Under the pieces are notes generated by a model. That model searched no databases. It was not told the DNA's origin and worked only from the letters and a program-made list of their open reading frames with translations. Made by a program: the position numbers and the translations under genes. Source: an uncultured delta proteobacterium (lineage in GTDB: Bacteria; Desulfobacterota; Binatia; UBA9968). From it: 64,000 bases of DNA. This document shows, in pieces, positions 1 through 64,000 of this stretch. The stretch's first letter is position 1, and each line of letters begins with the position of its first letter. Where the stretch lies: contig CAVUZH010000003.1 in the NCBI GenBank assembly GCA_963745835.1, forward strand, positions 224,001 to 288,000, read 5' to 3'.

Positions 1-219
1 ATGTGGACGGCGCTGGCTCGCCTAGAGAATGCTTCACCGAGTAAAGAAAAAATTCGCTGGGTGCCTCTGATACTTGCGTTGGAATGGGCCGACGCTCATG
101 CGCAAGAGCCGAAGCCGCGTCCCGGACATGAGGTCTTGCGCGAGTTTTTTGATTGCCTTACGGGGAAAGGCGTTTCTCAGGAAAAGATCGACTCAGCAGG
201 TGAGACTAACTCTGCTTGA
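1..219 (+). CDS. C-terminal part (or small ORF) of a hypothetical protein upstream of tssE
   Basis: Open frame from the window edge to TGA at 217-219, co-oriented with the T6SS genes; no recognisable motif. Confidence 0.35.
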   Translation: MWTALARLENASPSKEKIRWVPLILALEWADAHAQEPKPRPGHEVLREFFDCLTGKGVSQEKIDSAGETNSA

Positions 220-331
220 ATGAAACAAGAACTTGGCAGCCTTGATCGTTTTGAAAGAAAGCATCCTTCACCTTCATTGACAACTTTTTAAGTTTTGCGG
301 TAGAGCTAGACTCCCCAGATGATTATGACTT

Positions 332-824
332 ATGGCTAGAATTGATAGCGACGTGAACATCGTTCCGTCGATCCTCGACCGGCTGCTCGACGATGAACCG
401 GAAATCTCCACTGAGCCGGCTACGAGCCGAGTCAAGGGTTTTCGCTCCTTAGAACGATCCGTGGCTCGTGACCTCGAAGCGCTTCTCAACTCACGGCAGG
501 AAACCTTAAAGGAATTGCCCAGCGAGTTCAAAGAAGTAAACCGCTCGTTGCTGACGTACGGGCTGCCTGATTTCACCTCGTTCAGCTTACTAACCCAAGA
601 CGATCGGCTTCGGATCAGGCGATCAGTCGAAGACGCAATCAACACGTTTGAGCCGCGGCTGTTGCGGGTGCGCGTAGCGTCTGGAAGCGCCGCGGGAGCA
701 CGATCGCGGCCTGCGTTTTCGCATCGATGCCTTTTTGCGGGTAGATCCGTCGCCGGAACCTGTGACCTTCGATGCGGTGTTGCAGATGAACACTCAACAG
801 TACGTGATTCAGCGGGAGCAGTAA
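332..824 (+). CDS. tssE: T6SS baseplate subunit TssE (gp25-like), frameshifted near 680
   Basis: N-terminal PSILDRLLDDEP...RDLEALLNSR...YGLPDF...FEPRL. After a +1 shift at ~680 the frame reads LEAPREHDRGLRFRIDAFLRVDPSPEPVTFDAVLQ...EQ* with TAA at 822-824 overlapping the tssF ATG (TAATG). Confidence 0.9.
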
Positions 825-2644
825 TGGCTGACGATCTTATTACCTACTATGAGAGAGAGCTCAGCTTTCTTCGGCAAATGGGAGCCGAGTTCGCTGCCAA
901 ATACCCTAAGATCGCTGCCCGCTTACTCCTTGAAGCGGACGCGTCGGAAGATCCTCATGTTGAGCGCCTGATTCAGGCGTTTGCCTTTCTTGCCGCGCGC
1001 GTCCATCACAAGATCGACGATGACTTCCCAGAGGTGACTGAAGCTCTACTGAACGTGCTTTACCCTCATTATCTGGCGCCGATTCCCTCGATGTCGGTGG
1101 TCCAGTTTGTTCTTGATCCGGAGCAAGGAAAGCTTACGAGCGGATACGCGGTTGCGAAAGGCTCTACTCTTTACTCACATCCTGTCGATGGTGCGCCATG
1201 CAGGTTCCGCACCTGTTATCCCGTTACGTTGTGGCCGGTTCAGATCGAGACAGCGAGTCTCGAACCGGTAGACTCACGCTTGGGTGTTTTTCCGAGAGCG
1301 GCACTCGGATTAATACGGCTCGAGATCCGCTGCTTGAGCGGCATCAAGTTTGCCCAGCTAGAGCTTGACCGGCTTCGTTTTTTTCTGCACGGGGAAGGCG
1401 CGCTGACTTATGCGTTGTACGAACTGCTCTTTAACAACGTGATAGAAGTGCGCATCCCGTCCAGCAAACCCAACGAAAGCTCCAAGGATATTTCGCTGCC
1501 GGCCAGCAGCGTAGGTCCGGTCGGATTTGGCGCCGATGAAGGAATCCTGCCTTACGGTGCGCGATCGTTCCTGGGATACCGGCTGCTGCAAGAGTATTTC
1601 AGTTTCCCGGAAAAATTTTTATTTTTCGAGCTCACCGGACTCAATCGTGCGGCGCAGAGTCGACTTGACGATCGGATGGAAATTCGGATCTTGCTCAATC
1701 GAATGCCGCGCTTGGAGCAACCGGTTACACGAGATACATTTCGCTTGGGTTGCACGCCGATTGTGAACTTGTTTTCCCAAACCGCCGAGCCTATCCGCCT
1801 GAGCCACACAGGCACCGAGTACCAGGTGTTTCCCGATATTCGAAGACAAAATGCCACCGAGGTCTATTCCATTGACTCGGTGACCAGCGTTTCTCCCGGT
1901 TCCGATGAGGTGGTCGAATTCGAGCCCTTCTACTCCTTCAAGCATGGAGTTGAACGGGAGCACCAGCAGGCCTTCTGGTATGCCGCGCGCAAGCCGTCTC
2001 CGAAAAAAGGGGATAACGGCACCGACGTGCATCTGGCGTTCGTCAATCTTGATTTCCGGCCCACCCTTCCGGCCGTGGACACGTTGATCATTCACACCAC
2101 ATGCAGCAATCGGGATCTTCCGGGGAAGCTGCCGTTCGGGGGCGACCGCGGTGAGTTCGAGCTCGAGGGAGCGGCGCCGCTATCGCGCATTCGTTGTCTG
2201 CGCAAGCCGACCGAGACTCTGCGCGCGCCGTTACGCCGGGGGACCCAGTGGCGGATCATCTCGCATCTCGGCCTCAATTATCTTTCGCTCTGCGACGGAA
2301 GTCTCGAAGCGTTGAAAGAAATCCTAAAGATCTATGATTTCGCCGATTCATCGTCTGTACGACAGCAAATCAACGGCATTATGCTCTTGACCAGCAAACA
2401 AGTCGTCGGCCGACCGCGCTCGATGCCGTGGAATGGTTTCTGTCGCGGGCTGGAAGTAACGGTCGAGTTCGATGAAGAAAAATTTGTCGGCGGTGGAGTC
2501 TTTTTGTTTGCAGCCGTGTTGGAAAATTTTTTTGGCTTATACACTTCGCTAAATTCATTTACTCAGCTCGTTGCCAAATCTCGACAACGCGAGGAGCCCC
2601 TTAAGCGATGGCCACCGAGAGCCGGAGAGCAGATCCTTCTTTAG
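824..2644 (+). CDS. tssF: T6SS baseplate subunit TssF
   Basis: Starts MADDLITYYERELSFLRQMGAEFAAKYPKIAARL...DPHVERLIQAFAFL; LGCTPIVNLF; C-terminal YTSLNSFTQL...WPPRAGEQILL. Confidence 0.95.
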   Translation: MADDLITYYERELSFLRQMGAEFAAKYPKIAARLLLEADASEDPHVERLIQAFAFLAARVHHKIDDDFPEVTEALLNVLYPHYLAPIPSMSVVQFVLDPEQGKLTSGYAVAKGSTLYSHPVDGAPCRFRTCYPVTLWPVQIETASLEPVDSRLGVFPRAALGLIRLEIRCLSGIKFAQLELDRLRFFLHGEGALTYALYELLFNNVIEVRIPSSKPNESSKDISLPASSVGPVGFGADEGILPYGARSFLGYRLLQEYFSFPEKFLFFELTGLNRAAQSRLDDRMEIRILLNRMPRLEQPVTRDTFRLGCTPIVNLFSQTAEPIRLSHTGTEYQVFPDIRRQNATEVYSIDSVTSVSPGSDEVVEFEPFYSFKHGVEREHQQAFWYAARKPSPKKGDNGTDVHLAFVNLDFRPTLPAVDTLIIHTTCSNRDLPGKLPFGGDRGEFELEGAAPLSRIRCLRKPTETLRAPLRRGTQWRIISHLGLNYLSLCDGSLEALKEILKIYDFADSSSVRQQINGIMLLTSKQVVGRPRSMPWNGFCRGLEVTVEFDEEKFVGGGVFLFAAVLENFFGLYTSLNSFTQLVAKSRQREEPLKRWPPRAGEQILL

Positions 2645-3699
2645 AGCACGTACTGTTCGAAGAGGGATATCGGTTCGATTTTTTTCAGGCGGTGCGCGTC
2701 CTGGAGCGCCTCTATTCCGCGCGACTGCCTGTCGGACGCAGTTCCATACCTGCCAAGGAGGCGGTGCGCTTCCGGTCGCTTCTTTCTCTCAGCTTTCCCC
2801 CCAGCTCGATTTACGATGTTGCTTATCCCGACAACGGCGATAGTCCACCCGAGATGGTCGTGGCGTTTATGGGCTTGTTCGGTTTAGCGGGAGTGCTGCC
2901 GCGCCATTACACCGAGCTTCTGCTCGAGCGGGTGCGCCAGAAAGATTTCGCCCTGCGCGATTTTCTCGATCTCTTCAACCACCGGATGATCTCACTCTTT
3001 TATCGCGCCTGGGAGAAATATCGTTTTCCGGTGGCATACGAGCGTTCCCGTTTGTCCTCGGACGCTCATTATGATCCGTTCTCGTTTTCGCTATTCAATC
3101 TGATTGGAATGGGAACGGACGGGCTTCGAGGCAAGCTCAAATCCGGCGATGAACCTCTGCTGTATTACAGTGGCTTGATAGCCCAACAGCCGCGTTCGGC
3201 CTGCGCGCTCCAAGCTATGCTGGGTGACTATTTCAACGTGCCGCTGATCATCAAGCAATTTATCGGCGCTTGGCTCCGTGTTGATGATGAGAATCGCACC
3301 AGGCTTGGCCGTGGTGACTCCAATAACGAGCTTGGCACCACGACGATGCTCGGCTCTAAGTGCTGGGACCAACAAGCGGGCTTCACTTTAGCCGTCGGCC
3401 CGCTCAAGTTTCAGCAGTTTCGCGAATTTCTTCCTTGCGAGACTGGATTTAATTCATTGGTCGAACTGACTCGTTTTTTTGTCGGTTTAACGCTTGATTT
3501 TGATGTCCAATTGGTTTTACAAGCAGCTGAAGTACCGGGCTGTCGTTTGACCAGGCCAGGGCCGGAAGCGCTCCGACTCGGCTGGTCGAGCTGGCTAAAG
3601 ACAAAAGAGTTTTCTTGCGATGCCGCAGAGGCGGTTCTAGGACGCCATTTAACGCGCATGCAAAAATTATCTGGCCACCCTTCGCAGGCAACGCTATAG
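2608..3699 (+). CDS. tssG: T6SS baseplate subunit TssG
   Basis: FDFFQAVRVLE, SLSFPPS, FMGLFGLAGVLPRHYTE, DFLDLFNHRMISLFYRAWEKY, LGWSSWL motifs; follows tssF. Confidence 0.95.
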   Translation: MATESRRADPSLEHVLFEEGYRFDFFQAVRVLERLYSARLPVGRSSIPAKEAVRFRSLLSLSFPPSSIYDVAYPDNGDSPPEMVVAFMGLFGLAGVLPRHYTELLLERVRQKDFALRDFLDLFNHRMISLFYRAWEKYRFPVAYERSRLSSDAHYDPFSFSLFNLIGMGTDGLRGKLKSGDEPLLYYSGLIAQQPRSACALQAMLGDYFNVPLIIKQFIGAWLRVDDENRTRLGRGDSNNELGTTTMLGSKCWDQQAGFTLAVGPLKFQQFREFLPCETGFNSLVELTRFFVGLTLDFDVQLVLQAAEVPGCRLTRPGPEALRLGWSSWLKTKEFSCDAAEAVLGRHLTRMQKLSGHPSQATL

Positions 3700-3712
3700 G
3701 AGGCAGGCCCCC

Positions 3713-6382
3713 ATGAACGTTAATCTCAAATCTCTTATCGGTAAATTAAACAATACAGGCCGCCAGGCGCTCGAAAGCGCCGCAGGTTTGTGCGTGACTC
3801 GTACTCATTATGATATTGACATCGAGCATCTGTTGCTCAAGCTCGTCGAAGCCGAGAATACCGACATCCAGAAAATCCTTCGACACTATGAAGTCGATCA
3901 AGCTAGGCTCACGCGCGATCTAACTCGCGCGCTCGACCGGTTGAAAACCGGCAACGCGCGCACACCGGCGTTCTCGCCGAGAATTCCCCGGCTCATCACC
4001 GAAGCGTGGAATCTAGCCTCGATCGATTTCGGCGCGGCTAAGGTTCGCTCAGGCCATCTGCTCCTGGCAATGCTCAGCGAAGAAAACCTGGGCCGGCTGA
4101 CGAGGGATGCATCGCCCGAGCTGCAAAAAGTTTCGGTTGAAGAACTGCACAAGCATTTCGCCGATCTCACGGCAGGAACTGCTGAGGATGAAATCACATC
4201 TCCGACAAGCCCGGAGACCGCCGAGCCGGGTATGGGCGGTCCGACGAAGACGCCTTCGCTCGATCAGTTCACTATCGATTTGACTGACCGAGCGCGCAAG
4301 GGTCAAATCGATCCGGTGCTAGGCCGCGACTTCGAGATCCGGCAGATGGTCGATATTCTTACTCGCCGGCGACAGAACAATCCGATCCTGACGGGCGAAG
4401 CCGGTGTGGGAAAGACCGCGGTTGTCGAGGGGCTGGCGCTGCGGATTGCCGCGGGTGATGTGCCGCCGCCGCTTAAAAACGTCGCTTTGAAGTCTCTCGA
4501 TCTGACTTTGTTGCAGGCAGGGGCGGGCGTAAAAGGAGAGTTCGAAAATCGCCTCAAATCGGTTATCGAGGAAGTCAAAGCATCGGGGCAACCGATCATT
4601 CTTTTTATCGATGAAGCGCATACGATGATCGGCGCCGGCGGACAAGCGGGCCAAGGCGATGCGGCTAATATCTTGAAGCCGGCTCTGGCGAGAGGCGAAC
4701 TGCGCACCATTGCGGCGACGACTTGGTCGGAATACAAAAAATATTTCGAGAAGGACGCTGCTTTAGCAAGACGATTTCAGGTCGTGAAAGTCGATGAGCC
4801 CACCGAGGAGCAGGCAGTGGCGATGCTGCGCGGCCTGATGAGCACCCTCGAAAGTCATCACAACGTTCGGATTCTCGACGAGGCGATGGATGCAGCCGTG
4901 CGACTATCGCATCGCTACATCACCGGCAGGCAGTTGCCCGACAAGGCGGTGAGTGTGCTCGATACCAGTTCGGCGCGAGTGGCCTTGGGCCAGATGACGA
5001 CACCGCCGGCACTTGAAGACTGTCATCGCCGCATGGCCCACCTTGACACCGAGATGGGAATCCTTGAACGGGAATCTCTCACCGGCGGAAGCATGAACGA
5101 GCGCATCGACGCTCTGACCAAGGAGAAGGCTCAGATCGAAAGTCGTTTAGCTGAGCTCAACAACCGCTGGAACGAGGAAAAAAAGCGCGTCGAAGAGTTG
5201 CGCGGGCTTAGGGGAAAACTCGAGGCCCATGCGGCGGCAAGCAAACAAGCGGGCAATGGCAAAACAGACGGAAAGCTGTCTCCTGAGGAAGTTAAGCAGG
5301 CGCAGGGTGAGATCGCGCGACTCAACGATGAGTTAAGCAAGATTCAAGGCGACAGCCCCCTCATGCAGGTTTGCGTCGATGCCCAGGCCGTTGCCGAAGT
5401 AGTCTCGGGTTGGACGGGAATTCCCGTCGGCAAAGTCATGAAAGACGAGATCCAGACAGTGCTATCGCTCAAAGACCGGTTGGAGGAGCGCATAATCGGC
5501 CAGTCCCATGCGCTCGAAGCGATCGCCCAGCGCATTCGCACGGCGCGCGCGAAACTGGAAGATCCACGGCGGCCCATCGGCGTATTCATGCTCGTTGGGC
5601 CCAGCGGTGTTGGCAAGACCGAAACCGCCCTGGCGTTGGCGGACACGTTGTTTGGCGGCGAGCGCAATGTGGTTGTCATCAACATGTCTGAATACCAAGA
5701 AGGCCACACGGTCTCAGGTCTGAAGGGCTCGCCGCCGGGATACGTCGGCTACGGCGAAGGCGGAGTGCTGACGGAGGCGGTCAGGCGAAAGCCTTACTCA
5801 GTCGTGCTGCTCGATGAGATGGAGAAGGCGCACACCGATGTCATGGAGCTTTTCTATCAGGTCTTTGACAAAGGCATGTTGGAGGACGGCGAAGGCAGGG
5901 AAATCGATTTCAAGAACACCTTGATTCTCATGACCTCCAATGCCGGCACCGAGACGATCGCGAAGCTCTGTGCCGACCCGGATACCAAACCGGAACCGGA
6001 CGCGCTCGCCGACGCTCTGCGTCCTGACCTGCTCAAAGTCTTCAAGCCGGCGTTCCTGGGGCGAGCGATCATCGTTCCTTATTATCCGATTGCCGACGAC
6101 ATCATGAAGAAGATCATCGAGCTGCAGCTCGGAAGAATTCAAAAGCGGCTTTTCGAAAATCATCGGGCACAGTTTTCCTACGATCCAACTTTGGTCGACG
6201 AGGTCGCGCGCCGCTGCACCGAGGTCGAGAGCGGCGCGCGCAATGTCGATCATATTCTCACGCGCACCTTGTTGCCGGAAATATCGAAAGAGTTTCTGGC
6301 GAAGATGGCCGCTGGTGAGGGAATCAGCAGGGTACACGTATCAGTTGGCGGTCAGGGCGGTTTTCAGTACCAGATTGCATGA
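3713..6382 (+). CDS. tssH: T6SS AAA+ ATPase TssH/ClpV
   Basis: Two Walker A motifs (GEAGVGKT, GPSGVGKT), RRRQNNPIL, ClpV-type N-terminus (LIGKLN...LCVTRTHYDIDIEH) and C-terminal ESGARNVDHIL. Confidence 0.96.
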   Translation: MNVNLKSLIGKLNNTGRQALESAAGLCVTRTHYDIDIEHLLLKLVEAENTDIQKILRHYEVDQARLTRDLTRALDRLKTGNARTPAFSPRIPRLITEAWNLASIDFGAAKVRSGHLLLAMLSEENLGRLTRDASPELQKVSVEELHKHFADLTAGTAEDEITSPTSPETAEPGMGGPTKTPSLDQFTIDLTDRARKGQIDPVLGRDFEIRQMVDILTRRRQNNPILTGEAGVGKTAVVEGLALRIAAGDVPPPLKNVALKSLDLTLLQAGAGVKGEFENRLKSVIEEVKASGQPIILFIDEAHTMIGAGGQAGQGDAANILKPALARGELRTIAATTWSEYKKYFEKDAALARRFQVVKVDEPTEEQAVAMLRGLMSTLESHHNVRILDEAMDAAVRLSHRYITGRQLPDKAVSVLDTSSARVALGQMTTPPALEDCHRRMAHLDTEMGILERESLTGGSMNERIDALTKEKAQIESRLAELNNRWNEEKKRVEELRGLRGKLEAHAAASKQAGNGKTDGKLSPEEVKQAQGEIARLNDELSKIQGDSPLMQVCVDAQAVAEVVSGWTGIPVGKVMKDEIQTVLSLKDRLEERIIGQSHALEAIAQRIRTARAKLEDPRRPIGVFMLVGPSGVGKTETALALADTLFGGERNVVVINMSEYQEGHTVSGLKGSPPGYVGYGEGGVLTEAVRRKPYSVVLLDEMEKAHTDVMELFYQVFDKGMLEDGEGREIDFKNTLILMTSNAGTETIAKLCADPDTKPEPDALADALRPDLLKVFKPAFLGRAIIVPYYPIADDIMKKIIELQLGRIQKRLFENHRAQFSYDPTLVDEVARRCTEVESGARNVDHILTRTLLPEISKEFLAKMAAGEGISRVHVSVGGQGGFQYQIA

Positions 6383-6447
6383 AGGTCTTTCATGCGGCGC
6401 ACGATTCGCAGTTTTAGGGTCATGTCCTCGAGCTTGAGGGCGCAGTC

Positions 6448-8613
6448 ATGAATTACACTCAACAAGATCGGGCGATGGCGGTTACTACTCCGCTGGGCGC
6501 GGATAAGCTGTTGCTGCTGTCGTTCACCGGTCAAGAGGCGATCTCTCGGCTGTTCGATTTTCAACTGGATCTCACGGCCGAAAATGAGGTCGACGTCGCT
6601 TTTGACAAACTCCTAGGCCAGAAGATTACCACCAGGCTTGATTTACCGGACGGCGAGAAGCGCTACTTCAGCGGCATCTGTAATCGTGTGAGCCAGGGCG
6701 AACGAGACGAGATTTTTACTCGATATCGAATGGAAGTCGTGCCTCAGTTCTGGCTGCTGACGAAAAGGGCGCAGAGCCGGATTTTCCAGCAGATGACCGT
6801 GCCGGACATTCTCAAAAAAGTATTAACCGGGCTCGATGTGACTTATGAGATCCAGGGCAGCTTTCATCCGCGCGATTTTTGCGTCCAGTACCGCGAGACC
6901 GACTTTAACTTCGCCAGCCGGCTGATGGAAGAAGAGGGGATCTTTTATTTCTTTAAGCACAATTCGGAAGGCCACCAGCTGGTGGTGGCGAACACGCCGC
7001 AGAGCCATCCCGACTTGCCAACCCAGAGCAAGATTATTTATGAAGAGGTCCAAGACGGCAATCGGGAAGAAGACCGAATTTATGACTGGGAAAAAGTGCA
7101 GGAGTGGCGCTCGGGAAAGTATGTCTTGTGGGATCATTGCTTCGAGCTGCCGCACAAACATCTGGAAGCCGAAGCCAATATTCTCGACGCTGTTCAGGTC
7201 GGAAAGGTTAGTCACAAGTTCAAAGTCGGTGGCAACGATAAGCTCGAGATCTACGATTATCCAGGCGAGTACGCCCAGCGCTTTGACGGCATCCAACCGG
7301 GCGGCGGCGATCGCGCCGGCGATTTGCAGAAGATTTTTCAAGATAACCGGCGGACTACAGACATCCGCATACAGGAAGAAGCCCTGCCCGGATTAACCAT
7401 CCAGGGCGGCAGCAATTGCCGGCAGTTTGTCAGCGGCTACAAGTTTACCCTGCAAAGGCATTTCAACGCCGACGGCGACTACGTGATCACAAACGTGACT
7501 CATTCGGCACGCCAGGCGGGCGACTATCGGTCGAACGGCGGCGATTTTCATTACAGTAACAGTTTTAGCTGCATACCGGCGGCGTTACCGTTCCGGCCGC
7601 AGCGATTGACTCCGAAACCGGTGGTGCAGGGAACTCAAACGGCGGTCGTCGTGGGTCCGGCGGGCGAAGAGATTTTCACCGATAAATACGGCCGGGTTAA
7701 AGTTCAGTTTCACTGGGACCGTCAAGGAAAGAATGACGCGAACAGTTCCTGCTGGGTGCGCGTGGGAACGCCGTTGGCGGGAAAGCAGTGGGGCATGGTC
7801 CACATCCCGCGCATCGAGCAGGAAGTCATCGTTGACTTTCTCGAAGGCGATCCCGATCAGCCGATCATCATCGGCAGCGTTTACAATGCGAAGGAGATGC
7901 CGCCGTACGCGCTGCCCGATAACAAGACCCAGACAGGGATCAAGAGCCGCAGCAGTCTCGGCGGAACACCCGACAATTTCAACGAGATCCGTTTCGAGGA
8001 CAAAAAAGGACAAGAGCAAGTCTATATCCACGCCGAAAAGAACGAAGACATCGTCGTCGAGAATGACAAGACGGAAAACGTCGGCCACGATGAAACGATC
8101 ACGATCAGTAATGATCGCACCGAAACCGTCATGGGCCACGAAACTTTGTCCGTGGCCAAAAACAGAACCCGCACGGTGAGTCAGAACGAGATTGTGACTG
8201 TGGCGTTAACGCGCACACACACGGTCGGCATCAATGAAATGATCAATATCGGCGCGGCGCAGGAAGTGACGGTAGGCGCAATGCGCGCCTTAACGGTTGG
8301 GATCAATCAGGCGACGACTATCGGCAAGAATCTAAGCGAGAATATTGGCAGTGACCAGAGTGTTGATGTCGGCAAAAACTTGACGGAAAAAATTGGGACT
8401 AACCAGACCACATCGGTCGGCAAGAACCTGACGATAACTGCCGGCGATCAGATTGTTATCAAAACCGGCCAGTCCAGCATCACGATGAAGAAGGATGGAA
8501 CGATTACGATTGCCGGCAAGGACATTACGGTTAACGCATCCGGCAAGATTTTTGAGAAAGCAACTGGCAACATCGTCTTAAAGGGTCAAAAAATTTTGGA
8601 GAACGTAAAATGA
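6448..8613 (+). CDS. vgrG: T6SS spike protein VgrG/TssI (no C-terminal effector extension)
   Basis: CVQYRETDFNFASRLMEEEGIFYFF, GTQTAVVVGP..EEIFTDKYGRVKVQFHWDR, FLEGDPDQPIIIGSVYN, NEIRFEDKKGQEQVYIHAEKN and 8-residue gp5-like beta-helix repeats. Confidence 0.96.
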   Translation: MNYTQQDRAMAVTTPLGADKLLLLSFTGQEAISRLFDFQLDLTAENEVDVAFDKLLGQKITTRLDLPDGEKRYFSGICNRVSQGERDEIFTRYRMEVVPQFWLLTKRAQSRIFQQMTVPDILKKVLTGLDVTYEIQGSFHPRDFCVQYRETDFNFASRLMEEEGIFYFFKHNSEGHQLVVANTPQSHPDLPTQSKIIYEEVQDGNREEDRIYDWEKVQEWRSGKYVLWDHCFELPHKHLEAEANILDAVQVGKVSHKFKVGGNDKLEIYDYPGEYAQRFDGIQPGGGDRAGDLQKIFQDNRRTTDIRIQEEALPGLTIQGGSNCRQFVSGYKFTLQRHFNADGDYVITNVTHSARQAGDYRSNGGDFHYSNSFSCIPAALPFRPQRLTPKPVVQGTQTAVVVGPAGEEIFTDKYGRVKVQFHWDRQGKNDANSSCWVRVGTPLAGKQWGMVHIPRIEQEVIVDFLEGDPDQPIIIGSVYNAKEMPPYALPDNKTQTGIKSRSSLGGTPDNFNEIRFEDKKGQEQVYIHAEKNEDIVVENDKTENVGHDETITISNDRTETVMGHETLSVAKNRTRTVSQNEIVTVALTRTHTVGINEMINIGAAQEVTVGAMRALTVGINQATTIGKNLSENIGSDQSVDVGKNLTEKIGTNQTTSVGKNLTITAGDQIVIKTGQSSITMKKDGTITIAGKDITVNASGKIFEKATGNIVLKGQKILENVK

Positions 8614-9149
8614 AGAACCGGGTCATTAGAAACGCTGTGTACAGCCAGAAGAACCGAATTGAGCCAATGGATCAAGCGAGAACGTCTACTCTTTTGGAAC
8701 TCATCACCGAAGGAAGATCGCCAATGCAAATCCAGTCGGCGGAGTTATTGTTGGAAAATTTGCGGGTTTCGACGCTGCGGGAGATCCGCTAGTCAATTTT
8801 GTCGCCGATATCGATCTGCAGAGATATCGTCGCACGTTCCATGATCGCGCTCAGAGAAGACCAAGTAGGATCTGACGTTGTTCTCGCTTTTGAACATGGC
8901 GACTTAGCAAAGCCCATTGTCACGGGTCCCTTTGGCAGCGCGAAGATCCTCGTTCGCAAAAACTAGTTGTGGCAGAAGCTCGACGGAGAGCGTATAACTC
9001 TAACCGCTCAGAAAGAAATAGTTCTCCGTTGCGGCAAGGCGAGTATCACGCTGACTCAAGCAGGCAAAGTTCTCATTCGAGGAGCTTATCTTTCCAGTCA
9101 TTCATCAGGTGTGAACAGGATCAAAGGCGGTTCTGTCCAAATCAACTAG
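8610..9149 (+). CDS. DUF6484-family T6SS accessory protein, split by several frameshifts
   Basis: Reading across frames gives GVIVGKFAGFDAAGDPLVNF...IALREDQVGSDVVLAFEHGDLAKPIVTG...DGERITLTAQKEIVLRCGKASITLTQAGKVLIRGAYLSSHSSGVNRIKGGSVQIN*. Confidence 0.8.
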
Positions 9150-9258
9150 CTGAGACGCTTGACGTTTTATTGCAGTCAAGCGCAGAAAACGCAAATCGTC
9201 GGCAGAGCCGGACCACCCATGACGGCGATAGATCCGCTTCTCAGTTGCACTTGCACCG

Positions 9259-10532
9259 ATGAGCTTTACTGAGAGTGAGACTTCTACTGTTATCAAGGCG
9301 ATAATTGAGCAGCACGCGGACGAGGCCGCTTTTCTGTGGACCGTGCGAGATCGAGCTGTGCTTTCATCCAGCTACTCTCTTAAAGATACTTTCAGCCTTA
9401 GATGAACGAGTTGAAGCACATCTCGATGGCCTGCGTGTCGCCGGTCCGTTTGGCTGGGAGGCCTGTGAACAGGCTTTGGATCAAGCGGAACCTGGATGTG
9501 TGTTCCCGGCTACGGTGCTGGCGTTTGATAGTGGCGATGCTGAACGGATTCGCCGAGTTTTGCAAATAGCTTGTTTGTCGCCCGAGTTGCAGCGGGGACT
9601 CATTTCGGGTCTTGGATGGTTACCTTTTAGCAAGATCGAGGCAGACCTAAACGATATCCTTGTTTCTGAACTTCCGGAGATGCGCTGTATAGCCATTGCA
9701 GCTTTTGCTGCGCACCGTCGGGATCCTGGTGAGCCGTTAATGCAAGCACTATCTGATCCGAATGCTCGATTGCGGGCACGAGCACTCAAAGCTTGCGGAG
9801 AACTAGGGAAGGCGGATTTCTTGCCTCTGATTTTGAAGTCCATTTCAGATCAAGACGAGAGTGCCGTTTTTTTGCGGCCTGGTCTGCAGCTCGCCTTGGA
9901 GATCGATCGCAGCAAGTTGCTCAGACACTGAAAGAGATCGCATTTGGCGACGAGTGAGTATGCGGAACGGGCGTTAGACATTGCTCTGAGGATTATGAAT
10001 TTTCAAGACGCAAAAAGCTGGTATCAACACCTCAAGAGAGAACCTGCTCAACTCCGTACAGCAATAGATGCAGCCGGAATTATCGGAGTCCCAGAATTCG
10101 TAACAGACTTGATTGATTTCATGAAGCATCCAGCCGATTGCGCGGCTTGCCGGGCAATCGTTCTCGATGATTACGGGGGTGAATCTCGCCTACGAGAATC
10201 TGAGCGGAGATAAGCCAGAGGATTTTGACGCTGGACCAACAGAAGATCCCGAAGATGAAAATGTGGCAATGGATCCGGATGAGAATTTACCGTGGCCTGA
10301 CGCGGCGTTAGTGACAAAGTGGTGGAATCAGCATCGGCCGAAGTTCCAAGCTGGCAGACGATATCTCAGAGGCAAGGAAATCGCCACTCAATCACTTCGC
10401 GAGGTCTTGATCGAAGGAAATCAGCGCGAGCGTGCCGTGGCAGTTTTGGAGTTAGCTGTTAAAAAGCCGGCAGAGCGTTTGTTCGAAGTCCGGGCTCGGG
10501 CAGCATTCCAATTCGAGGCATTGAGGCTCTAG
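9259..10532 (+). CDS. TIGR02270-family HEAT-repeat T6SS accessory protein, frameshifted (about 3 breaks)
   Basis: IIEQHADEAAFLW..RDRA...LDERVEAHLDGLRVAG; ITGVNL; DDENV-like EDENVAMDPDENLPWPD...WW...GRRYLRG...GNQRER spread over ORFs 9305-9931, 9944-10213 and 10167-10532. Confidence 0.85.
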
Positions 10533-10585
10533 AACTTTTGGACGAGTGAAGAAGAACATTACTTGCTAAATCGGCTTAGCATAGG

Positions 10586-11974
10586 ATGGCGTGCATGAAT
10601 CATATCAAGCCGTATGACGAGCTGCCTTACAAATGCCTTCCGATCGAATGGACGGCGCCCGAGCGACTTGCGCTCGCTTCCATTCTGCATGGAGGCCCGC
10701 GACCCTCGCTCGACACATACAGAGTGCTTGAGCTTGGATGTGGAAATGGAGCGAATCTATTGCCGCTGGCGTATTATCGGAGGCACGCAACTTTTGTCGG
10801 TCTAGACGGCGCTCTTACCCAGATTGAAATCGCCGATGCTCGCAAATCAGCACTGGAGTTATCCAACATCGAATTTATTCACTCGAATTTCTTTACAGCA
10901 GCCCAGAGACTCTGGGGTCAGTTCGACTTCATTATCGCTCACGGCATCTTTTCATGGGTAACCAACGACGTCCGTGATGCTCTGCTAGAGCTCTGCGCAC
11001 AACACCTTCGCCCCGGTGGTCTGCTCTACCTGAATTATAATACAAGACCGGGCTGGAACGTGCGTGGCATGGTAAGGGAGTTTCTTCTCGCGCAGACAGC
11101 CGGGACGACAAGCCTCCAAATGCGAGCTCAGGCCGCCCAGGATGTTGCAGCCAAAATCGTTTCGTCCCTGACGATAGCTGAACATCCTTACTCGCAACTG
11201 ATGGCTAACGAGTTTCGATTTGTTTGTGAGAATCATGTGTCCTATGTCGCGCACGAATACCTCGCGTCCGAAAACCATCCCTATTGGAGAAGCAAATTCC
11301 TGGGATTGGCGCGAGCCTATGGACTTGAGTATGTGACCGACGCAGACTTCTGTTATAGCTCGGGGCGACTTCCTGAAGACTTGGTATCACGACTCAGTGA
11401 AGAGCAGATTGCAGGACGTACGCTCGATGATACCGTGGACCTGCTGTGCTATCGACAACTGCACTCTCCAATCCTGACGCATAGCCCATTGACATTGCGA
11501 CCTCCGAGCATCGAGGAGTTCGCGAACCTAATCGTCGCTTCGTGTCTCGTACCCTGTGCCTCGAACAATACTGAGAACCCAATGTTCCAACATCCGTCCG
11601 GCTATCAGGTTGAAGCAAAGACGGTAGATATGGCGACTGCACTCAGCGGGTTACAGTCGCTGTGGCCACGAGGCCTCCGTATAGGTACTTTATTCCCAGA
11701 TGTGAGGGGGATCATCGATGATCTGAAGCTTCTACAGCGGAACGGACTCATCGAACTGCGTTGCATTGAGCCCGGCGAGTTTAGTGTCGGTCGGACGCCG
11801 CTAAACAGATTGGAGAGCCGGTGGGGCGATTATGTTACGTCTCCCATATCACACACCGGAAGCTGTCCCGAAGCGAGTTTGGAAGCCGATCCTGTTGATA
11901 TGAACGCTAACTCGCAAGTCAGGTCTCTGGAGCGGACAGCGCAACAATCTCTTGTCTCTTCATGTCGCCGCTAA
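10586..11974 (+). CDS. Class I SAM-dependent methyltransferase with regulatory domain (MethyTransf_Reg / rickettsial PKMT-like)
   Basis: YDELPY..PERL, VLELGCGNGANLLP (motif I), FDFIIAHGIFSWV, LRPGGLLYLNYNTRPGW, YVAHEYLASENHP. Confidence 0.85.
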   Translation: MACMNHIKPYDELPYKCLPIEWTAPERLALASILHGGPRPSLDTYRVLELGCGNGANLLPLAYYRRHATFVGLDGALTQIEIADARKSALELSNIEFIHSNFFTAAQRLWGQFDFIIAHGIFSWVTNDVRDALLELCAQHLRPGGLLYLNYNTRPGWNVRGMVREFLLAQTAGTTSLQMRAQAAQDVAAKIVSSLTIAEHPYSQLMANEFRFVCENHVSYVAHEYLASENHPYWRSKFLGLARAYGLEYVTDADFCYSSGRLPEDLVSRLSEEQIAGRTLDDTVDLLCYRQLHSPILTHSPLTLRPPSIEEFANLIVASCLVPCASNNTENPMFQHPSGYQVEAKTVDMATALSGLQSLWPRGLRIGTLFPDVRGIIDDLKLLQRNGLIELRCIEPGEFSVGRTPLNRLESRWGDYVTSPISHTGSCPEASLEADPVDMNANSQVRSLERTAQQSLVSSCRR

Positions 11975-11985
11975 GGTAAAGAAGA

Positions 11986-13012
11986 ATGTGGGCCGTAACA
12001 AATCGTACTCCTTATAAAGTTGGGCGTGTTTGGGGGCGTGACAAGGACGGTGTCCACGAGTGGATTGTGGCCGTCAAGGGCACTTTCGACATCAAGCCTG
12101 ATGGCAGTCTCAGGCTTGCCGATGAGCAACTCGAACCATTGCTGCTGCCGGAGTATAACGGCGAGCCAGGTGTATCGAGCCTGCGCTACGACGCTGATCT
12201 TGTTGCACCAAAGCCCACAACGGATGTGGTGGTCAATGGCACGGCATATGCGCCAAAAGGACACCCGAGCACAGACTTTCTCGTTTCGGTTCGCGTAGCT
12301 CGGATCCAAAAGACGATTCGAGTCAGAGGTCACAGCGAGGATGGAAGCGGGGGCTGTTCGGTCTCGAACCATCGGCTCGGAACCGATCACTAAACTTCCG
12401 ATCATCTATGAGCGCGCTTACGGTGGATACGATCAAACGGATCCTGATCCGAAAAAGCAACGCATAGATTTGCGAAATCCGGTGGGCTGCGGCGTAGTCG
12501 GCGAAATCAAAAAATCGAATTGGTCAGCATTACCCAATTTCGAATACCCCAAAGGAAAGCTAGAAAAGGCCGGCCCTGCCGGCTTTGGCGCCATCGACAG
12601 CTATTGGTCGCCGCGACACGAACTGCAGGGCACATACGACAAAGCTTGGCAGAAGGATCGTTACCCACTTTTGCCTAATGATTGGGATCCACATTCCCTG
12701 TTGTGTTCGCCCCCAGACCAGCGCCCCAAAAAACACCTGCATGGCGGCGAACTCGTCGAACTAGAGAATCTGACACCGAACGGCAAGCTCCGCTTTACCC
12801 TGCCGACGGCTTACCTACGTTTCCTGACGCACATCGACAATCGCACTGAAGAACACGAGCGTCGGCTGGCCACGGTGATCATCGAGCCCGATTATCCACG
12901 CCTGATCATGGTGTGGCAGTCCGTGCTGGCGGTTCGTAATGACGGCGATTATCTCGATGAGACCGTCGTGACTGAGAACGAATATTTCGGAAGGCTGGCA
13001 TCGAATGGCTAG
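11986..13012 (+). CDS. DUF2169-family T6SS adaptor/chaperone, frameshifted near 12335-12380
   Basis: NRTPY..WIVAVKGTF..SSLRYDADLVAPKPTTDVVVNGTAYAP, then PIIYERAYGG..NPVGCG..PAGFGAI..WSPR..GTYD..W...SPPDQ..GGELVELENL. Confidence 0.9.
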
Positions 13013-14073
13013 TTCGATTCAGATCGTCGGAATTGGCGCGCGGACGCCCCTCGGTGATGCGGCCACCGCCGCGGCCGCCGTTCGAGCAGGACTGACGGGG
13101 CTCGGCCAGCATCCCTTCATGTTGGATCGCGACGCCGTTCCTATCCCCGGCCGCCCTCGTCGCGGAGCTCGATCTGACCGACATGGGTCCCAAGCGCCTG
13201 CTCGCATTGGCCGAACCCGCGCTGCGCGACGCTTGCGCGTCGCTCGACTCCGGCAGGTCGGTTCGACAGCGGTTGCCTGTTTTCCTGGGACTGCCGGCGC
13301 TCCGGCCCGGATTCACCGAAAAGTATGCCGAGGCCGTGCGAACCGGATTGGCTCGACTGGACGGGCTCCCGGCGGACCTCGCTGAAATCACGGTTTTCTC
13401 CCATGGGCACGCGGCGGGAGTATCGGCCTTGGCGGCAGGGTTCGAGCATCTCCACAACTCCACGTTCGAGGTGTGCCTCGTCGGAGGTGTGGACAGCTAT
13501 TTCCACGCCGACACGGTGGACTGGCTCCTCGCGAATCGCCAACTGGCCGGCGCGGTCTCGCGTTCCGGTTTTGTGCCAGGTGAAGGAGCGGCGTTTTGTT
13601 TGCTGGCCACCGACAAAGGTCTCAACCGTCTTGGTCTGAAGCCCATGGCGCGCGTGCGTGCGGTGGCCGTCGGTAAAGAAACGAAGTTGATCAAGACAAC
13701 GGACCTGTGCCTCGGCGAAGGTCTAAGCGCAACCGTGAGAGACGCGGTGAGTGGTCTGCGACTTCCCGATGAAAGGATCAACGAAATCTATTGCGACATC
13801 AACGGCGAACGCTACCGCAGCGAAGAGTGGGGATTTGTCTGCCTGCGCTTGGCACAGTACTTCGACGATGCGACAACGTATCATTCGCCGGCCGAATGCT
13901 TGGGCGATATGGGCGCCGCCTCGGGACCGTTCTTTGCGATCCTGGCATGCCAGGCCTTTGCGCGCCGTTACTCCAGAGGACCGCGCGTCATGTTGTGGGC
14001 GAGTTCGGAAGGTGGCCAACGAGGTGTCGCGGTGTTAGAGGATTCGACGGCGGGACTGAAAGAAAGGAATTAA
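13005..14073 (+). CDS. Thiolase/beta-ketoacyl-synthase-fold T6SS accessory protein (PRK06147-like), frameshifted near 13150
   Basis: IVGIGARTPLG..AAAVRAGL; CLVGGVDSY; GFVPGEGAAF; GEGLS; DINGERYRSEEWG; PAECLGDMGAASG. Confidence 0.85.
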
Positions 14074-14074
14074 G

Positions 14075-14898
14075 GTGCCAAGTGTAGCCATCCATCCGCC
14101 GAAGACGCCGGTCCATAAAGGCAGCCACACGATCGCAAAAGCCACCATTCCAAACATCTGCAAGATGCCGGGGCCGCCGGCGCCGTTCGTGCCCGCCCCG
14201 CTGCCGAACATCGCCAAGTCGGAACTCTCGCCGAAAGATTACTCGACGACGGTCAAGATCGAAGGCAATACGGTCGCGATCAGAGGTTCGACGTTTGAAA
14301 GCATCGGCGATATGGCCAGCAAAGGCACCGGGGGTGGCTTGATCTCGGCCAATTTCACGGACCGGCCAAGTTCATCGCCCCCGGTTCGATGACCGTCAAG
14401 ATCGAGGGGAAGAACGTCCATTTGCTTGGCGACTCGATGCTCAACAATCTGGGGCCGAGCGGCAGCCCGCCGAACACGGGCGCGACCATGATGGGTGCGG
14501 ATCATGCGGACCTGTCGATGGAATCGAGGTGCAAGAAGGCACGCGAAAGAAGCGGAAGACTGGCGAATGAATTCAGGCACGGCCTGGACCAGCCGATGAG
14601 AAGCCGGCAATCGTGCAGTGCTGTCGATACGAATGGCAGATTGAGTACAGGGGTGAGAGGTTCCAGCTACCTCTGGTGAGTGACCTCGCAAAACAGTTTC
14701 CGTCTCCGCATAACCACAAATGTGCTGAATTGACGGCCATTTCCAGAATATCAGCATGCATGGACTGGAGACGGTGCGGGATGCGTTATCACAACAGTCA
14801 ATGTGCGAAGACCAGGTCATGAAGATCACAACACAAAGGAACCGGCCTGCCCGGGGTGCAAACCGCTGCTGGAGGCCTTAGGCATCATCAGATGTTGA
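14075..14898 (+). CDS. DUF4150 (PAAR-like) spike-tip protein fused to a C-terminal YwqJ-like deaminase toxin; multiple frameshifts
   Basis: PNICKMPGPPAPFVPAPLPNIAKS..TVKIEG..GDMASKGTGGGLIS..GSMTVKIEGKNVHLLGD.MLNN. C-terminus reconstructed as ..PSPHNHKCAELTAISR..ITTVNVRRPGHEDHNTKEPACPGCKPLLEALGIIRC* (CAE at 14721, CPGC at 14848). Confidence 0.75.
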
Positions 14899-14914
14899 GG
14901 CCCGGAGAGCTCAG

Positions 14915-15407
14915 ATGGATATTTGGAAGGACTTGACGACCAGAGAAATGCAGGCTTATGGAGCCTTATGTCTGCATCGCTTTTGCAAAGCCACAGGATC
15001 AACATCGATCCATTGATGAACTGATCGACCATCTTCTCTCAATGCTGGTCTCCTATCCCTTGGACAAGTGGGAACGCCGAGGAGCGCGCCTGCACTTGAA
15101 CAGGTAGAGGCTGGGATCCGCTTCCGGCATCTCTGAACGACCAGCTTCCCGAAGAACTTCGGAAAGACTTCGCCCGGTTCGTCGAAGACGTTGTGGATAT
15201 CGGCTTCTGCGATATGTATGGGGCCCCCACGACCAAATCGCTGAAGTATTTATAAAAAGCTTGACGTTTCTGGACGAACACGGGATTGAGCGTCCAGACG
15301 TGGCCGAACTCTTTAAGAATCGCACCCCGAGAGGGGGGACCGCTCCGGACTTGGGAGAAGTATTCTCTCAGGAACGATACGAGCAGGTGAGAGCGTTGTT
15401 CCGATAA
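14915..15407 (+). CDS. Putative cognate immunity protein (~165 aa), frameshifted
   Basis: GGAGAG RBS then ATG 14915. Across frames: MDIWKDLTTREMQAYGALCLHRFC..SIDELIDHLLSML..WERRG..GRGWDPLP..DFARFVEDVVDIGFCDMYGA..FLDEHGIERP..YEQVRALFR*. Directly behind the toxin domain. Confidence 0.6.
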
Positions 15408-15512
15408 CGTGACCTGGCACGTCGATCCAATAGGCTGCCCCACACATGTTGTCGATCTATGGAATGCCTGTCCGGTGTGACTTGTCTCGTTGCGGAGGCG
15501 AACCGATAGACC

Positions 15513-15831
15513 GTGCGTGCCAACCCATACGACGAGCTACCCTACAAATCGCTCCCCATCGAATGGACCGCACCCGAACGCCTTGCGGTGGCTTCGCTCC
15601 TTCATGGGGGTCCCCGAGCGCCGGTGGAGACCTATCGGGTTCTGGATCTGGGCTGCGGCAACGGTGCGAACGTCGTACGGCTAGCGTACTATCGGAGACA
15701 GGCCGCCTTTGTGGGTTGACGGTGCAGCGAGCCAGATCGAACTCGCGAACTTTTGGAAGTCGGCTCTGGACCTCTCCAACATCGAGTTCATCCACACGGA
15801 TTTCCGCACTTGCCCAACTCGTCTGGGGTCA
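15513..15831 (+). pseudogene. 5' fragment of a second PKMT-like methyltransferase paralogue, truncated by the transposase element
   Basis: NPYDELPYKSLPIEWTAPERLAVASLLHGGPR..YRVLDLGCGNGAN..AYYRRQAAFVG..QIE..SALDLSNIEFIH closely parallels the N-terminus of 10586..11974; similarity stops at ~15831. Confidence 0.85.
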
Positions 15832-16117
15832 AATCTTTATCTATAATTTTAGACTCGACTAATCTTCTCATTTCGTGTTAAGAGTTGATCATGGCCCGGC
15901 CCTTGAGAATCTTTTATCCCAATGCGGTTTATCATGTTACCTGTCGAGGTAACGATAGAAAGAATATCTTCGAGACGATAGGGATCGGCGAGTGTTCCTG
16001 AAACACCTCCAGAATTCAAGAGAGATCTACGGCGTCAAGGTTCAAGCCTACGTGTTGATGAGCAATCATTTCCACTTGATCCTGGAGACGCCGAAGGCCA
16101 ATCTTTCCGAGTTTATG
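15825..16117 (+). mobile_element. Truncated 5' copy of a Y1/HUH (RAYT-like) transposase element
   Basis: Begins GGGGTCAAATCTTT; ATG 15891 MARPLRIFYPNAVYHVTCRGN.. and, after a shift, ..AYVLMSNHFHLILETPKANLSEFM; ends abruptly. Confidence 0.85.
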
Positions 16118-16133
16118 TGCTTCTGGGCAATCA

Positions 16134-17186
16134 GGGTCAAATCTTTACATATGATTTAGCTAGACTGATTCTTTCGTGGGCTTGCTATGGGTTGGTCATG
16201 GCACGGCCCTTAAGAATTCTTTATCCCAATGCTTTTTATCACGTTACCTGTCGAGGGAACGATAGAAAGAAGATTTTCGAGACGATCGCGACCGGCGAGC
16301 GTTCCTAGAAAAGCTAAATACCTCAAGGGAAATCTATGGCGTTAATGTTCAAGCATACGTGCTGATGAGCAATCATTTCCATTTAATTGTAGAGACGCCC
16401 AAGGCCAACCTCTCCGACTTCATGAGGCATTTTAATATTGCATATACCGGCGCCTATAATCGCCGACACAAGAGAGTAGGACATCTATATCAAGGGAGAT
16501 ACAAAGCCATATTGGTGGATAAAGACAGCTACCTGTTGGAATTGAGCCGCTATCTTCATTTGAATCCAGTTAGAATCAAAAGCTCTCGAGAGCGCAGCTA
16601 TCAGGAGCAGATCAAAACCCTGGAAGGATACACCTGGAGTAGTTTAGGCGGTTATATAGACACCAAGAAGAAGGTTCCTTGGATCACTTATGATCAAGTG
16701 CTAAATCAGGTCGGCGGTTCCCGAACCAAATACAAGGAGTTTGTCAAAGAGGGCATGAAAAGTGGCTATCGGACACCATGGGACAAAGTGGAGGGGCAGA
16801 TGGTTTTGGGAGATAAGAGATTCTTACAGAAGCTCAAGGGCAAATGGGAGAAAGCGGCATCGCGACGCGAGCAGCCATCGGCGAGAGCGTTCTCCGCAGT
16901 TGACTCTGAAGCGGTGATACGAGCGGCAAGTGCATATTTCAAGATCGGGCGAGAGGAACTGAGCAAGAAACGAACTCGTTATCGAGACGAGCGCAGCGTT
17001 GTGATGAATTTGATGTATCGCCTAAGCGCGATTAGTCAGGCGGAGATTGGACGGACACTAGGAGGTCTAGACTACACCGCTGTGAGTCGGGAACGCAAAA
17101 GACTGCGAGATAAAATAGCGGTCGATCAGAAGCTCAGACGAGCGATGGAAAATTTGGAAACTAAATTAGGCACCTAACATTTGACC
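16134..17186 (+). mobile_element. RAYT-like Y1 tyrosine transposase element (CDS 16198..17177, one frameshift near 16278) with C-terminal DnaA-C-like HTH
   Basis: MARPLRI..YHVTCRGN; HUH motif LMSNHFHL; GHLYQGRYKA; RYLHLNPV; YTWSS; C-terminal SQAEIGRTLGGLDYTAVS. Bounded by GGGTCAAAT (16134) and inverted ATTTGACC (17179-17186). Confidence 0.9.
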
Positions 17187-17377
17187 AGCGACGGTCTTCT
17201 AGATAGCGCATAAATCAGACTACTGAAGCAGCAATGCTGAGAGCAGTCGGAATACTGGAAGGCGGTCATCAAAAAATTTCGACGAGTGATGAGCTAACTT
17301 TCGAGTGAAGGCTTTGCCGCTAGTACTCATATTGGCTATTTGATCTCACGGCATCAACGAGCGTCGGTTAGTTCTCC

Positions 17378-17560
17378 ATGACTGATCCGGGTTTTAAGAT
17401 TTCATTCATTTTCTTTGCCCTGGCCGTGATCTTTTTGGTTGTCTCGGTTAGAGATTATTCAAGAAACAAAGGTAAAACAAATCCGGCGCGGCAAACCTGG
17501 CTCAGAGTTTCTTTTATCTTTGCTGCGGTCGGAATTGTGCTCGCTTTGATGCACATCTGA
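17378..17560 (+). CDS. Small two-TM membrane protein
   Basis: 60 aa with two hydrophobic helices separated by a basic loop. Confidence 0.6.
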   Translation: MTDPGFKISFIFFALAVIFLVVSVRDYSRNKGKTNPARQTWLRVSFIFAAVGIVLALMHI

Positions 17561-17652
17561 GAACGAAGGGAAATCCATCGTGCTTTGGTCTGGTTTGCCT
17601 TGACACGTCAGGCCGCATCTAAACGGTCTGGCATGGAAGCGAAGGACGTCAG

Positions 17653-18231
17653 ATGAAGATCTCGCTCAAGACTTTCCATCAATCTAGATTGTGTTTGCGG
17701 ATTCTGCTCGTGACCGCGATACTGACTAGCTGCACTCCTGCCGTACCGCGAACCTTGCCGCCGGAGAGCTACAACGGGCCGACGGCGGAGCAACCGTTAT
17801 TCCAAAAAGGAGATTTCTGGATCTACGAAGCGGGTAACGCGGCGCGTACGAAGTCGACGGGATTATACCCAAACCTGAACTTCCCGCTTTGGATTGGCAA
17901 AACTTGGAGCTATGAAACCGAGGTCCGGAGGGCCCATTTGCCGCCAAGCAGTATGGGTTCCCCTTTGCGTGGACAGGTCGATTGCGCTGTAAAGGCGGTC
18001 GACAAACTAACCGTCAGGGCGGGAACGTTCGAGGCATTTCGATGCGAATGCGATTGCGAACTTTTGATTGGTGAAGGGCAATACCAGTCGGGCTGCGGCA
18101 CGTGGACGATTTGGTACGCGCCGGATGTTAAAAACGTGATCCAAACAAAAACGGCGAGCACCTCTAGTTCGGTCGAATTGATCCAGTATAAAATCTCCCG
18201 TGCCAGTGCGGGTACAAAAATGGCTCCTTGA
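17653..18231 (+). CDS. Predicted lipoprotein, beta-rich (VxAGTF..WYAP motif)
   Basis: Lipobox-like LTSC after a hydrophobic stretch; LTVRAGTFEAFRC..TIWYAPDVKNVI. Confidence 0.7.
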   Translation: MKISLKTFHQSRLCLRILLVTAILTSCTPAVPRTLPPESYNGPTAEQPLFQKGDFWIYEAGNAARTKSTGLYPNLNFPLWIGKTWSYETEVRRAHLPPSSMGSPLRGQVDCAVKAVDKLTVRAGTFEAFRCECDCELLIGEGQYQSGCGTWTIWYAPDVKNVIQTKTASTSSSVELIQYKISRASAGTKMAP

Positions 18232-18447
18232 TTACGAAAATTGATCTCTCACTTACGAACGTTAAACGTTGTCAAATGATCTGGTTGATCTTTAGTAAGC
18301 CATTTAAGTACTGTAGGCACATTAGGTGGTCTAACCGTTTTCGCTTTTCCCGATACTGATGATGTCCCATGGTACGCCACTAACGATTAACAATGCTGCA
18401 TCTTCTCCCCTAAATTCGACTCGCAACAATACTTAGAGGATTTCCCA

Positions 18448-19256
18448 ATGACGCAGTCAAGAATTCCAGGTCCCTTGGGCCAAACGCCTGACGCAGACAC
18501 GCTCGAAGCGCGATCCATAGGATTATCGTTGCGGCCGGGTCGGCGTGCGCCCCAGGCCGACAGCCCGCCAGGCCCTGTGGGGCTACATATTTGGAGCGCG
18601 CCGATATTCGCTGCGCCGGGCGCCGTAGCAAAGGTGACAAATACCGGATCCGGCGGCAAGGCGTTGATCGTAGTCGGCACTGGTCATGACGATCTCAAGA
18701 GAGACGTCCGCTATCCGGACGACAAGCACTTCACCCAGGCGATTCTCGAGTTCTTCGCTCCGCATACCAAGGGATGACTGTGACGATCAAGCACGTGAAC
18801 AGCGCGAAAGAGATGAAACACCTTATCGCGGAAGGATCGTGGGAACTCGTCGCATACTTCGGGCATGGCGTGGTCAACCAGATGGCGCTTGAACCGAAAG
18901 AAGGCGGCGCGCGGCTGTCAAAGGATGAATTGGTCACAGCTTTGAAACAAGCCAAACCCAGCCGCGTTCTTCTCATGGGCTGCAAGGCGGGGTGGACTGG
19001 CCTCGGCCGGCAAATCTCGACCGAGCTGCCGGGCGTAACGGTCGGCGCGACCTTTGAATCGCTCGACGTCACCTGGGAGCAGGGGAAGCCCAAGGACGGC
19101 GACTTTTACAACCGGCTGAATCCGAGCGAGGAATTCACGATCTACAAGGACGGGTTTCAGCTGGACAACGGGCAAAAGGCAAAATGGCGCAAGCGCGAGC
19201 AAGTTGACAAACTCGATCCCAATGGCGACCCTCTGGGCGAGCGGGTCGCACAATGA
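18448..19256 (+). CDS. Putative caspase/CHAT-fold cysteine peptidase with PGPLG/PGPVG N-terminal leader (probably one gene broken at ~18773)
   Basis: Leader MTQSRIPGPLG..SPPGPVG; strand ALIVVGTG; His-Cys dyad motifs LVAYFGHG (His 18864) and VLLMGCKAG (Cys 18981). Confidence 0.6.
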
Positions 19257-19477
19257 ATGGCATCGCCTTGGCCGATAATTACGAACGGCGAAACTTTGAA
19301 CCCCAATACCAGCTAACGCGTGCTTCTAGAAGTGATCGTATACTAACGGTGCCCTTGTGCGTGCCAAGATAATCCACCTTGGCTTAACGTATCTGAAGGA
19401 ATCCGGTAGCAACTTTAGACACGGCATTATGTCCGAGTAGCCGGTGTCGACACCGACTTCTTGACCGCCGCAGATGA

Positions 19478-20005
19478 TTGCACCGGGAAATTGGTGAATC
19501 GCTGATATCATCAGATGTGAGGGCGGCGCATGTGAGGACCTTAACGCCGGATGTTTTGAATGCTTTTGCTGGAAGTCCCAGTGAGGTGACTGTCACGGGT
19601 CCGAAGAGCTTTCTGCGGGCCGCTGGCGCCGACAATAATCCATTTGGTCGTTGGTGGTTCGCTGCAGAGACCCTCCTCGGGATGAACGAGTCCTTTGAAC
19701 GGATTCCATTGCCTCCGGGACAACGAAGGGAAGCGCTTCTCGGCCGAATCCGGGCGGCTACTGCAATATCGGTGGACTGGAACACGCTAAGCGAGTTCTG
19801 GATGATGCAGCTGCCAAAAGGCGAAGAGTTGAGTGGCTACACCGGACCCACCAGCCCGCAGGCGGTTTTTTCCGTTAAGCATGCGCTGCACAACGCCAAT
19901 CTCGTGCTGGCCGGTGGCGCGATCCAATATTATTTCCCGGTCATAAATCCGCTCTGGGTGAGACGTTTGGATCCTTCCTCGACCTCTAATAGAACCTCAT
20001 ACTGA
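19478..20005 (+). CDS. Hypothetical protein resembling ADP-ribosyltransferase/NADase-fold toxin domains
   Basis: Motif order FLR...GRWW...R..TAISVDWN...YTGPTSPQ...GGAIQYYFP; start codon uncertain. Confidence 0.5.
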   Translation: MHREIGESLISSDVRAAHVRTLTPDVLNAFAGSPSEVTVTGPKSFLRAAGADNNPFGRWWFAAETLLGMNESFERIPLPPGQRREALLGRIRAATAISVDWNTLSEFWMMQLPKGEELSGYTGPTSPQAVFSVKHALHNANLVLAGGAIQYYFPVINPLWVRRLDPSSTSNRTSY

Positions 20006-20246
20006 GATTGAGAAACCAGAATGGCTGAGACGATGAGATTATAAAAAATGTCATCGTGTTCATAATGCTCATCAAAAAATATGTAGGTGCAATCCATTAG
20101 CGAAGACAGCTACCAGTCTACTCCACAAGACTCTGATGAAATATGAGAAGACTAATCCCGAGACGGTAGTTCAGAAAATGAATAACTGTCGTTGTGTGTA
20201 TCACGTTGGCAACAGGTCGAATGCAAAAAAGCACTTGAGTCAATTG

Positions 20247-21041
20247 CTATGAGCATTCGTAAGGCACAAGCCGAAGCCTGACGTCAGGGTGTCGATTGAC
20301 TGCATAGACCAAATCGGCCCAATGTAGCTTGCCTATAACGAGCTGGACCTGCGTCTCCTGCCGCGCGAGTGCGACGGCGAGTGCTGTTTGGAGAGCCAGA
20401 AAGCTTCGTTCCGGGATAATACCTGTGTGCCAGAGGTTCAAACGCGTTACCTCTTCCTGGAGCAGCTTGGCAACTTCTATTTTATTTGTCTCCCTATCTG
20501 TACTCCCGGGCTCTTTTCCGAGTTCAACCGCTTTGCCGGCAGATTTGCCCAGCTCTTTTACGACCCAGCCTGCCAAATCATTTAAAAACTTCACTTCAAA
20601 ACCATAGACGAACAGGTTTTTTTGACTGGCCAAGATCCATCTCGACTGGATCCGATCGCTGCGGGGCACCTCTGAAACCGCGATAGATGCGGGTTTATCA
20701 AACGTTCCGGCAAAATAAAATCCTTCAACGACCACAGCGGGGACGCCGTTTTCGGCGATGCTAAGGACGGTGGAAACGATGCTTTCCTGACATGCAGCAA
20801 CCTTGCCCATGTCCTGAATTTCGCGCCGTTTTGGATCGGGATGTTCATGGATCTGAAGAATTACATGGACGGTCACTGGGAATTCACTCAACCGTTGCTT
20901 CGAGACAATGCCCCTGGACTCAATCACTGTCCCTGCTTTCAGAGGCGTTGCGGTGGCGCTGGAGCGTCCGGTCAGAAGCAAAACTAGAAGAAGGAGTACG
21001 GCTCTGGAACTGAACGCTATATTGAGGGCGATCACGTTCAT
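20247..21041 (-). CDS. Secreted protein, EreA/ChaN/TIKI-like fold
   Basis: Signal peptide; VHVILQIHEH..CQESI..AVVVEG..ERSF..VQLVIGKLH pattern; GGAGG RBS. Confidence 0.55.
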   Translation of the reverse strand: MNVIALNIAFSSRAVLLLLVLLLTGRSSATATPLKAGTVIESRGIVSKQRLSEFPVTVHVILQIHEHPDPKRREIQDMGKVAACQESIVSTVLSIAENGVPAVVVEGFYFAGTFDKPASIAVSEVPRSDRIQSRWILASQKNLFVYGFEVKFLNDLAGWVVKELGKSAGKAVELGKEPGSTDRETNKIEVAKLLQEEVTRLNLWHTGIIPERSFLALQTALAVALARQETQVQLVIGKLHWADLVYAVNRHPDVRLRLVPYECS

Positions 21042-21357
21042 AAAACCTCCGAAGGCGTCATCCGCCTAAACGCGTGTTGTATAGATACGCCGCAGAGTGG
21101 AGTACAGCAACCGGGAGGCCTCTTGCTAAGACGCTTATAAATCCGAGAAATGTCAGAATATAAAACTCCGCAAGGCGGGGTGTCTTCTCGACGCCGCGGG
21201 TGGACGTTTGATCTCTAATTCACCGGAATGATCTTACCTTGTCCGTTCCACGATGAATCTGCCGCCAGATGATCTCATTCGGTGGCGTATCTCGCTGTGT
21301 GCAACTCGCATTAAGTGCTTTTCTTGACTGGTGAACTGTGCTACATGCCAGGCTGTC

Positions 21358-22128
21358 ATGGCACAGGAAAACCTACGGGAAACGTTGGGGCTCGAACAAG
21401 TTGTGGAACTTCGCGAAAAAACGGAGAAGATTTCGAGATCCTTGCTGGGGCAGCTTAGAGATTACTTGGACACGCTACGGCCCTTGTTGGCGCCTGCGCG
21501 CGTGTTTGGCAAGCACGTGCGGTCACCGTTGCGGGAAGATGTTCCCGACGCGGAGAGTGCTGTCAAAAAGTTATGCGAGAAATTTAACGGAATCTGCGCC
21601 AAGCCATTTTCCTTGCCACCTAATTTGGGCAATGACGCGGTAGCGGATCTGGACGGTCGCCTGGAGCTCTATCCTTGGGAATATACCCATGAGGCGAAGG
21701 ACCACGATCAAACCAAAACTATCACGGTATCCTCACCGGTAAGGCACGTACTCACGTACAAATCCTCCTATTCGCTCTCGCAGATCAGATTGGCAGTTTC
21801 CGGAAAAGGGGACCGACGACAAGACGATATTCGGGAGTTTCTAGTCGCCGCATTAGCGATGCAGGCTGCTCTTGATAAGTTCCCCGGGCTTGTGCGGCTT
21901 TTGGAAGAATTGCGCTACCATGTTCAAGTCGAGAAAAACCCGGCTCTCGGCGACCTTCCTCTCGTGGTGATTAGCTCGTCGGTTCCTTCCTTCCGCCCGT
22001 CTGATCAAGTGGTTTTGGCTACGACCAGATTATCCGGTGTACCGGCATTTATCGAGCTCATCGATCTGGACTCAATTCACCGGCTGCAAGATCCGTTGAA
22101 ATCTCGACTAGAGGAAGCGCTACGCTAA
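21358..22128 (+). CDS. Conserved-looking hypothetical cytoplasmic protein
   Basis: Intact 256-codon ORF with normal composition; no recognisable domain. Confidence 0.75.
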   Translation: MAQENLRETLGLEQVVELREKTEKISRSLLGQLRDYLDTLRPLLAPARVFGKHVRSPLREDVPDAESAVKKLCEKFNGICAKPFSLPPNLGNDAVADLDGRLELYPWEYTHEAKDHDQTKTITVSSPVRHVLTYKSSYSLSQIRLAVSGKGDRRQDDIREFLVAALAMQAALDKFPGLVRLLEELRYHVQVEKNPALGDLPLVVISSSVPSFRPSDQVVLATTRLSGVPAFIELIDLDSIHRLQDPLKSRLEEALR

Positions 22129-22442
22129 ACTTCACACGCTTCCTGAGCTTCGCATTGGCACAGCCTGTGAATCAATAAATTCTTTCCCCCGAAAAGATGG
22201 TTGTTTAGGACATCTAGCTGACTATGATTGGTTTCGTCCTATCTGTGACTTGTAGGGCGTTGGCTATATCACTGATATCACAATCTGGTTGGAGCTCTGA
22301 ACTTGCTCGGCTTGATGAAATCAGCACGATAATTGCGTAGCAAACTCCTATGTATGTTGATGTAGCTTTTGCATTTAGTTGGTACACGGCTTCCGCGCAT
22401 GGGCGCATGCTAGCTGGTTACGATTGCTGCAGGAATGGACTT

Positions 22443-24342
22443 ATGAAGTATTGCCGTATGCGAAAGAAAATATCCGGACGATGTCTCGGCTGTGAGCATG
22501 ATGGCGTCACACTCAAGACTACGGCAGTAGTAGAAGATCCTCTTTTAGGAAAGACAATCAGGGGCAAATACCGGGTTGTAAAAAAACTGGGTGCCGGTGG
22601 AATGGGCGCGGTCTATCTTGCGGAGCAATTAAGTATAGGCAGAAGAGTCGCGCTCAAAGTACTCCAACGGGAATTTGCAATGAATGATGAATTCATTAAG
22701 CGTTTTCATCAGGAAGCGCGACTTGTCGGCAGCCTTAACCATCGACATGTCATTACAATTTATGACTTCGATCAGGCCGACGACGGTAGCCTGTTCATCG
22801 CAATGGAATACGTCGAAGGTCGTAACCTAAAAAGTATCATTCATGAAGGTCCGCTAAAGCTTTCTCGAGCTCTGCGGTTTGCCGTGCAAATCGCTGAGGG
22901 ACTCAGCGCCGCTCACCGCGCTGGCGTAATCCACCGCGATATCAAACCTGAAAACATCATGATCCTGCAGGGACTGGAAGAAGTGAGAGTCATGGACTTT
23001 GGGATCTCTCGGCTTCGGGATACAGAAACGCTAGATCGACTTACACGACCGGGGATGATCATGGGGACGCCGGCGTACATGGCACCCGAGCAGATTGAAG
23101 GGCATGAAGTCGATGAAAAGTCGGACATCTACGCGTTCGGTGTCGTACTCTATGAGATGCTCACGCGGCGAAACTCCATTTAAAGCGCCTACACCTACCG
23201 CTCTCCTGATGAAGCATATTAAAGAGTTGCCGGTGCCATTACGGCAACTTCGCGCGGATGTGCCGGGCGGGGTCGAGCATTTGGTAATGCAGACTCTGGA
23301 GAAGCAGCCGGAGCGGCGGCAAAGCGCTATGGAAGAGATCGCATCGAGCTTCGCAGAATTGAACGAGTGTTTAAAGATGAGGTTCCTCAAACACTCATTA
23401 TTCCTGCGCCTGGACAGATGAGAAAGAGAGGTCTCGTGTTGGCTGGCAGTATCGTGCTCACGGTCGTCGTTGCTGGCTCGGTTGGTGTGATCGGGAAACG
23501 GTTCTATGGGGAGGTCCCGTCGTCGACTTCTTCGGTGCGGATCCGTTCCTTGCTCGTGCGAGCGCACAAGACCGAGCTCGAACCTGGCGAACGCGTAATA
23601 TTAAAAGCCTGGGCGCACTATAGCGACGGAAGCGAAAGGGAAGTTGACCAAGAGATTCATTGGATGAGTACTAACCCGTCGGTAGCAGCTATCATTGCCA
23701 ATGGTGAAATGCAAGCTGGTGAGCCAGGAGAGAGTGAAATTAGTGCGCGATTGGGCGACATCACAGCGCCAGGCGTAAAAGTGTTGGTCAAAGGCTCTCA
23801 GACTCTTCCTCTGCCAGCTCGCGTGGTTGCCTTGATTGGTTACGGCTATCCACGAGCGCTTCACGTCAATGAGAGAAAAACGCTAAGCATTACAGCTAAA
23901 TTTTCTGATGGGACGGAGAGAAAGCTGACTGAAGGAGTGCAATGGGAGAGCAGCGATCCAACCGTTCTGAATGTTAATCCGGAAGGCGAGGTCGAAGGTT
24001 TGAAAAACGGAACGGCCACACTTGCTGCCAGGTAAAAGATTTCAGATCGGAGCCAGTATCAATCGAGGTCAGCGCTAAAGAGACAAAGTCTAGACCCACT
24101 CCGCGGGCGAAGCCTCGCCACGACTCGAGCCTCCTCAGGGGGGCATGCCATTTCAGCCGCCCTCCGCCCAACGATTGACCGAAGCGCCCGCAGCACCATT
24201 GCCCCCACCTCGGACGGAACCTCCAGAAGAAGTCGTCCGACCCCATGCGCTGGCTGCTAAAGAACCCGTCGAGGTGCCCACCGCTCCATTGCCGGACACA
24301 AGCAAAATCATCTCTGACTATATTCGCGGGAGAGAGGGATAG
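22443..24342 (+). CDS. Hanks-type Ser/Thr protein kinase with TM helix, two Big_2 Ig-like domains and Pro-rich tail (PpkA-like); several frameshifts
   Basis: [42 protein letters not shown]; [23 protein letters not shown]; Ig repeats [11 protein letters not shown] and [11 protein letters not shown]. Frame breaks at ~23168, ~23368 and ~24032. Confidence 0.9.
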
Positions 24343-24498
24343 GAGTAAGTCGCGTCGATAGTTTGGTGTCCTTGAAATCGCAAGTCGTCAAGGTGTGACT
24401 GGCGGTTGCTGCTCGACGCGAAATTCAGAAATCTGCTGCCGCTCTCGAGGCTTGGGTGAAAGCGTTAAGCGAATTGTTTTATCGGTCACACAACAAGA

Positions 24499-25036
24499 CT
24501 ACCGAGTGAGCTTGATATCGAGATGAATTTCAGTAGCCTGTTTGATTTCAACCTCGCCCTCGTAAGGCGTGAAACCTGGCTTCCTAGCTTCCACTTTGTG
24601 CTGCCCCACTGGATAGCCCACCGGCTCGGAAGACCCGGAATCGGCGTCAATTTTCACCAGATGGCCGTCGACGAAGACTGCGGCATCGGATGGCTCGATC
24701 TTGACGGTGATGGACCCGGCGGGAACGACTGGATATCCGCTGAAGTAAAGTGAACCGCTTGCATCTTTGCCGGTGAAGGGCTGACGGTTAGGAATACGAC
24801 TGGGGGTAGACAATCACGGTATGATAGGGGTCGTATACCGGACGCCGTGCCCGTTGTGACCCGAACTGAAATACAAGGCGGCCGCGGGAGAATTTTTCCT
24901 TTGCGATGGGTTCAAGACCGCGCGAAACAAACTCTTGTCCCGGTCGAACGATGATCAGGTCCTGTGCCAGAGCGGGGAAGGAGAATAGGCCACTCAAAAA
25001 CAACTGCGTGACGCCTGATAATACCGCGTTCTTCAT
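24499..25036 (-). CDS. Secreted PEGA-domain protein, frameshifted near 24800
   Basis: Signal peptide (..FPALA/Q) in 24788..25036 and PEGA motif GSITVKIEPSDAAVFVDG..GQHKVEARKPGF in 24499..24813. Confidence 0.75.
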
Positions 25037-25050
25037 GACCTACCCTGAAC

Positions 25051-26127
25051 TTACTTGATCAGCGATTTTGAAATCCAGCCGCTTTTACCGTCTTCCGTTT
25101 GGATATAGTACCAGTCTTTCTCCTCCGCATTGATGGCAAGCTTGGTTCCTTCTTTTATTGTCGCTACGACTTTGCCCTGCGCTCCGGGCGCATCACGGAG
25201 ATTGGCTGTCTTGACCTTAACGACCGCGGCGGATGAGAGATCCGCTGCCGGAGTAGGGGCGGCAGTTTGTTTCGCGATCGCCGTTGGTTGGTTGGTGATT
25301 GCAGCGGGCGGAGCGGTTACGGCTTGGACAGCGCCGTGGCGGTAGTAAGTGCTTGGAGTTTTTTTCGAGATCTCCTGAACGGCATTCAGAATTGCAACCC
25401 GTATAGCTTTTTCGACCGGAGTCTTCTGCCAGACCCCGAGCCCTGCTCCACCGATAACGTGACCTCCCAAGCCTCCTAGCAAGCCACCTAAATTGAAGTC
25501 ATTTGCCTTGCCTTCGACAGTGCTGGAAAAAAGTAAGCGAGAGGTTTTTGCATCCACTATTTGGACAACAATTGCTACATGACTCTGCTGCACGCTACCG
25601 AGTGCGCCGCCGATAACGGCGCCCGGCAATCCGAAGCCGCCTAACAGAGTCCCGGCACTAGCTCCGGCAGAACCGGGTTCAAACTCCGTCACTGATCCTT
25701 TGATCAAGAGATCGGCGCCCTCGATCTGACCAATTGACGGCGCCGTTTCTTTTCTAACACGCCCGGTAGCGCCGAGGTCCTGTTCCATGAGAACATCTTG
25801 TAAACTCTGACGGTCGACGACGATAAAACGATTCGACTGAAGTAGACCGTCGTTCAGCATATCGGCCATACCGTCGCCGATTTCCGCAGTATACCAACCC
25901 GTTCTCCTGCTATATCCTCCACCTCCCTTGGCAGATTTGTCCGCAAATCGATAGACAGCAACACGCGCCTTGGGCCCGTCATAGGATTCGAGTTGAACCT
26001 GATCAATGTTTTGTTCGTTCCTCGAAACAACCTCTGCTGTCGGTTGACCGGGATTCTGCGTCATCTGTTGCGTCGCAGCACAGCCGGAGATCACCAATGA
26101 TAAAGAAGCAGCGAAAAGCCGATTCAT
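25051..26127 (-). CDS. CsgG/HfaB-family lipoprotein with C-terminal SH3b domain
   Basis: Lipobox ISGC; RVAVYRF..GMADML..L.QSNRFIVVDRQ.L..V..EQ..GQIEGADLLIKGSVTEFE; C-terminal ANLRDAPG..WYYIQTEDGKSGWI. Confidence 0.85.
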   Translation of the reverse strand: MNRLFAASLSLVISGCAATQQMTQNPGQPTAEVVSRNEQNIDQVQLESYDGPKARVAVYRFADKSAKGGGGYSRRTGWYTAEIGDGMADMLNDGLLQSNRFIVVDRQSLQDVLMEQDLGATGRVRKETAPSIGQIEGADLLIKGSVTEFEPGSAGASAGTLLGGFGLPGAVIGGALGSVQQSHVAIVVQIVDAKTSRLLFSSTVEGKANDFNLGGLLGGLGGHVIGGAGLGVWQKTPVEKAIRVAILNAVQEISKKTPSTYYRHGAVQAVTAPPAAITNQPTAIAKQTAAPTPAADLSSAAVVKVKTANLRDAPGAQGKVVATIKEGTKLAINAEEKDWYYIQTEDGKSGWISKSLIK

Positions 26128-26605
26128 GGAACACCTCCTGGATTACGCATGCACAAACTTTTAGTCGTCACGGCCTCCGAGCCTGTTGAAGATTCGCGGC
26201 TGACCTATAGCGGTCCTACGCAAGAAACGTGCATTGATGGAGATAGAAAGGCGGTAACCCCTCTAGAAGTCGTGCTGCAATCCGGAAGCGGCGGATTTAT
26301 TCGCAGATTGCAGAAAAGATTCGGCTAGTGGTCTGCTAAGCGGTTCGCAGCAGGAAAGAGAAGATTACAGGGAGTGTGACGTTTAGATACAGGGCGGTAT
26401 CCAAAGTTTACATACAGCTCGAGTCGGTTTACACATGAGGGCGTTCAGCCGTGGGTTTTAAAACCGTCTCGACCTGGTGGAAACTTTTGGAGCGCGAAAC
26501 AAAAATTGTATGGCTTTAGCTGTGGGCTGACTGACATTACTGCTCGTCAATTAGATTGGCGAGGCGAGTCGCGCTAGTCGATGAGGCAACAAAAAAGCGA
26601 GTCGC

Positions 26606-27451
26606 TCATGATTCCAGTGATTTCAATTTCTGCTTCGCCTGGGTCGCTTCCGGTGTCTGCGCGTACTTCTCGACGACTTCCTGGAGAAGTAATCGTGCAT
26701 TTGTTTTTTCGCCCAACTCGGCAAAGGCGTAAGCTTGCTTCAAAAGCGCTGCCGGAAGTTTTGCTGCTTCGGGATACCTCGTGCGTACTGCGTCAAATTC
26801 GATAATTGCCTGGTCAAACTCTCTCAACGCATAATGACTTTCGCCGATCCAGTATTGAGCGTTGCCCGCAAGGGTGCTTTTAGGGTGCTTTTTTTGAAAG
26901 TCTTTGAAACGCGCGATGGCGACTCGGTAATCCCGCTTTTCTAAATTTCGCCAGGCAACTTCGTAGTCTCTCCTAATCGTTTCATTTTCCGCAGAGGCCA
27001 TCTCAGTTGCCTCTGCCGGCAATTGTAAGCCTTTACTCGCTTCTTTTAACTCGTCTTCACGCAGCTGCAGCTGTTCTCCCTGAGCTTTAAACCCTTCTGC
27101 CAGCTTGGCAAGTCTCGCTTCGAGATCCTTTACCCGCTGATCGCCCTCACGGCTGGTATGGTCGATCTGCCGGCCGACTTGATGGCGAGTTTCTTCAATC
27201 AATTCTTTCAAACTGCTGATTTCTCTTTGCACCTGCTGCAGATTGGCTCCAGTATCCGCAAGGCTGGCTCGGGTCGCGTCGATCTCTTTTTGCTGATTGA
27301 CATTGTCACTCTGAATGCGACGCTGTTCTCGCTCGAGCACCTCCACTCGTTCCGGTTGTACGCAGGCAGAAACACCTGCAACTGTGAGGGTCGCGGTGAG
27401 CATAACACGGACTCTAAAACGCTTAAGCGGGTCGGAATATCTTAAATACAT
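26606..27451 (-). CDS. cpoB: Tol-Pal system protein CpoB/YbgF
   Basis: N-terminal coiled coil, then TPRs: YRVAIARFKDF..HPKSTLAGNAQYWIGESHY..AALLKQAYAF; directly downstream of pal. Confidence 0.85.
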   Translation of the reverse strand: MYLRYSDPLKRFRVRVMLTATLTVAGVSACVQPERVEVLEREQRRIQSDNVNQQKEIDATRASLADTGANLQQVQREISSLKELIEETRHQVGRQIDHTSREGDQRVKDLEARLAKLAEGFKAQGEQLQLREDELKEASKGLQLPAEATEMASAENETIRRDYEVAWRNLEKRDYRVAIARFKDFQKKHPKSTLAGNAQYWIGESHYALREFDQAIIEFDAVRTRYPEAAKLPAALLKQAYAFAELGEKTNARLLLQEVVEKYAQTPEATQAKQKLKSLES

Positions 27452-27461
27452 ACTGACCTTC

Positions 27462-28097
27462 TCAAGAGGCAGGGCGGGATGGAACCACGACAAAACGAAC
27501 TCGCCGATTTTGCTGCCAACAGCTCTCATTGCTAACGATGCAAGCCGGGATCTCTTCACCATAGCTGATGGTCGATATGCGATCGGGTGTTATTCCAAGA
27601 GTCACAAGGTAATCTCGAGTGGCTTGGGCTCGTTTGGCTGCGAGGGCCAAATTGTATTCACTGGTTCCCCGTTCGTCACAGTGGCCTTCGACCTCTATCC
27701 TCGTCGACGCATTCCCCTTCAGCCATTCAGCATTACTCCTAAGAGTATCGCGCGCTTCAGCCGTGAGGTCGTGCCTGTCAAACTCAAATAGCACATCCTT
27801 GAGGGGACTGGATGCCGCCGTCTTCGTGGGTTTTCCGTCTTTCAGCTGTTCCAAGCTCGAGGGCGACGTTGCCGGCGGTTTCTCAACTTTGGACTGGTTC
27901 GCAGTCGAACCGGACGACAAGTTCGACTCGCGCGTTGCATCAGCCCGCCCCTCACCTGAAGGTTGAGAGGAAGAGGGATTAGCGGCGCCGGCCAAACCAG
28001 CATCAGGCTTCGCGCTGGACGAACCACAAGCCGTGGCTGCAGCAATGACAGCACTCAAGAAGATGTAGCCGACGATCTTGTAGTAGAACATTACCAA
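27462..28097 (-). CDS. pal: Peptidoglycan-associated lipoprotein (OmpA-like domain)
   Basis: Lipobox ATAC; VLFEFDR..IEVEGHCDERGTSEYNLAL..RA..ISYGEE.P..NRR. Confidence 0.9.
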   Translation of the reverse strand: MVMFYYKIVGYIFLSAVIAAATACGSSSAKPDAGLAGAANPSSSQPSGEGRADATRESNLSSGSTANQSKVEKPPATSPSSLEQLKDGKPTKTAASSPLKDVLFEFDRHDLTAEARDTLRSNAEWLKGNASTRIEVEGHCDERGTSEYNLALAAKRAQATRDYLVTLGITPDRISTISYGEEIPACIVSNESCWQQNRRVRFVVVPSRPAS

Positions 28098-28218
28098 CTC
28101 CCTTCAGCCAGAAGTTATTCTACAGGAAGGATAGCCGCCGATTTAGCATTTAGGCCAAAAGCTGTCAATCAATGAGTTGCTTGTCATCTAACTGAAATTT
28201 TGCTGATCGATCGGCTGA

Positions 28219-29065
28219 TCAACGCCTTTGCTCACCGCGCCGTTGTTGACTTTCGTCACGGCGTGCGTTGTCGATCTCTTCCTCGAGCCGGAGACCTATC
28301 CATTCGCTTGTAGAAATGATTTTGGCCACATCCGGTTCACGGCTGGAGAGAAGGAGAAGAGCCGCTTCCATTTGCTTGCGGATTTCTCCACTCGGGTCCC
28401 AAAATTTGCCTTGTGGACTAGTATAAACTACCGACTCTAAATCACCACGGAGAGCGGTTAACGCCGAGCTGAGCTCTTTCGCGCCTTGAGCGGGATTACC
28501 CGCCGCCTTTTGCTTGATCGCATTCTCGGCCGCAAGTTTTCTAATCTCATCCAACAGAACACCATCAGCTCCACTGCGTTTTGAGCTGGCTCTCTGCTTC
28601 TTTGGTTAAATCGAATGAAATTCCTCGTTCCGCCACTAGAACAAGCATTCGTTTCGGTGCGACGCCTTGGGTCAAGGCGTATGAAACGTCTTTAAGCGTA
28701 AATGGATTTTTCGGAACTGGCGGGATGGGTTGCCGCAGCAAAGTTAAGCCGAGATAAAGCCTTGCCAAATGGTCTTCGCTCGACTGTGATAGAGCTTTCT
28801 CAAGACTCTCTTTACTTTGGGAAAAATCACCTAGGGTGTACTGAGCCCGTCCGAGATATGTCCAGATACTTTGTCGGAAAGCGACCGATGCCACTTGGTA
28901 ATTGGAATCTTGCTCTGCGACACGTTGAAATTGATTCACCGCAGTAGCAGCATCGCCTCTGATGAGTGCTTGTCGTCCCGATGTGAATTGTCCCTGTGTG
29001 TTGAACGCACCACAGGCAGTCGAAAAAAGCAGAAAGCAGATGCGCAAGAGGTTAACGCTGCTCAT
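28219..29065 (-). CDS. TPR lipoprotein with internal GV..KR..RGI.F helical domain; one extra A near 28580
   Basis: Lipobox STAC, TPR helices (YLGRAQY, ARLYLGLT). Removing one A gives ..QLKRSGADGVLLDEIRKLA.., joining the two ORFs. Confidence 0.75.
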
Positions 29066-29136
29066 CTGTAAATATTGTCATTAGCGACTCGACTCATCAT
29101 GGCAGCATGCCGCGCTTGCCGGATTTGCATACAGAA

Positions 29137-30012
29137 TCATCTTGCACCGCCCTTTGTCTCACGAAAGATCCTGGTGAAGCCGATGACTTTGATACTGATG
29201 TCGAAGATGCCATCTTTCCTCGCCGGCAGAGGCGGCGACGGCTTATGCACGAACGGAACTCGTTGGCCGGGAGATATCTCCTTCTCGATCCTAAAATATT
29301 CCGCTCTACCGGGATCATCGCGCCCGGGATGAAAATCGTTGTTCCAACGCCATGAATAGAGAACCTGCAGATCGACTCCGTAGACTCCCTGGGAAGATCT
29401 ATTTACCAGTTCGCCCGAAACCTCGCCGTCTTGGATCGCGATTTTTTCCAGTGCTAAGACTTGATCGGCTGTTTCTTTCAGTTGGGAAGGAAGTTCGATC
29501 ACCTTCGGCGCGGAAGCATCGGGCTTACCCGATAAGATCGCTTTCTGCTCAGCTTTTGCAGTCGCCTCTGGTTTCCCTTGTGCGTCGCCGCTCTTGGGCG
29601 CTTGTTTGTCAGTGGTCGTATCAGCCTTGGTCGGAGGCTTAGCCATCTCGCCGGGCTCGGTCTTGCGCTGCTCCTTTGCTAATCCATCCGGCTTTGCCTT
29701 TTCGGCTTTGAGCCGATTGATTCTACTGATGACGGATGCGTATTCGAGGGACCGGATCACTTCCGGCCCTGCACCTAGCTTGCTGAACTTAAGCTTCAAA
29801 TCATCGGTGAGCTCAAAATCTATCCCACGTCCTTTGATCAGGTCTTCCATTCGTTTTTGTGCCACACCTCCGTTTAACAGGTTCTCAATGTCCGAGCGCG
29901 ACAGTTCTTGCGCGAATCCGGGCGAAGACAACCCAAGGACAATCAACCAACCAACTACGATGGACAGCTTTACAACCGTTTTCGAGCGGTAATTGCCTGG
30001 TAATTCTTTCAT
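29137..30012 (-). CDS. Secreted hypothetical protein (helical domain + linker + beta-sandwich)
   Basis: Signal peptide (..SPGFA/Q); helical domain LSRSDIENLLNGGVAQKR..RGIDF; K/P/A-rich linker; C-terminal VSGELVNRS..VDLQVLY. Confidence 0.75.
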   Translation of the reverse strand: MKELPGNYRSKTVVKLSIVVGWLIVLGLSSPGFAQELSRSDIENLLNGGVAQKRMEDLIKGRGIDFELTDDLKLKFSKLGAGPEVIRSLEYASVISRINRLKAEKAKPDGLAKEQRKTEPGEMAKPPTKADTTTDKQAPKSGDAQGKPEATAKAEQKAILSGKPDASAPKVIELPSQLKETADQVLALEKIAIQDGEVSGELVNRSSQGVYGVDLQVLYSWRWNNDFHPGRDDPGRAEYFRIEKEISPGQRVPFVHKPSPPLPARKDGIFDISIKVIGFTRIFRETKGGAR

Positions 30013-30465
30013 ATGTCTATAAGCGAAAAATTGTCGACCGGGATGATCTGGTGCTGCGGCGAGCTGCGCAATCGAAAACAGAGAGTATTGTCGACATCAC
30101 ATTGGGAGTTTGTTGATTACTTGCGGGAAACGATTCGTTCCTCCGAAGCTATTCTTAGATCCCCTTTTTAGACTCATCATCATAGTTCCATGTAACAACT
30201 GCTCAGTGCTTGTGCTTAGCATAGGCGGGTGTACGTGGGCAAATCGTTTTTGCGAACGGAACGAGTCACGCAAACCGAAGCTACTAGAGTCACCGTACCA
30301 CCGACCCAGCAAATTAGCCTTTCAAAGGTGCCGGGACTCTTTAGTCCAAATTCGAATTCTCGAAGATAAGCGAGTTGTAGCAAGTTCGGTTCCAGTGAAA
30401 TTTGCAGCTAGCGGTCGGGATAGTGTAAGACTAAATCAAAACCGAAAGTATGAGGCGGCAATTTT

Positions 30466-31362
30466 ATGGCAATACGCATGGGTACGTCGGAACATGGCGG
30501 CACTTTCTACACCCAGGGAGCGGCATTCGCGGAGTTGTTCAATCGCGGCAGGGTCGAAGACAAGTGCATCGTCAAAACAACCGAAGCCAGCATTCACAAT
30601 GCGGAGCAACTGGACAGAGGCGAGCTAGAATTCGGTTTCATGGCTTCGAATTGGATCGGCCGAGCAAAAGATGGTGCGGCGCCATTCACACGCGAGATTG
30701 ACCTGCGCATGGTTGCGCCCGCGAATGTCGGGCCGATGTTTTTTGTCAAGCGCGCCGACTCGCCGATCCAAAGCATCGCGGAGTTCAAAGGTAAGCGCAT
30801 CGCTATCGGCACCAAGGGAAGCGGCATGGAACAACATGTGCAAACGATGTTCGCTGTGCTCGGAATCAAGTTAGACAGCTTCACGCCAGTGAATATGAGT
30901 TTCGCCGAAGGCGCTGATGAATTGATCGCCGGCAACATCGATGCGCAGTTCCAGCCACCCATTCCCAATCGTGTTATGACCGATCTGAGCCTGCGCGCCG
31001 ACATTCGCGTCATCCCTTATGCGCCTGGTCAACTGCCTAGGGTTGTCGGCGAAGTTCCATTCTACCGAAGCGTCATTATTGAAAAGGATGCGTTCCGGGG
31101 AGTGGTGGAAGATATCGCGCAGCTCGGGGTGGTCAATGTTTTGGTGACACATGCGCGGACGTCTGAAAGCATCGTTCACGACATGGCGCGGGCCATCGTT
31201 GATAATCTGGATAATCTGCCAAACATGAATCGCCTCTTCAGAGGCCTTAAAAGCCTGTTCGAGCCGCTCCGGATCGAGGGTCGCGCGGCGCTGGAATTCG
31301 GCGGCGTGCCGTTACATCCCGGAGCAATAAGAGCCTACACAGAAGCAGGTTGGTTGAAATAA
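30466..31362 (+). CDS. TAXI-family TRAP transporter solute receptor
   Basis: GTSEHGGTFY..G, S..N, FKGKRIAIGTKGSG, VPLHPGAIRAY. Confidence 0.85.
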   Translation: MAIRMGTSEHGGTFYTQGAAFAELFNRGRVEDKCIVKTTEASIHNAEQLDRGELEFGFMASNWIGRAKDGAAPFTREIDLRMVAPANVGPMFFVKRADSPIQSIAEFKGKRIAIGTKGSGMEQHVQTMFAVLGIKLDSFTPVNMSFAEGADELIAGNIDAQFQPPIPNRVMTDLSLRADIRVIPYAPGQLPRVVGEVPFYRSVIIEKDAFRGVVEDIAQLGVVNVLVTHARTSESIVHDMARAIVDNLDNLPNMNRLFRGLKSLFEPLRIEGRAALEFGGVPLHPGAIRAYTEAGWLK

Positions 31363-31558
31363 CCGCCGACGAGATCCACCCCAAGTAGACGCATCGGTTG
31401 AGTGAATCCTCGCGTCGGCGGCATCCCTCCGTTATTTTCATTCTAAGCTAACAGCGCGTTGCCTTGGCCAGATAACGCTTTCTCTGTAAGAGTAAACAAG
31501 AAGCGACAGAAACTCTCGTATCCGGTCATAACTCAGATGGAATCAGCAGCAGCAGGAG

Positions 31559-32998
31559 ATGGATCGCAATCTTATTTTTATAGCGGGGGCAAGCGGATAC
31601 ATCGGTGGACGCTTGCTGATGGTTCTGGAAGCAAAAGGCTACCGAGTCCGCTGCCTCGCGCGTCGTCCTGAGTATCTCCGGCCCCGTATCGGCCAGGCCA
31701 CCGAAGTTGTTGCCGGGGATGTCTTTGCCCCTGAAACTCTCGACGCCGCTTTGGGCGGCGTGGATCAGGCCTATTATCTCGTTCATTCCATGGGGAGCGC
31801 CGAGTCTTTCGAGAAACAGGACCGGATCGCCGCGCGCAACTTTGCCGCTTCCGCGCGGCGCGCTGGAGTACGTCGAATCATATACCTCGGTGGTTTGGGA
31901 AGCGGCGATGCGCTTTCCCCTCATTTGCGTAGCCGTCAAGAAGTCGGCAACATCTTGCGCGACGCCGGAGTACCAGTCATCGAATTGCGCGCTTCTATCG
32001 TTATCGGCTCCGGTAGCCTTTCCTTTGAGATGATTCGCGCCCTGGTCGAACGTCTGCCGGTCATGATTACGCCGAGATGGGTGTCGGTCACCGCGCAACC
32101 TATCGCGGTGCGCGATGTGCTGGACTATCTGGCCGGCGCTCTGGAAGTGACCACGGCCGAAAGCCGGATCTTCGAAATCGGCGGAAACGATCGAGTATCC
32201 TACAAGGACATCATGGCGGAGTATGCCCGGCAACGCGGTTTGCGGCGCATTATGATTTCGGTTCCTGTAATCACTCCCAGGCTATCAAGTCTGTGGCTGG
32301 CGCTGATCACGCCGGTCTATGCGCGAACTGGACGAAAGCTCGTCGACAGCATTCGCAATCCGACGATTGTCCGCGATTCAGCAGCGCTCGCCGCTTTTGA
32401 CATCCGGCCGCTCGGTGTCGCGGCAGCGATTGCCGCGGCGTTGCGCAACGAAGACCTTGAACTCGCCGCGACCCGCTGGTCCGATTCGCTCTCCGCTGCG
32501 GGGGCGCAACCTACCTGGGCGGGCGTGCGATTTGGCAATAGACTCGTCGACTCGCGGGTTGCCGATGTCAAGGTTCCTAGCGAATGCGCATTCGCTGTGA
32601 TTTGTCGACTCGGTGGAGCGACAGGTTGGTATTATGCAAATTGGCTCTGGCAGTTACGCGGCTGGTTCGACTTGCTGGTCGGCGGCGTGGGCCTGCGCCG
32701 CGGCCGTCGCCACCCGGAAGAGTTGCGGGTCGGCGATGCTCTGGATTTTTGGCGGGTGGAAGCAGTAGATGTCAATCGCCGTTTGCGGTTGCTTGCGGAA
32801 ATGAAGTTGCCGGGCCGCGCCTGGCTTGAATATCTACTGGAACCGCATGGCAGCGGAACTCGGATAACCCAGAATGCGATTTTCGATCCCGTGGGCTTGG
32901 CAGGGCTTGCATATTGGTATGCTGTCTATCCTCTGCATCGAATCCTCTTCGGCGGCATGTTGCGCGCCATTGGCCGTAAGGCCGAACAGAGCTTATAA
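31559..32998 (+). CDS. NAD(P)-binding SDR-like oxidoreductase with DUF2867 C-terminus (YbjT-like)
   Basis: GASGYIG, YYLVHSM, HLRSRQEV, GDALDFWRVE..AEMKLPGRAWLE. Confidence 0.9.
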   Translation: MDRNLIFIAGASGYIGGRLLMVLEAKGYRVRCLARRPEYLRPRIGQATEVVAGDVFAPETLDAALGGVDQAYYLVHSMGSAESFEKQDRIAARNFAASARRAGVRRIIYLGGLGSGDALSPHLRSRQEVGNILRDAGVPVIELRASIVIGSGSLSFEMIRALVERLPVMITPRWVSVTAQPIAVRDVLDYLAGALEVTTAESRIFEIGGNDRVSYKDIMAEYARQRGLRRIMISVPVITPRLSSLWLALITPVYARTGRKLVDSIRNPTIVRDSAALAAFDIRPLGVAAAIAAALRNEDLELAATRWSDSLSAAGAQPTWAGVRFGNRLVDSRVADVKVPSECAFAVICRLGGATGWYYANWLWQLRGWFDLLVGGVGLRRGRRHPEELRVGDALDFWRVEAVDVNRRLRLLAEMKLPGRAWLEYLLEPHGSGTRITQNAIFDPVGLAGLAYWYAVYPLHRILFGGMLRAIGRKAEQSL

Positions 32999-33123
32999 GC
33001 GGAGGCGCGCACACTGTTCTCCAGCCGCCGTGAAAAACGTTGTAAGTGAAAACCGCTCGCGCTGTCGATGACGCCATGAAAGCTCAGCTCACGCGATTCG
33101 CTCCAAGTTTCTGATCAACTCTC

Positions 33124-33999
33124 ATGAAGGACCGCTCGGAAGTTGTTCTAAGAGTTACACCTGATTCTAGACTGGCCGACGAATGGGCGCTCGTTCTTAT
33201 AACTCAAGGTTTATCGCCCAGCTTACATCATGACGAGGGGGGTGTGGTTCTCAGCGTTCCTGCGGCTGAGGTGGAAATGGCGCTTGCCGGCCTGGCAGCC
33301 TACGAAAAGGAGAATACGGCTCCTGTTCAAAACCAGAATCGTGCGGATGATTTCGCAAGTTTGATCGCAGGGATCGTCGTTGCGGGTGTGCTGATCTTAA
33401 GTCATGCCGTTGCCGTTAGATGGAAAGAGGCCGCCCCTTGGTTCGATCAAGGCAGCGCCGCATCGAGCCGAATACTTGACGGCGAGCTATGGCGCACAGT
33501 CACGGCTCTCACTCTGCATGCCGATCTTGTCCATTTGTTTAGCAACGCCGTGGCCGCAGCCATTTTCGTCACGGCGCTTTCCAGCATCGTAGGCGCCGGG
33601 CTTGCCGTCGCTCTGGTCATGCTCGCCGGCGCTTGCGGGAATTTAGTTAACGCCTTGATGCAAGGCTCTTCCCACGTCTCGGTGGGAGCCTCCACTGCAA
33701 TCTTTGGCGCAGTCGGGGTGCTCGGGACTCTGGGATTGGTTAGGAGGCGACGAGAACCAACGCGAAGTCGTGGTGCCTGGATTCCAATCGCGGCTGCGCT
33801 TGGCTTACTTGCGATGCTTGGCACCGGTACCGGCCGCACCGATCTTCTGGCTCACCTGTTCGGCTTTTTCTGCGGCGCTTTATTAGGAGTTCCGGTCGGG
33901 TTGTTCTTTCCCGCTATGCCGGGACAAGTAATCCAATGGGTCTGCGGTAGCGCTACAGTTCTGGTGCTGATCTACTGCTGGACTTTAGCTCTGGGTTGA
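33124..33999 (+). CDS. Rhomboid-family intramembrane serine protease
   Basis: GELWRTVTALTLHAD..HL..N, SVGASTAIFG (catalytic Ser), AHLFGF (His). Confidence 0.9.
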   Translation: MKDRSEVVLRVTPDSRLADEWALVLITQGLSPSLHHDEGGVVLSVPAAEVEMALAGLAAYEKENTAPVQNQNRADDFASLIAGIVVAGVLILSHAVAVRWKEAAPWFDQGSAASSRILDGELWRTVTALTLHADLVHLFSNAVAAAIFVTALSSIVGAGLAVALVMLAGACGNLVNALMQGSSHVSVGASTAIFGAVGVLGTLGLVRRRREPTRSRGAWIPIAAALGLLAMLGTGTGRTDLLAHLFGFFCGALLGVPVGLFFPAMPGQVIQWVCGSATVLVLIYCWTLALG

Positions 34000-34051
34000 G
34001 AAGCTCGGATCGGATCGGCCGAACGGTTCAGTTTACGGCTCGCGCTTTTCC

Positions 34052-35338
34052 TTAGTGTTTTGTCTCGTGCCTCTGTGCTGCATCCGTATTCTCGCCAAAG
34101 GAATTACCCGCTTGCCGGATGGAGGGAAGCTGGGTGGCAAAAACCGCTACTGCAAGAAGACAGACGGTGCCGGCGATCATCATCGTGCCGGGCGTTCCGA
34201 TCCATGCAGCGATCGCTCCGAATAGCAGGCTGCCTAATGATTCGATGCCGCGGCGCGCCATGACGAACAGGCTCAGCACCCGGCCGCGTTTCTGATCCTC
34301 GACTATCGTCTGCACGATAGTGTTGCTTGAGGCCATCTGCATCATCAGCGAGAAACCTAGCACGAGCGCGATAATCAAAGAGATCGGCAGCGCATTGGAC
34401 AACGCTAGCGCAAAATATCCGATGCCATAGAGGACTGCGGCTATCACGATCATCTCTCCGAGGCCTTTGAGATTGTTGCGCGAAGCAAGAAATACCGCGC
34501 CGGCAAGGGCGCCGACGCCGGTGGCCGACATGAGATAACCGAAAACACGTGGGCCGCCCTGCAGAATGTCTTCCGCATACACCGGCATAAGCAGCGGGTA
34601 GGATGCGGCGACGAAACTCACCACCGCGACGAAAATTAGAATCGATCGAATCGGCACTGATGCAAACGTGTAAGTTGCGCCTTCGATGATGGCCGCCTTA
34701 AAACCAAGCGCGCTCGAAGAAAACTTCTTTTTGGGAATCTTCATCATCATCAGCGCGCCTACAACTGTAAGGTAACTCACGCTGTTGATCGCAAAGCAGA
34801 GCCCTTCTCCCACGGTCGCGATCAGAATGCCGGCGACTGCGGGACCGATTAAAAGCGCGCCGTTGAAGATGAAAGAGTTTAGAGCAATGGCGTTCGGCAA
34901 ATCATCCTTATTCTCGATCATATCAACGATGAAGGCTTGGCGCGCGGTAATATCAAAGGCGCTGATGATACCAAGGATCCCGCCCAGGACGATCACATGC
35001 CAGACTGCGACAGATTCAGTGATGACGAGGAGGGCCAGTACCGCAGCCTGGATCGCGGCCAGCAGTTGGGTGACGAAAAGTATTTGATGGCGTTTGAGCC
35101 GGTCTGCCAAAACACCGGCAAACGGTACCAGAAAAAATAGCGGGATGTCGCTGACAAATGCCACGACACCCAACATCAACTCCGACTTGGTGAGCCGATA
35201 GACCAGCCAGCGCATGGCGATCTGTTGCATCCAGGTACCGATAAGCGACGCCGCCTGGCCAAAGAAGAACAGTCGAAAATTTCGCGAGCTCAGCGCGCGA
35301 ACGAGAAACTTTAGATTGTTTATCTGGATACGCATCAA
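34052..35338 (-). CDS. MFS transporter (MFS_3/DHA3-like)
   Basis: RNFRLFFFGQ..S.IGTWMQ, AGVLADR, NAIALNS, about 12 TM helices. Confidence 0.9.
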   Translation of the reverse strand: MMRIQINNLKFLVRALSSRNFRLFFFGQAASLIGTWMQQIAMRWLVYRLTKSELMLGVVAFVSDIPLFFLVPFAGVLADRLKRHQILFVTQLLAAIQAAVLALLVITESVAVWHVIVLGGILGIISAFDITARQAFIVDMIENKDDLPNAIALNSFIFNGALLIGPAVAGILIATVGEGLCFAINSVSYLTVVGALMMMKIPKKKFSSSALGFKAAIIEGATYTFASVPIRSILIFVAVVSFVAASYPLLMPVYAEDILQGGPRVFGYLMSATGVGALAGAVFLASRNNLKGLGEMIVIAAVLYGIGYFALALSNALPISLIIALVLGFSLMMQMASSNTIVQTIVEDQKRGRVLSLFVMARRGIESLGSLLFGAIAAWIGTPGTMMIAGTVCLLAVAVFATQLPSIRQAGNSFGENTDAAQRHETKH

Positions 35339-35594
35339 TCTAGTACTGGCAGGCTTTTAGATGGACCAGTTCATGAACGTTTGTTCAACGGAAGGATGTG
35401 CCGAACCTACGCAACTTCTCTTCATCTCTAGGTCCGGAGCGAAGATGTCCCTGACACGGGACTTTTGTTGCAAACACGACACATCACAAGTTGCTGTGGC
35501 AAAAAACTCTAGAATAACTTTGCCATTTTATTTCCGAATCGCGTTTGGCACCTGCTGTGCACCCTACGGAGTACACTACATAATTGGAGGACAT

Positions 35595-35858
35595 ATGAAC
35601 AAACATCGGCTCAATCCGGATCAATTCAAATGTGACTGGCCTGAATTCAGAAGCGAACTGCAAAAAAACTGGAAAGACTTCTCCGACGAGGACCTGACGG
35701 AAATCGAAGGGGATTACGAGAAGTTCGTTTCGATGGTGCAGAAAAGGTGCCGCGACAAGGAAGAGGACGTTGTGCGCTGGGCCACCGACTGGTACTCCCG
35801 ACGTGAACAGCACGACGCCGCGGCCAGACAATCCACGATATCACGAAATCAAATGTAA
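35595..35858 (+). CDS. CsbD/YjbJ-like stress protein
   Basis: GGAGG RBS; NPDQFKCDWPEFRSELQKNWKDFSDEDLTEIEGDYEKFVSMVQKR. Confidence 0.75.
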   Translation: MNKHRLNPDQFKCDWPEFRSELQKNWKDFSDEDLTEIEGDYEKFVSMVQKRCRDKEEDVVRWATDWYSRREQHDAAARQSTISRNQM

Positions 35859-35912
35859 CATTATTAAGCTTGGATGGGCTAATCGCGTTTCGATAAATTG
35901 CACATAAGTTGT

Positions 35913-35946
35913 ATCGCGACCGGTGTCTGCAGGCACCGGTCGCGGT
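35913..35946. terminator. GC-rich hairpin between convergent genes
   Basis: CGCGACCGGTG..CACCGGTCGCG 11-bp perfect stem; no clear U-tract. Confidence 0.4.
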
Positions 35947-36089
35947 ATACGTGTCCGCTACCTGCAGCTTCTTATTCGATCGGCATCAGCAGAACGCTTT
36001 ACACTCGTAGAGGCTTCGTTTTTCAAATTGAGTCAACACAGGCGGGGCTGTGCTGGTCAACGAGCAATCCCTTAATCAATCAGGTGCGT

Positions 36090-37085
36090 TTACATCTTCA
36101 GCAAGCGCTTGGCGTTGCCCTCGAGCATCAGTAGCTTGTCCGCTTCGGAGACGTCCAGTTCCTCAACCTTCTTCGCCGCCTGCCAATCGCCCAGATCATA
36201 GGGATAGTCCGTGCCCACCATGATGTGGTCCACGCCAGCCAGACCGATCAAATACTTGATGGTATCGAGCCGATAAATCATGTCGTCATAGTAGATATTC
36301 TTCAGATAGCCGCTGGGCGGCATCTTGGCTTTGGCCGCGCGGGCGCCGGCGCGAACTTCCCAGCCCCGGTCGAAGCGCCCGAGATGGTACGGGAAGAATC
36401 CGCCGCCATGGAGAATGCAAAGCTTTAGATTGGGAAATCGGTCGAATACGCCGCTGTAGGTGAGAAAGCCAAAGCAGAGCGCGCTGTCGGCGGGATTGCC
36501 GCAAATCAATTTCAAACCGTAAGGATTCATCTTATCGGCGCCGGCGACATCCTCCGGATGCATCACGATCATGACGTCGAGTTCTTGCGCTTTGGCCCAG
36601 AACGGATCGAAATCCGGCGTGCCGTAATAGTTGCCATTGACGTTGGTGCCGATGTAGCCGCCCTTGAATTTCAGATCGCGCACCGCGTGCTCCAGGACTT
36701 TGGCGGCGCGGGTCGGGTCCTGTAGCGGCACCGAGGCCATGCCGACAAATCGACCCGGGTGGCTGTCGATCAAACCCTTGATTCCCTCATTGTAAACGGT
36801 GCACCAGTTTTCGCCTTGCTCACCGGTGAGGCGATAACCCAATGTTGCTGTGTGAGCTTCCAGCGCAGCCATGGCGAGCTTAGAATCCTCCATCATCTTT
36901 AGCCGTTCGTCGATCGCCGGGAGTTCCGGGTGGAGCACGAAAGGTGGCCCGCCGGCAAACGACAGCGACTGCTGTCCGTCTTTTTCCGTTAGTTCGACGC
37001 CGAGATGCTTGCCGCGCTTTCTGGCTTCTTCCAATAGGCTTTTGGGCACATAATGATGATGGATATCGATAGCGCAGGTTTTCAT
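36090..37085 (-). CDS. Amidohydrolase_2 family (ACMSD-like decarboxylase/hydratase)
   Basis: IDIHHH, MHP, GVFDRFPNL..LHGGG..P, GTDYPY. Confidence 0.9.
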   Translation of the reverse strand: MKTCAIDIHHHYVPKSLLEEARKRGKHLGVELTEKDGQQSLSFAGGPPFVLHPELPAIDERLKMMEDSKLAMAALEAHTATLGYRLTGEQGENWCTVYNEGIKGLIDSHPGRFVGMASVPLQDPTRAAKVLEHAVRDLKFKGGYIGTNVNGNYYGTPDFDPFWAKAQELDVMIVMHPEDVAGADKMNPYGLKLICGNPADSALCFGFLTYSGVFDRFPNLKLCILHGGGFFPYHLGRFDRGWEVRAGARAAKAKMPPSGYLKNIYYDDMIYRLDTIKYLIGLAGVDHIMVGTDYPYDLGDWQAAKKVEELDVSEADKLLMLEGNAKRLLKM

Positions 37086-37121
37086 TTTGATTCGATCCTT
37101 GTGAAGCTATGGTCTAATGGA

Positions 37122-37153
37122 ATGTGGCGTTGGCCGCTAAGCCAACGCCACAT
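37122..37153. repeat. Perfect 13-bp-stem hairpin
   Basis: ATGTGGCGTTGGC-cgctaa-GCCAACGCCACAT between two co-oriented amidohydrolase genes. Confidence 0.8.
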
Positions 37154-37181
37154 GATCAGAAATCGCAAGGGGGAAGTCTAG

Positions 37182-38847
37182 TTAGTTGATGCAAAGCTGC
37201 TGGCGCCGGACCTTACCAGGGAAGACATCGTTGCAGTGACCTTCTTCCACCACTGTCGCGCCGTTGACGATGACCGCCTTCATTCCCGGCGGGTGTCTCT
37301 TCACTTCCTGGGCATCGATGACGTCGGGCAACTGCTTGCTGACCAAGTCGTCGATTTTATCCGGATCGAAAACAGTCAAATCCGCGGGCATTCCTTCTTT
37401 GACCAAACCACGGTTGAGCCGAAGTTTCTTCGCCGGAAAACCGGTGAGCTTGTGGACCGCTTGTTCGAGGCTAAATAGATTTTTCTCGCGGCGCCAGAAG
37501 CCGAGAACTTTTGTTGGCGCGCCGTGCCAGAAAAATCGATCGAGATGCGCTCCAACATCGGTGCCGATCAGGCTGGTGTCGGATTTGATCATTTCCGCAA
37601 GCAGCTCGGGATGAGCGTTGGCAAGGCCATGATAAAGGATTTGCGAATCTAGATTGTCTTCGAGCCAGGTATCGAAGAACGCGTCCACCGGCGCTTTCTC
37701 GGTCAAGCGGGCGATCTCTACGACGTTCTTACCTTCGATCTTTTTAAGCTCCGGTTTTTTCACGTGCTCGAAAACCACCCGATCCCAACCATGCCATTCG
37801 GGAAACTCGAGTTTGCCCTCGCAAGCGATCCGCTCCTTTTCGATTTTGCGTCTGGTTTCTTTATCGGCCAGCTTGGACTTTGAAATCGCTCGAATTCTTG
37901 ATCGCTTCCCATGTCGGCAGGCCGTTGAAAAGGAAACAGTCGTCGATGTTGAATCGGCGAATATGCTGATAAGGAATTACCACGCCGTAAATGTCTTGGC
38001 CGCGCTTTTGAGCTTCTTCCATGTATTTGATCGACTGCATGCCCGCGGCTTTTGCGCCAGGCCGCACGCGGAATTCGTTGCCGATCTGTAATGTTTTTAT
38101 CTTGGTCAGCATTTCCGGAACGCCGGATTCCGGCTGCAGGACCATCTGAAAGCCATTGAACTGGAAGCAGCCGTTGTATTCGGCGGCGACGCCGGCCAAC
38201 TCGATGATCTCCTGATGGGTCGCGAAAGTGCTCGGCGTGCCGGCATGAATCGCGGGCCCGCCGCGCGGGCTGGTAGAAAAACCGATGGCTCCCAGCTCCA
38301 TGCCTTCGCGCACCATTTTCTTCATCGTGTCCAGCTCTTCAGGAGTGGACTCGCGCGCGTAGGCGGCTTCGCCCATTACCGTCAAGCGAACCGGAGAGTG
38401 GGGCATCAACGGCAGCACGTTAATTGCGATCTTGCCCTCGAGATAATTCAGGTACTCGGCAAATGTGTTCCACTTCCAGTCCTTATCGTCGACATACTTA
38501 TCCAGCACCCGACGTAAATACTGGACTAAAACCTGGCGCGGTTCCGGTTTCGGCGGTACGGGCGCGCACGAGGCGCCGCAATCGCCGATAACGATGCTGG
38601 TAACGCCATAATTAACCACCGGATTGCCATTAGGATACTGAACAATAAAGGCGTCCATGTGGGTGTGAGAATCGATGAATCCCGGCGCCACGACCTGTCC
38701 CTTGGCGTCAATCTCCTTTTTTCCCGAGCCTAGATTTTTGCCGATAGCGGCGATTTTGTCGCCGTCGATGGCCACGTCTGCCTGGTAGGCCGGACTTCCA
38801 CTGCCGTCAACTACCGTGCCGTTTTTGATCAGTAAGTCATGCGTCAT
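37182..38847 (-). CDS. N-acyl-D-amino-acid deacylase family amidohydrolase, frameshifted near 37875
   Basis: DLLIKNGTVVDGSG..APGFIDSHTHMD..GVTSIVIGDCG; C-terminal GTDVGAH, SLEQAVHKLTG.PA, RG..G.PADL.VFDP. Confidence 0.85.
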
Positions 38848-38999
38848 ATGCGTGTCGCCTCCTTTGTGAACTTATTTCGCTTATCCCACTGAAGGTCCCA
38901 GGCTGTCAACCGCGTGGATGAGCTTCGAAATCATGCCGCATCACGGTGCGTCTTCATCTCCGTAACTCGCCGTAAGCAGCCGTTCGCGTTGTTTTAGTA

Positions 39000-39078
39000 G
39001 TTCCAAGTTCCAATAGTTCCAGTTGTTCCAATCGTTTGGAACGCGCCCAAGCGTTGGAACGTTTGGAACGATTGGAAC
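39000..39078. repeat. Inverted array of ~9-bp tandem repeats (GTTCCAA / TTGGAAC)
   Basis: Four GTTCCA(A) units followed by four TTGGAAC units. Confidence 0.8.
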
Positions 39079-39119
39079 CGGAGAGACGAGAGGTGACTTT
39101 TTTGTGCTACACTACGACG

Positions 39120-39638
39120 ATGAACCCCAATATCGAAGACGCCAAACGGAAAGTGAGCGCCTGGGTGGAAAAACACAAGCAGGCAACGCTGTTGGACGAG
39201 GAGAGTTCGACGCTCTTGGATGTAGCATCGGGACGAAAGACAGTTATTCCATGGCGTGACCTGGCGGCCTTCGAAGAAAAAATTCATCCCGAGACGCAAG
39301 GCAGCTATCTGGTTCTGCTGTTCGAAGACGGCAAACAAATCGCGCTGGTGGATCCGGGAGGTGTCGCATTTGCTCCATCGTTGGAGAACACCGGGCCGTT
39401 ACGGGATGCGCCGCCGGTAGTTTGTCTCAAAGACTTTCATACGCTCAAACCGCGCATCGATCATTACCTCTATGATCATCCCGACGAACCTCCGCCGAAG
39501 GAAACTCTCGACCTGGTGATGCTCTGCATCGCCATTCTCGACGGCGCGCGCGCCGTGGGATTCGATATCGCCGATCTTGAAGGGGAACTAGAGAAGTCTC
39601 TAAGCGACATCGAGCGCAGGACCGGTTCAACGAATTGA
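39120..39638 (+). CDS. Hypothetical protein
   Basis: Intact ORF with protein-like composition; no motif recognised; the upstream extension is repeat-derived. Confidence 0.7.
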   Translation: MNPNIEDAKRKVSAWVEKHKQATLLDEESSTLLDVASGRKTVIPWRDLAAFEEKIHPETQGSYLVLLFEDGKQIALVDPGGVAFAPSLENTGPLRDAPPVVCLKDFHTLKPRIDHYLYDHPDEPPPKETLDLVMLCIAILDGARAVGFDIADLEGELEKSLSDIERRTGSTN

Positions 39639-39692
39639 GATCGACTCCGGGATCGTGCGAGATCTTCCGCTCCTTCCAGGTAAAAAATCCAT

Positions 39693-40935
39693 ATGGGAAT
39701 CGTTAACAACCTGCATTGTCCGAAGTGTGCGCACCGGGCAACTTCTAGAATCGAGTTTCAATGCCCACTATGCGGCTCCATTCTTGAAGTCGAGGTCGAG
39801 ATCGGTCATTTGACTCGCGCCGATTTTGAGGCCATGCGCCAGAGTCGCGACCGAAGTATCTGGCGCTGGTTCGACTTTTTTCCAGTCGAAGATCGATCTT
39901 GCATCGTTTCGCTGGGCGAGGGAAGCACACCGCTACTTAACGCGCGGGGTCTCGGCGAGCGCGTCGAGCTGGCCAATCTGTATTTAAAGAATGACACCGT
40001 TCTTCCGACCGGATCGCTGAAAGACCGCAGCAACAGCGTCGGAATTTCCAAAGCGAAGGAACTGGGCTTTACAACCACGACGGTGATGTCGACCGGTAAC
40101 GCGGCCGCTTCGGTCGCGGCGTATTCCGCGGCGGCAGGAATGAAAAGCGTGGTCATGGTTCCGGCAGGCACCGCGCCTTCCAAGATCATTCAGGCGCGCG
40201 CCTATGGAGCGTTGGTGGTGGTCATCGATGGGAATTTCGATCAGGAGGTCGCGCAGCTCTATAAGGCGGCAGTGAGAGAGTTCGGTTGGTACGATTGTCT
40301 GTCGTCGAATCCTTACCGCGAAGGCAAAAAGTCGTATGCGTATGAACTGGTGGATCAGTTCGACGAGCAGATTCCTGATTGGCTGATACATCCCACGGCG
40401 GGTGGTACCGGCATCTACGCCGCATGGAAAGGATTCAATGAATTGGTTTCTTTGAATCTGATCGATCGCGCCCCCAGACTCGTGGTTGCTCAGAGCGCGG
40501 CAGCGGCGCCCATAGTCGACGCCTTTGAAAACGACCTGGCCGAGATTGTTCCGGTAATCGCGCGGCAGACGGTCGCGGAAAGCATCCAGGTCGGCAACCC
40601 AGCTTCGTTAGGGTGGCGCGCCCTGGCGGCAGTGCGCGAATCCAGGGGCAGCGCAGTGGCGGTGAGTGACCGAGAAACTCTCGAAGCGCAATATCTGATC
40701 GGTTCAAAAGCAGGAATCTTTGCCGAGCCCGCGGCGGCAACGTCGTTAGCGGCGGCTATCAAGCTGCGAAAATCGGGCGTGATCGGTCAAGGACGATGTT
40801 GTCGTGTGCAATCTCACAGGTCACGGTTTGAAACAGCCGGAAGCGATTCGCATTCCGCAGAGCGAGCTTCAGCCCATTGCGCCGACACTGGACGCGCTGC
40901 GCGAGAAACTTCGCAAGGGCGGCAGCGCGGTCTAA
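39693..40935 (+). CDS. thrC: Threonine synthase-like PLP enzyme, frameshifted near 40790
   Basis: N-terminal Zn ribbon, SLGEGSTPL, PTGSLKDR (PLP Lys), STGNAA, EGKKS, GIFAEPAAA; shifted frame gives VVCNLTGHGLK. Confidence 0.8.
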
Positions 40936-41113
40936 CCTGAGCTCGTTCTCGACCGTAGAATATGGGCTGAGTCGTAAGGGAGTGGCACCACGAAGGGCAC
41001 GAAGATCACGAAGTCATATATACGGCAACCATACTCCCGAGAGCAGTCTCCGGAGCCAGCGGAGCGGAAATGTCACGGGCCGTTTGAAAAACTTGTTGCG
41101 AGCTATCGAGAGT

Positions 41114-41156
41114 TTGTTGAAATCGCCAGAATACGCTAAAGTAGTGATGTCACTAC
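41114..41156 (+). promoter_or_regulatory. Probable promoter and palindromic operator of the TA operon
   Basis: TTGTTG-17 bp-TAAAGT overlapping perfect inverted repeat GTAGTGA-tg-TCACTAC (41141-41156), just before the GGAGG RBS. Confidence 0.6.
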
Positions 41157-41169
41157 ATGGAGGGACCGT

Positions 41170-41448
41170 ATGCGTTTAGGTCTGCGCGAGGCGAATCAGA
41201 AATTTTCCAAGGCGATCCAAGCGGTGAAGCAGGGAAAGGAGATCGTATTGACCGAACGAGGCAAGCCGATCGCTGTCATCAAACCGATTGAGGCCGGCAA
41301 GGACGAGTCCGCCGTCATCCGTCGTCTGGAATCGGAGGGGGTTTTGCGGCCGGCAGCAAAACGGGGAGCGATGCCGGACATCAAACCCGTTCGTATCAAA
41401 GGCAAAATGCTGTCCGCGACCGTTAGAGAAGACCGGGACGAGGACTGA
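41170..41448 (+). CDS. Phd/YefM-family antitoxin
   Basis: GLREANQKFSKAIQAVKQGKEIVLTERGKPIAVIKP. Confidence 0.9.
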   Translation: MRLGLREANQKFSKAIQAVKQGKEIVLTERGKPIAVIKPIEAGKDESAVIRRLESEGVLRPAAKRGAMPDIKPVRIKGKMLSATVREDRDED

Positions 41449-41889
41449 TGGCGATCCGGATGGGCGTATTTCGATACCAGTGCTTTGGTGAAACGCTATA
41501 TCCGCGAGCCCGGATCGGAACAGGTGAGGGCGCTGTTGCGCCGGCATGAACTCTTGTCGTCGGTGTTGACGCCAGTGGAAATTGTATCTGCACTCTGCAG
41601 ACGCAGGCGAGAAGGCGACATCTCGGCGAATACCCTTGCAGCGTTATTGCGCAGGATGCGCAGCGACCAGGCGCGGTGGGAAATGGTGGAAGTTAATCTC
41701 TCCGTGCTGGAACGCGCTCAAGAATTGCTGCAAGGTACGACGGCCTTGAGGACACTCGACGCGATTCAGGTCGCGTCATTGATCACCGTTCAAGCGGCGT
41801 CAGCGATCCGGCTTCCACTGATTACGGCGGATTTACGCCAGCGCGAGTGTGCGACACAAGCCGGAATTGATACCATTGCGGTCGGTTGA
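41448..41889 (+). CDS. vapC: VapC PIN-domain toxin, frameshifted near 41458
   Basis: TGATG coupling to the antitoxin; AYFDTSALVKRYIREPGS..E..SAL..LRTLDAIQVAS..ITADLRQ. Confidence 0.85.
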
Positions 41890-42284
41890 ATCTCCTGTGA
41901 GGTCCCCTTTGGACTGATTAAAATCTTTGACTTCGGACGAAGCGAAAGTTGGTCATGATGACGAACGCGGCCAGGATCATCCGTCGGGCTCGAGAAATCT
42001 CCTAAGTTATCGTGTCATTGAGAAATTATGATTTCGATGCCCGACTAGCGCGTCAGGCAAGAGGTTTACCTCTGCTGAAGCTCTGAATTTATACGAGCGC
42101 GCTTGATCGGTTCGTTACAAGCAGTCGAGACTACGGCTTGTACAGCTTGGCGACAAAATCTTCCCTTTTCTAGTCCATTACGATCGAGCATCGAGGATGT
42201 CCTCGACTTTCAATGTGGCGCCGGGTTGCGCGAGATCGCATAATTCATGTTTTCCGTCGCCGAGCAATGTTTTCAGCAGCCTGC

Positions 42285-43250
42285 CTAGACCTTAAAGCCG
42301 TGCTCGCGGTACCACTTCTCGGCACCGGGATGGAGCGGGACGTCGCGCGGGGTGGCGTCGGTGTTTTCGCCGAGCTGACCGATACCGATGTAGGACTCCT
42401 CCCAATAGATCTCGTCCTTCCGAGCCGAGAGCGCCTCGCAGACTTTATAGGCATCGTCATCCGGCAACGAGGCGCGGGTATAAAGCGGCCAGCCGCTGTA
42501 GTCGATGCAGGTGTACTCCTCTTTAAGATTTTTAAAACGCCCGGGGCGAATCGTGTACTTGCGCCAGCCGAGGTCGACCAAATATTTAAAGGCGACATCG
42601 TCCAAGGTGATCGGCCGCAGGCCCGCGGCCAGCGCTTCGTCAAACCAAAGCGGGAGTCCCTCGTCGAAAACCGCATCAACCGTTCCGGCGCTCAAGGCAT
42701 CCAGCCGCCGCTGATCTCCGGGGCCGCCGTTAAGTTGAAAACTGCCGCCCCAGGATTCGATATCTTTCAAAGTCATGCCATATGCCGCCAGGCTCTGATC
42801 GACGAGCACGCGTGTGGAATGCGTTGCGTCTTCCCGGATCGAAAGCCGGAGCGGAAACTTTTTCTCTTTGATCTCCGCCAACGACTTCAAGCCGGTTCTT
42901 GGATGAACGAGATAGACGAAATGATCGAGCGAAGGATAAACCGCGATGATCCTGATGGGCAGCGGCGTGGGAAATAAACCTGTTCCACGATACGCCTGAG
43001 TAAGAAGCCCGGAGGGATTGATCATCGCCATTTCCAATTCGTTGCGGCAGACCGCGTGCGCCAGAATCGGCGAGCCGGTTGCCATGCGCAGCCAGGGGCG
43101 AAAGTTTTCGTTGGATCCGCTGCCGACGGTAATGCACATGTCGCGCGGGCCGTAGTAGGGTGTGTTCGGATCACCGGCGATATGCAAGCCGATCTCCCAA
43201 AGCATCTTGGCTCGCTGGAAATTTGCGCCGCGGGGAAGGGGTTCCATCAA
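42285..43250 (-). CDS. TAXI-like solute-binding protein
   Basis: PBP2-type pattern; C-terminal VPLHPGAEKWYREHG. Confidence 0.75.
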   Translation of the reverse strand: MMEPLPRGANFQRAKMLWEIGLHIAGDPNTPYYGPRDMCITVGSGSNENFRPWLRMATGSPILAHAVCRNELEMAMINPSGLLTQAYRGTGLFPTPLPIRIIAVYPSLDHFVYLVHPRTGLKSLAEIKEKKFPLRLSIREDATHSTRVLVDQSLAAYGMTLKDIESWGGSFQLNGGPGDQRRLDALSAGTVDAVFDEGLPLWFDEALAAGLRPITLDDVAFKYLVDLGWRKYTIRPGRFKNLKEEYTCIDYSGWPLYTRASLPDDDAYKVCEALSARKDEIYWEESYIGIGQLGENTDATPRDVPLHPGAEKWYREHGFKV

Positions 43251-43441
43251 TACCTCCAGAAAAGTAATTGTGCCGGCGCTACCTTATTGATTTCGGCTCG
43301 TCGGTGTCAACAGCGCCAAGCATCTAGCAGGCCAAAGCGCAAAGCCCGGTCTAGCCAGGAAGTGTGTCATGAGTTTACATTCGCCCACACAGAATCGCAC
43401 GTAGAGTACGTCCTTTCAGGCCCTAATTCTCTGACGAGTCT

Positions 43442-43518
43442 GTTATTCTCGCATGCTTCTAGCGGGAATCCAGGCGGAATTTGGACGGGATCCCCGATTA
43501 AAACATTCCGGGGTGACG
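43442..43518 (+). repeat. ~76-bp palindromic repeat (GTCATTCCCG..GGGAATCCA type), copy 1
   Basis: Reverse complement aligns with 47685..47760. Confidence 0.8.
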
Positions 43519-43686
43519 TCGTCGGTAGTCGGATCTCTTCACCTTCGCCAAAATTTTTGAAGGAGCGCACTATCCTGATATAGGGCCGGTGCGTTGGCGA
43601 AGTTCAGATTCGAAATGCAAAGTGTCATCACCTTCGTGTACTTCGTGCGCTTCATGGTAAGCTATCCGGAATAGAGCGCAGCTAAA

Positions 43687-44088
43687 ATGAGTTTCGATGC
43701 ACAAGCGATCTTCGCCGATCTGGCCGAGAAGGAAAGAATCAAGGGGCACCATTCGGCGGAAGGACGCGCGATTCGGACGTTGAGTCGAGCCTTGAATGGC
43801 TATTCGCGCGGGAATCTCTCCGGCCGCGACGTCGTCGTATTGTGTGATCAGGCGATTGAAGATTGGCTCAAGGCCAAGTGTAAAGTCTCGCCATGGTCGG
43901 TGCGAGGCTTGCCCGAATTACTCGCCAGGGCGGTGCAGGCGCGCTGGATTAGCCGCTTAGAAGCCGTGCGTCTGCAAAAGTCACGCAATGCGCGGCAGTC
44001 AATTGATCATCAGGGCGCAGATGTGCCGGCGCTGGAAGTGGAATCGACATTGAAATTTTACCTAGAGCTGATTGAGAGACATTGGTGA
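43687..44088 (+). CDS. HEPN-like domain protein
   Basis: All-helical 133 aa; QAIEDWLK and RQSIDH (Rx4H) motifs. Confidence 0.55.
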   Translation: MSFDAQAIFADLAEKERIKGHHSAEGRAIRTLSRALNGYSRGNLSGRDVVVLCDQAIEDWLKAKCKVSPWSVRGLPELLARAVQARWISRLEAVRLQKSRNARQSIDHQGADVPALEVESTLKFYLELIERHW

Positions 44089-44230
44089 AGATACGGTTGT
44101 ATCAGAGAAATGCAGTATTGGAGTGATGGATCGATGGATTTAAAGCCCAATACTCGAGCACTCCTTTATTCCAACCGCCTGTTGTTGCCGCCGTCAAATT
44201 AGTTTTTGCTTCGCGCCTCACCGACAGAAC

Positions 44231-45658
44231 ATGGATTCACGTATCAACTGGCTATTGCTGATCAACGCGGCGCTCGGCAACTTTATGGCCGGCACCGCAA
44301 GCCGGATTTTCACAGTTTCGTTACCGACCGTCGCGAACAGTCTTGAAACGAGCATCATCGCGATCTCCTGGGCTGTCATTGCTTACCAAATCTCGCAGAT
44401 TAGTTTGTCGCTGGTCTTTGGCCGGGTTGGCGATGTCTACGGTCGGCACACTCTTTTTGGTGTTGGCCTGGTGATTTCGTCGTTGGGAGCGTTGATGTGC
44501 GGCTTGTCGCAGAACGTAACCCAGTTGATTGTATTTCGGCTCTTTCAAGGTGTCGGCGCCTCCATGACCCAGTCCCAGGGGCGAGCATTAGCCATGGAAT
44601 CCGTGCCCAAGGAGTCGTCCGGCAGAGCGCAAGGCTATATGACGACGGCGTTTCATTCAGGCGTGCTCATCGGTCCCAGTGTCGGCGGCCTGATCATCGA
44701 CTATATTCACTGGCGCGCGGTGTTCTTCTTTCTAATGCCCATCGGGCTTTGTGGCATTCTATTGACACTCTTCAATCGCATGAAAGGCAACATCTCGGCG
44801 CGCCCGACCACTCCTTCATCGCAGCGCGCGATTGATTATCTTGGCGCGCTCCTTCTGATCGCGGCCACTGTGGCGCTGATCGCGAGCATCGATCATCGGA
44901 TAATGGAAGCTGCCGGAGCGGCGATGCGGTTTGTATTTGTCGGCGGCTTTGTCTTGCTTTTTGGCGGCTTTCTTTATCGCGAGATAACCTGCGCCAGTCC
45001 GATTCTCGATCTATCCCTATTTCGTATCCGGATGTTTTCTTTGAGTAGTTTAACTTTGCTGCTGGTCGGCGTTGCACAAGTGATGATCGGGTTCATGTTG
45101 CCTTTCTACCTGCAAGACATTCTGCACCTAACGCCATCCTTTATCGGCCTATTGTTCATCAGCGCGCCGATTTTTACCGTGACGCTGTCGCCATTTGTCG
45201 GTTGGGCGGTGGACAAGGTGGGGCCACGCTTGCCGGCGACCATCGGCATCTCTTTTCTAGTCTGTGCCGCGTTCCTGGGCTCCTTCTTGCGAACTGATTC
45301 GCACTGGGTCTGGGCGGTTGCCGTGCTCGCCCTGTGGGGATTGGCCACGGCGCTATTTTTCACATCGAATCACACCGCGATGATCACGTCGGTGCCGGCA
45401 GAACATCGAGGCGTTGCCACCGGCGCGATCTATGTCATGTTCGGTCTGGGATCGACATTCGGTGTCTCGTTGGGCACCTTGCTGCTTACCGCGGCGTTTC
45501 GTTATTACAGCGGTGATCCGACGGCGACACCGGCGCCGGCAAACGCCACGGCGTTTGTGCAAGCTATGAATTTCAGTTTTTTCACCGGCGGTATCATGGC
45601 TCTAGTAGCGATGGCTTGTTCCGCAATGAGGGGCAAGGCTGTGGCGGCGGCGCAGTAA
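44231..45658 (+). CDS. MFS transporter (DHA2-like, 14 TM)
   Basis: VSLPTVA, FGRVGDVYGR, FRLFQGVGA, GPSVGGLI..WRAVFF, PILDLSLF. Confidence 0.9.
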   Translation: MDSRINWLLLINAALGNFMAGTASRIFTVSLPTVANSLETSIIAISWAVIAYQISQISLSLVFGRVGDVYGRHTLFGVGLVISSLGALMCGLSQNVTQLIVFRLFQGVGASMTQSQGRALAMESVPKESSGRAQGYMTTAFHSGVLIGPSVGGLIIDYIHWRAVFFFLMPIGLCGILLTLFNRMKGNISARPTTPSSQRAIDYLGALLLIAATVALIASIDHRIMEAAGAAMRFVFVGGFVLLFGGFLYREITCASPILDLSLFRIRMFSLSSLTLLLVGVAQVMIGFMLPFYLQDILHLTPSFIGLLFISAPIFTVTLSPFVGWAVDKVGPRLPATIGISFLVCAAFLGSFLRTDSHWVWAVAVLALWGLATALFFTSNHTAMITSVPAEHRGVATGAIYVMFGLGSTFGVSLGTLLLTAAFRYYSGDPTATPAPANATAFVQAMNFSFFTGGIMALVAMACSAMRGKAVAAAQ

Positions 45659-45706
45659 GTACGGGAGAGATGACAACTGAAAGCGAAAGCTGAGACAACT
45701 TAGGCG

Positions 45707-46954
45707 ATGCTATCTTTATCGGTACTGTTGAACAAATACGGCCTGATCGCGCTGGCGTTTTTGCACATCGCAGTCAGCCGCGGTCTCCACGGTACTTTCG
45801 GTGTTTTTTTCGTCGCTATGGTGACGGCGTTCGGCTGGTCGCGAGCCATGACAGCGGGTGCGATCTCGCTGGCAATTATCTTCGAGGGCGCCTGTTTGCC
45901 TCTCGCCGGTGCTCTAACGGACCGCATCGGCGGGCGCAAGACTCTGATACTGGGTGGTTTGGCGCTCGCCGTCGGATTAGGGTTTGCTTCGACAATTTCT
46001 TCGATCTGGCATTTCTATTTTTGGGTTGGAATTATCTCGGCATTCGGCATCGCCTTGATCGGCATGGTGCCTCACGTTGCGATTTTGTCGCGTGAGTTTC
46101 CGCAGCGCCGCGGCACTGCGCTGGGGATCGCCTGGGCCGGTGGTGGTGTCGGCATCGTATTGTTAGTCCCATTCGCGCAGTTGCTTATCGACAAATGGGG
46201 CTGGTCCTATGCCTACATCGGGGTAGCGATGATCACGGCGCTGCTGGTGATTCCGCCGGTGCAACTGTTTCTGCCGCGCGTCCTCACGATCAGCTCAAAA
46301 CCGACGAAAAGCGCGACAACGAAATCGGCAGCAGGGCGTACCGAAACCGATTGGACGGTTAAGCGCGCTTTGACGAATCCGGCATTTTGGCTGCTGTTTA
46401 TCGCCAGAACACTGGCGAGCATGGGTAATCAAGTCATTGTGACGCACCAAGTCGCCCATGCAGTCGACGTCGGTTACAGCACGGTCTTTGCCGCGTCGAT
46501 CTTCGGTTTGATGGGAGTGATAAGCATCGGCGGCAGAATTCTCTTCGGTTACCTCGCCGATATTATGAACAGGCAGATGGTGTTTACCTGGGTTCAGGTG
46601 ATATCCGCTGTCGGAATTTTCGCTCTGCTGATGTTGCACGATACGACGAGGCCGTGGTTGCTCTACACTTATGCGGTTTGCTACGGACTCGGCCAGGGTT
46701 CGCGCGCATTGGTGCTTTCGGCTATCTCGGCGGATATTTTTCATGGCAAGCACTTCGGCGTGATCTTCGGATACTTCACCTTCAGTATCGGGCTGGGCGG
46801 CGCGATCGGCGCATGGCTTGGCGGGTTTCTTTTCGACCTCAATCATAACTATACGATTGCGTTCTGGGTTTCCCTTGCGTGTTTGATTATTTCTGTTTTT
46901 ATCGTTCTGGCGAGCGCTAAAGTCGTCAAAGCTCAGAAAGGAAGTTACCCATGA
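45707..46954 (+). CDS. MFS transporter (OFA-like)
   Basis: FGVFF..FGWSRA, GALTDRIGGR, FPQRRGTALG, DIFHGKHFG. Confidence 0.9.
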   Translation: MLSLSVLLNKYGLIALAFLHIAVSRGLHGTFGVFFVAMVTAFGWSRAMTAGAISLAIIFEGACLPLAGALTDRIGGRKTLILGGLALAVGLGFASTISSIWHFYFWVGIISAFGIALIGMVPHVAILSREFPQRRGTALGIAWAGGGVGIVLLVPFAQLLIDKWGWSYAYIGVAMITALLVIPPVQLFLPRVLTISSKPTKSATTKSAAGRTETDWTVKRALTNPAFWLLFIARTLASMGNQVIVTHQVAHAVDVGYSTVFAASIFGLMGVISIGGRILFGYLADIMNRQMVFTWVQVISAVGIFALLMLHDTTRPWLLYTYAVCYGLGQGSRALVLSAISADIFHGKHFGVIFGYFTFSIGLGGAIGAWLGGFLFDLNHNYTIAFWVSLACLIISVFIVLASAKVVKAQKGSYP

Positions 46955-47568
46955 TTCAACTCTATACCTGGGCCACGCCCAACGGAAAAAAAGTTTCGGT
47001 CATGCTCGAAGAGGTGGAGCTTTCCTATGAAGTCCACCCCATCAACATCGCCAAGGGCGATCAACTCAAGCCCGAGTATCTGGCGATCAATCCCAACAAT
47101 AAAATCCCCGCGATCATCGATACCGATGGACCCGGCGGCAAGCCGGTGAAACTGTTCGAGTCCGGGGCAATTCTAATGTACCTGGCGGAGAAAACAGGAA
47201 AGTTTTTGCCGCAGGAGATGGCCAAGCGCTACGAAGTGATTCAGTGGCTGATGTTTCAGATGGGCGGAGTGGGGCCGATGTTCGGCCAGGCCAATTATTT
47301 CTATCGGCTCGAGGAAAAGGTTCCCTTCGCCATCGAGCGGTACTATAAAGAGGCGATTCGCCTGTACAAAGTACTGGAGCAGACCTTGGGGCAAAGAGAT
47401 TATCTGGCGGGCGATTATTCAATTGCCGACATCGCCACCTATCCTTGGGTCGGTCGTCACGACGGCCATAACGTCAAGCTCGAAGAGTTTCCCAACGTTA
47501 AACGGTGGTTCGAAACGATTTCGCAACGGCCGGCGGTAAAGCGCGGGATGGCGGTTCCAAAAACGTAA
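46951..47568 (+). CDS. Glutathione S-transferase, YfcG-like
   Basis: TPNGKKV..MLEE, INPNNKIPAI, FESGAIL.YLAEK, WLMFQMGGVGPMFGQ, YSIADIATYPW. Confidence 0.92.
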   Translation: MIQLYTWATPNGKKVSVMLEEVELSYEVHPINIAKGDQLKPEYLAINPNNKIPAIIDTDGPGGKPVKLFESGAILMYLAEKTGKFLPQEMAKRYEVIQWLMFQMGGVGPMFGQANYFYRLEEKVPFAIERYYKEAIRLYKVLEQTLGQRDYLAGDYSIADIATYPWVGRHDGHNVKLEEFPNVKRWFETISQRPAVKRGMAVPKT

Positions 47569-47684
47569 AGCCGTGTCCAACCGATCGTGGTCGTGAAAAG
47601 GCAGCAGCATGATCGTGCGCGTTGAACTAACGCGCAGCACCCTGCGGGGTATCAGAACATAGCAATGAGAATTTACGCCAAAGG

Positions 47685-47760
47685 CGTCACCCCCGAACGT
47701 CTTTATCGGGGGTCCAGTCTGATCTCGCCTGGATTCCCGATAGAAGCACTCGGGAATGAT
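47685..47760 (-). repeat. ~76-bp palindromic repeat, copy 2
   Basis: CGTCACCCCCGAACG..ATCGGGGGTCC..CCTGGATTCCCGATAGAAGCACTCGGGAATGA matches the reverse complement of copy 1. Confidence 0.8.
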
Positions 47761-47883
47761 GGACTCTAAGAGGTCTAGGAATAACTCTTTACACAGTAAG
47801 GTGCGGGGGAATCATACCCGCAGTGACTGAATCAATGGCTATTCTTGCAGCGAGCACACAGAGCAATCATGAAAGGAACTTTG

Positions 47884-49662
47884 ATGAGCAAAGCACAAAA
47901 GATCGAGAAGCCTCGCGCGGAGTGGGGTTCGGACGTGGTCGTCGATCTGTTGAAAGCATTCGAGTTCGAATACATCGCGATCAACCCGGGAGCGACCTTC
48001 CGCGGCCTGCATGATTCGCTGGTCAATTATGGCGGCAATCATGCGCCGGAGATTATTCTCTGCACCCATGAGGAAATCGCCGTCGCTCTGGCGCATGGCT
48101 ATGCCCGGGCCAAGGGCCGGCCGATGGCCGCGGCGGTGCACAACGTCGTCGGCCTGCAGCATGCCTCGATGGCGATCTACAATGCCTGGGCAGACCGGCT
48201 GCCGGTGATTGTGCTGGGCGGCACAGGGCCCATGGACACAGCCAATCGCCGGCCGTGGATCGACTGGGTGCATACCGCGCTGGTGCAAGGGAATCTCGTC
48301 CGCGACTTCGTCAAATGGGATGATCAGCCGGCCAGTGTCGAAGCGGTTCCCGATTCTTTTATTCGGGCTTATCGATTGGCGACGACCGAGCCGCAAGCGC
48401 CGGTTTACATCTGCTATGACGGTGATGTTCAAGAGAAGCAACTCGAAGGCGAAGTGACCTTCCCGTCCCTGGATCGTTATCCCGCGCCTCTGCCGCTGCA
48501 AGCGCCGGAAGAAGGTTTTGACAAGACGATTCGCTGGCTGCTCGAGACCAAGAAGCCGGTCATTATCGCCGACTGGGTCGGCAGGAAAGAAGCCGGCTTT
48601 CAAGCGCTCGGTGAATTGGCTGAGATTCTCGGCGCGCCTGTGCTCGATCAATTTGGGCGATTCAATTTTCCCGTGCAGCATCCACTCAATTTGACCGGGC
48701 AGAGCGATAAGGTGATTCCGCAGGCCGATCTGATTCTCGCGTTGGATGTTCCCGACCTTGAAGGCGCGACGACGCGCCGGGCGCAGGAAAAGGGCAATCG
48801 GCGCCCGACGCCGTTGATGCAGGTCGGCGCCAAGATCATTAACGTCGGCCTCGACGACTTGCTCGTGCGCGCCTGGGCAACGGATTTCAACAAGCTGCGA
48901 GAAGCCGACCTGATGATCACGGCGGATACCTCGGTATTCTTGCCGGAGCTGGTGCGGCGCTTGAAGTCGGAAAAGAAATTGAGCGATCTGAAAGACGATA
49001 TCGGGCGACGTCGGGCCGATTGGGGCAAGATCTACGAAGACAAAAAAGCCGGGTTGGAAAAAGAACTGAAAACGAAATGGGACGAGAAGCCGATTTCGAT
49101 GACGCGAATTTACGCCGAGATGGTCGAGGCGCTCAAAGGCGAGGACTGGGTATTGACCAACGGCAGTTCGCAAGGAAAAGAAAATCTGTACCTGGCCGCG
49201 GCCAAGTTCAATCAGATTCTGGGCAAATACAAAGGCGGCGGATTGGGCTACGGCTTGCCCGCATCACTGGGCGCCGCGCTCGCGCTCAAGGGCTCGGGAA
49301 AATTTTGCGTCAACATCCAGCCCGACGGCGATCTGCTCTTCACCGTCAGCGGATTATGGACCGCGGTGCATCATCAGATCCCGCTCCTGAGCATCGTCTG
49401 CAGCAATCGCTCTTATTTCAACGACGAGGAACACCAGGAGCGCGTTGCCTTACAACGCAACCGGCCGGTGGAAAACAAAACTATCGGCATCCGCATTGAA
49501 GATCCCAATGTCGATTTCGGCGCCATGGCGCGCACCTACGGTTGCTGGGGTGCCGGTCCGATCACCGAGCCCAAAGATCTCATCAAGACATTGCGCGAAG
49601 CCGTCAAGGTGGTGAAGGAAGGCAAGCCCGCGCTGGTCGATGTGGTGTGCCAGATGCGCTGA
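47884..49662 (+). CDS. Thiamine-pyrophosphate-dependent enzyme (acetolactate synthase/decarboxylase family)
   Basis: NPGATFRGLHDS, HEEIAVALAHGYA, TPP motif variant PDGDLLF..N. Confidence 0.9.
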   Translation: MSKAQKIEKPRAEWGSDVVVDLLKAFEFEYIAINPGATFRGLHDSLVNYGGNHAPEIILCTHEEIAVALAHGYARAKGRPMAAAVHNVVGLQHASMAIYNAWADRLPVIVLGGTGPMDTANRRPWIDWVHTALVQGNLVRDFVKWDDQPASVEAVPDSFIRAYRLATTEPQAPVYICYDGDVQEKQLEGEVTFPSLDRYPAPLPLQAPEEGFDKTIRWLLETKKPVIIADWVGRKEAGFQALGELAEILGAPVLDQFGRFNFPVQHPLNLTGQSDKVIPQADLILALDVPDLEGATTRRAQEKGNRRPTPLMQVGAKIINVGLDDLLVRAWATDFNKLREADLMITADTSVFLPELVRRLKSEKKLSDLKDDIGRRRADWGKIYEDKKAGLEKELKTKWDEKPISMTRIYAEMVEALKGEDWVLTNGSSQGKENLYLAAAKFNQILGKYKGGGLGYGLPASLGAALALKGSGKFCVNIQPDGDLLFTVSGLWTAVHHQIPLLSIVCSNRSYFNDEEHQERVALQRNRPVENKTIGIRIEDPNVDFGAMARTYGCWGAGPITEPKDLIKTLREAVKVVKEGKPALVDVVCQMR

Positions 49663-49818
49663 GTTCCTGGCGCACAAGTTGGCGAACCTCATCGATTTGT
49701 TTTGATTGGGGATCTTAAATATTTGGTTCCTGCATGCCTGGATCTCCGAAATGATCCAGGGGAGAGAGCAGTAAGTTCGCGGCCCAGCATCAGCCAAATG
49801 CCTGGCGCCAGCTTGGCG

Positions 49819-50526
49819 TCACTTCCGACCCTTGAGTAACTGTTTGAAATAAGCCGGTGCTGCGGTTTCAAAGGTGAGTCGCTCACCCGTGAACGGGTGT
49901 GTAACCGAAAGCGAACGGGCGTGAAGCGCGAGATCGCGGTGCCCGCGATTTTCTTTTCCGTACTTCGTGTCTCCCACAACAGGATGGCCATTTTCGGCGA
50001 AATGCACGCGTATCTGATGTTTTCTGCCGGTCAATAGATCAATTTCCAATAGAGCAAAGTCTTTGGTTTGCTCGAGCAGTCGATAGGCGGTGCGGGCTAA
50101 CCTGCCTTTGCTCCTGTCCGACGTCGAGTAAACCAGGTGCGCCTTGTTTTCTGCCAGATAGCTAGAAATAATCTCCGTCTCTTTTTCCATCCGGCCGTGA
50201 ACCACCGCCAGGTATTTCTTCTCCGTGGTGTCCCAATGCTGCTGCAGATGCAACTTCGCCTCGATCGTCTTGGCAAAGATGAGGATCCCCGACGTTTCAC
50301 GATCGAGCCGATGCACGATGAAGATGCGATTGCGAGATTTGCTGCGACCCTTACGCGCGTAGTCGGTCAGGATGAAATAAGCCGTCCGCGTTTTCTCCGA
50401 ATCGGTCGCCATCGTTAACAAGCCGGCCGGTTTGTTTACCACCAGAATGTCCCTGTCTTCGTAGAGAAGCGCGAGGCCGCGCTGAAGATTTCGTGTGGCA
50501 GGACGAGCGGAAATCACAGGAACCAT
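49819..50526 (-). CDS. RluA-family pseudouridine synthase
   Basis: VVNKPAGLL, VHRLDRETSG, TGRKHQIRVH, HPVVGD. Confidence 0.93.
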   Translation of the reverse strand: MVPVISARPATRNLQRGLALLYEDRDILVVNKPAGLLTMATDSEKTRTAYFILTDYARKGRSKSRNRIFIVHRLDRETSGILIFAKTIEAKLHLQQHWDTTEKKYLAVVHGRMEKETEIISSYLAENKAHLVYSTSDRSKGRLARTAYRLLEQTKDFALLEIDLLTGRKHQIRVHFAENGHPVVGDTKYGKENRGHRDLALHARSLSVTHPFTGERLTFETAAPAYFKQLLKGRK

Positions 50527-50656
50527 TGGATTTGAGTAAGCCTATCCGTCGCCCGAAAACGTTGGCTAACCGGCCGGCTTCGATCTAGCTGACAACGCCG
50601 TGCAACTCCGCAGTTGTGTAAGAAGATGAACTTTAGCAAATCGAAACGCTGATAAC

Positions 50657-51751
50657 CTAACCATCCCGGCTAGTGTCTACCCCGTGCCAGATGCCTTCGT
50701 AAATACGTTCCAACTCGGCCGCTTCGCGCTCGATTGAAAAGTGATTGACCACATGAGCGCGCCCGGCTTGCCCCATTTCGAGCGTGAGCTGCGGGTCGCA
50801 CATCAGAATTTCGAGGCGAGAAACCAAGCCGTCGAGATCCTCAGGAGAAACAAGATAGCCGGTATGCTCGTCGACTATAATGTGGTGAGCGGAGCCGACG
50901 CGAGTTGCCACCACCGCGCAGCCGCTTGCCATCGCCTCCAACGGCACTAGCCCGAAACCCTCCCAACGCTGCGGCGCGACGACGATGCTAACGCGTCTAA
51001 ACCAGAGAGGGATTTCAGCGGCGGGCCTTTCACCGAGAAACTGGATGCGCTGCGACAGGCCAGCAGCCGCGATGATGCCCTTGAGGTGTCTTGCAAACGG
51101 AATTTGGTCCGGTGTCACGGCGCCGATGATCACGGCCGTGAAGTCGGGAAAGTTCAGTAGTAAGCGGCACATGGCCTCAACGAAAAGATCGGTTCCTTTT
51201 TGATGCCGCACACGTCCAAAAATAGCGATACCGAAGCGCCCGGGAAGTCCGCTCCCGGCCCATTCCCGGCTGCGGTCATCAGCAGGAAAGTAGCGCGCTG
51301 TGTCGACGCCGTGGGAGATGATCTTGGCAGGTACCGGAATATAATTCGCTGTTTCAGCTGAAGTCGCGACAACGGCATCCATCTGCCGCATCAGCCAATG
51401 CGTCCAACGACTGTGGCGGCGCTGCGCCGCAGATGTCAGCACGAGTTTGAGTGGCATGCCCAGCACGGAACGAAGAATAAGGCCTGTGACCGCCTCGAGG
51501 TTGCGGCGCGCGTGCCAAATGCGAAATTTTTTCTTGGGTGGCGGATTAAATCCTTGCCTGAAGAGATCGCTCCAGCTGATGCGCGGCCATTGGGGTGGGA
51601 CACTCGGACCCAGAGCGGCAATCTCTAATCGCTTGGCCTGTTCCGGTATCAGAGCCGCGACGGTTGAGGTTACTCCGGTGTGCCGCCGCTTTAGACTCGC
51701 GACGATAACTTCGAATTCCTGGGCGCGCTTCATAGAGAAATCTTGGGACAC
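50657..51751 (-). CDS. GT4 glycosyltransferase (LpcC-like LPS core transferase)
   Basis: GVTST, WHARRN.E, TSAAQR.H, FGRVRHQKGTD, EGFGLVPLEAMASG. Confidence 0.88.
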   Translation of the reverse strand: MSQDFSMKRAQEFEVIVASLKRRHTGVTSTVAALIPEQAKRLEIAALGPSVPPQWPRISWSDLFRQGFNPPPKKKFRIWHARRNLEAVTGLILRSVLGMPLKLVLTSAAQRRHSRWTHWLMRQMDAVVATSAETANYIPVPAKIISHGVDTARYFPADDRSREWAGSGLPGRFGIAIFGRVRHQKGTDLFVEAMCRLLLNFPDFTAVIIGAVTPDQIPFARHLKGIIAAAGLSQRIQFLGERPAAEIPLWFRRVSIVVAPQRWEGFGLVPLEAMASGCAVVATRVGSAHHIIVDEHTGYLVSPEDLDGLVSRLEILMCDPQLTLEMGQAGRAHVVNHFSIEREAAELERIYEGIWHGVDTSRDG

Positions 51752-51808
51752 GAGGGCTCAGAGAAGAGATCGCTTGTTCGATTAGGTTTCTCCTCTAAGT
51801 TCGAGCCT

Positions 51809-52804
51809 TCATTTCACCCGTTCTATAAATCCGCTCTTTTTTATCTCATCAAGGATGGTCGAATCGAGCAGTCGCAGGCTGTCCGGAGTTGCTGCCGCAG
51901 CTTTAGCATTCTGTTTGGCAACCTCGGCGATGACAAACTCGAGACCTCTTGGTTCCGGTAAGCTCAGTATTCCCTCGCCATGCTGGGCGATGTAGAAATC
52001 ATATCCTATGGATGCGCTCTCATCGTCTAGGCGCAGGTAATTTTTGATCAGTCGAACCGCCAGAGTCTTATCCCGCTTCATCATGTAGAGTCCTTCGATC
52101 ATTGCTTTAATGAAACCGACCGCTTGTTCTCGGTGCGTTTCGAGAAACTTCCTAGTTGTCATAAAACAATTATGGCAGTAGCGCGGCAGTCCCCATTTTT
52201 TGTCCGACAGATCGACCATCAGACTCATGCCTGCTTTTATCGCCGAGGTCGCCTGAGGATCGCTCAGCACCGTCGCCTGGACCTGACCGGAGAGCAAAGC
52301 GGCCTGCCGTGTGGATACGCCGCCTAGCTGGAGGATTTGAACCTGGTCGGCCTTCACGCCGATTTTTTCCAAGGCGATTCTGAGGTTGACCTCTGAAGAG
52401 GAGCCGAACCGGCTGATGGCGATTCGTTTGCCTTTAAAATCCTCAGCTGTTTTGATTTCCGGTCGGACGATCAGTTTGTCAGGAATGAAGTTGATTCCTC
52501 CGGCAACGATCGTGACGTCGGCTCCCCGTAAGTTGGCATTAACTGCCAAGGATCCGGTGGAAAAGAGGAACTGAGACTCGTTCGCCACCAGAGTCTGCAT
52601 GCCGACCGTGCCGTTTTCGATGGCGATGTACTCCATGTCCATGCCATATCTCTTCAAGAGCTTTTGATCGTAAGCCACCCAGAGCAGCGAGTGGATGACA
52701 GACAGGCCGCCGCTGGCGGCGCGAATTTTTTGCGCTGTGGCTGGCGCAGGGCGAAACGACAAAACCAGGAGTATAGCAACGATCGAAAACATTCGTAGCT
52801 TCAC
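51809..52804 (-). CDS. ABC transporter substrate-binding protein (SsuA/NMT1-like)
   Basis: Signal peptide; EDFKGKRIAISRFGSSS, AALLSGQVQA. Confidence 0.85.
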   Translation of the reverse strand: MKLRMFSIVAILLVLSFRPAPATAQKIRAASGGLSVIHSLLWVAYDQKLLKRYGMDMEYIAIENGTVGMQTLVANESQFLFSTGSLAVNANLRGADVTIVAGGINFIPDKLIVRPEIKTAEDFKGKRIAISRFGSSSEVNLRIALEKIGVKADQVQILQLGGVSTRQAALLSGQVQATVLSDPQATSAIKAGMSLMVDLSDKKWGLPRYCHNCFMTTRKFLETHREQAVGFIKAMIEGLYMMKRDKTLAVRLIKNYLRLDDESASIGYDFYIAQHGEGILSLPEPRGLEFVIAEVAKQNAKAAAATPDSLRLLDSTILDEIKKSGFIERVK

Positions 52805-52858
52805 ATTTTCCTTCCATCCCATGGCAGAAATGCTACGGTGTGTCATTAAGACGATCTT

Positions 52859-52954
52859 CACCAGGAAGGATACGAAGCGCATGAAATTAAAATTCGAGCG
52901 TACGATTCGCTGATCATCTTGGCCTCGTCTTCATGCGCTTCGAACTCTCGGTTG
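52859..52954. repeat. Inverted CACGAAG-type micro-repeat element
   Basis: CGAAGCGCATGAA (52873-52885) / TTCATGCGCTTCG (52930-52942); related units at 40986-41013 and 43632-43658. Confidence 0.65.
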
Positions 52955-53010
52955 TTTCGAAAAGCACTTGCCGCGAATGCAACGATCTGGATGACTCTTC
53001 GGCCGCCACG

Positions 53011-55233
53011 CTATTGATCCTTGTCGATCCAAACCTCCACATTGTAATCCGGCGCGCCGGATACTGGATCGATTCGGCGCGGGATCAAAACGTTAGCTTC
53101 CGGCCAATATGCTTGTAAAGTTCCTGGCTTAAGCGGTGCGAGCTGAATAATCCCTTTCATTCTACCAATGTCCGAGCGAACGATCACTTCATAGCCGTCT
53201 TCCAACTCGAGTCTCTCGGCATCGTCCGGCGACATAAAGATGCTGTGGCGCGATGTTGTCCCCATTGCACGATGAGTATGGCCGAAGGTCATGCTGTTGA
53301 ATTGTTTGCCGCGCCGCGTTGCCAGATAGAATTTACCCGGGGCAGCGCGTCGATCTTGTGGCTTGATCGGTGTAAATAGGGCCCGGTTCTCAGGCATGCT
53401 GGTGAAGCCGTGTTTGAACAGGAACGGGCCGCCCCATTGAAGATGATCGCCCTCCTTGGAGAGCTTCTCAATTCCGTGATAAATCGGCATCACCCGGGCC
53501 ATTTCTTCGCGGATACTTTGAGTGTCGTCGAAGGGGAAAAGAAGCTCGCCATTGGGCATTGCCTTGCGCCCGATCCTCACGGGTATCTCCCACTCGGGCA
53601 GTGCTTCGCCGATCGTATGGCCAGGAATCTCCGGGCTAAAACGGATTCGTCTTTCGGTGCTGGTCGATGTTCCGCCACCGCGTTGTTCATAGCGAGTTTG
53701 ACTCGGCAGGATCAGTATCGATTCCTGAGCGTTGAGCAACATGGAAGTATTGAGCAATATGTCCTGGTGTATCCGCACGGGCACGCGCTCCAGGGCTCTC
53801 GCGACTAAATTTCGGTCCGGAAGAGTTTCCAATAAATTTCCGCCGATGGAATATAAAAACTGGAGCTCTCCCCGACGCGCGGCTTCGATCATATGCGGCA
53901 CCTTTAAGCCGGGCATCGACGGAATCGGATGCTTCCACAGATTGGAAAAGCGACGCGCGCTCGATTCATCCACCGCGAAGCCGCCCGGGAATGTGTCCGG
54001 TTCGGCGCCGCATTCGCCGCCCCCTTGGGCGCCGCTGTGGCCGCGCATCGGCATAATGCCGCATTTTTCCCGGCCGAACATGCCGCGCGCCAGAGCCAGA
54101 TTGACGATCGCTTTGACGTTATCGACGCCGAACTCGTGTTGGGTCAATCCGGTGCTGTAGACGAACACGGCAGACTGTGAGGTGCCGTAGAGTTGGGCGA
54201 ATCCGATCATCTGATTGCGCGTCACGCCCGAGCATTGCTCGAGCATGTCCCACGATTGTTGTTCGATGGCAGCTTTCATCTGCTCGAACCCGGCAGTATG
54301 CGCGGCAATAAACCCGTGATGCACCTGATCCGCGGCCAGAAGGGCTTTAAGAACCCCATTGATGAAAGCGATGTCGCCGCCGACACGCACCTGGTAGAAG
54401 TCGTCCATCAGCTTGGTGCCGAAAACCGCGCTCGATGCGATCGACGGCACCCAGTAGCGTTCCAGACCGTATTCGCGCATGGGATTGACAACGATGATGC
54501 GCGTGCCGTGTTGTTTCGCGAAGTGCATGTACTTGGTGGTCACCGGATGATTGTTGGCCAAGTCGGAGCCGAAGATGACAAGCATCTCGGTGCCGATGAA
54601 ATCCGAAAGCGAGCCGGTGGGCGCGCCGATACCTAGTGTCGCTTTCAAACCCGAAACAGTGGCGGCATGGCAGAGGCGCGAGCACAAATCCACATTGTTG
54701 GTGCCGAGCACCCGGGCCAGTTTTTGAAAGACATAGTAGACCTCGTTTGTCAGCCCCCGAGATGTCGCAAAAAAAGCCATCTGATTAGGGGGAGCATTGC
54801 GAATTGAACGGGTCGTCAATTCCACTGCTTGATCCCAACTAATCCTGCTAAAGCCCTTTTCTCCTCGGCGGCGAAGCATGGGGTAGGGGATGCGTCCCAA
54901 GGATCGCAGCTTCTCCGGCGCCAGCCGGCGAAGAGCGCTGACATCGCTCATGAGCGACGGATCCAGCGCGCTCATCGTGTTCACCTTGAGAAGCTTCAGG
55001 CGTGTCATACAGAGATGAACGCCTTCATGAACGTTATCCTTCAGTCCGTAGGGGCCAAGAGAGCAACCGTCGCACACGCCGCGTTTCAAGATATCCCAGG
55101 CGTACGGCAGTTCGGTTTTGTTCTCCCAGAGCACGCCCAACATTTCGCGGTAATGCCTTGGCTTGGTCTGGCCGACCAAGCCAAAGGGAACGAAGCGCGA
55201 GAGCCCAGTGCCGTTGGATGTTAGCTTAGACAT
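53011..55233 (-). CDS. FdhF/YdeP-family molybdopterin oxidoreductase
   Basis: CDGCSLG..C, SRGLTNE, GTNNVDLCSRLCH, RGHS, TRRGKQFNSM, PEANVL..DP.SG.PDYN. Confidence 0.9.
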   Translation of the reverse strand: MSKLTSNGTGLSRFVPFGLVGQTKPRHYREMLGVLWENKTELPYAWDILKRGVCDGCSLGPYGLKDNVHEGVHLCMTRLKLLKVNTMSALDPSLMSDVSALRRLAPEKLRSLGRIPYPMLRRRGEKGFSRISWDQAVELTTRSIRNAPPNQMAFFATSRGLTNEVYYVFQKLARVLGTNNVDLCSRLCHAATVSGLKATLGIGAPTGSLSDFIGTEMLVIFGSDLANNHPVTTKYMHFAKQHGTRIIVVNPMREYGLERYWVPSIASSAVFGTKLMDDFYQVRVGGDIAFINGVLKALLAADQVHHGFIAAHTAGFEQMKAAIEQQSWDMLEQCSGVTRNQMIGFAQLYGTSQSAVFVYSTGLTQHEFGVDNVKAIVNLALARGMFGREKCGIMPMRGHSGAQGGGECGAEPDTFPGGFAVDESSARRFSNLWKHPIPSMPGLKVPHMIEAARRGELQFLYSIGGNLLETLPDRNLVARALERVPVRIHQDILLNTSMLLNAQESILILPSQTRYEQRGGGTSTSTERRIRFSPEIPGHTIGEALPEWEIPVRIGRKAMPNGELLFPFDDTQSIREEMARVMPIYHGIEKLSKEGDHLQWGGPFLFKHGFTSMPENRALFTPIKPQDRRAAPGKFYLATRRGKQFNSMTFGHTHRAMGTTSRHSIFMSPDDAERLELEDGYEVIVRSDIGRMKGIIQLAPLKPGTLQAYWPEANVLIPRRIDPVSGAPDYNVEVWIDKDQ

Positions 55234-55245
55234 GGGTCTTGAACA

Positions 55246-55701
55246 TCAACCCTCTGTCTTGCGCAACTCATCGAGAACCGCGAAAAACTTCTCGGGTTCG
55301 CTTTTCGAGACAGCTGTTTTGTACAAGGCATAGCGTTGATGAGACGCCCAACCGTTCCACTCTTCGAGTGTAACAGCCTTGCCGTTGTCGCCGGATCGTT
55401 CCCGAACCGGTGCCGGAACATGATCCGAAATTTCCCACAAGGGTTCCATGGGCGGGAGTTCTTGCGCTGGGGCGTGGCAATACTGGCGGGAGAGAAAGTT
55501 CAGGTAATCCTTAAAAACTTGTTTCTCGTCTTCGTGGTCCACCGGCAAGTGGCAGACCGCGGTCCGTTCTTCGATGCGGAAGGCGAGCCACTGCTTAAGA
55601 GATAATTTGATGCCGGCAAGATCGAGCTTCATCCGAACATGCAAAGGAAGACGTTCCAAATTTGGATAAAAGTCTTTTTCGTATTGAAATCTGTGAAACA
55701 T
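55246..55701 (-). CDS. Nitrate reductase-associated protein (NarM-like)
   Basis: F.+E.DF..L..LP..VRMKLDL.GIKL.L.QW..QRYALYK. Confidence 0.8.
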   Translation of the reverse strand: MFHRFQYEKDFYPNLERLPLHVRMKLDLAGIKLSLKQWLAFRIEERTAVCHLPVDHEDEKQVFKDYLNFLSRQYCHAPAQELPPMEPLWEISDHVPAPVRERSGDNGKAVTLEEWNGWASHQRYALYKTAVSKSEPEKFFAVLDELRKTEG

Positions 55702-56154
55702 AATCTGCCGAGGGAGTTTGCCTTTCGATCGGGCAAAAAGATATTTTCCCCTTCATTCATGGAAGTCAACCACATTATGTATGTATTGGATTAAAAAGAC
55801 ACGTGAATACCGTGGTTTTAGCCGCTTTAGCAGCTTGGCGGCGGCAGCAGTGGCAATCACGTTCAAACTCAGTGACCCTCGGCGTTATCTGGGCTTCAGT
55901 AGCGCTCGAAATTGCGGCCGGCGATGAAGTTGATAAAAAAGGGAGTTTTGAAGACCAGTTATTGTATATTAAAAAATATTTGACGCTGCGCCCCGGGAAA
56001 CGCGCACAACCTTTATCGGGGTGCTGATACATGCGATTTGAACTCGTGCCGTGACGCCTAGGGCAAAACGAATCCTGCGCGAGAAGAAAAGCGCGCGTCT
56101 TCAATATGAAACGTCCACCCAGAAGTCATTTTAGCTGAAGGGGAATGCCGTACC

Positions 56155-56682
56155 ATGATGCAGAGCCGCCCGCCCGCATCCAATAATCCACCGCCGCCGA
56201 TTGAGCCGACCGGATTCTTTACCGGAATCAAAATCCGTCCGGTCATCATCGGTGTCGTGGTTGATATTCTTGCTACGATGCTTCTGTCAACGATCTATTA
56301 TTTTGTCTTCGTAGCGCGGGATTTAAGCGACCCGGGTGCCATTTCCGAAGAGGCATTATCTCAGTACTGGAGTTCCAGCGAAGGCATCATGGCCAGTCTG
56401 GTGATCGGCACGTTTTGTACCGCGATCGGTGGTTTCTATGCCGGCCGTAAAGCGGGCGCATTGGAGATGAAGCACGGCGGCCTGGTTGGTGTAGGTTCGA
56501 TCCTGACCGGAATCATCCTGCAATCGGTCGGTGAAAACGGCACGGGACTCAATCAATGGCAAATGCTGATTGCCTATGCAGCGGCGATTCCTGCTGGAGC
56601 TTTGGGCGGTTCTGTGGCTGAGTGGGCGCGCGGCTTTGCGCCGGTGAAACCGCCAGACGGCGGCGCTTGGCCCAGGCATTAA
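56155..56682 (+). CDS. Four-TM membrane protein
   Basis: Four hydrophobic helices, GGFYAGRKA..HG motif. Confidence 0.75.
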   Translation: MMQSRPPASNNPPPPIEPTGFFTGIKIRPVIIGVVVDILATMLLSTIYYFVFVARDLSDPGAISEEALSQYWSSSEGIMASLVIGTFCTAIGGFYAGRKAGALEMKHGGLVGVGSILTGIILQSVGENGTGLNQWQMLIAYAAAIPAGALGGSVAEWARGFAPVKPPDGGAWPRH

Positions 56683-56687
56683 GCATT

Positions 56688-57239
56688 ATGTCGGGGATCG
56701 AATATAGACGCGCCGGGCCGGAAGATTATGCCGAAATCGTTCGGCTGCAGCGAGCTAATTATATTGCGAACCTCACGGCAGAGGAGCGCCGGGAAGGTTT
56801 TCTCTCAGCCGAGTTCAGTTTGGATCAGGTTGCCGCCATCGCGAGCGATCTCGGCATTGCCATCGTCACGATGGACGATGACCTTGCCGGTTGCTTGTGC
56901 GGAATCAGGCGCGAATTCAATCATGGCTCGCCGGTGGTTGCGAAAATGCTCGAGTCCTACGATCAGGCTTGGTTCCAAGGCAAACCGCTAAGCGCATTCA
57001 ACAGCTATATATACGGTCCGGTATGCATTGCTCGTCAGTACCGCCGCCGCGGCCTTCTGCGCGGGCTGTATGATTTCCAAAAAAAAGATTTGGCCGGTCA
57101 ATTCGAGCTCGGCGTCGCCCTGGTCTCGCATAGCAACCCTCATTCAATGAGGGCGCATGTGGAGGGATTGGGAATGACCGAAGCGGGGAAATTCGAACTA
57201 AACGGCAACTTATTCGCCATCCTGGCCTTCCGCATTTGA
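56688..57239 (+). CDS. GNAT-family acetyltransferase
   Basis: GPVCIARQYRRRGL acetyl-CoA motif; N..S..AH..LG. Confidence 0.8.
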   Translation: MSGIEYRRAGPEDYAEIVRLQRANYIANLTAEERREGFLSAEFSLDQVAAIASDLGIAIVTMDDDLAGCLCGIRREFNHGSPVVAKMLESYDQAWFQGKPLSAFNSYIYGPVCIARQYRRRGLLRGLYDFQKKDLAGQFELGVALVSHSNPHSMRAHVEGLGMTEAGKFELNGNLFAILAFRI

Positions 57240-57522
57240 ATCTATGGCTTCCGAATCATTCACACGCTACCAATGCCCTCGGGGCGAGTCCTCCGAGTCG
57301 AAGGCGATGGGTCTGTATCTTGAGGCTTAGCGTGATCTGTCAGTGGTGGAGCGAACGGGATATATGAGTTGTCATTGTCCGGCCCAAGCACCAAAGAAGT
57401 CGTTGAGGTGTACGGCTTGGCGCCTTCGCCTCTCCGGGCCTCGCCCCGAGGGCCTACACAGTGTCATCATTTTACTCTGACCATGACTAATGCGGGGTAC
57501 CCGCGTGCTGAAAACTCTGTTT

Positions 57523-57647
57523 GCAGCTGCTCAAAAGCCTCAGAGGCAAGGCGCTCGAAGTTCGATGAGCTGAGGCGTACGCTTCAGTACGTTGAAGCGA
57601 GTCGGGCGAGTGCAACGAAGCATATGAGAGTTTTTCAGCAGCTTGCT
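57523..57647 (-). mobile_element. ~125-bp MITE-like element, copy A
   Basis: Ends GCAGCTGCTCAAAAG..TTTTTCAGCAGC; reverse complement aligns with 58253..58378. Confidence 0.65.
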
Positions 57648-57750
57648 CGTGAAGGCCGCGGCTGCTTGCGCATTGGCCAGCGCTCTCATAGAATCGCTTC
57701 AGTCGTCGTCACTCCTTGGCGACGGCGACAATTTCGAAAGGAGAATAAAC

Positions 57751-58254
57751 ATGGATAAAGATATCAAGAAGACCGCGCTGAGAATGATTCCGTATGGGCT
57801 CTATGTTCTGACTAGTGAAGGCAAGGACGGCAAGATCGCCGCGGCAACAGTCAACTGGGTAACGCAGACTGCCTTTGAGCCGCCGCTGGTGGTGGTGGGC
57901 GTGAAAGCCGACTCCGGCGCTCATGCGATTATCAAGGAATCGAGAACATTCGCTTTAAATATTCTTGGCAAGGATCAAAAAAACCAGGCTTATACATTTT
58001 TCAAAGCGCTCGAGCGCGAAGGCGATAAGATCGGCGGCGAACCATTCCGCAAGGGAAGTCTTGGCGCACCGATTTTGCAGAACGCTCCGGCATTTGTCGA
58101 GTGCCAACTGGTGGAGACCATCGAGAAGGGCGATCATTCGATTTTCGTCGGTGAGGTCAAAGATGCCGGGGTTGCCGCGCAACCTGAAGGACGCCCTGAC
58201 GATGCGACCCTAACCCTTAAAGATCTGGGTGACAAAGTCTTTTACGGCGGCTAG
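57751..58254 (+). CDS. Flavin reductase-like protein
   Basis: ALRMIPYGLYVLT, WVTQTAFEPPL, FALNIL, GAPIL, GDHSIFVGEV. Confidence 0.92.
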   Translation: MDKDIKKTALRMIPYGLYVLTSEGKDGKIAAATVNWVTQTAFEPPLVVVGVKADSGAHAIIKESRTFALNILGKDQKNQAYTFFKALEREGDKIGGEPFRKGSLGAPILQNAPAFVECQLVETIEKGDHSIFVGEVKDAGVAAQPEGRPDDATLTLKDLGDKVFYGG

Positions 58255-58378
58255 CAGCCTGATGAAAAAGGCCACCTGCTTAGTTGCGCTCGGTCGTCTC
58301 GCTTCAACGTACACTAGGGGTACGCTTTCGCTCGACGACTCATCGCGCGTCTCGCATCCAGTCTTTTGATCAGGCTAC
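58253..58378 (+). mobile_element. ~125-bp MITE-like element, copy B
   Basis: AGCAGCCTGATGAAAAAG..CTTTTGATCAGGCT with shared core CTCGCTTCAACGTAC..GTACGC. Confidence 0.65.
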
Positions 58379-58416
58379 CGATAAGAAAATGAAAACGATC
58401 CGATAAAGGGGCAATT

Positions 58417-58803
58417 ATGGCTAAAATTCGACACATTGCTTACCGCGCAGAGGACGTCGACGCGATGGCGAAGTTTTTCGTAGACGCGATGGGCATGACC
58501 ATAAAGCAGAAGCGCAAGAACACCGCCGTCGATCTTACCGATGGGACCACCAACATCACTGTGCTTCCCTTGGCGGCCGGCAGACCGGGTGGCGAGCCGG
58601 GCCGCGCCGGTATCGATCACATCGGCTTCACTGTTGAAAGTGAAGACGAAGCCAGCCGCATGCTCGAGGCAGCCGGCGCGCACAAGATCGGACGGGTCGA
58701 ACTTGGCAGTCAGGTGCACTATGAGGTCAAGTATCAAGGGCCGGAGGGTATCGTCGTCGACGTGGGTCACTGGCTTGGAACAGCACCACTCGACGAGAAG
58801 TAA
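58417..58803 (+). CDS. VOC/glyoxalase-family protein
   Basis: KIRHIA, GIDHIGF.V, EVK..GPEG.VVDV. Confidence 0.88.
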   Translation: MAKIRHIAYRAEDVDAMAKFFVDAMGMTIKQKRKNTAVDLTDGTTNITVLPLAAGRPGGEPGRAGIDHIGFTVESEDEASRMLEAAGAHKIGRVELGSQVHYEVKYQGPEGIVVDVGHWLGTAPLDEK

Positions 58804-58808
58804 CTCGC

Positions 58809-58956
58809 GTTCAACCGTTCAATGGTTCAACGTCAGGCCGGACTAAAAACAATCGTTCAAGATCTTGAAAGGTTGGCTGCGTTCTTCTACTGCTGACGTT
58901 GTAAATCAGGCACCGACCTCTGACGTTGAACATTTGAACCGTCGAACTGTTGAACG
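58809..58956. repeat. Inverted array of ~8-bp repeats (GTTCAA / TTGAAC)
   Basis: GTTCAACCGTTCAATGGTTCAACGTCAG ... CTGACGTTGAACATTTGAACCGTCGAACTGTTGAACG between convergent genes. Confidence 0.75.
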
Positions 58957-58974
58957 GTAACCGGCAGATGCCGG

Positions 58975-60444
58975 TTACCGTATCATCAATCTTTCCGCCT
59001 TCCCCGAATAATTGATAAACACAGTTTTCAGCTCGGTAAAGAAGTTCAGGCCTTCTTCGGCCATTTCGCGCTCGCCGACACCAGTGGATTTCGTGCCGCC
59101 GAAGGGAAGCTGGGCTTCACCGCCGATGGTTGGTTCATTGACGTGCACCATGCCGGTTTCGACTTCTTCGACGAAGTTCATGATCGTGTCGATGTTCTCG
59201 GTAAAGATGGAAGTGGTCAGGCCGTACTCCACGCCATTGGCATGACTCAACGCCTCTTCTAGATTGTTGGCTGTGGAGACCGAAAGCACGGGTCCGAAGA
59301 CTTCCTCTTTGAAGAGGCGCATGCCGGGCGCGACGTTATCGAAAATTGTTGGTGCGACGAAATATCCCTTGCCAAGGTAGTCGGGCTTTTTACCGCCCAG
59401 CAGCAAGCGAGCGCCTTCTTCCTGCCCGATCCTGATGTAGTCCAAATCGGTTTTCCATTGCTTCTCATCCACGGCCGGACCCATATCGACGGTCTCGTCT
59501 AGACCGGAGCCGATTTTGATTTTCTTGGCGGCTTCGATGAGCCGCTCCGTGAGCGCGTCTTTGATGGCTGGGTTGACGATCACCCGCGATGTTGCCGTGC
59601 AGCGCTGTCCCGTGGAACCGAAGGCGCCGCCGTGAATGGCAACGGCTGCCTTATCCAGATCGGCATCCGCCATAACGATGACCGCGTTCTTACCGCCCAT
59701 TTCACAGGTCACTTTTGCGCCGCGCTGCGCCGCCTTAACATAGAGCGCGCCGCCGATTTCGTTGGAGCCGGTGAAGGATACGGCGCGAATGGTTGGAGAA
59801 TTGACAATGGCTTCGCCGACCACCGAGCCGGAACCTACAACCATATTGAAAACACCCGGAGGCAGGCCGGCTTGTTCATAAATCTCCGCGAGCAACGTTG
59901 CCGTGGCCGGTGTCAGCTCGGCCGGTTTGAATATTACGGCATTGCCGGCGACCAGCGCCGGCGCCGATTTCCAGACCGGAATAGCCCAAGGAAAGTTCCA
60001 CGGGGCGATCAGCCCGACCACTCCCAAAGGTCTGCGAACCGTGTAGGTAAAAGTATCGCGCGCCTCCGACGGGAGCGTCTTACCATGCATGCGATAACCT
60101 TCGCCGGCGTAGAATTCCAATAGCGAAATACCCTTCAGCACTTCGCCTTTGGCTTCTTTCAAAATCTTGCCCTCTTCGCGGGTTAGGGTGCGGGCGATTT
60201 CGTCAGCGCGCTGGCGCGCGATATCGGCCGCGCGCCAGAGGACGCGGCCACGCTCGGGTCCAGGCGTCCTCTTCCATCCTTTAAAAGCCGCTTGTGCCGC
60301 TTCAATCGCGCGGTGCGCATCCTGTGATGTTGCCGCGGGAAACTCGGCGATGACGTCGTCGAGATCGGCTGGATTGATGTTGCGCACCAGCCGCTCGGAT
60401 TTTGGATGAAACCACTTGCCATCGATATAGGAGCCGGTATTCAT
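58975..60444 (-). CDS. Aldehyde dehydrogenase (KGSADH-like)
   Basis: PWNFP, FTGS, EMGGKN, GQRCTA, EEVFGP; GGAGGAG RBS before ATG 60444. Confidence 0.93.
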
Positions 60445-60556
60445 GTTTGCCTCCTCCAGAACAAAACGAGCTATCTTCCTGCCGCAGAGTCGGGACCAAC
60501 TAAACAAGTGCCACGGAGACACAGTAGCGGCAGCGTTCCAACCAACCTCGGAGTAT

Positions 60557-60621
60557 CTCGCGCAAAGGCGCAAAGGAAAGAAACAATATCCAAACTTTGC
60601 GTCTTGGCGACTTGGCGCGAG
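60557..60621. repeat. Inverted GCGCAAAG / CTTGGCG micro-repeat element
   Basis: CTCGCGCAAAGGCGCAAAGG .. CTTTGCGTCTTGGCGACTTGGCGCGAG. Confidence 0.65.
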
Positions 60622-60715
60622 TAAATCCTCGTCGTTATCAGCTAGGAGTGTCAGAGAATTCCGCAAGCTGCGAAACCGTACAAGGCCGAACATGGGCGGA
60701 CTCGAAAGGCTTACG

Positions 60716-61768
60716 TTATCTGCGAGCCAGCGCACGCAATCTCTTGTTCCACAATTCATCGAGTTTCTCATACTGCTCGGTTGTGAGTCCCTGCTCAGGA
60801 TACCAACGCTTGAATCCATAGTCCTTGATTGGGCTGCCGTACTCGTATTGCTCAAGCACTTTTTGTCCGCCGGGACCTAAAATAAAGTCGGCCAGAAGCA
60901 GGGCGGCGTGTGGATGCGGCGCATTGGCCGAAACGGCGGTCGATCCCGAGTTGGACGGCACAATCTCCATGGGGAGCCATTCGATGGGAGCATTGGCTTT
61001 GAGGGATACCTCGGCATGATTGCGGAAGGTTGTCGGCGATACTCCGACCTCGCCGGATATCACCATATCGAGAAGCGCTCGTCCTGAGACGTTATGAACC
61101 GCGGGATTTTGCTCGTTCAACTTCTTAAAAAATTCTTCACCTTTGAACTTGAGCATCGCTCCGACTACGGTCACGCCGGTGTCGCTGCCGGCGAAGCCGA
61201 TCTTGCCCTTCAGCTCGGGCCGCAGCAAACCATCATAGTTCTTTGGCACCAGGTTGGCTGGTATCGAATTCTTGTTATAAGCTAGACCGATGTGAGACTC
61301 GCGATCGATCGCCCAGTACACTAGCCCTTTGGCGTCTTTCTCTTTGACATGTTCGGGGTACTTTGCCTCGGTTGAAAAATAGTACGGGGCGATCAGCTTA
61401 TTGTCTTTCAAGAGCTTTAAAAGCGGAATGGTTGTTTCAATGGTATCGACGATGTGCCGCTTGGCCTGGCTCTCAGCGAGAATCCTAGCGCCGAGCTCCT
61501 GCCGGGTGCCACGGTAGGATTCTACTTTGACGCCGGGATACTGGCTCTCGAAAGCAGCCGCGAGATCTTTGTACGAGCCGCCGGCCAGCGATGTGTACCA
61601 GGTGATTTTGCCTTCGGCTTTGGCGCCGGCATACAAAACCTTTTCCCGATCCGGTTTGTTGTACGTCGCTAGTTGCGCCAGCGACATAGGTTTGGCCGTT
61701 TGTGCCGATCCGGAAGAAGCCAAACCGAAGGAAAGAACCAATAGACAGGTTAACATCTTTATCTTCAT
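60716..61768 (-). CDS. ABC transporter substrate-binding protein (Fe3+/AfuA-like class)
   Basis: Signal peptide; GAKAEGKITWYTS, LAYNKN, APHPHAALLLADF.L...GQ. Confidence 0.85.
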   Translation of the reverse strand: MKIKMLTCLLVLSFGLASSGSAQTAKPMSLAQLATYNKPDREKVLYAGAKAEGKITWYTSLAGGSYKDLAAAFESQYPGVKVESYRGTRQELGARILAESQAKRHIVDTIETTIPLLKLLKDNKLIAPYYFSTEAKYPEHVKEKDAKGLVYWAIDRESHIGLAYNKNSIPANLVPKNYDGLLRPELKGKIGFAGSDTGVTVVGAMLKFKGEEFFKKLNEQNPAVHNVSGRALLDMVISGEVGVSPTTFRNHAEVSLKANAPIEWLPMEIVPSNSGSTAVSANAPHPHAALLLADFILGPGGQKVLEQYEYGSPIKDYGFKRWYPEQGLTTEQYEKLDELWNKRLRALARR

Positions 61769-61803
61769 GCGCTGCTCCTTTACTTGTCGAGCTCTAACTT
61801 TTG

Positions 61804-62736
61804 TTAGTATCCGGTTTCTGCCAATTGATGATAGAACAGTTTGAGAAACTGCCGCAGCCGTTCGGGACGTTTGTAATGCGCAAACTCCTGGGGAACCTTG
61901 AATTCCTTTTCGATCTGCTCGACGGTTCCGCCTGCCTGCGCCATTTTAGCGACTTCGTCTCTCATGACGACAAAATAGCGTCTCTGCTCTTCAAGATCTT
62001 TAATACCGCGCCCGATATGAACTGGTCCGTGACCTGGAATGTAGGTCTCGACGGCGAGACTGCGCGCCATGATGTTGTCCAGGACTTTAATCCAGCCGCC
62101 CACGTTGGAGAAAAATACTCCGGCAGACTCGCCTTGGCCGGGATGAATCTCGGTATCGAGCAGGTCGCCCATTAGCATCACGCGTTTTTGCGGAATGTAG
62201 ACTGTTAAGTCGCCGGTGCTGTGGGCGCGGGCTTCCGGCGTTATTTGAAACGTGAGGCCGCCGAAGTAAAGCGTCATCGGGCCGTCGATCGCAATCGTCG
62301 GCGTGAGCGGCTCTCCTTTTTGGTAAGCCGCGGAGCGCGGGTCTTTGGAATTTCTGCGCTCGATAAATTCTTCGCGCTCCTGCATTTGCAAATCGTGCGC
62401 TTGGTTTTTCGTCGCGATCCAGACTGGCGCGTCTTCGCGGAAATGCCAGGCGCCTGACGCATGGTCACCGGCGCTGTGCGAAGTGATCAGATATTTAATT
62501 TTTTTGTCGGTGCTCTTGCGGATAAATTCAAGGGTTTGATCGGCGTTTTCGATGTGAAAGTCTAAGACTAAAACGCCCTCATCCGTGATCACCACCGTTG
62601 AATTGCCGGATCCTTGAGAATGCTCCAGCATGTAAATGCCATCGGTGACCTTGACCGGAGTCATTTTTACCGGCGCCGCGGCTCCAGTCGTAAACAGCCA
62701 AGTCACTGCCAGCGTCGCCAAGAGTTTTCCATTCAT
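61804..62736 (-). CDS. Secreted MBL-fold metallo-hydrolase (cyclase-like)
   Basis: Signal peptide; SHSAGDH, AHSTGD, GDL, IPGHG. Confidence 0.85.
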   Translation of the reverse strand: MNGKLLATLAVTWLFTTGAAAPVKMTPVKVTDGIYMLEHSQGSGNSTVVITDEGVLVLDFHIENADQTLEFIRKSTDKKIKYLITSHSAGDHASGAWHFREDAPVWIATKNQAHDLQMQEREEFIERRNSKDPRSAAYQKGEPLTPTIAIDGPMTLYFGGLTFQITPEARAHSTGDLTVYIPQKRVMLMGDLLDTEIHPGQGESAGVFFSNVGGWIKVLDNIMARSLAVETYIPGHGPVHIGRGIKDLEEQRRYFVVMRDEVAKMAQAGGTVEQIEKEFKVPQEFAHYKRPERLRQFLKLFYHQLAETGY

Positions 62737-62916
62737 GTTGTATCTCCTCATGAGTTGTCTTGTCCTTGCAAGGTTTTGGCAAGCGAGCCGTGGATCGTGA
62801 TCGTGTCCGTGAAGGCGACCAGCGAGCATTTTCGAACACGAACACGTACCACGAACACGAATTGGAGGCGAGACCAAGGGAACGCACCGAACCATCGAAC
62901 GCATTAAACAGCGCGC

Positions 62917-63801
62917 TTATGTGGCAATTTCTAGCGCCCTCGCCATATCGATTGTCCGGCGCGCGCGTTCAACGATGGGCCGATCAATTAGCTGCCCTCC
63001 CATGGCGATGGAACCATCGCCGCGCGCGTTGGCCTCATCGAAGGCTTTGAGTACTTGCCGTGCATAACTTATTTCTTCCGCGGTTGGACTGAATGTCGTG
63101 TTGATAGCATCAACCTGCGATGGGTGTATGCAGGACATGCCGGAAAAGCCCAACTGGCGCGCTTGCTTGGCAAAGTTTAGGAGACCCTGGCTGTCGTTTA
63201 AGTCGACCCAGACGCCGTCGACCGCCTGCACGTGAGCCGCGGCGGCGGCAACGACGATGGCGGATCGGGCGTAGATGAGGTCGCGCGCTTCGCCTTCGCG
63301 CGAGGTCGGTAATCCTATCTCACGGCCAAAATCTTCGGCGCCGAAAATGAGCCCGCTGATGCGCGGCGAGCTTGCGGCGATTGCCGGCGCATTCAATAAA
63401 CCTTTGGGACTCTCGATGGCGATCAGCAATTTGACGGTGCCCGGTTGCATTCCCAACTGTGGCTCGCGTTGAGTCAGGATTGCATCGACTCTGCGGACTT
63501 CTTCAGGCGTATCCACTTTTGGGCAGACCAGTCCTTCAAGTCCCGGACGCACGACGGCTTCCAGATCGGCGTCCATGCGAGCGTGTCCAATGGCATTGAT
63601 CCGCACATAGCGCGACGGTGTGCCTGGCGCTTTTTCACGGCCCAGAGATTCGGCGATATTTTTGCGCGCGCTATCTTTTTCGTTGGGCGCCACACCGTCT
63701 TCGATGTCGAGCATAATGGCATCGGCATTCAGGCCGAGCGCTTTGTCGATCATTCTTTGCCGGTGCCCTGGCACGAACATCCATGAGCGTATGAGATCCA
63801 T
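62917..63801 (-). CDS. CitE/HpcH-HpaI family CoA ester lyase
   Basis: RSWMFVPG, DIEDGVA, VRIN, IES..G, FGAEDF, IHPSQV, G.LID.P. Confidence 0.9.
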   Translation of the reverse strand: MDLIRSWMFVPGHRQRMIDKALGLNADAIMLDIEDGVAPNEKDSARKNIAESLGREKAPGTPSRYVRINAIGHARMDADLEAVVRPGLEGLVCPKVDTPEEVRRVDAILTQREPQLGMQPGTVKLLIAIESPKGLLNAPAIAASSPRISGLIFGAEDFGREIGLPTSREGEARDLIYARSAIVVAAAAAHVQAVDGVWVDLNDSQGLLNFAKQARQLGFSGMSCIHPSQVDAINTTFSPTAEEISYARQVLKAFDEANARGDGSIAMGGQLIDRPIVERARRTIDMARALEIAT

Positions 63802-64000
63802 TGGCCTTTCTCCTATCGAAGTTCAAATACCTGAAGGGCTTAGAAATGTCTATCGCCTCCGTATGCGCGCCGTGGTTTGCAACCACGATACTTTTAGAGA
63901 ATAAAAGAAAGATGAATTCTCAATCCTCACAATTACAAATCCATCGACGATGAAGGCGAGCACGGTTAAGCTTTTGGTGCCGCTGGTCGCGATCACAATT

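Follow-up and report, generated by a model that had tools for sequence, protein, structure and literature searches.

The methyltransferase gene at 10586-11974 encodes an enzyme of the PKMT type, and comparative sequence analysis suggests that the lineage to which it belongs, referred to here as clade A, regularly occurs in a particular type of T6SS spike-loading cassette, as an optional member that has not been described to date. A full-text literature search returned no paper describing such a methyltransferase as a T6SS component, which agrees with the original prediction. In the window, i.e. the whole analyzed stretch of 64,000 nucleotides, the following features were assigned:

332..2644, + strand: tssE-tssF, a single 770-aa ORF (Pfam GPW_gp25 and T6SS_TssF)
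2608..3699, + strand: tssG (PF06996, E 2.7e-108)
3713..6382, + strand: clpV/tssH (Pfam AAA_2, AAA_lid_9, ClpB_D2-small and Clp_N)
6448..8613, + strand: vgrG, intact, 721 aa (Pfam Phage_GPD, Gp5_trimer_C and Phage_base_V)
8610..9149, + strand: DUF6484 gene in a single frame, with in-frame TAG codons at 8790-8792 and 8964-8966 (PF20093, E 6e-11, on the middle piece)
9259..10532, + strand: TIGR02270 HEAT-repeat gene, in pieces (NCBIfam TIGR02270 on three pieces, E 2e-33, 7e-7 and 1.5e-40)
10586..11974, + strand: PKMT-type SAM-dependent protein methyltransferase (clade A), intact, 462 aa (ORF, Pfam, profile and fold)
11986..13012, + strand: DUF2169 adaptor gene, reading frame shifting near 12339 and again near 12375 (the two pieces match PF09937 with E 1.5e-27 and 1.4e-48)
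13005..14073, + strand: PRK06147-like beta-ketoacyl-synthase-like (KAS) gene, frame change near 13147 (NF004798, E 1.7e-50)
14075..14822 (end approximate), + strand: PAAR-like (PF13665) N-domain, then a fragmented toxin part, frame change near 14352 (Pfam)
14823..15512, + strand: shattered stretch at the expected site of the immunity gene, no intact ORF (three-frame translation)
15513..15825, + strand: 5' remnant of a second, diverged methyltransferase gene, about 105 codons, frame change at 15716
15826..17177, + strand: Y1 (IS200-like/REP-associated) transposase-like gene with a DnaA_C-type HTH (Pfam Y1_Tnp and Bac_DnaA_C; NF047646)

The Methyltransferase Is a Short Member of the PKMT Family

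The intact methyltransferase ORF is co-oriented and, as predicted, tightly packed between the TIGR02270 and DUF2169 genes, with 53 bp to the last TIGR02270 piece (end 10532) and 11 bp to the start of DUF2169 at 11986. Residues 45-156 match the Pfam families Methyltransf_25/12/31/11/23 (E 5e-15 to 6e-10) and residues 219-297 match PF10119 MethyTransf_Reg (E 1.6e-7; 32.5 bits at a cut-off of 25.5). The translation contains the glycine-rich motif I VLELGCGNGAN, in which G51, C52 and G55 do not vary among 40 sequences, as well as the motifs YDELPY..PERL, FDFIIAHG..SWV, YNTRPGW and HEYL, which are kept across 40 homologues. Searching solved structures with a 40-homologue profile retrieved PKMT1 (5dnk, E 2.4e-65, profile positions 3-312) and PKMT2 (5doo, E 2.4e-51), and the following match reached only E 4e-8. 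Using an AF2 model of the enzyme (pLDDT 84, pTM 0.84), Foldseek also ranked PKMT1/2 at the top (TMq 0.72-0.74, about 450 aligned columns), followed by M. tuberculosis Rv2067c (8hkr, TMq 0.54-0.55), the record of which is titled histone H3K79 methyltransferase. The OmpB lysine methyltransferases PKMT1 and PKMT2 of Rickettsia (5dnk, 5do0, 5doo, 5dpl) are therefore the best solved matches by sequence and by fold, which supports the proposed PKMT-like family.

The enzyme shares with PKMT1/2 a class I SAM domain followed by PF10119, whereas only 21-24% of the structurally aligned residues are identical. Asp102 and His146 of RpPKMT1, which form hydrogen bonds with AdoMet (PMC11784438), align to D74, invariant in 40/40 homologues, and to H119, kept in at least 90% of the 40, assuming, as we deduced ourselves, that the PDB chain and the published numbering differ by 1. 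Mutation of Leu103 or Ile130 of PKMT1 alters the Km for OmpB (PMC11784438), and because these positions are Gly75 and Phe102 in the window enzyme, substrate recognition probably differs from that of PKMT1. Furthermore, the window enzyme is about 90 residues shorter than PKMT1/2. PF21782 (PKMT_2nd), the C-terminal winged helix, gave no match at E <=0.01 in this protein and none at E <=0.001 in the homologues L008, L009 and L016, and it was found in 6/6 core-cluster homologues tested, in G046 and partly in G1102. By sequence and fold, the enzyme is a PKMT family member like Rickettsia PKMT1/2 and Acinetobacter KmtA with an intact SAM-binding site, and it is assigned to a shortened sub-lineage, clade A, of about 425-470 aa without a detectable C-terminal winged helix.

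State of the Cassette in the Assembled Genome

The families named in the original prediction as a known T6SS tip cassette, DUF6484, TIGR02270, DUF2169, PRK06147-like and PAAR-like (PF13665, formerly DUF4150), were all found 3' of the intact VgrG, but as assembled every cassette gene except the methyltransferase carries frameshifts or in-frame stops. In the TIGR02270 gene, for example, the frame shifts near 9387 and again near 10135, and 9929-9931 is an in-frame TGA. The DUF6484 assignment is extended by tblastn with the intact protein of L009, which covers 8826-9146. As for the predicted toxin-immunity pair, the PAAR-like N-domain is present, whereas an intact pair could not be confirmed because 14400-15500 holds no ORF longer than about 130 codons in any + frame; 15039-15443 (- strand) and 14613-14822 gave no Pfam match.

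A second paralogue had been predicted from 15513, and a homologous start does lie there, yet it is only a frameshifted remnant with 77%/56-62% amino acid identity and 70.6% nucleotide identity to the first copy. It stops at 15825, and at 15826 begins a partial tandem copy ahead of the Y1 gene, in which 15826-16117 is about 80% identical to 16134-16424 (self-blastn). The second copy is a truncated remnant cut by the Y1-transposase-like element and not a gene. The argument that two paralogues in one cassette point to a cassette function leaned on this remnant and is thereby weakened.

It is possible, although we consider it the less probable case, that the cassette in its entirety is decaying into pseudogenes and has no present-day function here, the methyltransferase being the last survivor or already functionless. 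At least 10 frame changes or in-frame stops were counted across 8610-15825, and three of them are nonsense codons, which cannot arise from indel errors alone. Besides the cut second copy, a third, distant methyltransferase paralogue (29% identity), located just outside the window between hcp and tssE (G000:C3:~221800-223378), shows at least two frame changes against its 96%-identical orthologue in the relative G001. On the other hand, contigs of other public runs contain a frame-restoring 1-nt indel at 3/3 of the frameshift sites that they cover: one base fewer at 9387 in the TIGR02270 gene (run X2), one base fewer at 13144 in the PRK06147-like gene (X2 and X7) and one base more at 14352/14354 in the PAAR-like gene (X5 and X2), these contigs being short and of 2-4x depth. 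Therefore, the breaks reflect assembly errors or strain-specific decay. In C3:221216-224679, our genome has about 11 single-base insertions that neither G001 nor G005 shares, a pattern typical of consensus errors. One such insertion fuses tssE to tssF, which are two overlapping genes in different frames in the relatives G001, G022 and L034, and compared with G001 the additional base is at window position 679. The genome consists of 25 contigs with 9.3% contamination. Consensus error in a strain-variable region is the more likely explanation for the interruptions, and whatever the state here, intact cassettes with the enzyme are known from L008, L009 and L119.

The Same Cassette Surrounds Clade A Genes in Other Loci

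Eleven loci encode proteins at least 48% identical to the window enzyme, and cassette genes flank the methyltransferase in seven of them (L001, L008, L009, L010 with a weak 34-aa match, L011, L012 and L016). In the remaining four (L013, L014, L015 and L017) the contig ends inside the methyltransferase gene or at most 400 nt after it, and the same cassette is accordingly present in 7/7 clade A loci with readable flanks; close homologues do not lie mostly outside T6SS loci. The gene order is cyclically permuted between loci, e.g. DUF2169-KAS-PAAR-immunity-TIGR02270-MTase in L008 and MTase-DUF2169-KAS-PAAR-immunity-TIGR02270 in L009. Outside clade A, G1102 has the order VgrG-DUF6484-DUF2169-KAS-PAAR toxin-orf-PKMT-TIGR02270, and its 553-aa PKMT with a partial match to PF21782 is sister to clade A (SH-like support 98). 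Moreover, for 30 of the 119 top methyltransferase clusters the longest contig is identical in size to that of a DUF2169 cluster, with about one expected by chance, the DUF2169 side being the 120 top relatives of the L009 protein. The methyltransferase is no chance passenger, as had been predicted, because all seven readable clade A loci and G1102 share the cassette, even if the locus counts overstate independence, since loci within one clade are related to each other and the same lineage may recur among metagenome contigs.

A cassette of similar composition is the VgrG1b-Tse7 cluster of P. aeruginosa, in which VgrG is followed, in this order, by a small protein with an OB fold, a HEAT protein of the TIGR02270 type, a beta-ketoacyl-synthase-like protein, a PAAR-like toxin and the immunity protein; this cluster is not known to include a methyltransferase. 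Tse7 is a PAAR-like DNase (PMC10215855). The cassettes marked by DUF2169/PRK06147 adaptors likewise contain VgrG, DUF2169, a PRK06147-like protein and a PAAR-like toxin, 74.4% of the PRK06147 homologues adjoin DUF2169 and some are fused to TIGR02270 (PMC7714669). The word methyltransferase has no occurrence in the main text of that article, the supplementary neighbor-family tables of which could list the gene.

PKMT-Like Genes in T6SS Core Clusters and Their Frequency

The third paralogue belongs to a separate, canonical PKMT clade found in T6SS core clusters, and a PKMT gene lies between hcp and tssE in our genome (G000) as well as in the relatives G001, G005 and G022. T6SS core genes were present in 20/70 metagenome loci of relatives with about 30% identity. 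In a tree of 99 rows, one clade of 46 rows has 23 members that lie in core clusters, 15 whose flanks are too short for a call and 8 with long flanks and no T6SS; the label "core" requires 14 changes on this tree compared with a mean of 23.2 after shuffling, and none of 500 shuffles was as low. Canonical PKMTs take varied positions within core clusters. Further arrangements are VgrG-DUF2169-DUF2169-PKMT in G046 and VgrG-DUF4123-three small ORFs-PKMT in L056 and L083. In 26 of the 31 genome loci fetched around PKMT-family matches, no T6SS gene was found within about 9 kb.

Related cassettes mostly lack the gene: of the 27 genomes in the own-phylum sample that carry DUF2169, only two (G000 and G046) have a PKMT-like gene next to it. 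Therefore, it is an optional accessory and not a requirement, and the term "methylation-dependent T6SS" of the original prediction was too strong. Clade A was found in 1/401 own-phylum genomes, in 1/401 of the phylum of G440 and in 2/301 of the order of G440.

Possible Roles of the Clade A Enzyme

With belief and doubt about evenly balanced, we assume that clade A PKMTs act in a VgrG-linked effector-loading cassette by methylating a protein exported with the spike, as an optional T6SS modification. The host cassette consists of DUF6484, TIGR02270, DUF2169, the PRK06147-like protein, a PAAR-like toxin and its immunity protein, and the enzyme would methylate lysines of the co-exported protein before this is loaded or the spike is fired. 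Candidate substrates are the VgrG beta-helix, the DUF6484 extension of VgrG and the PAAR-like toxin. We infer this substrate and role by analogy: lysine methylation of a spike-exported protein appears most likely because known PKMTs multiply methylate long beta-rich exported proteins (OmpB and AtaA). OmpB and further outer membrane proteins are modified by PKMTs (PMC8232902), and KmtA, a PKMT-family enzyme of the environmental bacterium Acinetobacter sp. Tol 5 that we liken to the window enzyme by its described function, methylates the trimeric, beta-rich exported fiber AtaA at more than 130 lysines without a consensus motif (PMC11784438). KmtA may therefore serve as a functional model for the trimeric VgrG spike, although its target is a trimeric autotransporter adhesin, unlike the T6SS setting here, and "type VI" or "T6SS" has no occurrence in the main text of PMC11784438. 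The same difference applies to PKMT1/2, which belong to an outer-membrane autotransporter system and not to a T6SS cassette.

It is unlikely, though worth consideration, that the enzyme is a cargo protein, carried by the VgrG spike via TIGR02270, DUF2169 or DUF4123 and methylating bacterial or eukaryotic recipient proteins. The site is typical of adaptor-effector pairs, directly 3' of TIGR02270 in the window, L001, L008 and L011 and downstream of DUF4123 in L056 and L083, and the positions after TIGR02270, before DUF2169 or after DUF4123 would suit a cargo effector equally well. Rv2067c, the next fold match after PKMT1/2, carries a histone methyltransferase title and is a secreted protein of M. 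tuberculosis. In addition, the SET-domain methyltransferase BtSET stands under T6SS in a table of a review (PMC12914800). A search for longer proteins, however, revealed no fusion to PAAR, VgrG or Rhs, a blank that is weak evidence, and its sole match was a TPR/glycosyltransferase fusion. The gene also has no paired candidate immunity gene, and the enzyme is far more conserved than the adjoining toxins (63-96% identity among the 120 clusters listed), the toxin part diverging past the PAAR-like domain. Finally, the location of the canonical clade between hcp and tssE, within the conserved core of four related genomes, is an accessory-type and not an effector-type position.

We regard it as quite improbable that the enzyme acts inside the cell as a regulator of the apparatus or loading complex, controlling assembly by methylating DUF2169, the PRK06147-like protein, TIGR02270, sheath or baseplate. 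Such a role would resemble in its logic the PpkA/PppA/Fha phosphorylation switch, and upstream of the window the ORF translations of this T6SS locus include candidates for a Ser/Thr kinase, a PP2C phosphatase and an FHA protein. Close packing with DUF2169 (11 bp in the window, 6 bp in L011 and overlapping ends in L009) and the varied positions of canonical PKMTs inside core clusters would also fit. However, the PKMTs whose targets are given in PMC11784438 and PMC8232902 act on exported fibrous proteins and not on cytoplasmic regulators. Furthermore, the methyltransferase does not diverge in step with DUF2169 or the KAS-like protein: in identity to the window proteins, L008 has 72% for the methyltransferase and only 45-51% for DUF2169 and 42% for KAS, the values for L009 being 69%, 70-79% and 62%. 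That an unrelated passenger was inserted by chance is hardly credible, although most sampled DUF2169 cassettes lack the gene and clade A is missing from close relatives of our genome, given the synteny in all readable clade A loci and G1102 despite permuted order and 50-72% identity and the excess of equally sized contigs.

If lysines of a spike-exported protein are indeed the target, the clade A enzyme would add an optional modification to the T6SS without being a structural part of it.

A PKMT-type methyltransferase in a T6SS spike cassette

The T6SS block runs on the + strand in the order tssE/tssF, tssG, clpV and an intact vgrG, and 3' of vgrG we found DUF6484, TIGR02270, the methyltransferase (MTase), DUF2169, a PRK06147-like synthase homologue (KAS) and the start of a PAAR-like (PF13665) toxin. 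Three genes of this region read as follows:

332-2644, + strand: tssE/tssF, a single ORF as assembled (Pfam)
6448-8613, + strand: vgrG, intact (Pfam)
10586-11974, + strand: methyltransferase, 462 aa, intact ORF (ORF reading)

The tight packing of the 462-aa methyltransferase described in the original prediction was confirmed, with 53 bp from the end of TIGR02270 and 11 bp to DUF2169, and the motifs quoted there are present in the translation and kept in 40 homologues. A toxin-immunity pair had been proposed as well and could not be confirmed, since a reading of the translation revealed no sizeable ORF in any + frame of 14400-15500.

Pfam assigned a class I SAM methyltransferase domain and PF10119 to the enzyme, and a profile of the 40 homologues run against solved proteins retrieved the Rickettsia lysine methyltransferases of OmpB, PKMT1 (E 2.4e-65) and PKMT2 (E 2.4e-51), followed by the next match at E 4e-8. 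The AlphaFold model (pLDDT 84.2, pTM 0.84, residues 430-462 of low confidence) superimposed on PKMT1/2 with a TMq of 0.72-0.74 over ~450 columns, the next structure being M. tuberculosis Rv2067c at 0.54-0.55. In RpPKMT1, Asp102 and His146 are said to hydrogen-bond AdoMet, and Leu103 and Ile130 to affect the Km for OmpB (PMC11784438). Among the 40 homologues, the first pair corresponds to D74, which is invariant, and to H119, kept in 90% or more, and the AdoMet-binding site is intact; the second pair aligns with Gly75 and Phe102 in the window enzyme. The C-terminal winged helix of PKMTs (PF21782) was undetected by Pfam in the window enzyme and three close homologues and was present in 6/6 core-cluster homologues tested. 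Judged by the family matches, by Gly75/Phe102 and by the undetected PF21782, the enzyme represents a shortened type within the PKMT family and has substrate-facing residues of its own. The idea that it acts on a small molecule in concert with the PRK06147-like synthase was rejected, as the enzyme is PKMT-like across its whole length.

Interrupted genes in the assembled sequence

Apart from the methyltransferase, each cassette gene is interrupted as assembled, measured against intact homologues from two scanned loci, L008 and L009. In detail, the DUF6484 gene has two in-frame TAG codons, the TIGR02270 gene two frame changes and one in-frame TGA, the DUF2169 gene two frame changes, and the PRK06147-like gene and the PAAR-like domain one frame change each. 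For comparison, contigs from four public soil/rhizosphere runs of three studies were used, which are short, of low depth and match parts of the stretch at 90-99% identity; no RNA data set was listed with a match to the stretch. Each run contains at most 17% of its words, and the in-frame stops and 4/7 homology-mapped frame changes lie outside this coverage. All covered frame-change sites (3/3) differ from the window by a frame-restoring single-base indel: one base fewer at 9387 (run X2) and at 13144 (X2 and X7), and one base more at 14352/14354 (X5 and X2).

Upstream of the window, C3:221216-224679 on the same contig carries ~11 private single-base insertions compared with both G001 and G005, two related genomes. 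The fusion of tssE and tssF into one 770-aa ORF goes back to one private insertion (window 679, the extra base being judged against G001), and the genes, which overlap in relatives, are separate in G001, G022 and L034; on sequence grounds this ORF is probably an assembly artefact. Outside the T6SS region, an Amidohydro_3 gene (37182-38847, - strand) is split into two ORFs covering profile positions 1-176 and 320-472. In 22350-24035 (+ strand), a Ser/Thr kinase ORF ends at profile position 194/263 and a Big_2 ORF comes next; this is possibly a further broken gene, and its neighbourhood includes an SH3-domain lipoprotein of the CsgG-like kind (25051-26127, - strand).

The own assembly consists of 25 contigs with 9.3% contamination, and a genome-wide ORF-cover statistic for local gene decay did not discriminate. 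We assume that consensus errors in a strain-variable region are a more likely source of the breaks than true decay. Decay of the cassette in its own genome, which is favored by the three nonsense codons in cassette genes, is a serious possibility, if short of probable. As the breaks are probably non-biological, the idea that selection kept the methyltransferase as the sole intact gene was dropped and its intactness given no weight.

Synteny of the shortened sub-lineage

The window enzyme has more than 2000 database relatives; among the best 120 clusters, identity ranges from 63 to 96% and length from 424 to 504 aa. A metagenome scan left 80 loci and a genome scan with the single protein 2 loci, and 11 loci with at least 48% identity to the window enzyme were taken as the set for clade A, the shortened PKMT sub-lineage of ~425-470 aa to which it belongs. 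According to tblastn and Pfam, 7/11 of these loci have cassette genes beside the enzyme (L001, L008, L009, L010, L011, L012 and L016; scored as DUF6484, TIGR02270, DUF2169, PRK06147-like or PAAR-like, with a single 34-aa match in L010); the metagenome contigs are short and possibly related to each other. In the other 4/11 the contig stops inside the gene or at most 400 nt past it. All seven loci with readable flanks are thus located in the cassette, which speaks against close homologues lying mostly outside T6SS loci. The gene order is cyclically permuted among the window, L009 and L008:

Order of cassette genes in three loci
Window: TIGR02270 - MTase - DUF2169 - KAS - PAAR - (immunity) - MTase remnant
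L009: MTase - DUF2169 - KAS - PAAR - immunity - immunity - TIGR02270
L008: DUF2169 - KAS - PAAR - immunity - orf - TIGR02270 - MTase

Such a pattern is expected if tandem effector modules recombine internally, and this would also account for the second methyltransferase copy after the immunity genes. As an indirect proxy for co-location, we compared host contig sizes with those of the best 120 relatives of the L009 DUF2169: for 30/119 top methyltransferase clusters the longest host contig was equal in size to one of theirs, where near-miss counts predict ~1 chance match.

In a further genome, G1102, the order ClpV-VgrG-DUF6484-DUF2169-KAS-PAAR toxin-orf-PKMT-TIGR02270 includes a 553-aa PKMT with PF21782 partly present, which the tree places as the sister lineage of clade A (SH-like 98). 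A full-length sister enzyme in the cassette indicates that the cassette link is older than the shortening of the enzyme, as far as the tree can tell. Trees were built with FastTree, a second one without the long-branch rows L063_6303, L087_609 and L028_2330 and with L088 relabelled as cassette.

In the reverse direction, 27 of 401 sampled genomes of the own phylum contain DUF2169 and 9 a PKMT-like gene at E <=1e-30; both are adjacent only in G000, the own genome, and in G046. Clade A was found in 1/401 own-phylum genomes and in 1/401 of the phylum of G440, clade-A-like scores in 2/301 genomes of the order of G440, and it is absent from 40/40 relatives of the own genome. Because of this rare adjacency and sparse occurrence, the enzyme is to be regarded as an accessory that a cassette sub-lineage carries optionally and with patchy distribution. 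A strictly methylation-dependent T6SS, as originally suggested, is contradicted by this distribution.

The second copy and a transposase-like element

The diverged second paralogue noted after the immunity gene does exist, but it is limited to the first ~105 codons (15513-15825), with a frame change at 15716. Its DNA identity of 70.6% to copy 1 marks it as an old copy that has diverged and rules against a recent duplication. The remnant ends exactly at the start of a partial Y1-transposase-like gene copy. In the region 15826-17177, a transposase-like gene of the Y1 type (IS200-like/REP-associated) carries a fused HTH of the DnaA C-terminal type and is accompanied by a tandem partial duplicate of ~80% identity, and another partial relative is located on contig C20 of the genome.

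PKMT-type enzymes in other T6SS loci

T6SS core genes are found in 20/70 metagenome loci of ~30%-identical relatives. In a FastTree phylogeny of 99 full-length proteins, 23 members of one 46-member clade come from core clusters; for 15 the flanks are too short for a decision, and 8 have long flanks that show no T6SS, the latter label being of lower confidence as tblastn with proteins of the own genome may miss divergent T6SS genes; core-cluster members were found in none of the other clades. This clustering was reached in 0/500 label shuffles, with the restriction that kin share labels. In the own genome, a PKMT of the 46-member clade is encoded shortly before the window starts, flanked by hcp and tssE, as in G001, G005 and G022; in G490 the flanking genes are tssE and tssF. 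Other arrangements are VgrG-kinase-DUF2169-orf-DUF2169-orf-PKMT in G046 and VgrG-DUF4123-three small unannotated ORFs-canonical PKMT in two loci (L056:3262-7067 and L083:7527-11617), whose DUF4123 adaptor belongs to another family than that of the window. Around family matches, 5 of 31 fetched genome loci have T6SS genes and 26 do not. As a whole the PKMT family is not T6SS-specific; certain lineages are.

The third PKMT paralogue of the own genome (G000:C3:~221800-223378, ~0.6-2.2 kb before the first base of the window) is canonical and 29% identical; its relatives carry PF21782, and the own copy has at least two frame changes compared with its orthologue in G001, to which it is 96% identical. 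In this region, which takes in window 1-25, the next gene encodes a 183-aa CxxCxxCC (PF03692) protein, an arrangement kept in G001, G005 and G022. In several T6SS core clusters a second methyltransferase (PF05175 MTS + DUF7059) is located beside the PKMT:

L036:8250-9815, - strand: PF05175 MTS + DUF7059 methyltransferase, beside PKMT
L078:7632-9239, + strand: PF05175 MTS + DUF7059 methyltransferase, beside PKMT
L096:10857-13277, - strand: PF05175 MTS + DUF7059 methyltransferase, beside PKMT

In G022 this protein is fused to a CxxCxxCC domain. The pairing suggests a two-enzyme modification module. In another metagenome T6SS locus, a protein near VgrG and PKMT (L043:7391-8350) has an eCIS_core domain fused to a GNAT acetyltransferase, a further putative modifying enzyme in a T6SS setting.

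Possible targets of the enzyme

For target and purpose we infer the following. According to the accessible parts of two reports, PKMTs with a known target, for example OmpB or AtaA, modify many lysines of long, beta-rich exported proteins and follow no sequence motif (PMC11784438; PMC8232902). Candidates of like character would be the trimeric VgrG beta-helix, the DUF6484 extension and the co-expelled tube and PAAR-like toxin. All T6SS-linked PKMT lineages have the core machine in common and not one given adaptor, which favors an expelled component as target. We regard modification of an expelled T6SS component, synteny included, as evenly balanced, and the target itself being such a component as plausible with some reservation.

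That the enzyme is a cargo effector is unlikely in our view; a search for longer proteins yielded one unrelated-looking TPR/glycosyltransferase fusion, and a blank is weak evidence in such a search. An internal regulator of loading or assembly seems improbable. A mere passenger is very hard to credit. Complex prediction of the MTase with DUF2169 (both from L009, each with alignment, without controls) gave an ipSAE of 0.00 and 0.00, which is evidence neither way.

Extending the methylation of expelled components beyond the window, we tentatively propose a so far unrecognised post-translational layer of the T6SS, for which PKMT-type enzymes would have been recruited several times: to DUF2169/PRK06147/TIGR02270 spike cassettes in the case of the shortened clade, and, in the case of canonical forms, to core clusters and to positions after DUF2169 or DUF4123 adaptors. 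These enzymes may methylate multiple lysines of whichever part is expelled, be it spike, tube or toxin. Once in the recipient, the modified proteins could be shielded from proteolysis or ubiquitylation; alternatively, methylation could tune their loading.

In the main texts of the openly accessible literature, we found no paper on a PKMT-type or other lysine methyltransferase in a T6SS cassette or cluster. An adaptor survey names PRK06147 as candidate adaptor, and the word methyltransferase is absent from its main text (PMC7714669); Re87 of Rhizobium etli is a short piece of an O-methyltransferase homologue that is unrelated (PMC10215855), and a review table lists the SET-domain protein BtSET under T6SS (PMC12914800). 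The usual picture of a T6SS spike cassette comprises VgrG, adaptors, toxin and immunity, and no protein-modifying enzyme was encountered as part of it in the literature searched. A lysine methyltransferase tied to one cassette type, with relatives in core clusters, makes it testable that secreted T6SS parts are methylated like OmpB and AtaA. If true, this would add a third kind of target for the large and mostly orphan PKMT family, and the "hypothetical" genes in effector cassettes may not all encode adaptors, toxins or immunity proteins.

Follow-up and report, generated by a model that had tools for sequence, protein, structure and literature searches.

A putative caspase-like toxin peptidase with a doubled PGPxG leader in the type VI secretion island of an uncultured delta proteobacterium

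INTRODUCTION

The closest described counterparts of the protein considered here are toxins and effectors with the clan CD peptidase fold. The Tox-Caspase domain, as set out by Zhang et al. in 2012 (PMC3482391), combines a caspase-like alpha/beta fold with a His-then-Cys dyad and is the final domain in proteins of the Rhs and TcdB/TcaC types. The same fold and dyad order are seen in the CPDs (C80) of MARTX, TcdA, and TcdB and in the CHAT proteases; the autoprocessing domains of clan CD are internal releasing domains. Another point of reference is provided by Tce1 (PA0256) and Tce2 (PA2372), cargo of the Hcp3 lumen in the H3-T6SS of P. aeruginosa, which are described as small putative cysteine proteases with a His-Cys dyad (PMC13323088). 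In that account, Tce1 has an N-terminal extension beyond its catalytic domain that is unresolved in the structure, measures about 100 aa, and is modeled as a domain that touches a second Hcp3 ring through contacts the authors call nonspecific (PMC13323088).

On the side of delivery, the MIX, FIX, RIX, PIX, WHIX, and PAAR/DUF4150 markers of the T6SS have been described as N-terminal modules that precede unrelated C-terminal toxin domains. All of these are folded domains, mostly of more than 100 aa, and the first five are restricted mostly to Proteobacteria. The payloads of eCIS (PVC/Afp) are reported to be loaded into the tube via disordered N-terminal stretches of about 50 to 70 aa, likewise borne by otherwise unrelated enzymes, and the leaders of PVC payloads are not known to have a sharp conserved motif. 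T6SS cargo effectors, in particular those loaded into Hcp, are said in a 2026 bioRxiv preprint to be without recognizable secretion signals. Here, we analyze a window of 64,000 nucleotides from an uncultured delta proteobacterium (positions 224,001 to 288,000 of contig CAVUZH010000003.1), which holds a caspase-like peptidase behind a leader that differs from each of these precedents.

RESULTS

One gene split by a missing base

The peptidase is encoded in two ORFs joined by an ATGA overlap (Table 1). ORF1 (18448-18777, 109 aa) reads MTQSRIPGPLG...SPPGPVGLHIW...ALIVVGTGHD, and ORF2 (18774-19256, 160 aa) contains the VAYFGHG and LLMGC motifs. Homologs of ORF2 are for the most part whole: 14 of 20 are single proteins of 253 to 269 aa that are colinear with ORF1 plus ORF2, and the alignment runs straight across the junction (HTKG, then L or M, then TVTIKHV). 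The remaining six homologs are partial sequences or shorter proteins. At the DNA level, all five homologous loci aligned have one additional base at the junction, as does the sole metagenome contig that spans it (run X1, 373 nt, nine differing letters, one gap), which reads in a single frame. None of the sequencing runs searched contains as much as half of the stretch, and RNA runs contain small shares of it. Because the homologs are single colinear proteins and the relatives have the extra base, these alignments identify ORF1 and ORF2 as one gene with a frameshift. If the assembly is right, the copy in this genome is interrupted and does not yield a single protein.

A pair of genuine genes with translation coupled at the ATGA would be the alternative, given that such overlaps are common in operons and that ORF2 begins with an ATG. 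This alternative is already contradicted and retains hardly any credibility: it would divide the first strand of the fold from the putative catalytic dyad, it leaves the 14 whole homologs aside, and the apparent start of ORF2 is simply a position at which the uninterrupted gene has a Met or Leu codon in frame. The preliminary description of this locus had taken the junction for a probable frameshift and the ALIVVGTG segment of the upstream ORF for the first strand of the peptidase, and both readings are borne out.

Table 1. Features of the T6SS island and of the peptidase gene in the window (residue numbers are those of the joined protein)
Feature	Positions	Strand	Remarks
TssE/TssF	332-2644	+	Intact T6SS core
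TssG	2608-3699	+	Intact T6SS core
ClpV	3713-6382	+	Intact T6SS core
VgrG	6448-8613	+	Intact T6SS core
TIGR02270 HEAT protein, three pieces	9292-10532	+	VgrG-linked accessory, broken
Methyltransferase	10586-11974	+	Intact, among the VgrG-linked accessory genes
DUF2169, two pieces	11980-13012	+	VgrG-linked accessory, broken
3-Oxoacyl-ACP-synthase-like gene	12972-14073	+	VgrG-linked accessory, appears split
Tox-PAAR-like fragment	14060-14392	+	VgrG-linked accessory, broken, possibly on to 14679
Lipoprotein-like ORF	17653..18231	+	LTSC lipobox-like N-terminus, directly upstream of peptidase gene
Leader plus caspase-like toxin peptidase	18448..19256	+	One 269-codon gene seen as two overlapping ORFs; colinear single-protein homologs
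N-terminal leader, residues 1-68	18448..18651	+	Predicted disordered, no hydrophobic core; pLDDT 31-44 in P0001 model
Leader motif 1, RIPGPLG, residues 5-11	18460..18480	+	P7, G8, and G11 invariant in 16/16 leaders (4 non-peptidase)
Leader motif 2, PGPVGL, residues 41-46	18568..18585	+	P41 and G42 invariant; P43 and G45 in at least 90% of 16 leaders
First strand of peptidase, ALIVVGTGHD, in ORF1	18661..18690	+	Strand 71-76 in P0001 model; L73, I74, G77, and G79 invariant
Break point	18769..18777	+	One base short of every relative compared, giving the TGA stop and ATGA overlap; 5/5 loci and bridging contig
Putative catalytic His140 codon	18864..18866	+	In YFGHG after model strand 134-138; invariant
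Putative catalytic Cys179 codon	18981..18983	+	In LMGC after model strand 173-177; invariant

A putative peptidase domain of the clan CD fold

An AF2 model was made for P0001, an intact homolog that is 98% identical, and shows residues 69 to 250 as folded (block-mean pLDDT mostly 78 to 94, with two loop blocks at 62 to 71). His140 and Cys179 are invariant in two alignments, of 15 and 14 sequences, and each closes a hydrophobic strand, the His being followed by a Gly, in the His-then-Cys order of clan CD. A Foldseek search with the model returned SAVED-CHAT first (E 5e-4), followed by caspase-11, CED-3, peptide asparaginyl ligases, and the MARTX CPD. A second fold search, independent of Foldseek and covering 48,161 chains, gave 8tl0_A (Z 9.1) and 9qpe_G from the Hcp3-Tce1 complex (Z 8.9), and thereafter raptor, a metacaspase, DdvA, legumain, and caspase-9; a further comparison agreed. 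The best matches are to SAVED-CHAT (Z 9.1 to 9.4), and matches from the group of clan CD autoprocessing domains and CHAT proteases also include 3gcd, 3eeb, and 3ho6. The top matches are uniformly of clan CD, with 131 to 168 residues aligned at moderate Z scores of 7.5 to 9.4, where a Z of 8 to 9 barely exceeds the 7 to 8 typical of unmatched models; the assignment is accordingly based on the uniformity of the top matches and the invariance of the dyad, the Z score by itself being only just above background.

Sequence-based searches are silent on this domain. Neither half of the gene, nor P0001, nor the homolog of locus L014 matches any Pfam or NCBIfam family, including Peptidase_C14, CHAT, and Peptidase_C80; PADLOC has no matches, and a profile search of PDB sequences at E<=10 returns no related match. 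The resemblance to Tce1 is thus one of fold only (rmsd 3.7 over 146 aligned residues of 178), sequence similarity being undetectable in that profile search, which nominally covered all entries of a 2026 copy of the PDB. Taken together, the model and alignments point to a domain of about 190 aa that is a putative clan CD (caspase/CHAT/CPD-like) cysteine peptidase with a His140-Cys179 dyad, in agreement with the caspase/CHAT-type layout recognized earlier.

The domain as a polymorphic-toxin tip

A profile search against 1.84 billion representatives recovered 48 matches at E<=1e-3, and in at least 13 of these the domain is C-terminal in proteins of 312 to 2353 aa. Among 19 scanned relatives, seven have Pfam matches either to RHS (e.g., P0027, P0038, P0048, P0056, and P0065) or to the succession SpvB, TcdB_midN, and RHS (e.g., P0051 and P0054). 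Similarity of the Rhs-fused relatives to the window protein begins at about residue 66 to 69. The distant Rhs and Tc-BC-like relatives read ...NNPLKYVDPTGL and then pass directly into the first strand of the peptidase domain, which in this way forms the C-terminal tip immediately after the DPxGL motif, behind varied N-terminal architectures and the Rhs core. Since it directly follows DPxGL as the tip of such proteins, the domain is, by its sequence relationships, a polymorphic-toxin domain of the Tox-Caspase kind as published (PMC3482391). Unlike the Tox-Caspase proteins portrayed there, the window form is a stand-alone protein of 269 aa in which a leader of its own replaces the repeat shell, and its family matches no Pfam or NCBIfam model. 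It also differs from the internal releasing domains of clan CD in being a terminal payload. This converse modularity, with the peptidase domain as a swappable tip on Rhs and Tc-BC-like proteins, had been missed in the preliminary description.

No downstream ORF is conserved across the window and loci L004, L005, L012, and L014, and no conserved immunity-like neighbor is found across the homologous loci compared. Searches of the plasmid collection gave no relative of P0001. The lipoprotein-like ORF upstream of the peptidase gene recurs at the same place in the close loci L005 and L007 (by tblastx), with no match in L004, L012, or L014; it is a possible candidate for an immunity protein.

A doubled motif anchored near the start codon

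The leader follows the pattern M-x3-[RK]-x-PGPxG, a spacer of about 9 to 33 aa, and PGPxG[L]. Stand-alone members retain it at identities as low as about 42%, with the motifs at residues 6 to 12 and 26 to 41 of the homologs and a changing spacer, and the start Met always stands 4 to 9 residues ahead of the first motif. Over 16 leaders, from four domain families and down to 20 to 35% leader identity, six residues and the motif positions are invariant. When the 7.28-Mb genome was scanned in all six frames, PGP[LVIM]G appeared in 25 stop-to-stop segments of at least 60 aa, and twice in this gene only. Because no other gene of the genome holds it twice and the motif positions are kept, the doubling of the motif is not due to chance.

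Inspection of the 16 leaders revealed no core of a Sec, Tat, or lipoprotein signal peptide and no conserved hydrophobic run, so that the earlier account of a doubled PGPxG leader without a Sec signal holds as given. The RR of close homologs is absent from the short-spacer and distant members, the latter showing, again by inspection, a hydrophilic stretch after the second motif (e.g., WQKHSTLPEPAATKSSKPK). The known N-terminal T6SS markers in Pfam (PAAR and Tox-PAAR-like/DUF4150) do not match ORF1 or P0001, nor does any Pfam family, these included, match the five non-peptidase leader proteins (P0076 to P0080) outside their enzyme domains. Searches of the literature on N-terminal delivery domains of the T6SS, on Hcp3 cargo, and on polymorphic-toxin caspases yielded no description of this leader, and among the matches listed for PGPxG-type motif strings the published uses concern only collagen or peptidomics.

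The leader is shared with unrelated enzymes

A profile of 12 leaders, searched at E<=10 (8000 candidates), gave 30 matches, of which 25 belong to the peptidase family and five are other proteins with weak database-wide E values of 0.05 to 0.86. These five represent as many clusters and join the leader to unrelated domains, namely, a calpain-like C2 peptidase (P0076 and P0080; Peptidase_C2 at residues 67 to 287 of P0076, E 4.5e-12), a GH24 muramidase (P0079; Phage_lysozyme at residues 69 to 207, E 2.7e-26), and an HExxH protein (P0077 and P0078). Comparisons by BLASTP of the leaders alone gave 37 of 46 residues identical (E 7e-11) and 25 of 41 (E 4e-12), with further E values of 1e-4 and 2e-6, and similarity between P0076 to P0080 and the peptidase family is confined to this region. 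Lysozyme homologs of P0079 in all 10 viral loci start only at residue 52 to 59 or later, without the leader, and it is likewise lacking from those on plasmids (10 listed of 315 matching records). For the C-terminal part of P0077, the ESM Atlas offers leads only (SprT-like, 0.94; Tox-MPTase4, 0.91), and a profile search of the PDB with P0077 and P0078 found nothing. The leader alone leads in the ESM Atlas to short hypothetical clusters (0.92 to 0.93), with eCIS_core at 0.81 falling below the lead threshold.

As judged from these alignments, the leader is modular because it is shared with unrelated enzyme domains and the similarity is confined to it. The preliminary description had proposed a modular leader on variable domains and had expected many of them; the modularity stands, with four kinds of domain rather than many. 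A single-sequence search with the leader, limited to proteins of 147 to 471 aa, had returned orthologs only (8 of 254 candidates), and taken alone it would have led wrongly to the rejection of modularity.

Genomic setting and secretion machines

The core of the T6SS is intact in the window, and the only Hcp gene of this genome is situated about 4 kb before the window begins. Nearly all accessory genes of this island are broken. The peptidase gene follows in the accessory region, 9.8 kb after the end of VgrG (8613) and 3.8 kb after the PAAR-like fragment if the frame of the latter reaches 14679; the preliminary description had placed it 3 kb from the tip cassette.

Three genome samples were searched for the leader (401, 151, and 401 genomes, the latter two overlapping), and of the approximately 950 genomes two have it: that of the window (G000) and G460. 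Each has exactly one leader gene, which is not what would be expected of a general cargo tag. Weak profile matches in other genomes were set aside as noise, those listed carrying stops, a partial profile, or an off-frame position (two inspected). The leader is absent from all five T6SS-positive relatives of G000 and from all 22 other TssF-positive genomes of the order of G460; TssF itself is present in 23/151 and 6/61 genomes. Its known occurrence comprises soil metagenomes, a Verrucomicrobia MAG, and the window's genome, and not Vibrio or Enterobacterales.

Both leader genomes have a T6SS and also eCIS-type (gp19-type) tube genes; two such genomes are thin support for the restriction to T6SS- or eCIS-encoding genomes that the preliminary description had expected. 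None of the outcomes that the preliminary description had named as fatal to its proposal, i.e., a leader found only on orthologs, no association with contractile injection systems, or separate ORFs in homologs, was encountered. G460 encodes TssE-F-G, ClpV, and VgrG, plus an Rhs gene that runs off the end of its contig, and the contig with the leader gene begins with an open Rhs tip; the leader gene of G460 is probably situated in a T6SS accessory region as well. In locus L014, the neighbors are a full TIGR02270 gene, an FHA-SLT gene, a Ser/Thr kinase, and a YkuD-like ORF followed by a signal-peptide ORF. The TIGR02270 HEAT protein is thus encoded beside the peptidase in L014 and, in the window, after VgrG. 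Its candidacy as a leader-binding adaptor was dropped, as G460 has no clear member (21.7 bits) and the window copy is in three pieces. A complex prediction with four Hcp copies and the effector alignment scored 0.00 without controls, which counts neither for nor against an interaction.

DISCUSSION

These observations suggest a small, two-part protein of the effector type. Its first part would be the disordered leader of about 65 aa, with two copies of [IV]-P-G-P-x-G(-L), one always at residues 5 to 11 after the start Met and the other 9 to 33 residues further on. The second part would be the clan CD peptidase domain, which on the Rhs and Tc-BC-like relatives appears as a detachable C-terminal toxin tip; in the stand-alone form, the leader would have been taken in exchange for the Rhs shell. 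As the leader would replace that shell and also heads other small enzymes, we infer that it is a portable recognition or loading element, a delivery tag by which small enzymes would reach a contractile injection machine. The neighboring T6SS is the likeliest such machine, and the enzymes would travel inside the Hcp tube, in the manner of the structurally similar Tce1, or be carried on the VgrG/PAAR tip. We consider this account somewhat better than evenly balanced. In a bolder version, the doubled PGPxG(L) sequence would be a short linear secretion signal that can be moved between proteins, and the first CIS label of the motif type as opposed to the domain type. A tube or tip component of the T6SS would read it, and it would suffice to mark and load small enzymes of any fold. 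This version is tentative and rather doubtful. The parallel with Tce1 extends to the possession of an N-terminal extension. For Tce1 and Tce2, their description notes no obvious immunity gene in the vicinity (PMC13323088).

The machine itself is ambiguous between T6SS and eCIS because both leader genomes also carry gp19-type CIS tube genes. The possibility that the leader directs packing into an Afp/PVC-like eCIS, and not into the T6SS, draws on several observations. An eCIS-like cluster of G000, at C22:1-8.5 kb, encodes CIS_tube, two gp19 tubes, sheath pieces, and Pvc16_N, and G460 likewise encodes two tubes of the gp19 type. In both neighborhoods, Pvc16_N is found in fewer genomes than TssF (10/151 and 3/61 genomes), and PVC is among the delivery routes for caspase-domain toxins named by Zhang et al. 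(PMC3482391). The leader is also disordered and 45 to 68 aa long, similar to those of eCIS payloads, from which it differs through its two invariant PG..G motifs, whose positions relative to the start are fixed. However, its gene is linked to the T6SS cluster, within the accessory region on contig C3, whereas the eCIS-like genes of G000 lie on C22, and the same association with a T6SS is probable in G460, where Pvc16_N was not found (the completeness of that genome not being given). No DUF4157/eCIS_core domain is present, and the corresponding Atlas lead is the subthreshold one mentioned above. We therefore regard an eCIS packing signal as unlikely, less so than the readings that deny the leader any role in loading.

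One of the latter would make it a regulatory or processing element, such as a propeptide cut between PGPxG and L by its own or a host protease, or a peptide for targeting within the recipient cell. CPD-type clan CD domains cleave themselves after Leu, both motifs end in G-L or L-G, and the DPxGL cleavage motif before the domain in the Rhs-fused relatives resembles PGPxGL. Yet the same leader precedes GH24 lysozyme, calpain-like, and HExxH proteins and so is not tied to a caspase-like active site, for which reason the notion that it is a substrate of its own peptidase was dropped; the AF2 model, as weak evidence, also leaves it undocked on the domain. A processing or targeting role is thus improbable. 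Still more so, to the point of being scarcely worth entertaining, is a functionless low-complexity remnant, for instance, the end of an Rhs core carried along with an orphan toxin cassette. Such an origin would suit the similarity of PGPxGL to DPxGL, the exchange of the toxin domain among Rhs proteins, and the highly variable spacer, but the fixity of six residues and of the motif positions in 16 leaders of four domain families, with the start Met always close before the first motif, is the pattern of purifying selection on a linear motif and not of drift.

Returning to the leader as a loading element, its character sets it apart from the MIX, FIX, RIX, PIX, WHIX, and PAAR/DUF4150 markers, compared to which it is a disordered stretch of 45 to 68 aa with two 6-residue motifs. 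As a marker, a 6-residue motif present twice and held at a set interval from the start codon differs in kind from a folded domain, and it is common to a clan CD peptidase, a clan CA-like peptidase, a muramidase, and a putative metallopeptidase. Should it prove not to be a loading signal, a clean annotation remains: the gene is frameshifted, belongs to a Tox-Caspase family without a curated model, and lies in a T6SS island. If it is one, then leader-reporter fusions would offer a simple experimental handle on the choice of cargo, and the motif would serve as a search key, from sequence alone, for effectors in poorly studied or uncultured soil phyla. It would also mean that there are two ways to deliver the same toxin domain, one inside an Rhs shell and one behind a short leader.

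An interrupted gene in a possibly decaying accessory region

The leader and the peptidase are divided in the window between ORF1 and ORF2 (see the table), neither of which has a match in Pfam, NCBIfam or PADLOC. With ORF2 as the query, 20 homologous proteins were recovered among 38 candidates; 14 of these 20 are 253-269 aa long and colinear with ORF1 and then ORF2 across HTKG-(L/M)-TVTIKHV. At the DNA level, five of five homologous loci carry one extra base at the junction relative to the window. Contigs from four public metagenome runs contributed a single piece that bridges the site (run X1, 373 nt, 9 other letters and 1 gap); it likewise has the extra base and reads in a single frame. In the intact gene, the ATG of ORF2 corresponds to an in-frame codon for Met or Leu. 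The junction is thus a frameshift within one gene, as the preliminary description had proposed, and ORF1 and ORF2 are almost certainly a single gene interrupted in the window. The break may be a true mutation or an assembly error.

Long-ORF cover (frames of at least 200 aa) is normal across the genome, with the median 10-kb bin 0.78 covered, and is 0.585, the 9.5th percentile of the genome, at window 9301-19300. Most of the accessory genes past VgrG are broken, beside 8.3 kb of intact core type VI secretion (T6SS) genes, a pattern suggestive of decay or a poor consensus confined to this stretch, not of uniform error. Counter to purely local breakage, an eCIS-like cluster on another contig has sheath genes that appear broken as well, apparently split into pieces. 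The joined TssE/TssF ORF of the window, represented by separate TssE (163 aa) and TssF (607 aa) genes in the Verrucomicrobia MAG G460, is either a fusion or the product of a lost stop.

Features of the window, of compared loci and of leader-bearing proteins
Feature	Coordinates	Strand	Observations
TssE/TssF ORF	332-2644		Single 770-aa ORF; GPW_gp25 (TssE) residues 39-117, TssF 165-767
TssG	2608-3699		Intact
ClpV	3713-6382		Intact
VgrG	6448-8613		Intact
TIGR02270 HEAT gene	within 9292-17177		Three pieces, internal TGA
DUF2169 gene	within 9292-17177		Two pieces, in two frames
3-oxoacyl-ACP-synthase-like gene	within 9292-17177		Apparently split
Tox-PAAR-like gene	within 9292-17177		Truncated, profile 4-74 of 108
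IS200/RAYT-like fragments	within 9292-17177		With DnaA_C-type HTH
ORF1	18448-18777	+	109 aa; starts MTQSRIPGPLG, second PGPVG at residues 41-45, end ALIVVGTGHD...HTKG
ORF2	18774-19256	+	160 aa; ATGA overlap with ORF1; contains VAYFGHG and LLMGC
ORF with conserved ADNNPFGRWWFAAETLLG stretch	19478-20005; L004 2908-3300; L009 3531-3797		No family match
256-265-aa protein	21331-22128; L004 5887-6657; also L008, L010, L013		56% identical; no known family
Peptidase_C14 caspase-domain gene	L012 15-848		E 2.5e-27
Island around the L014 member	L014 7536-9800, 13148-13864		CAP12/Pycsar-type TIR protein, VapBC-like pairs, two TIGR02270 copies, PG_binding_1 + HExxH protein
Hcp of source genome G000 and of G460	L016 1483-1971; L028 1483-1971		Both 162 aa
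eCIS-like cluster	G000:C22:1-8542 (L054)		At contig start; CIS_tube, two gp19 tube genes, several sheath fragments, Pvc16_N, then sigma-54 activator fragment
P0076, 306 aa	residues 67-287		Peptidase_C2/calpain, E 4.5e-12; leader 37/46 identical to that of peptidase P0074 (residues 1-46, nothing beyond), E 7e-11
P0080, 320 aa			Peptidase_C2/calpain weak match, E 0.0061, below cut-off; leader-only similarity to P0074, E 2e-6
P0079, 219 aa	residues 69-207		Phage_lysozyme/GH24, E 2.7e-26; 46 members on 10 contigs; leader 20/49 identical to P0042, E 1e-4
P0077, P0078, 265 aa			HESSH motif, no family match; P0077 leader 25/41 identical to P0032, E 4e-12

The surroundings of the peptidase gene are a replacement hot spot. 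The metagenome contig L005 is 94-100% alike in the flanks when compared with window 18020-20552, whereas its peptidase gene is only ~87% identical (DNA) and has a first codon other than ATG, GTG or TTG; an unrelated 217-aa ORF on the opposite strand stands in place of window 19270-19985. Relative to the peptidase, the ORF with the ADNNPFGRWWFAAETLLG stretch is found on the downstream side in the window but on the upstream side in L004 and L009. The 256-265-aa protein is a conserved same-strand neighbor 0.85-2 kb downstream of the peptidase gene in five loci. In L012, the caspase-domain gene lies directly upstream of a 52%-identical leader-peptidase gene, so that two different clan-CD genes adjoin.

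A clan-CD domain at the tips of toxins

The structure of P0001, an intact 269-aa homologue (98% identical to the window over ORF2 and 94% over ORF1), was predicted from an alignment of 15 homologues. The model has a confident alpha/beta domain at residues 69-250, with residues 1-68 and 255-269 unconfident (pLDDT 31-48). Foldseek against PDB placed SAVED-CHAT at the top (E 5e-4); behind it came caspase-11, CED-3, asparaginyl ligases/legumains of plants and the MARTX CPD. A Foldseek-independent search of 48,161 chains returned SAVED-CHAT (Z 9.1), 9qpe chain G from the Hcp3-Tce1 complex of the P. aeruginosa T6SS (Z 8.9, rmsd 3.7, 146 aligned of 178), and raptor, metacaspase 4, the DdvA CHAT domain, legumain and caspase-9 (Z 7.7-7.9), all moderate values, Z 7-8 being common for unmatched models according to the tool's warning. 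A second-look alignment accorded with this ranking. Since the top matches are uniformly clan CD, and since His140 and Cys179, each just past a strand in the His-then-Cys order of the clan, are invariant in the family, the fold class of the modeled domain can be taken as established, which bears out the caspase/CHAT-type fold and His-Cys layout initially read from the sequence; peptidase activity is inferred. The domain is, with high probability, a clan-CD toxin-type peptidase domain.

A profile of 14 family members retrieved only 48 matches at E<=1e-3 from 1.84 billion representative proteins. The domain is found either in stand-alone proteins of ~250-270 aa or at the extreme C-terminus of longer proteins (312-2353 aa). 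A Pfam scan of 19 proteins detected RHS or RHS_repeat in five (P0027, P0038, P0048, P0056, P0065) and SpvB, TcdB_toxin_midN, FG-GAP and RHS together in two (P0051, P0054). The Rhs core ends in ...NNPLKYVDPTGL and the first strand of the domain follows within 1-15 residues (GKGLIIVGAGQ... in P0027), so the similarity of the Rhs-fused relatives begins at residue 66-69 of the window protein, exactly where the leader ends. The same architecture is described by Zhang et al. 2012 (PMC3482391) for Tox-Caspase, caspase-like domains that stand last in polymorphic toxins and supply their toxicity, and the window family is an uncurated member of this kind. The Rhs cleavage motif V-D-P-x-G-L just before the toxin domain (P0027, P0038, P0065 and others) resembles P-G-P-x-G-L of the leader; the likeness may be fortuitous or may reflect the way in which the stand-alone cassettes came about.

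One leader on several enzymes

The twin motif is kept in stand-alone members down to ~42% overall identity, as in L012 (ARVPGTLG..RVPGPVGRTLW) and L014 (ARLPGSLG..LPGGLEHTLW), and is also present in P0021, P0022, P0023, P0026, P0028, P0031 and P0042; the stand-alone members P0018 and P0024 are without it. The genome of the window has no second copy of the leader. Residues 1-62 as a single query matched 8 of 254 candidates among proteins of 147-471 aa, all orthologues. The suggestion of these first tests, that the leader is family-specific, was overturned by a profile of 12 diverse leaders, run against all longer proteins in a word-prefiltered search with 8000 candidates scored: 25 of its 30 matches at E<=10 are members of the peptidase family and five are different proteins with the same N-terminal leader. 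The database-wide E-values of these five are weak (0.05-0.86), and pairwise comparison with peptidase-family relatives reveals clear similarity limited to the leader. The proposed fusion of the leader to variable domains is thereby upheld for calpain-like, GH24 and HESSH-motif proteins. Across a 16-leader alignment, M1, P7, G8, G11, P41 and G42 are invariant, and without exception motif 1 starts 6-12 residues from the protein start and motif 2 lies at residues 26-41.

Phage and plasmid homologues of the P0079 lysozyme match from residue 52-59 or later, that is, without the leader, in 10 of 10 viral loci and in the 10 of 10 plasmid matches listed of 315 matching records. Both parts of the window protein are thus modular: the toxin domain recurs on different delivery scaffolds, and the leader heads different small enzymes. 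We consider it very likely that the leader is a conserved, modular element.

The possible delivery machine

In the window, the T6SS core genes lie upstream of the peptidase gene, which sits in the accessory region past VgrG; the single Hcp gene of the genome is ~4 kb before the window. The preliminary description placed the gene ~3 kb from the T6SS tip cassette; it lies 3.8 kb beyond the PAAR-like fragment. G460, the one further genome in which the gene was found, has TssE, TssF, TssG, ClpV, VgrG and a 348-aa ORF. Its Rhs gene is cut off by the end of contig C390. Contig C391 (L004) begins with the C-terminal tip of an Rhs protein, followed by a small ORF and, 3.7 kb further on, by the leader gene; the two contigs are likely adjacent. 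Both leader genomes being T6SS-positive (2/2, n=2) is suggestive of a link, given TssF in 23 of 151 genomes of the order of G460 and in 6 of the 61 genomes formed by G000 and its relatives. Genomic linkage thus favors the T6SS. By fold, the nearest solved T6SS relatives are Tce1 and Tce2, which PMC13323088 describes as cargo of the Hcp3 lumen; the N-terminal part of Tce1 could not be resolved there and is proposed to extend into a second ring.

A simple T6SS tag is disfavored by the single leader gene in each positive genome (G000, G460), by the absence of profile matches in five T6SS-positive relatives of G000, and by the gp19-type tube genes in both leader genomes. Nor did the profile give a genuine match among 400 other genomes from the phylum of G000, 150 from the order of G460 and 400 from the phylum of G460; in the last set, two of four weak matches were inspected and found off-frame. 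As both leader genomes have tube genes and G000 an eCIS-like cluster with Pvc16_N, an eCIS payload signal is a live rival, although Pvc16_N was not found in G460; it is present in 10 of 151 genomes in the neighborhood of G460 and 3 of 61 in that of G000. On balance, the leader is somewhat more probably than otherwise a delivery or loading signal for a contractile injection system; that this system is the T6SS, with the Hcp lumen and the spike tip as candidate routes, can be advanced only tentatively.

As further context on the T6SS side, the 42%-identical member on the 24.6-kb metagenome contig L014 lies between two gene groups: on one side a YkuD-like ORF carrying GSAGCIEI followed by a signal-peptide ORF, which together look like an effector-immunity pair, and on the other a full TIGR02270 gene, a PG_binding+HExxH ORF, an FHA-SLT gene and a Ser/Thr kinase. 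Another such point is the ~92% identity, judged by eye, of Hcp between G000 and G460, although the phylum samples around these two genomes apparently share no members; this may reflect transfer of the T6SS island and its effector from one lineage to another, or mis-binning of contig C3, which holds the window (bin contamination 9.3%).

No curated model covers the leader, and the literature searched yielded no description of it, only domain-type markers (MIX, FIX, RIX, PIX, WHIX, TANFOR) and collagen peptides. Unlike the known N-terminal effector markers, which are folded domains, the leader is short, disordered and bipartite. It is best called a new variation on the idea of such markers; the toxin domain itself adds one more member to a kind already known.
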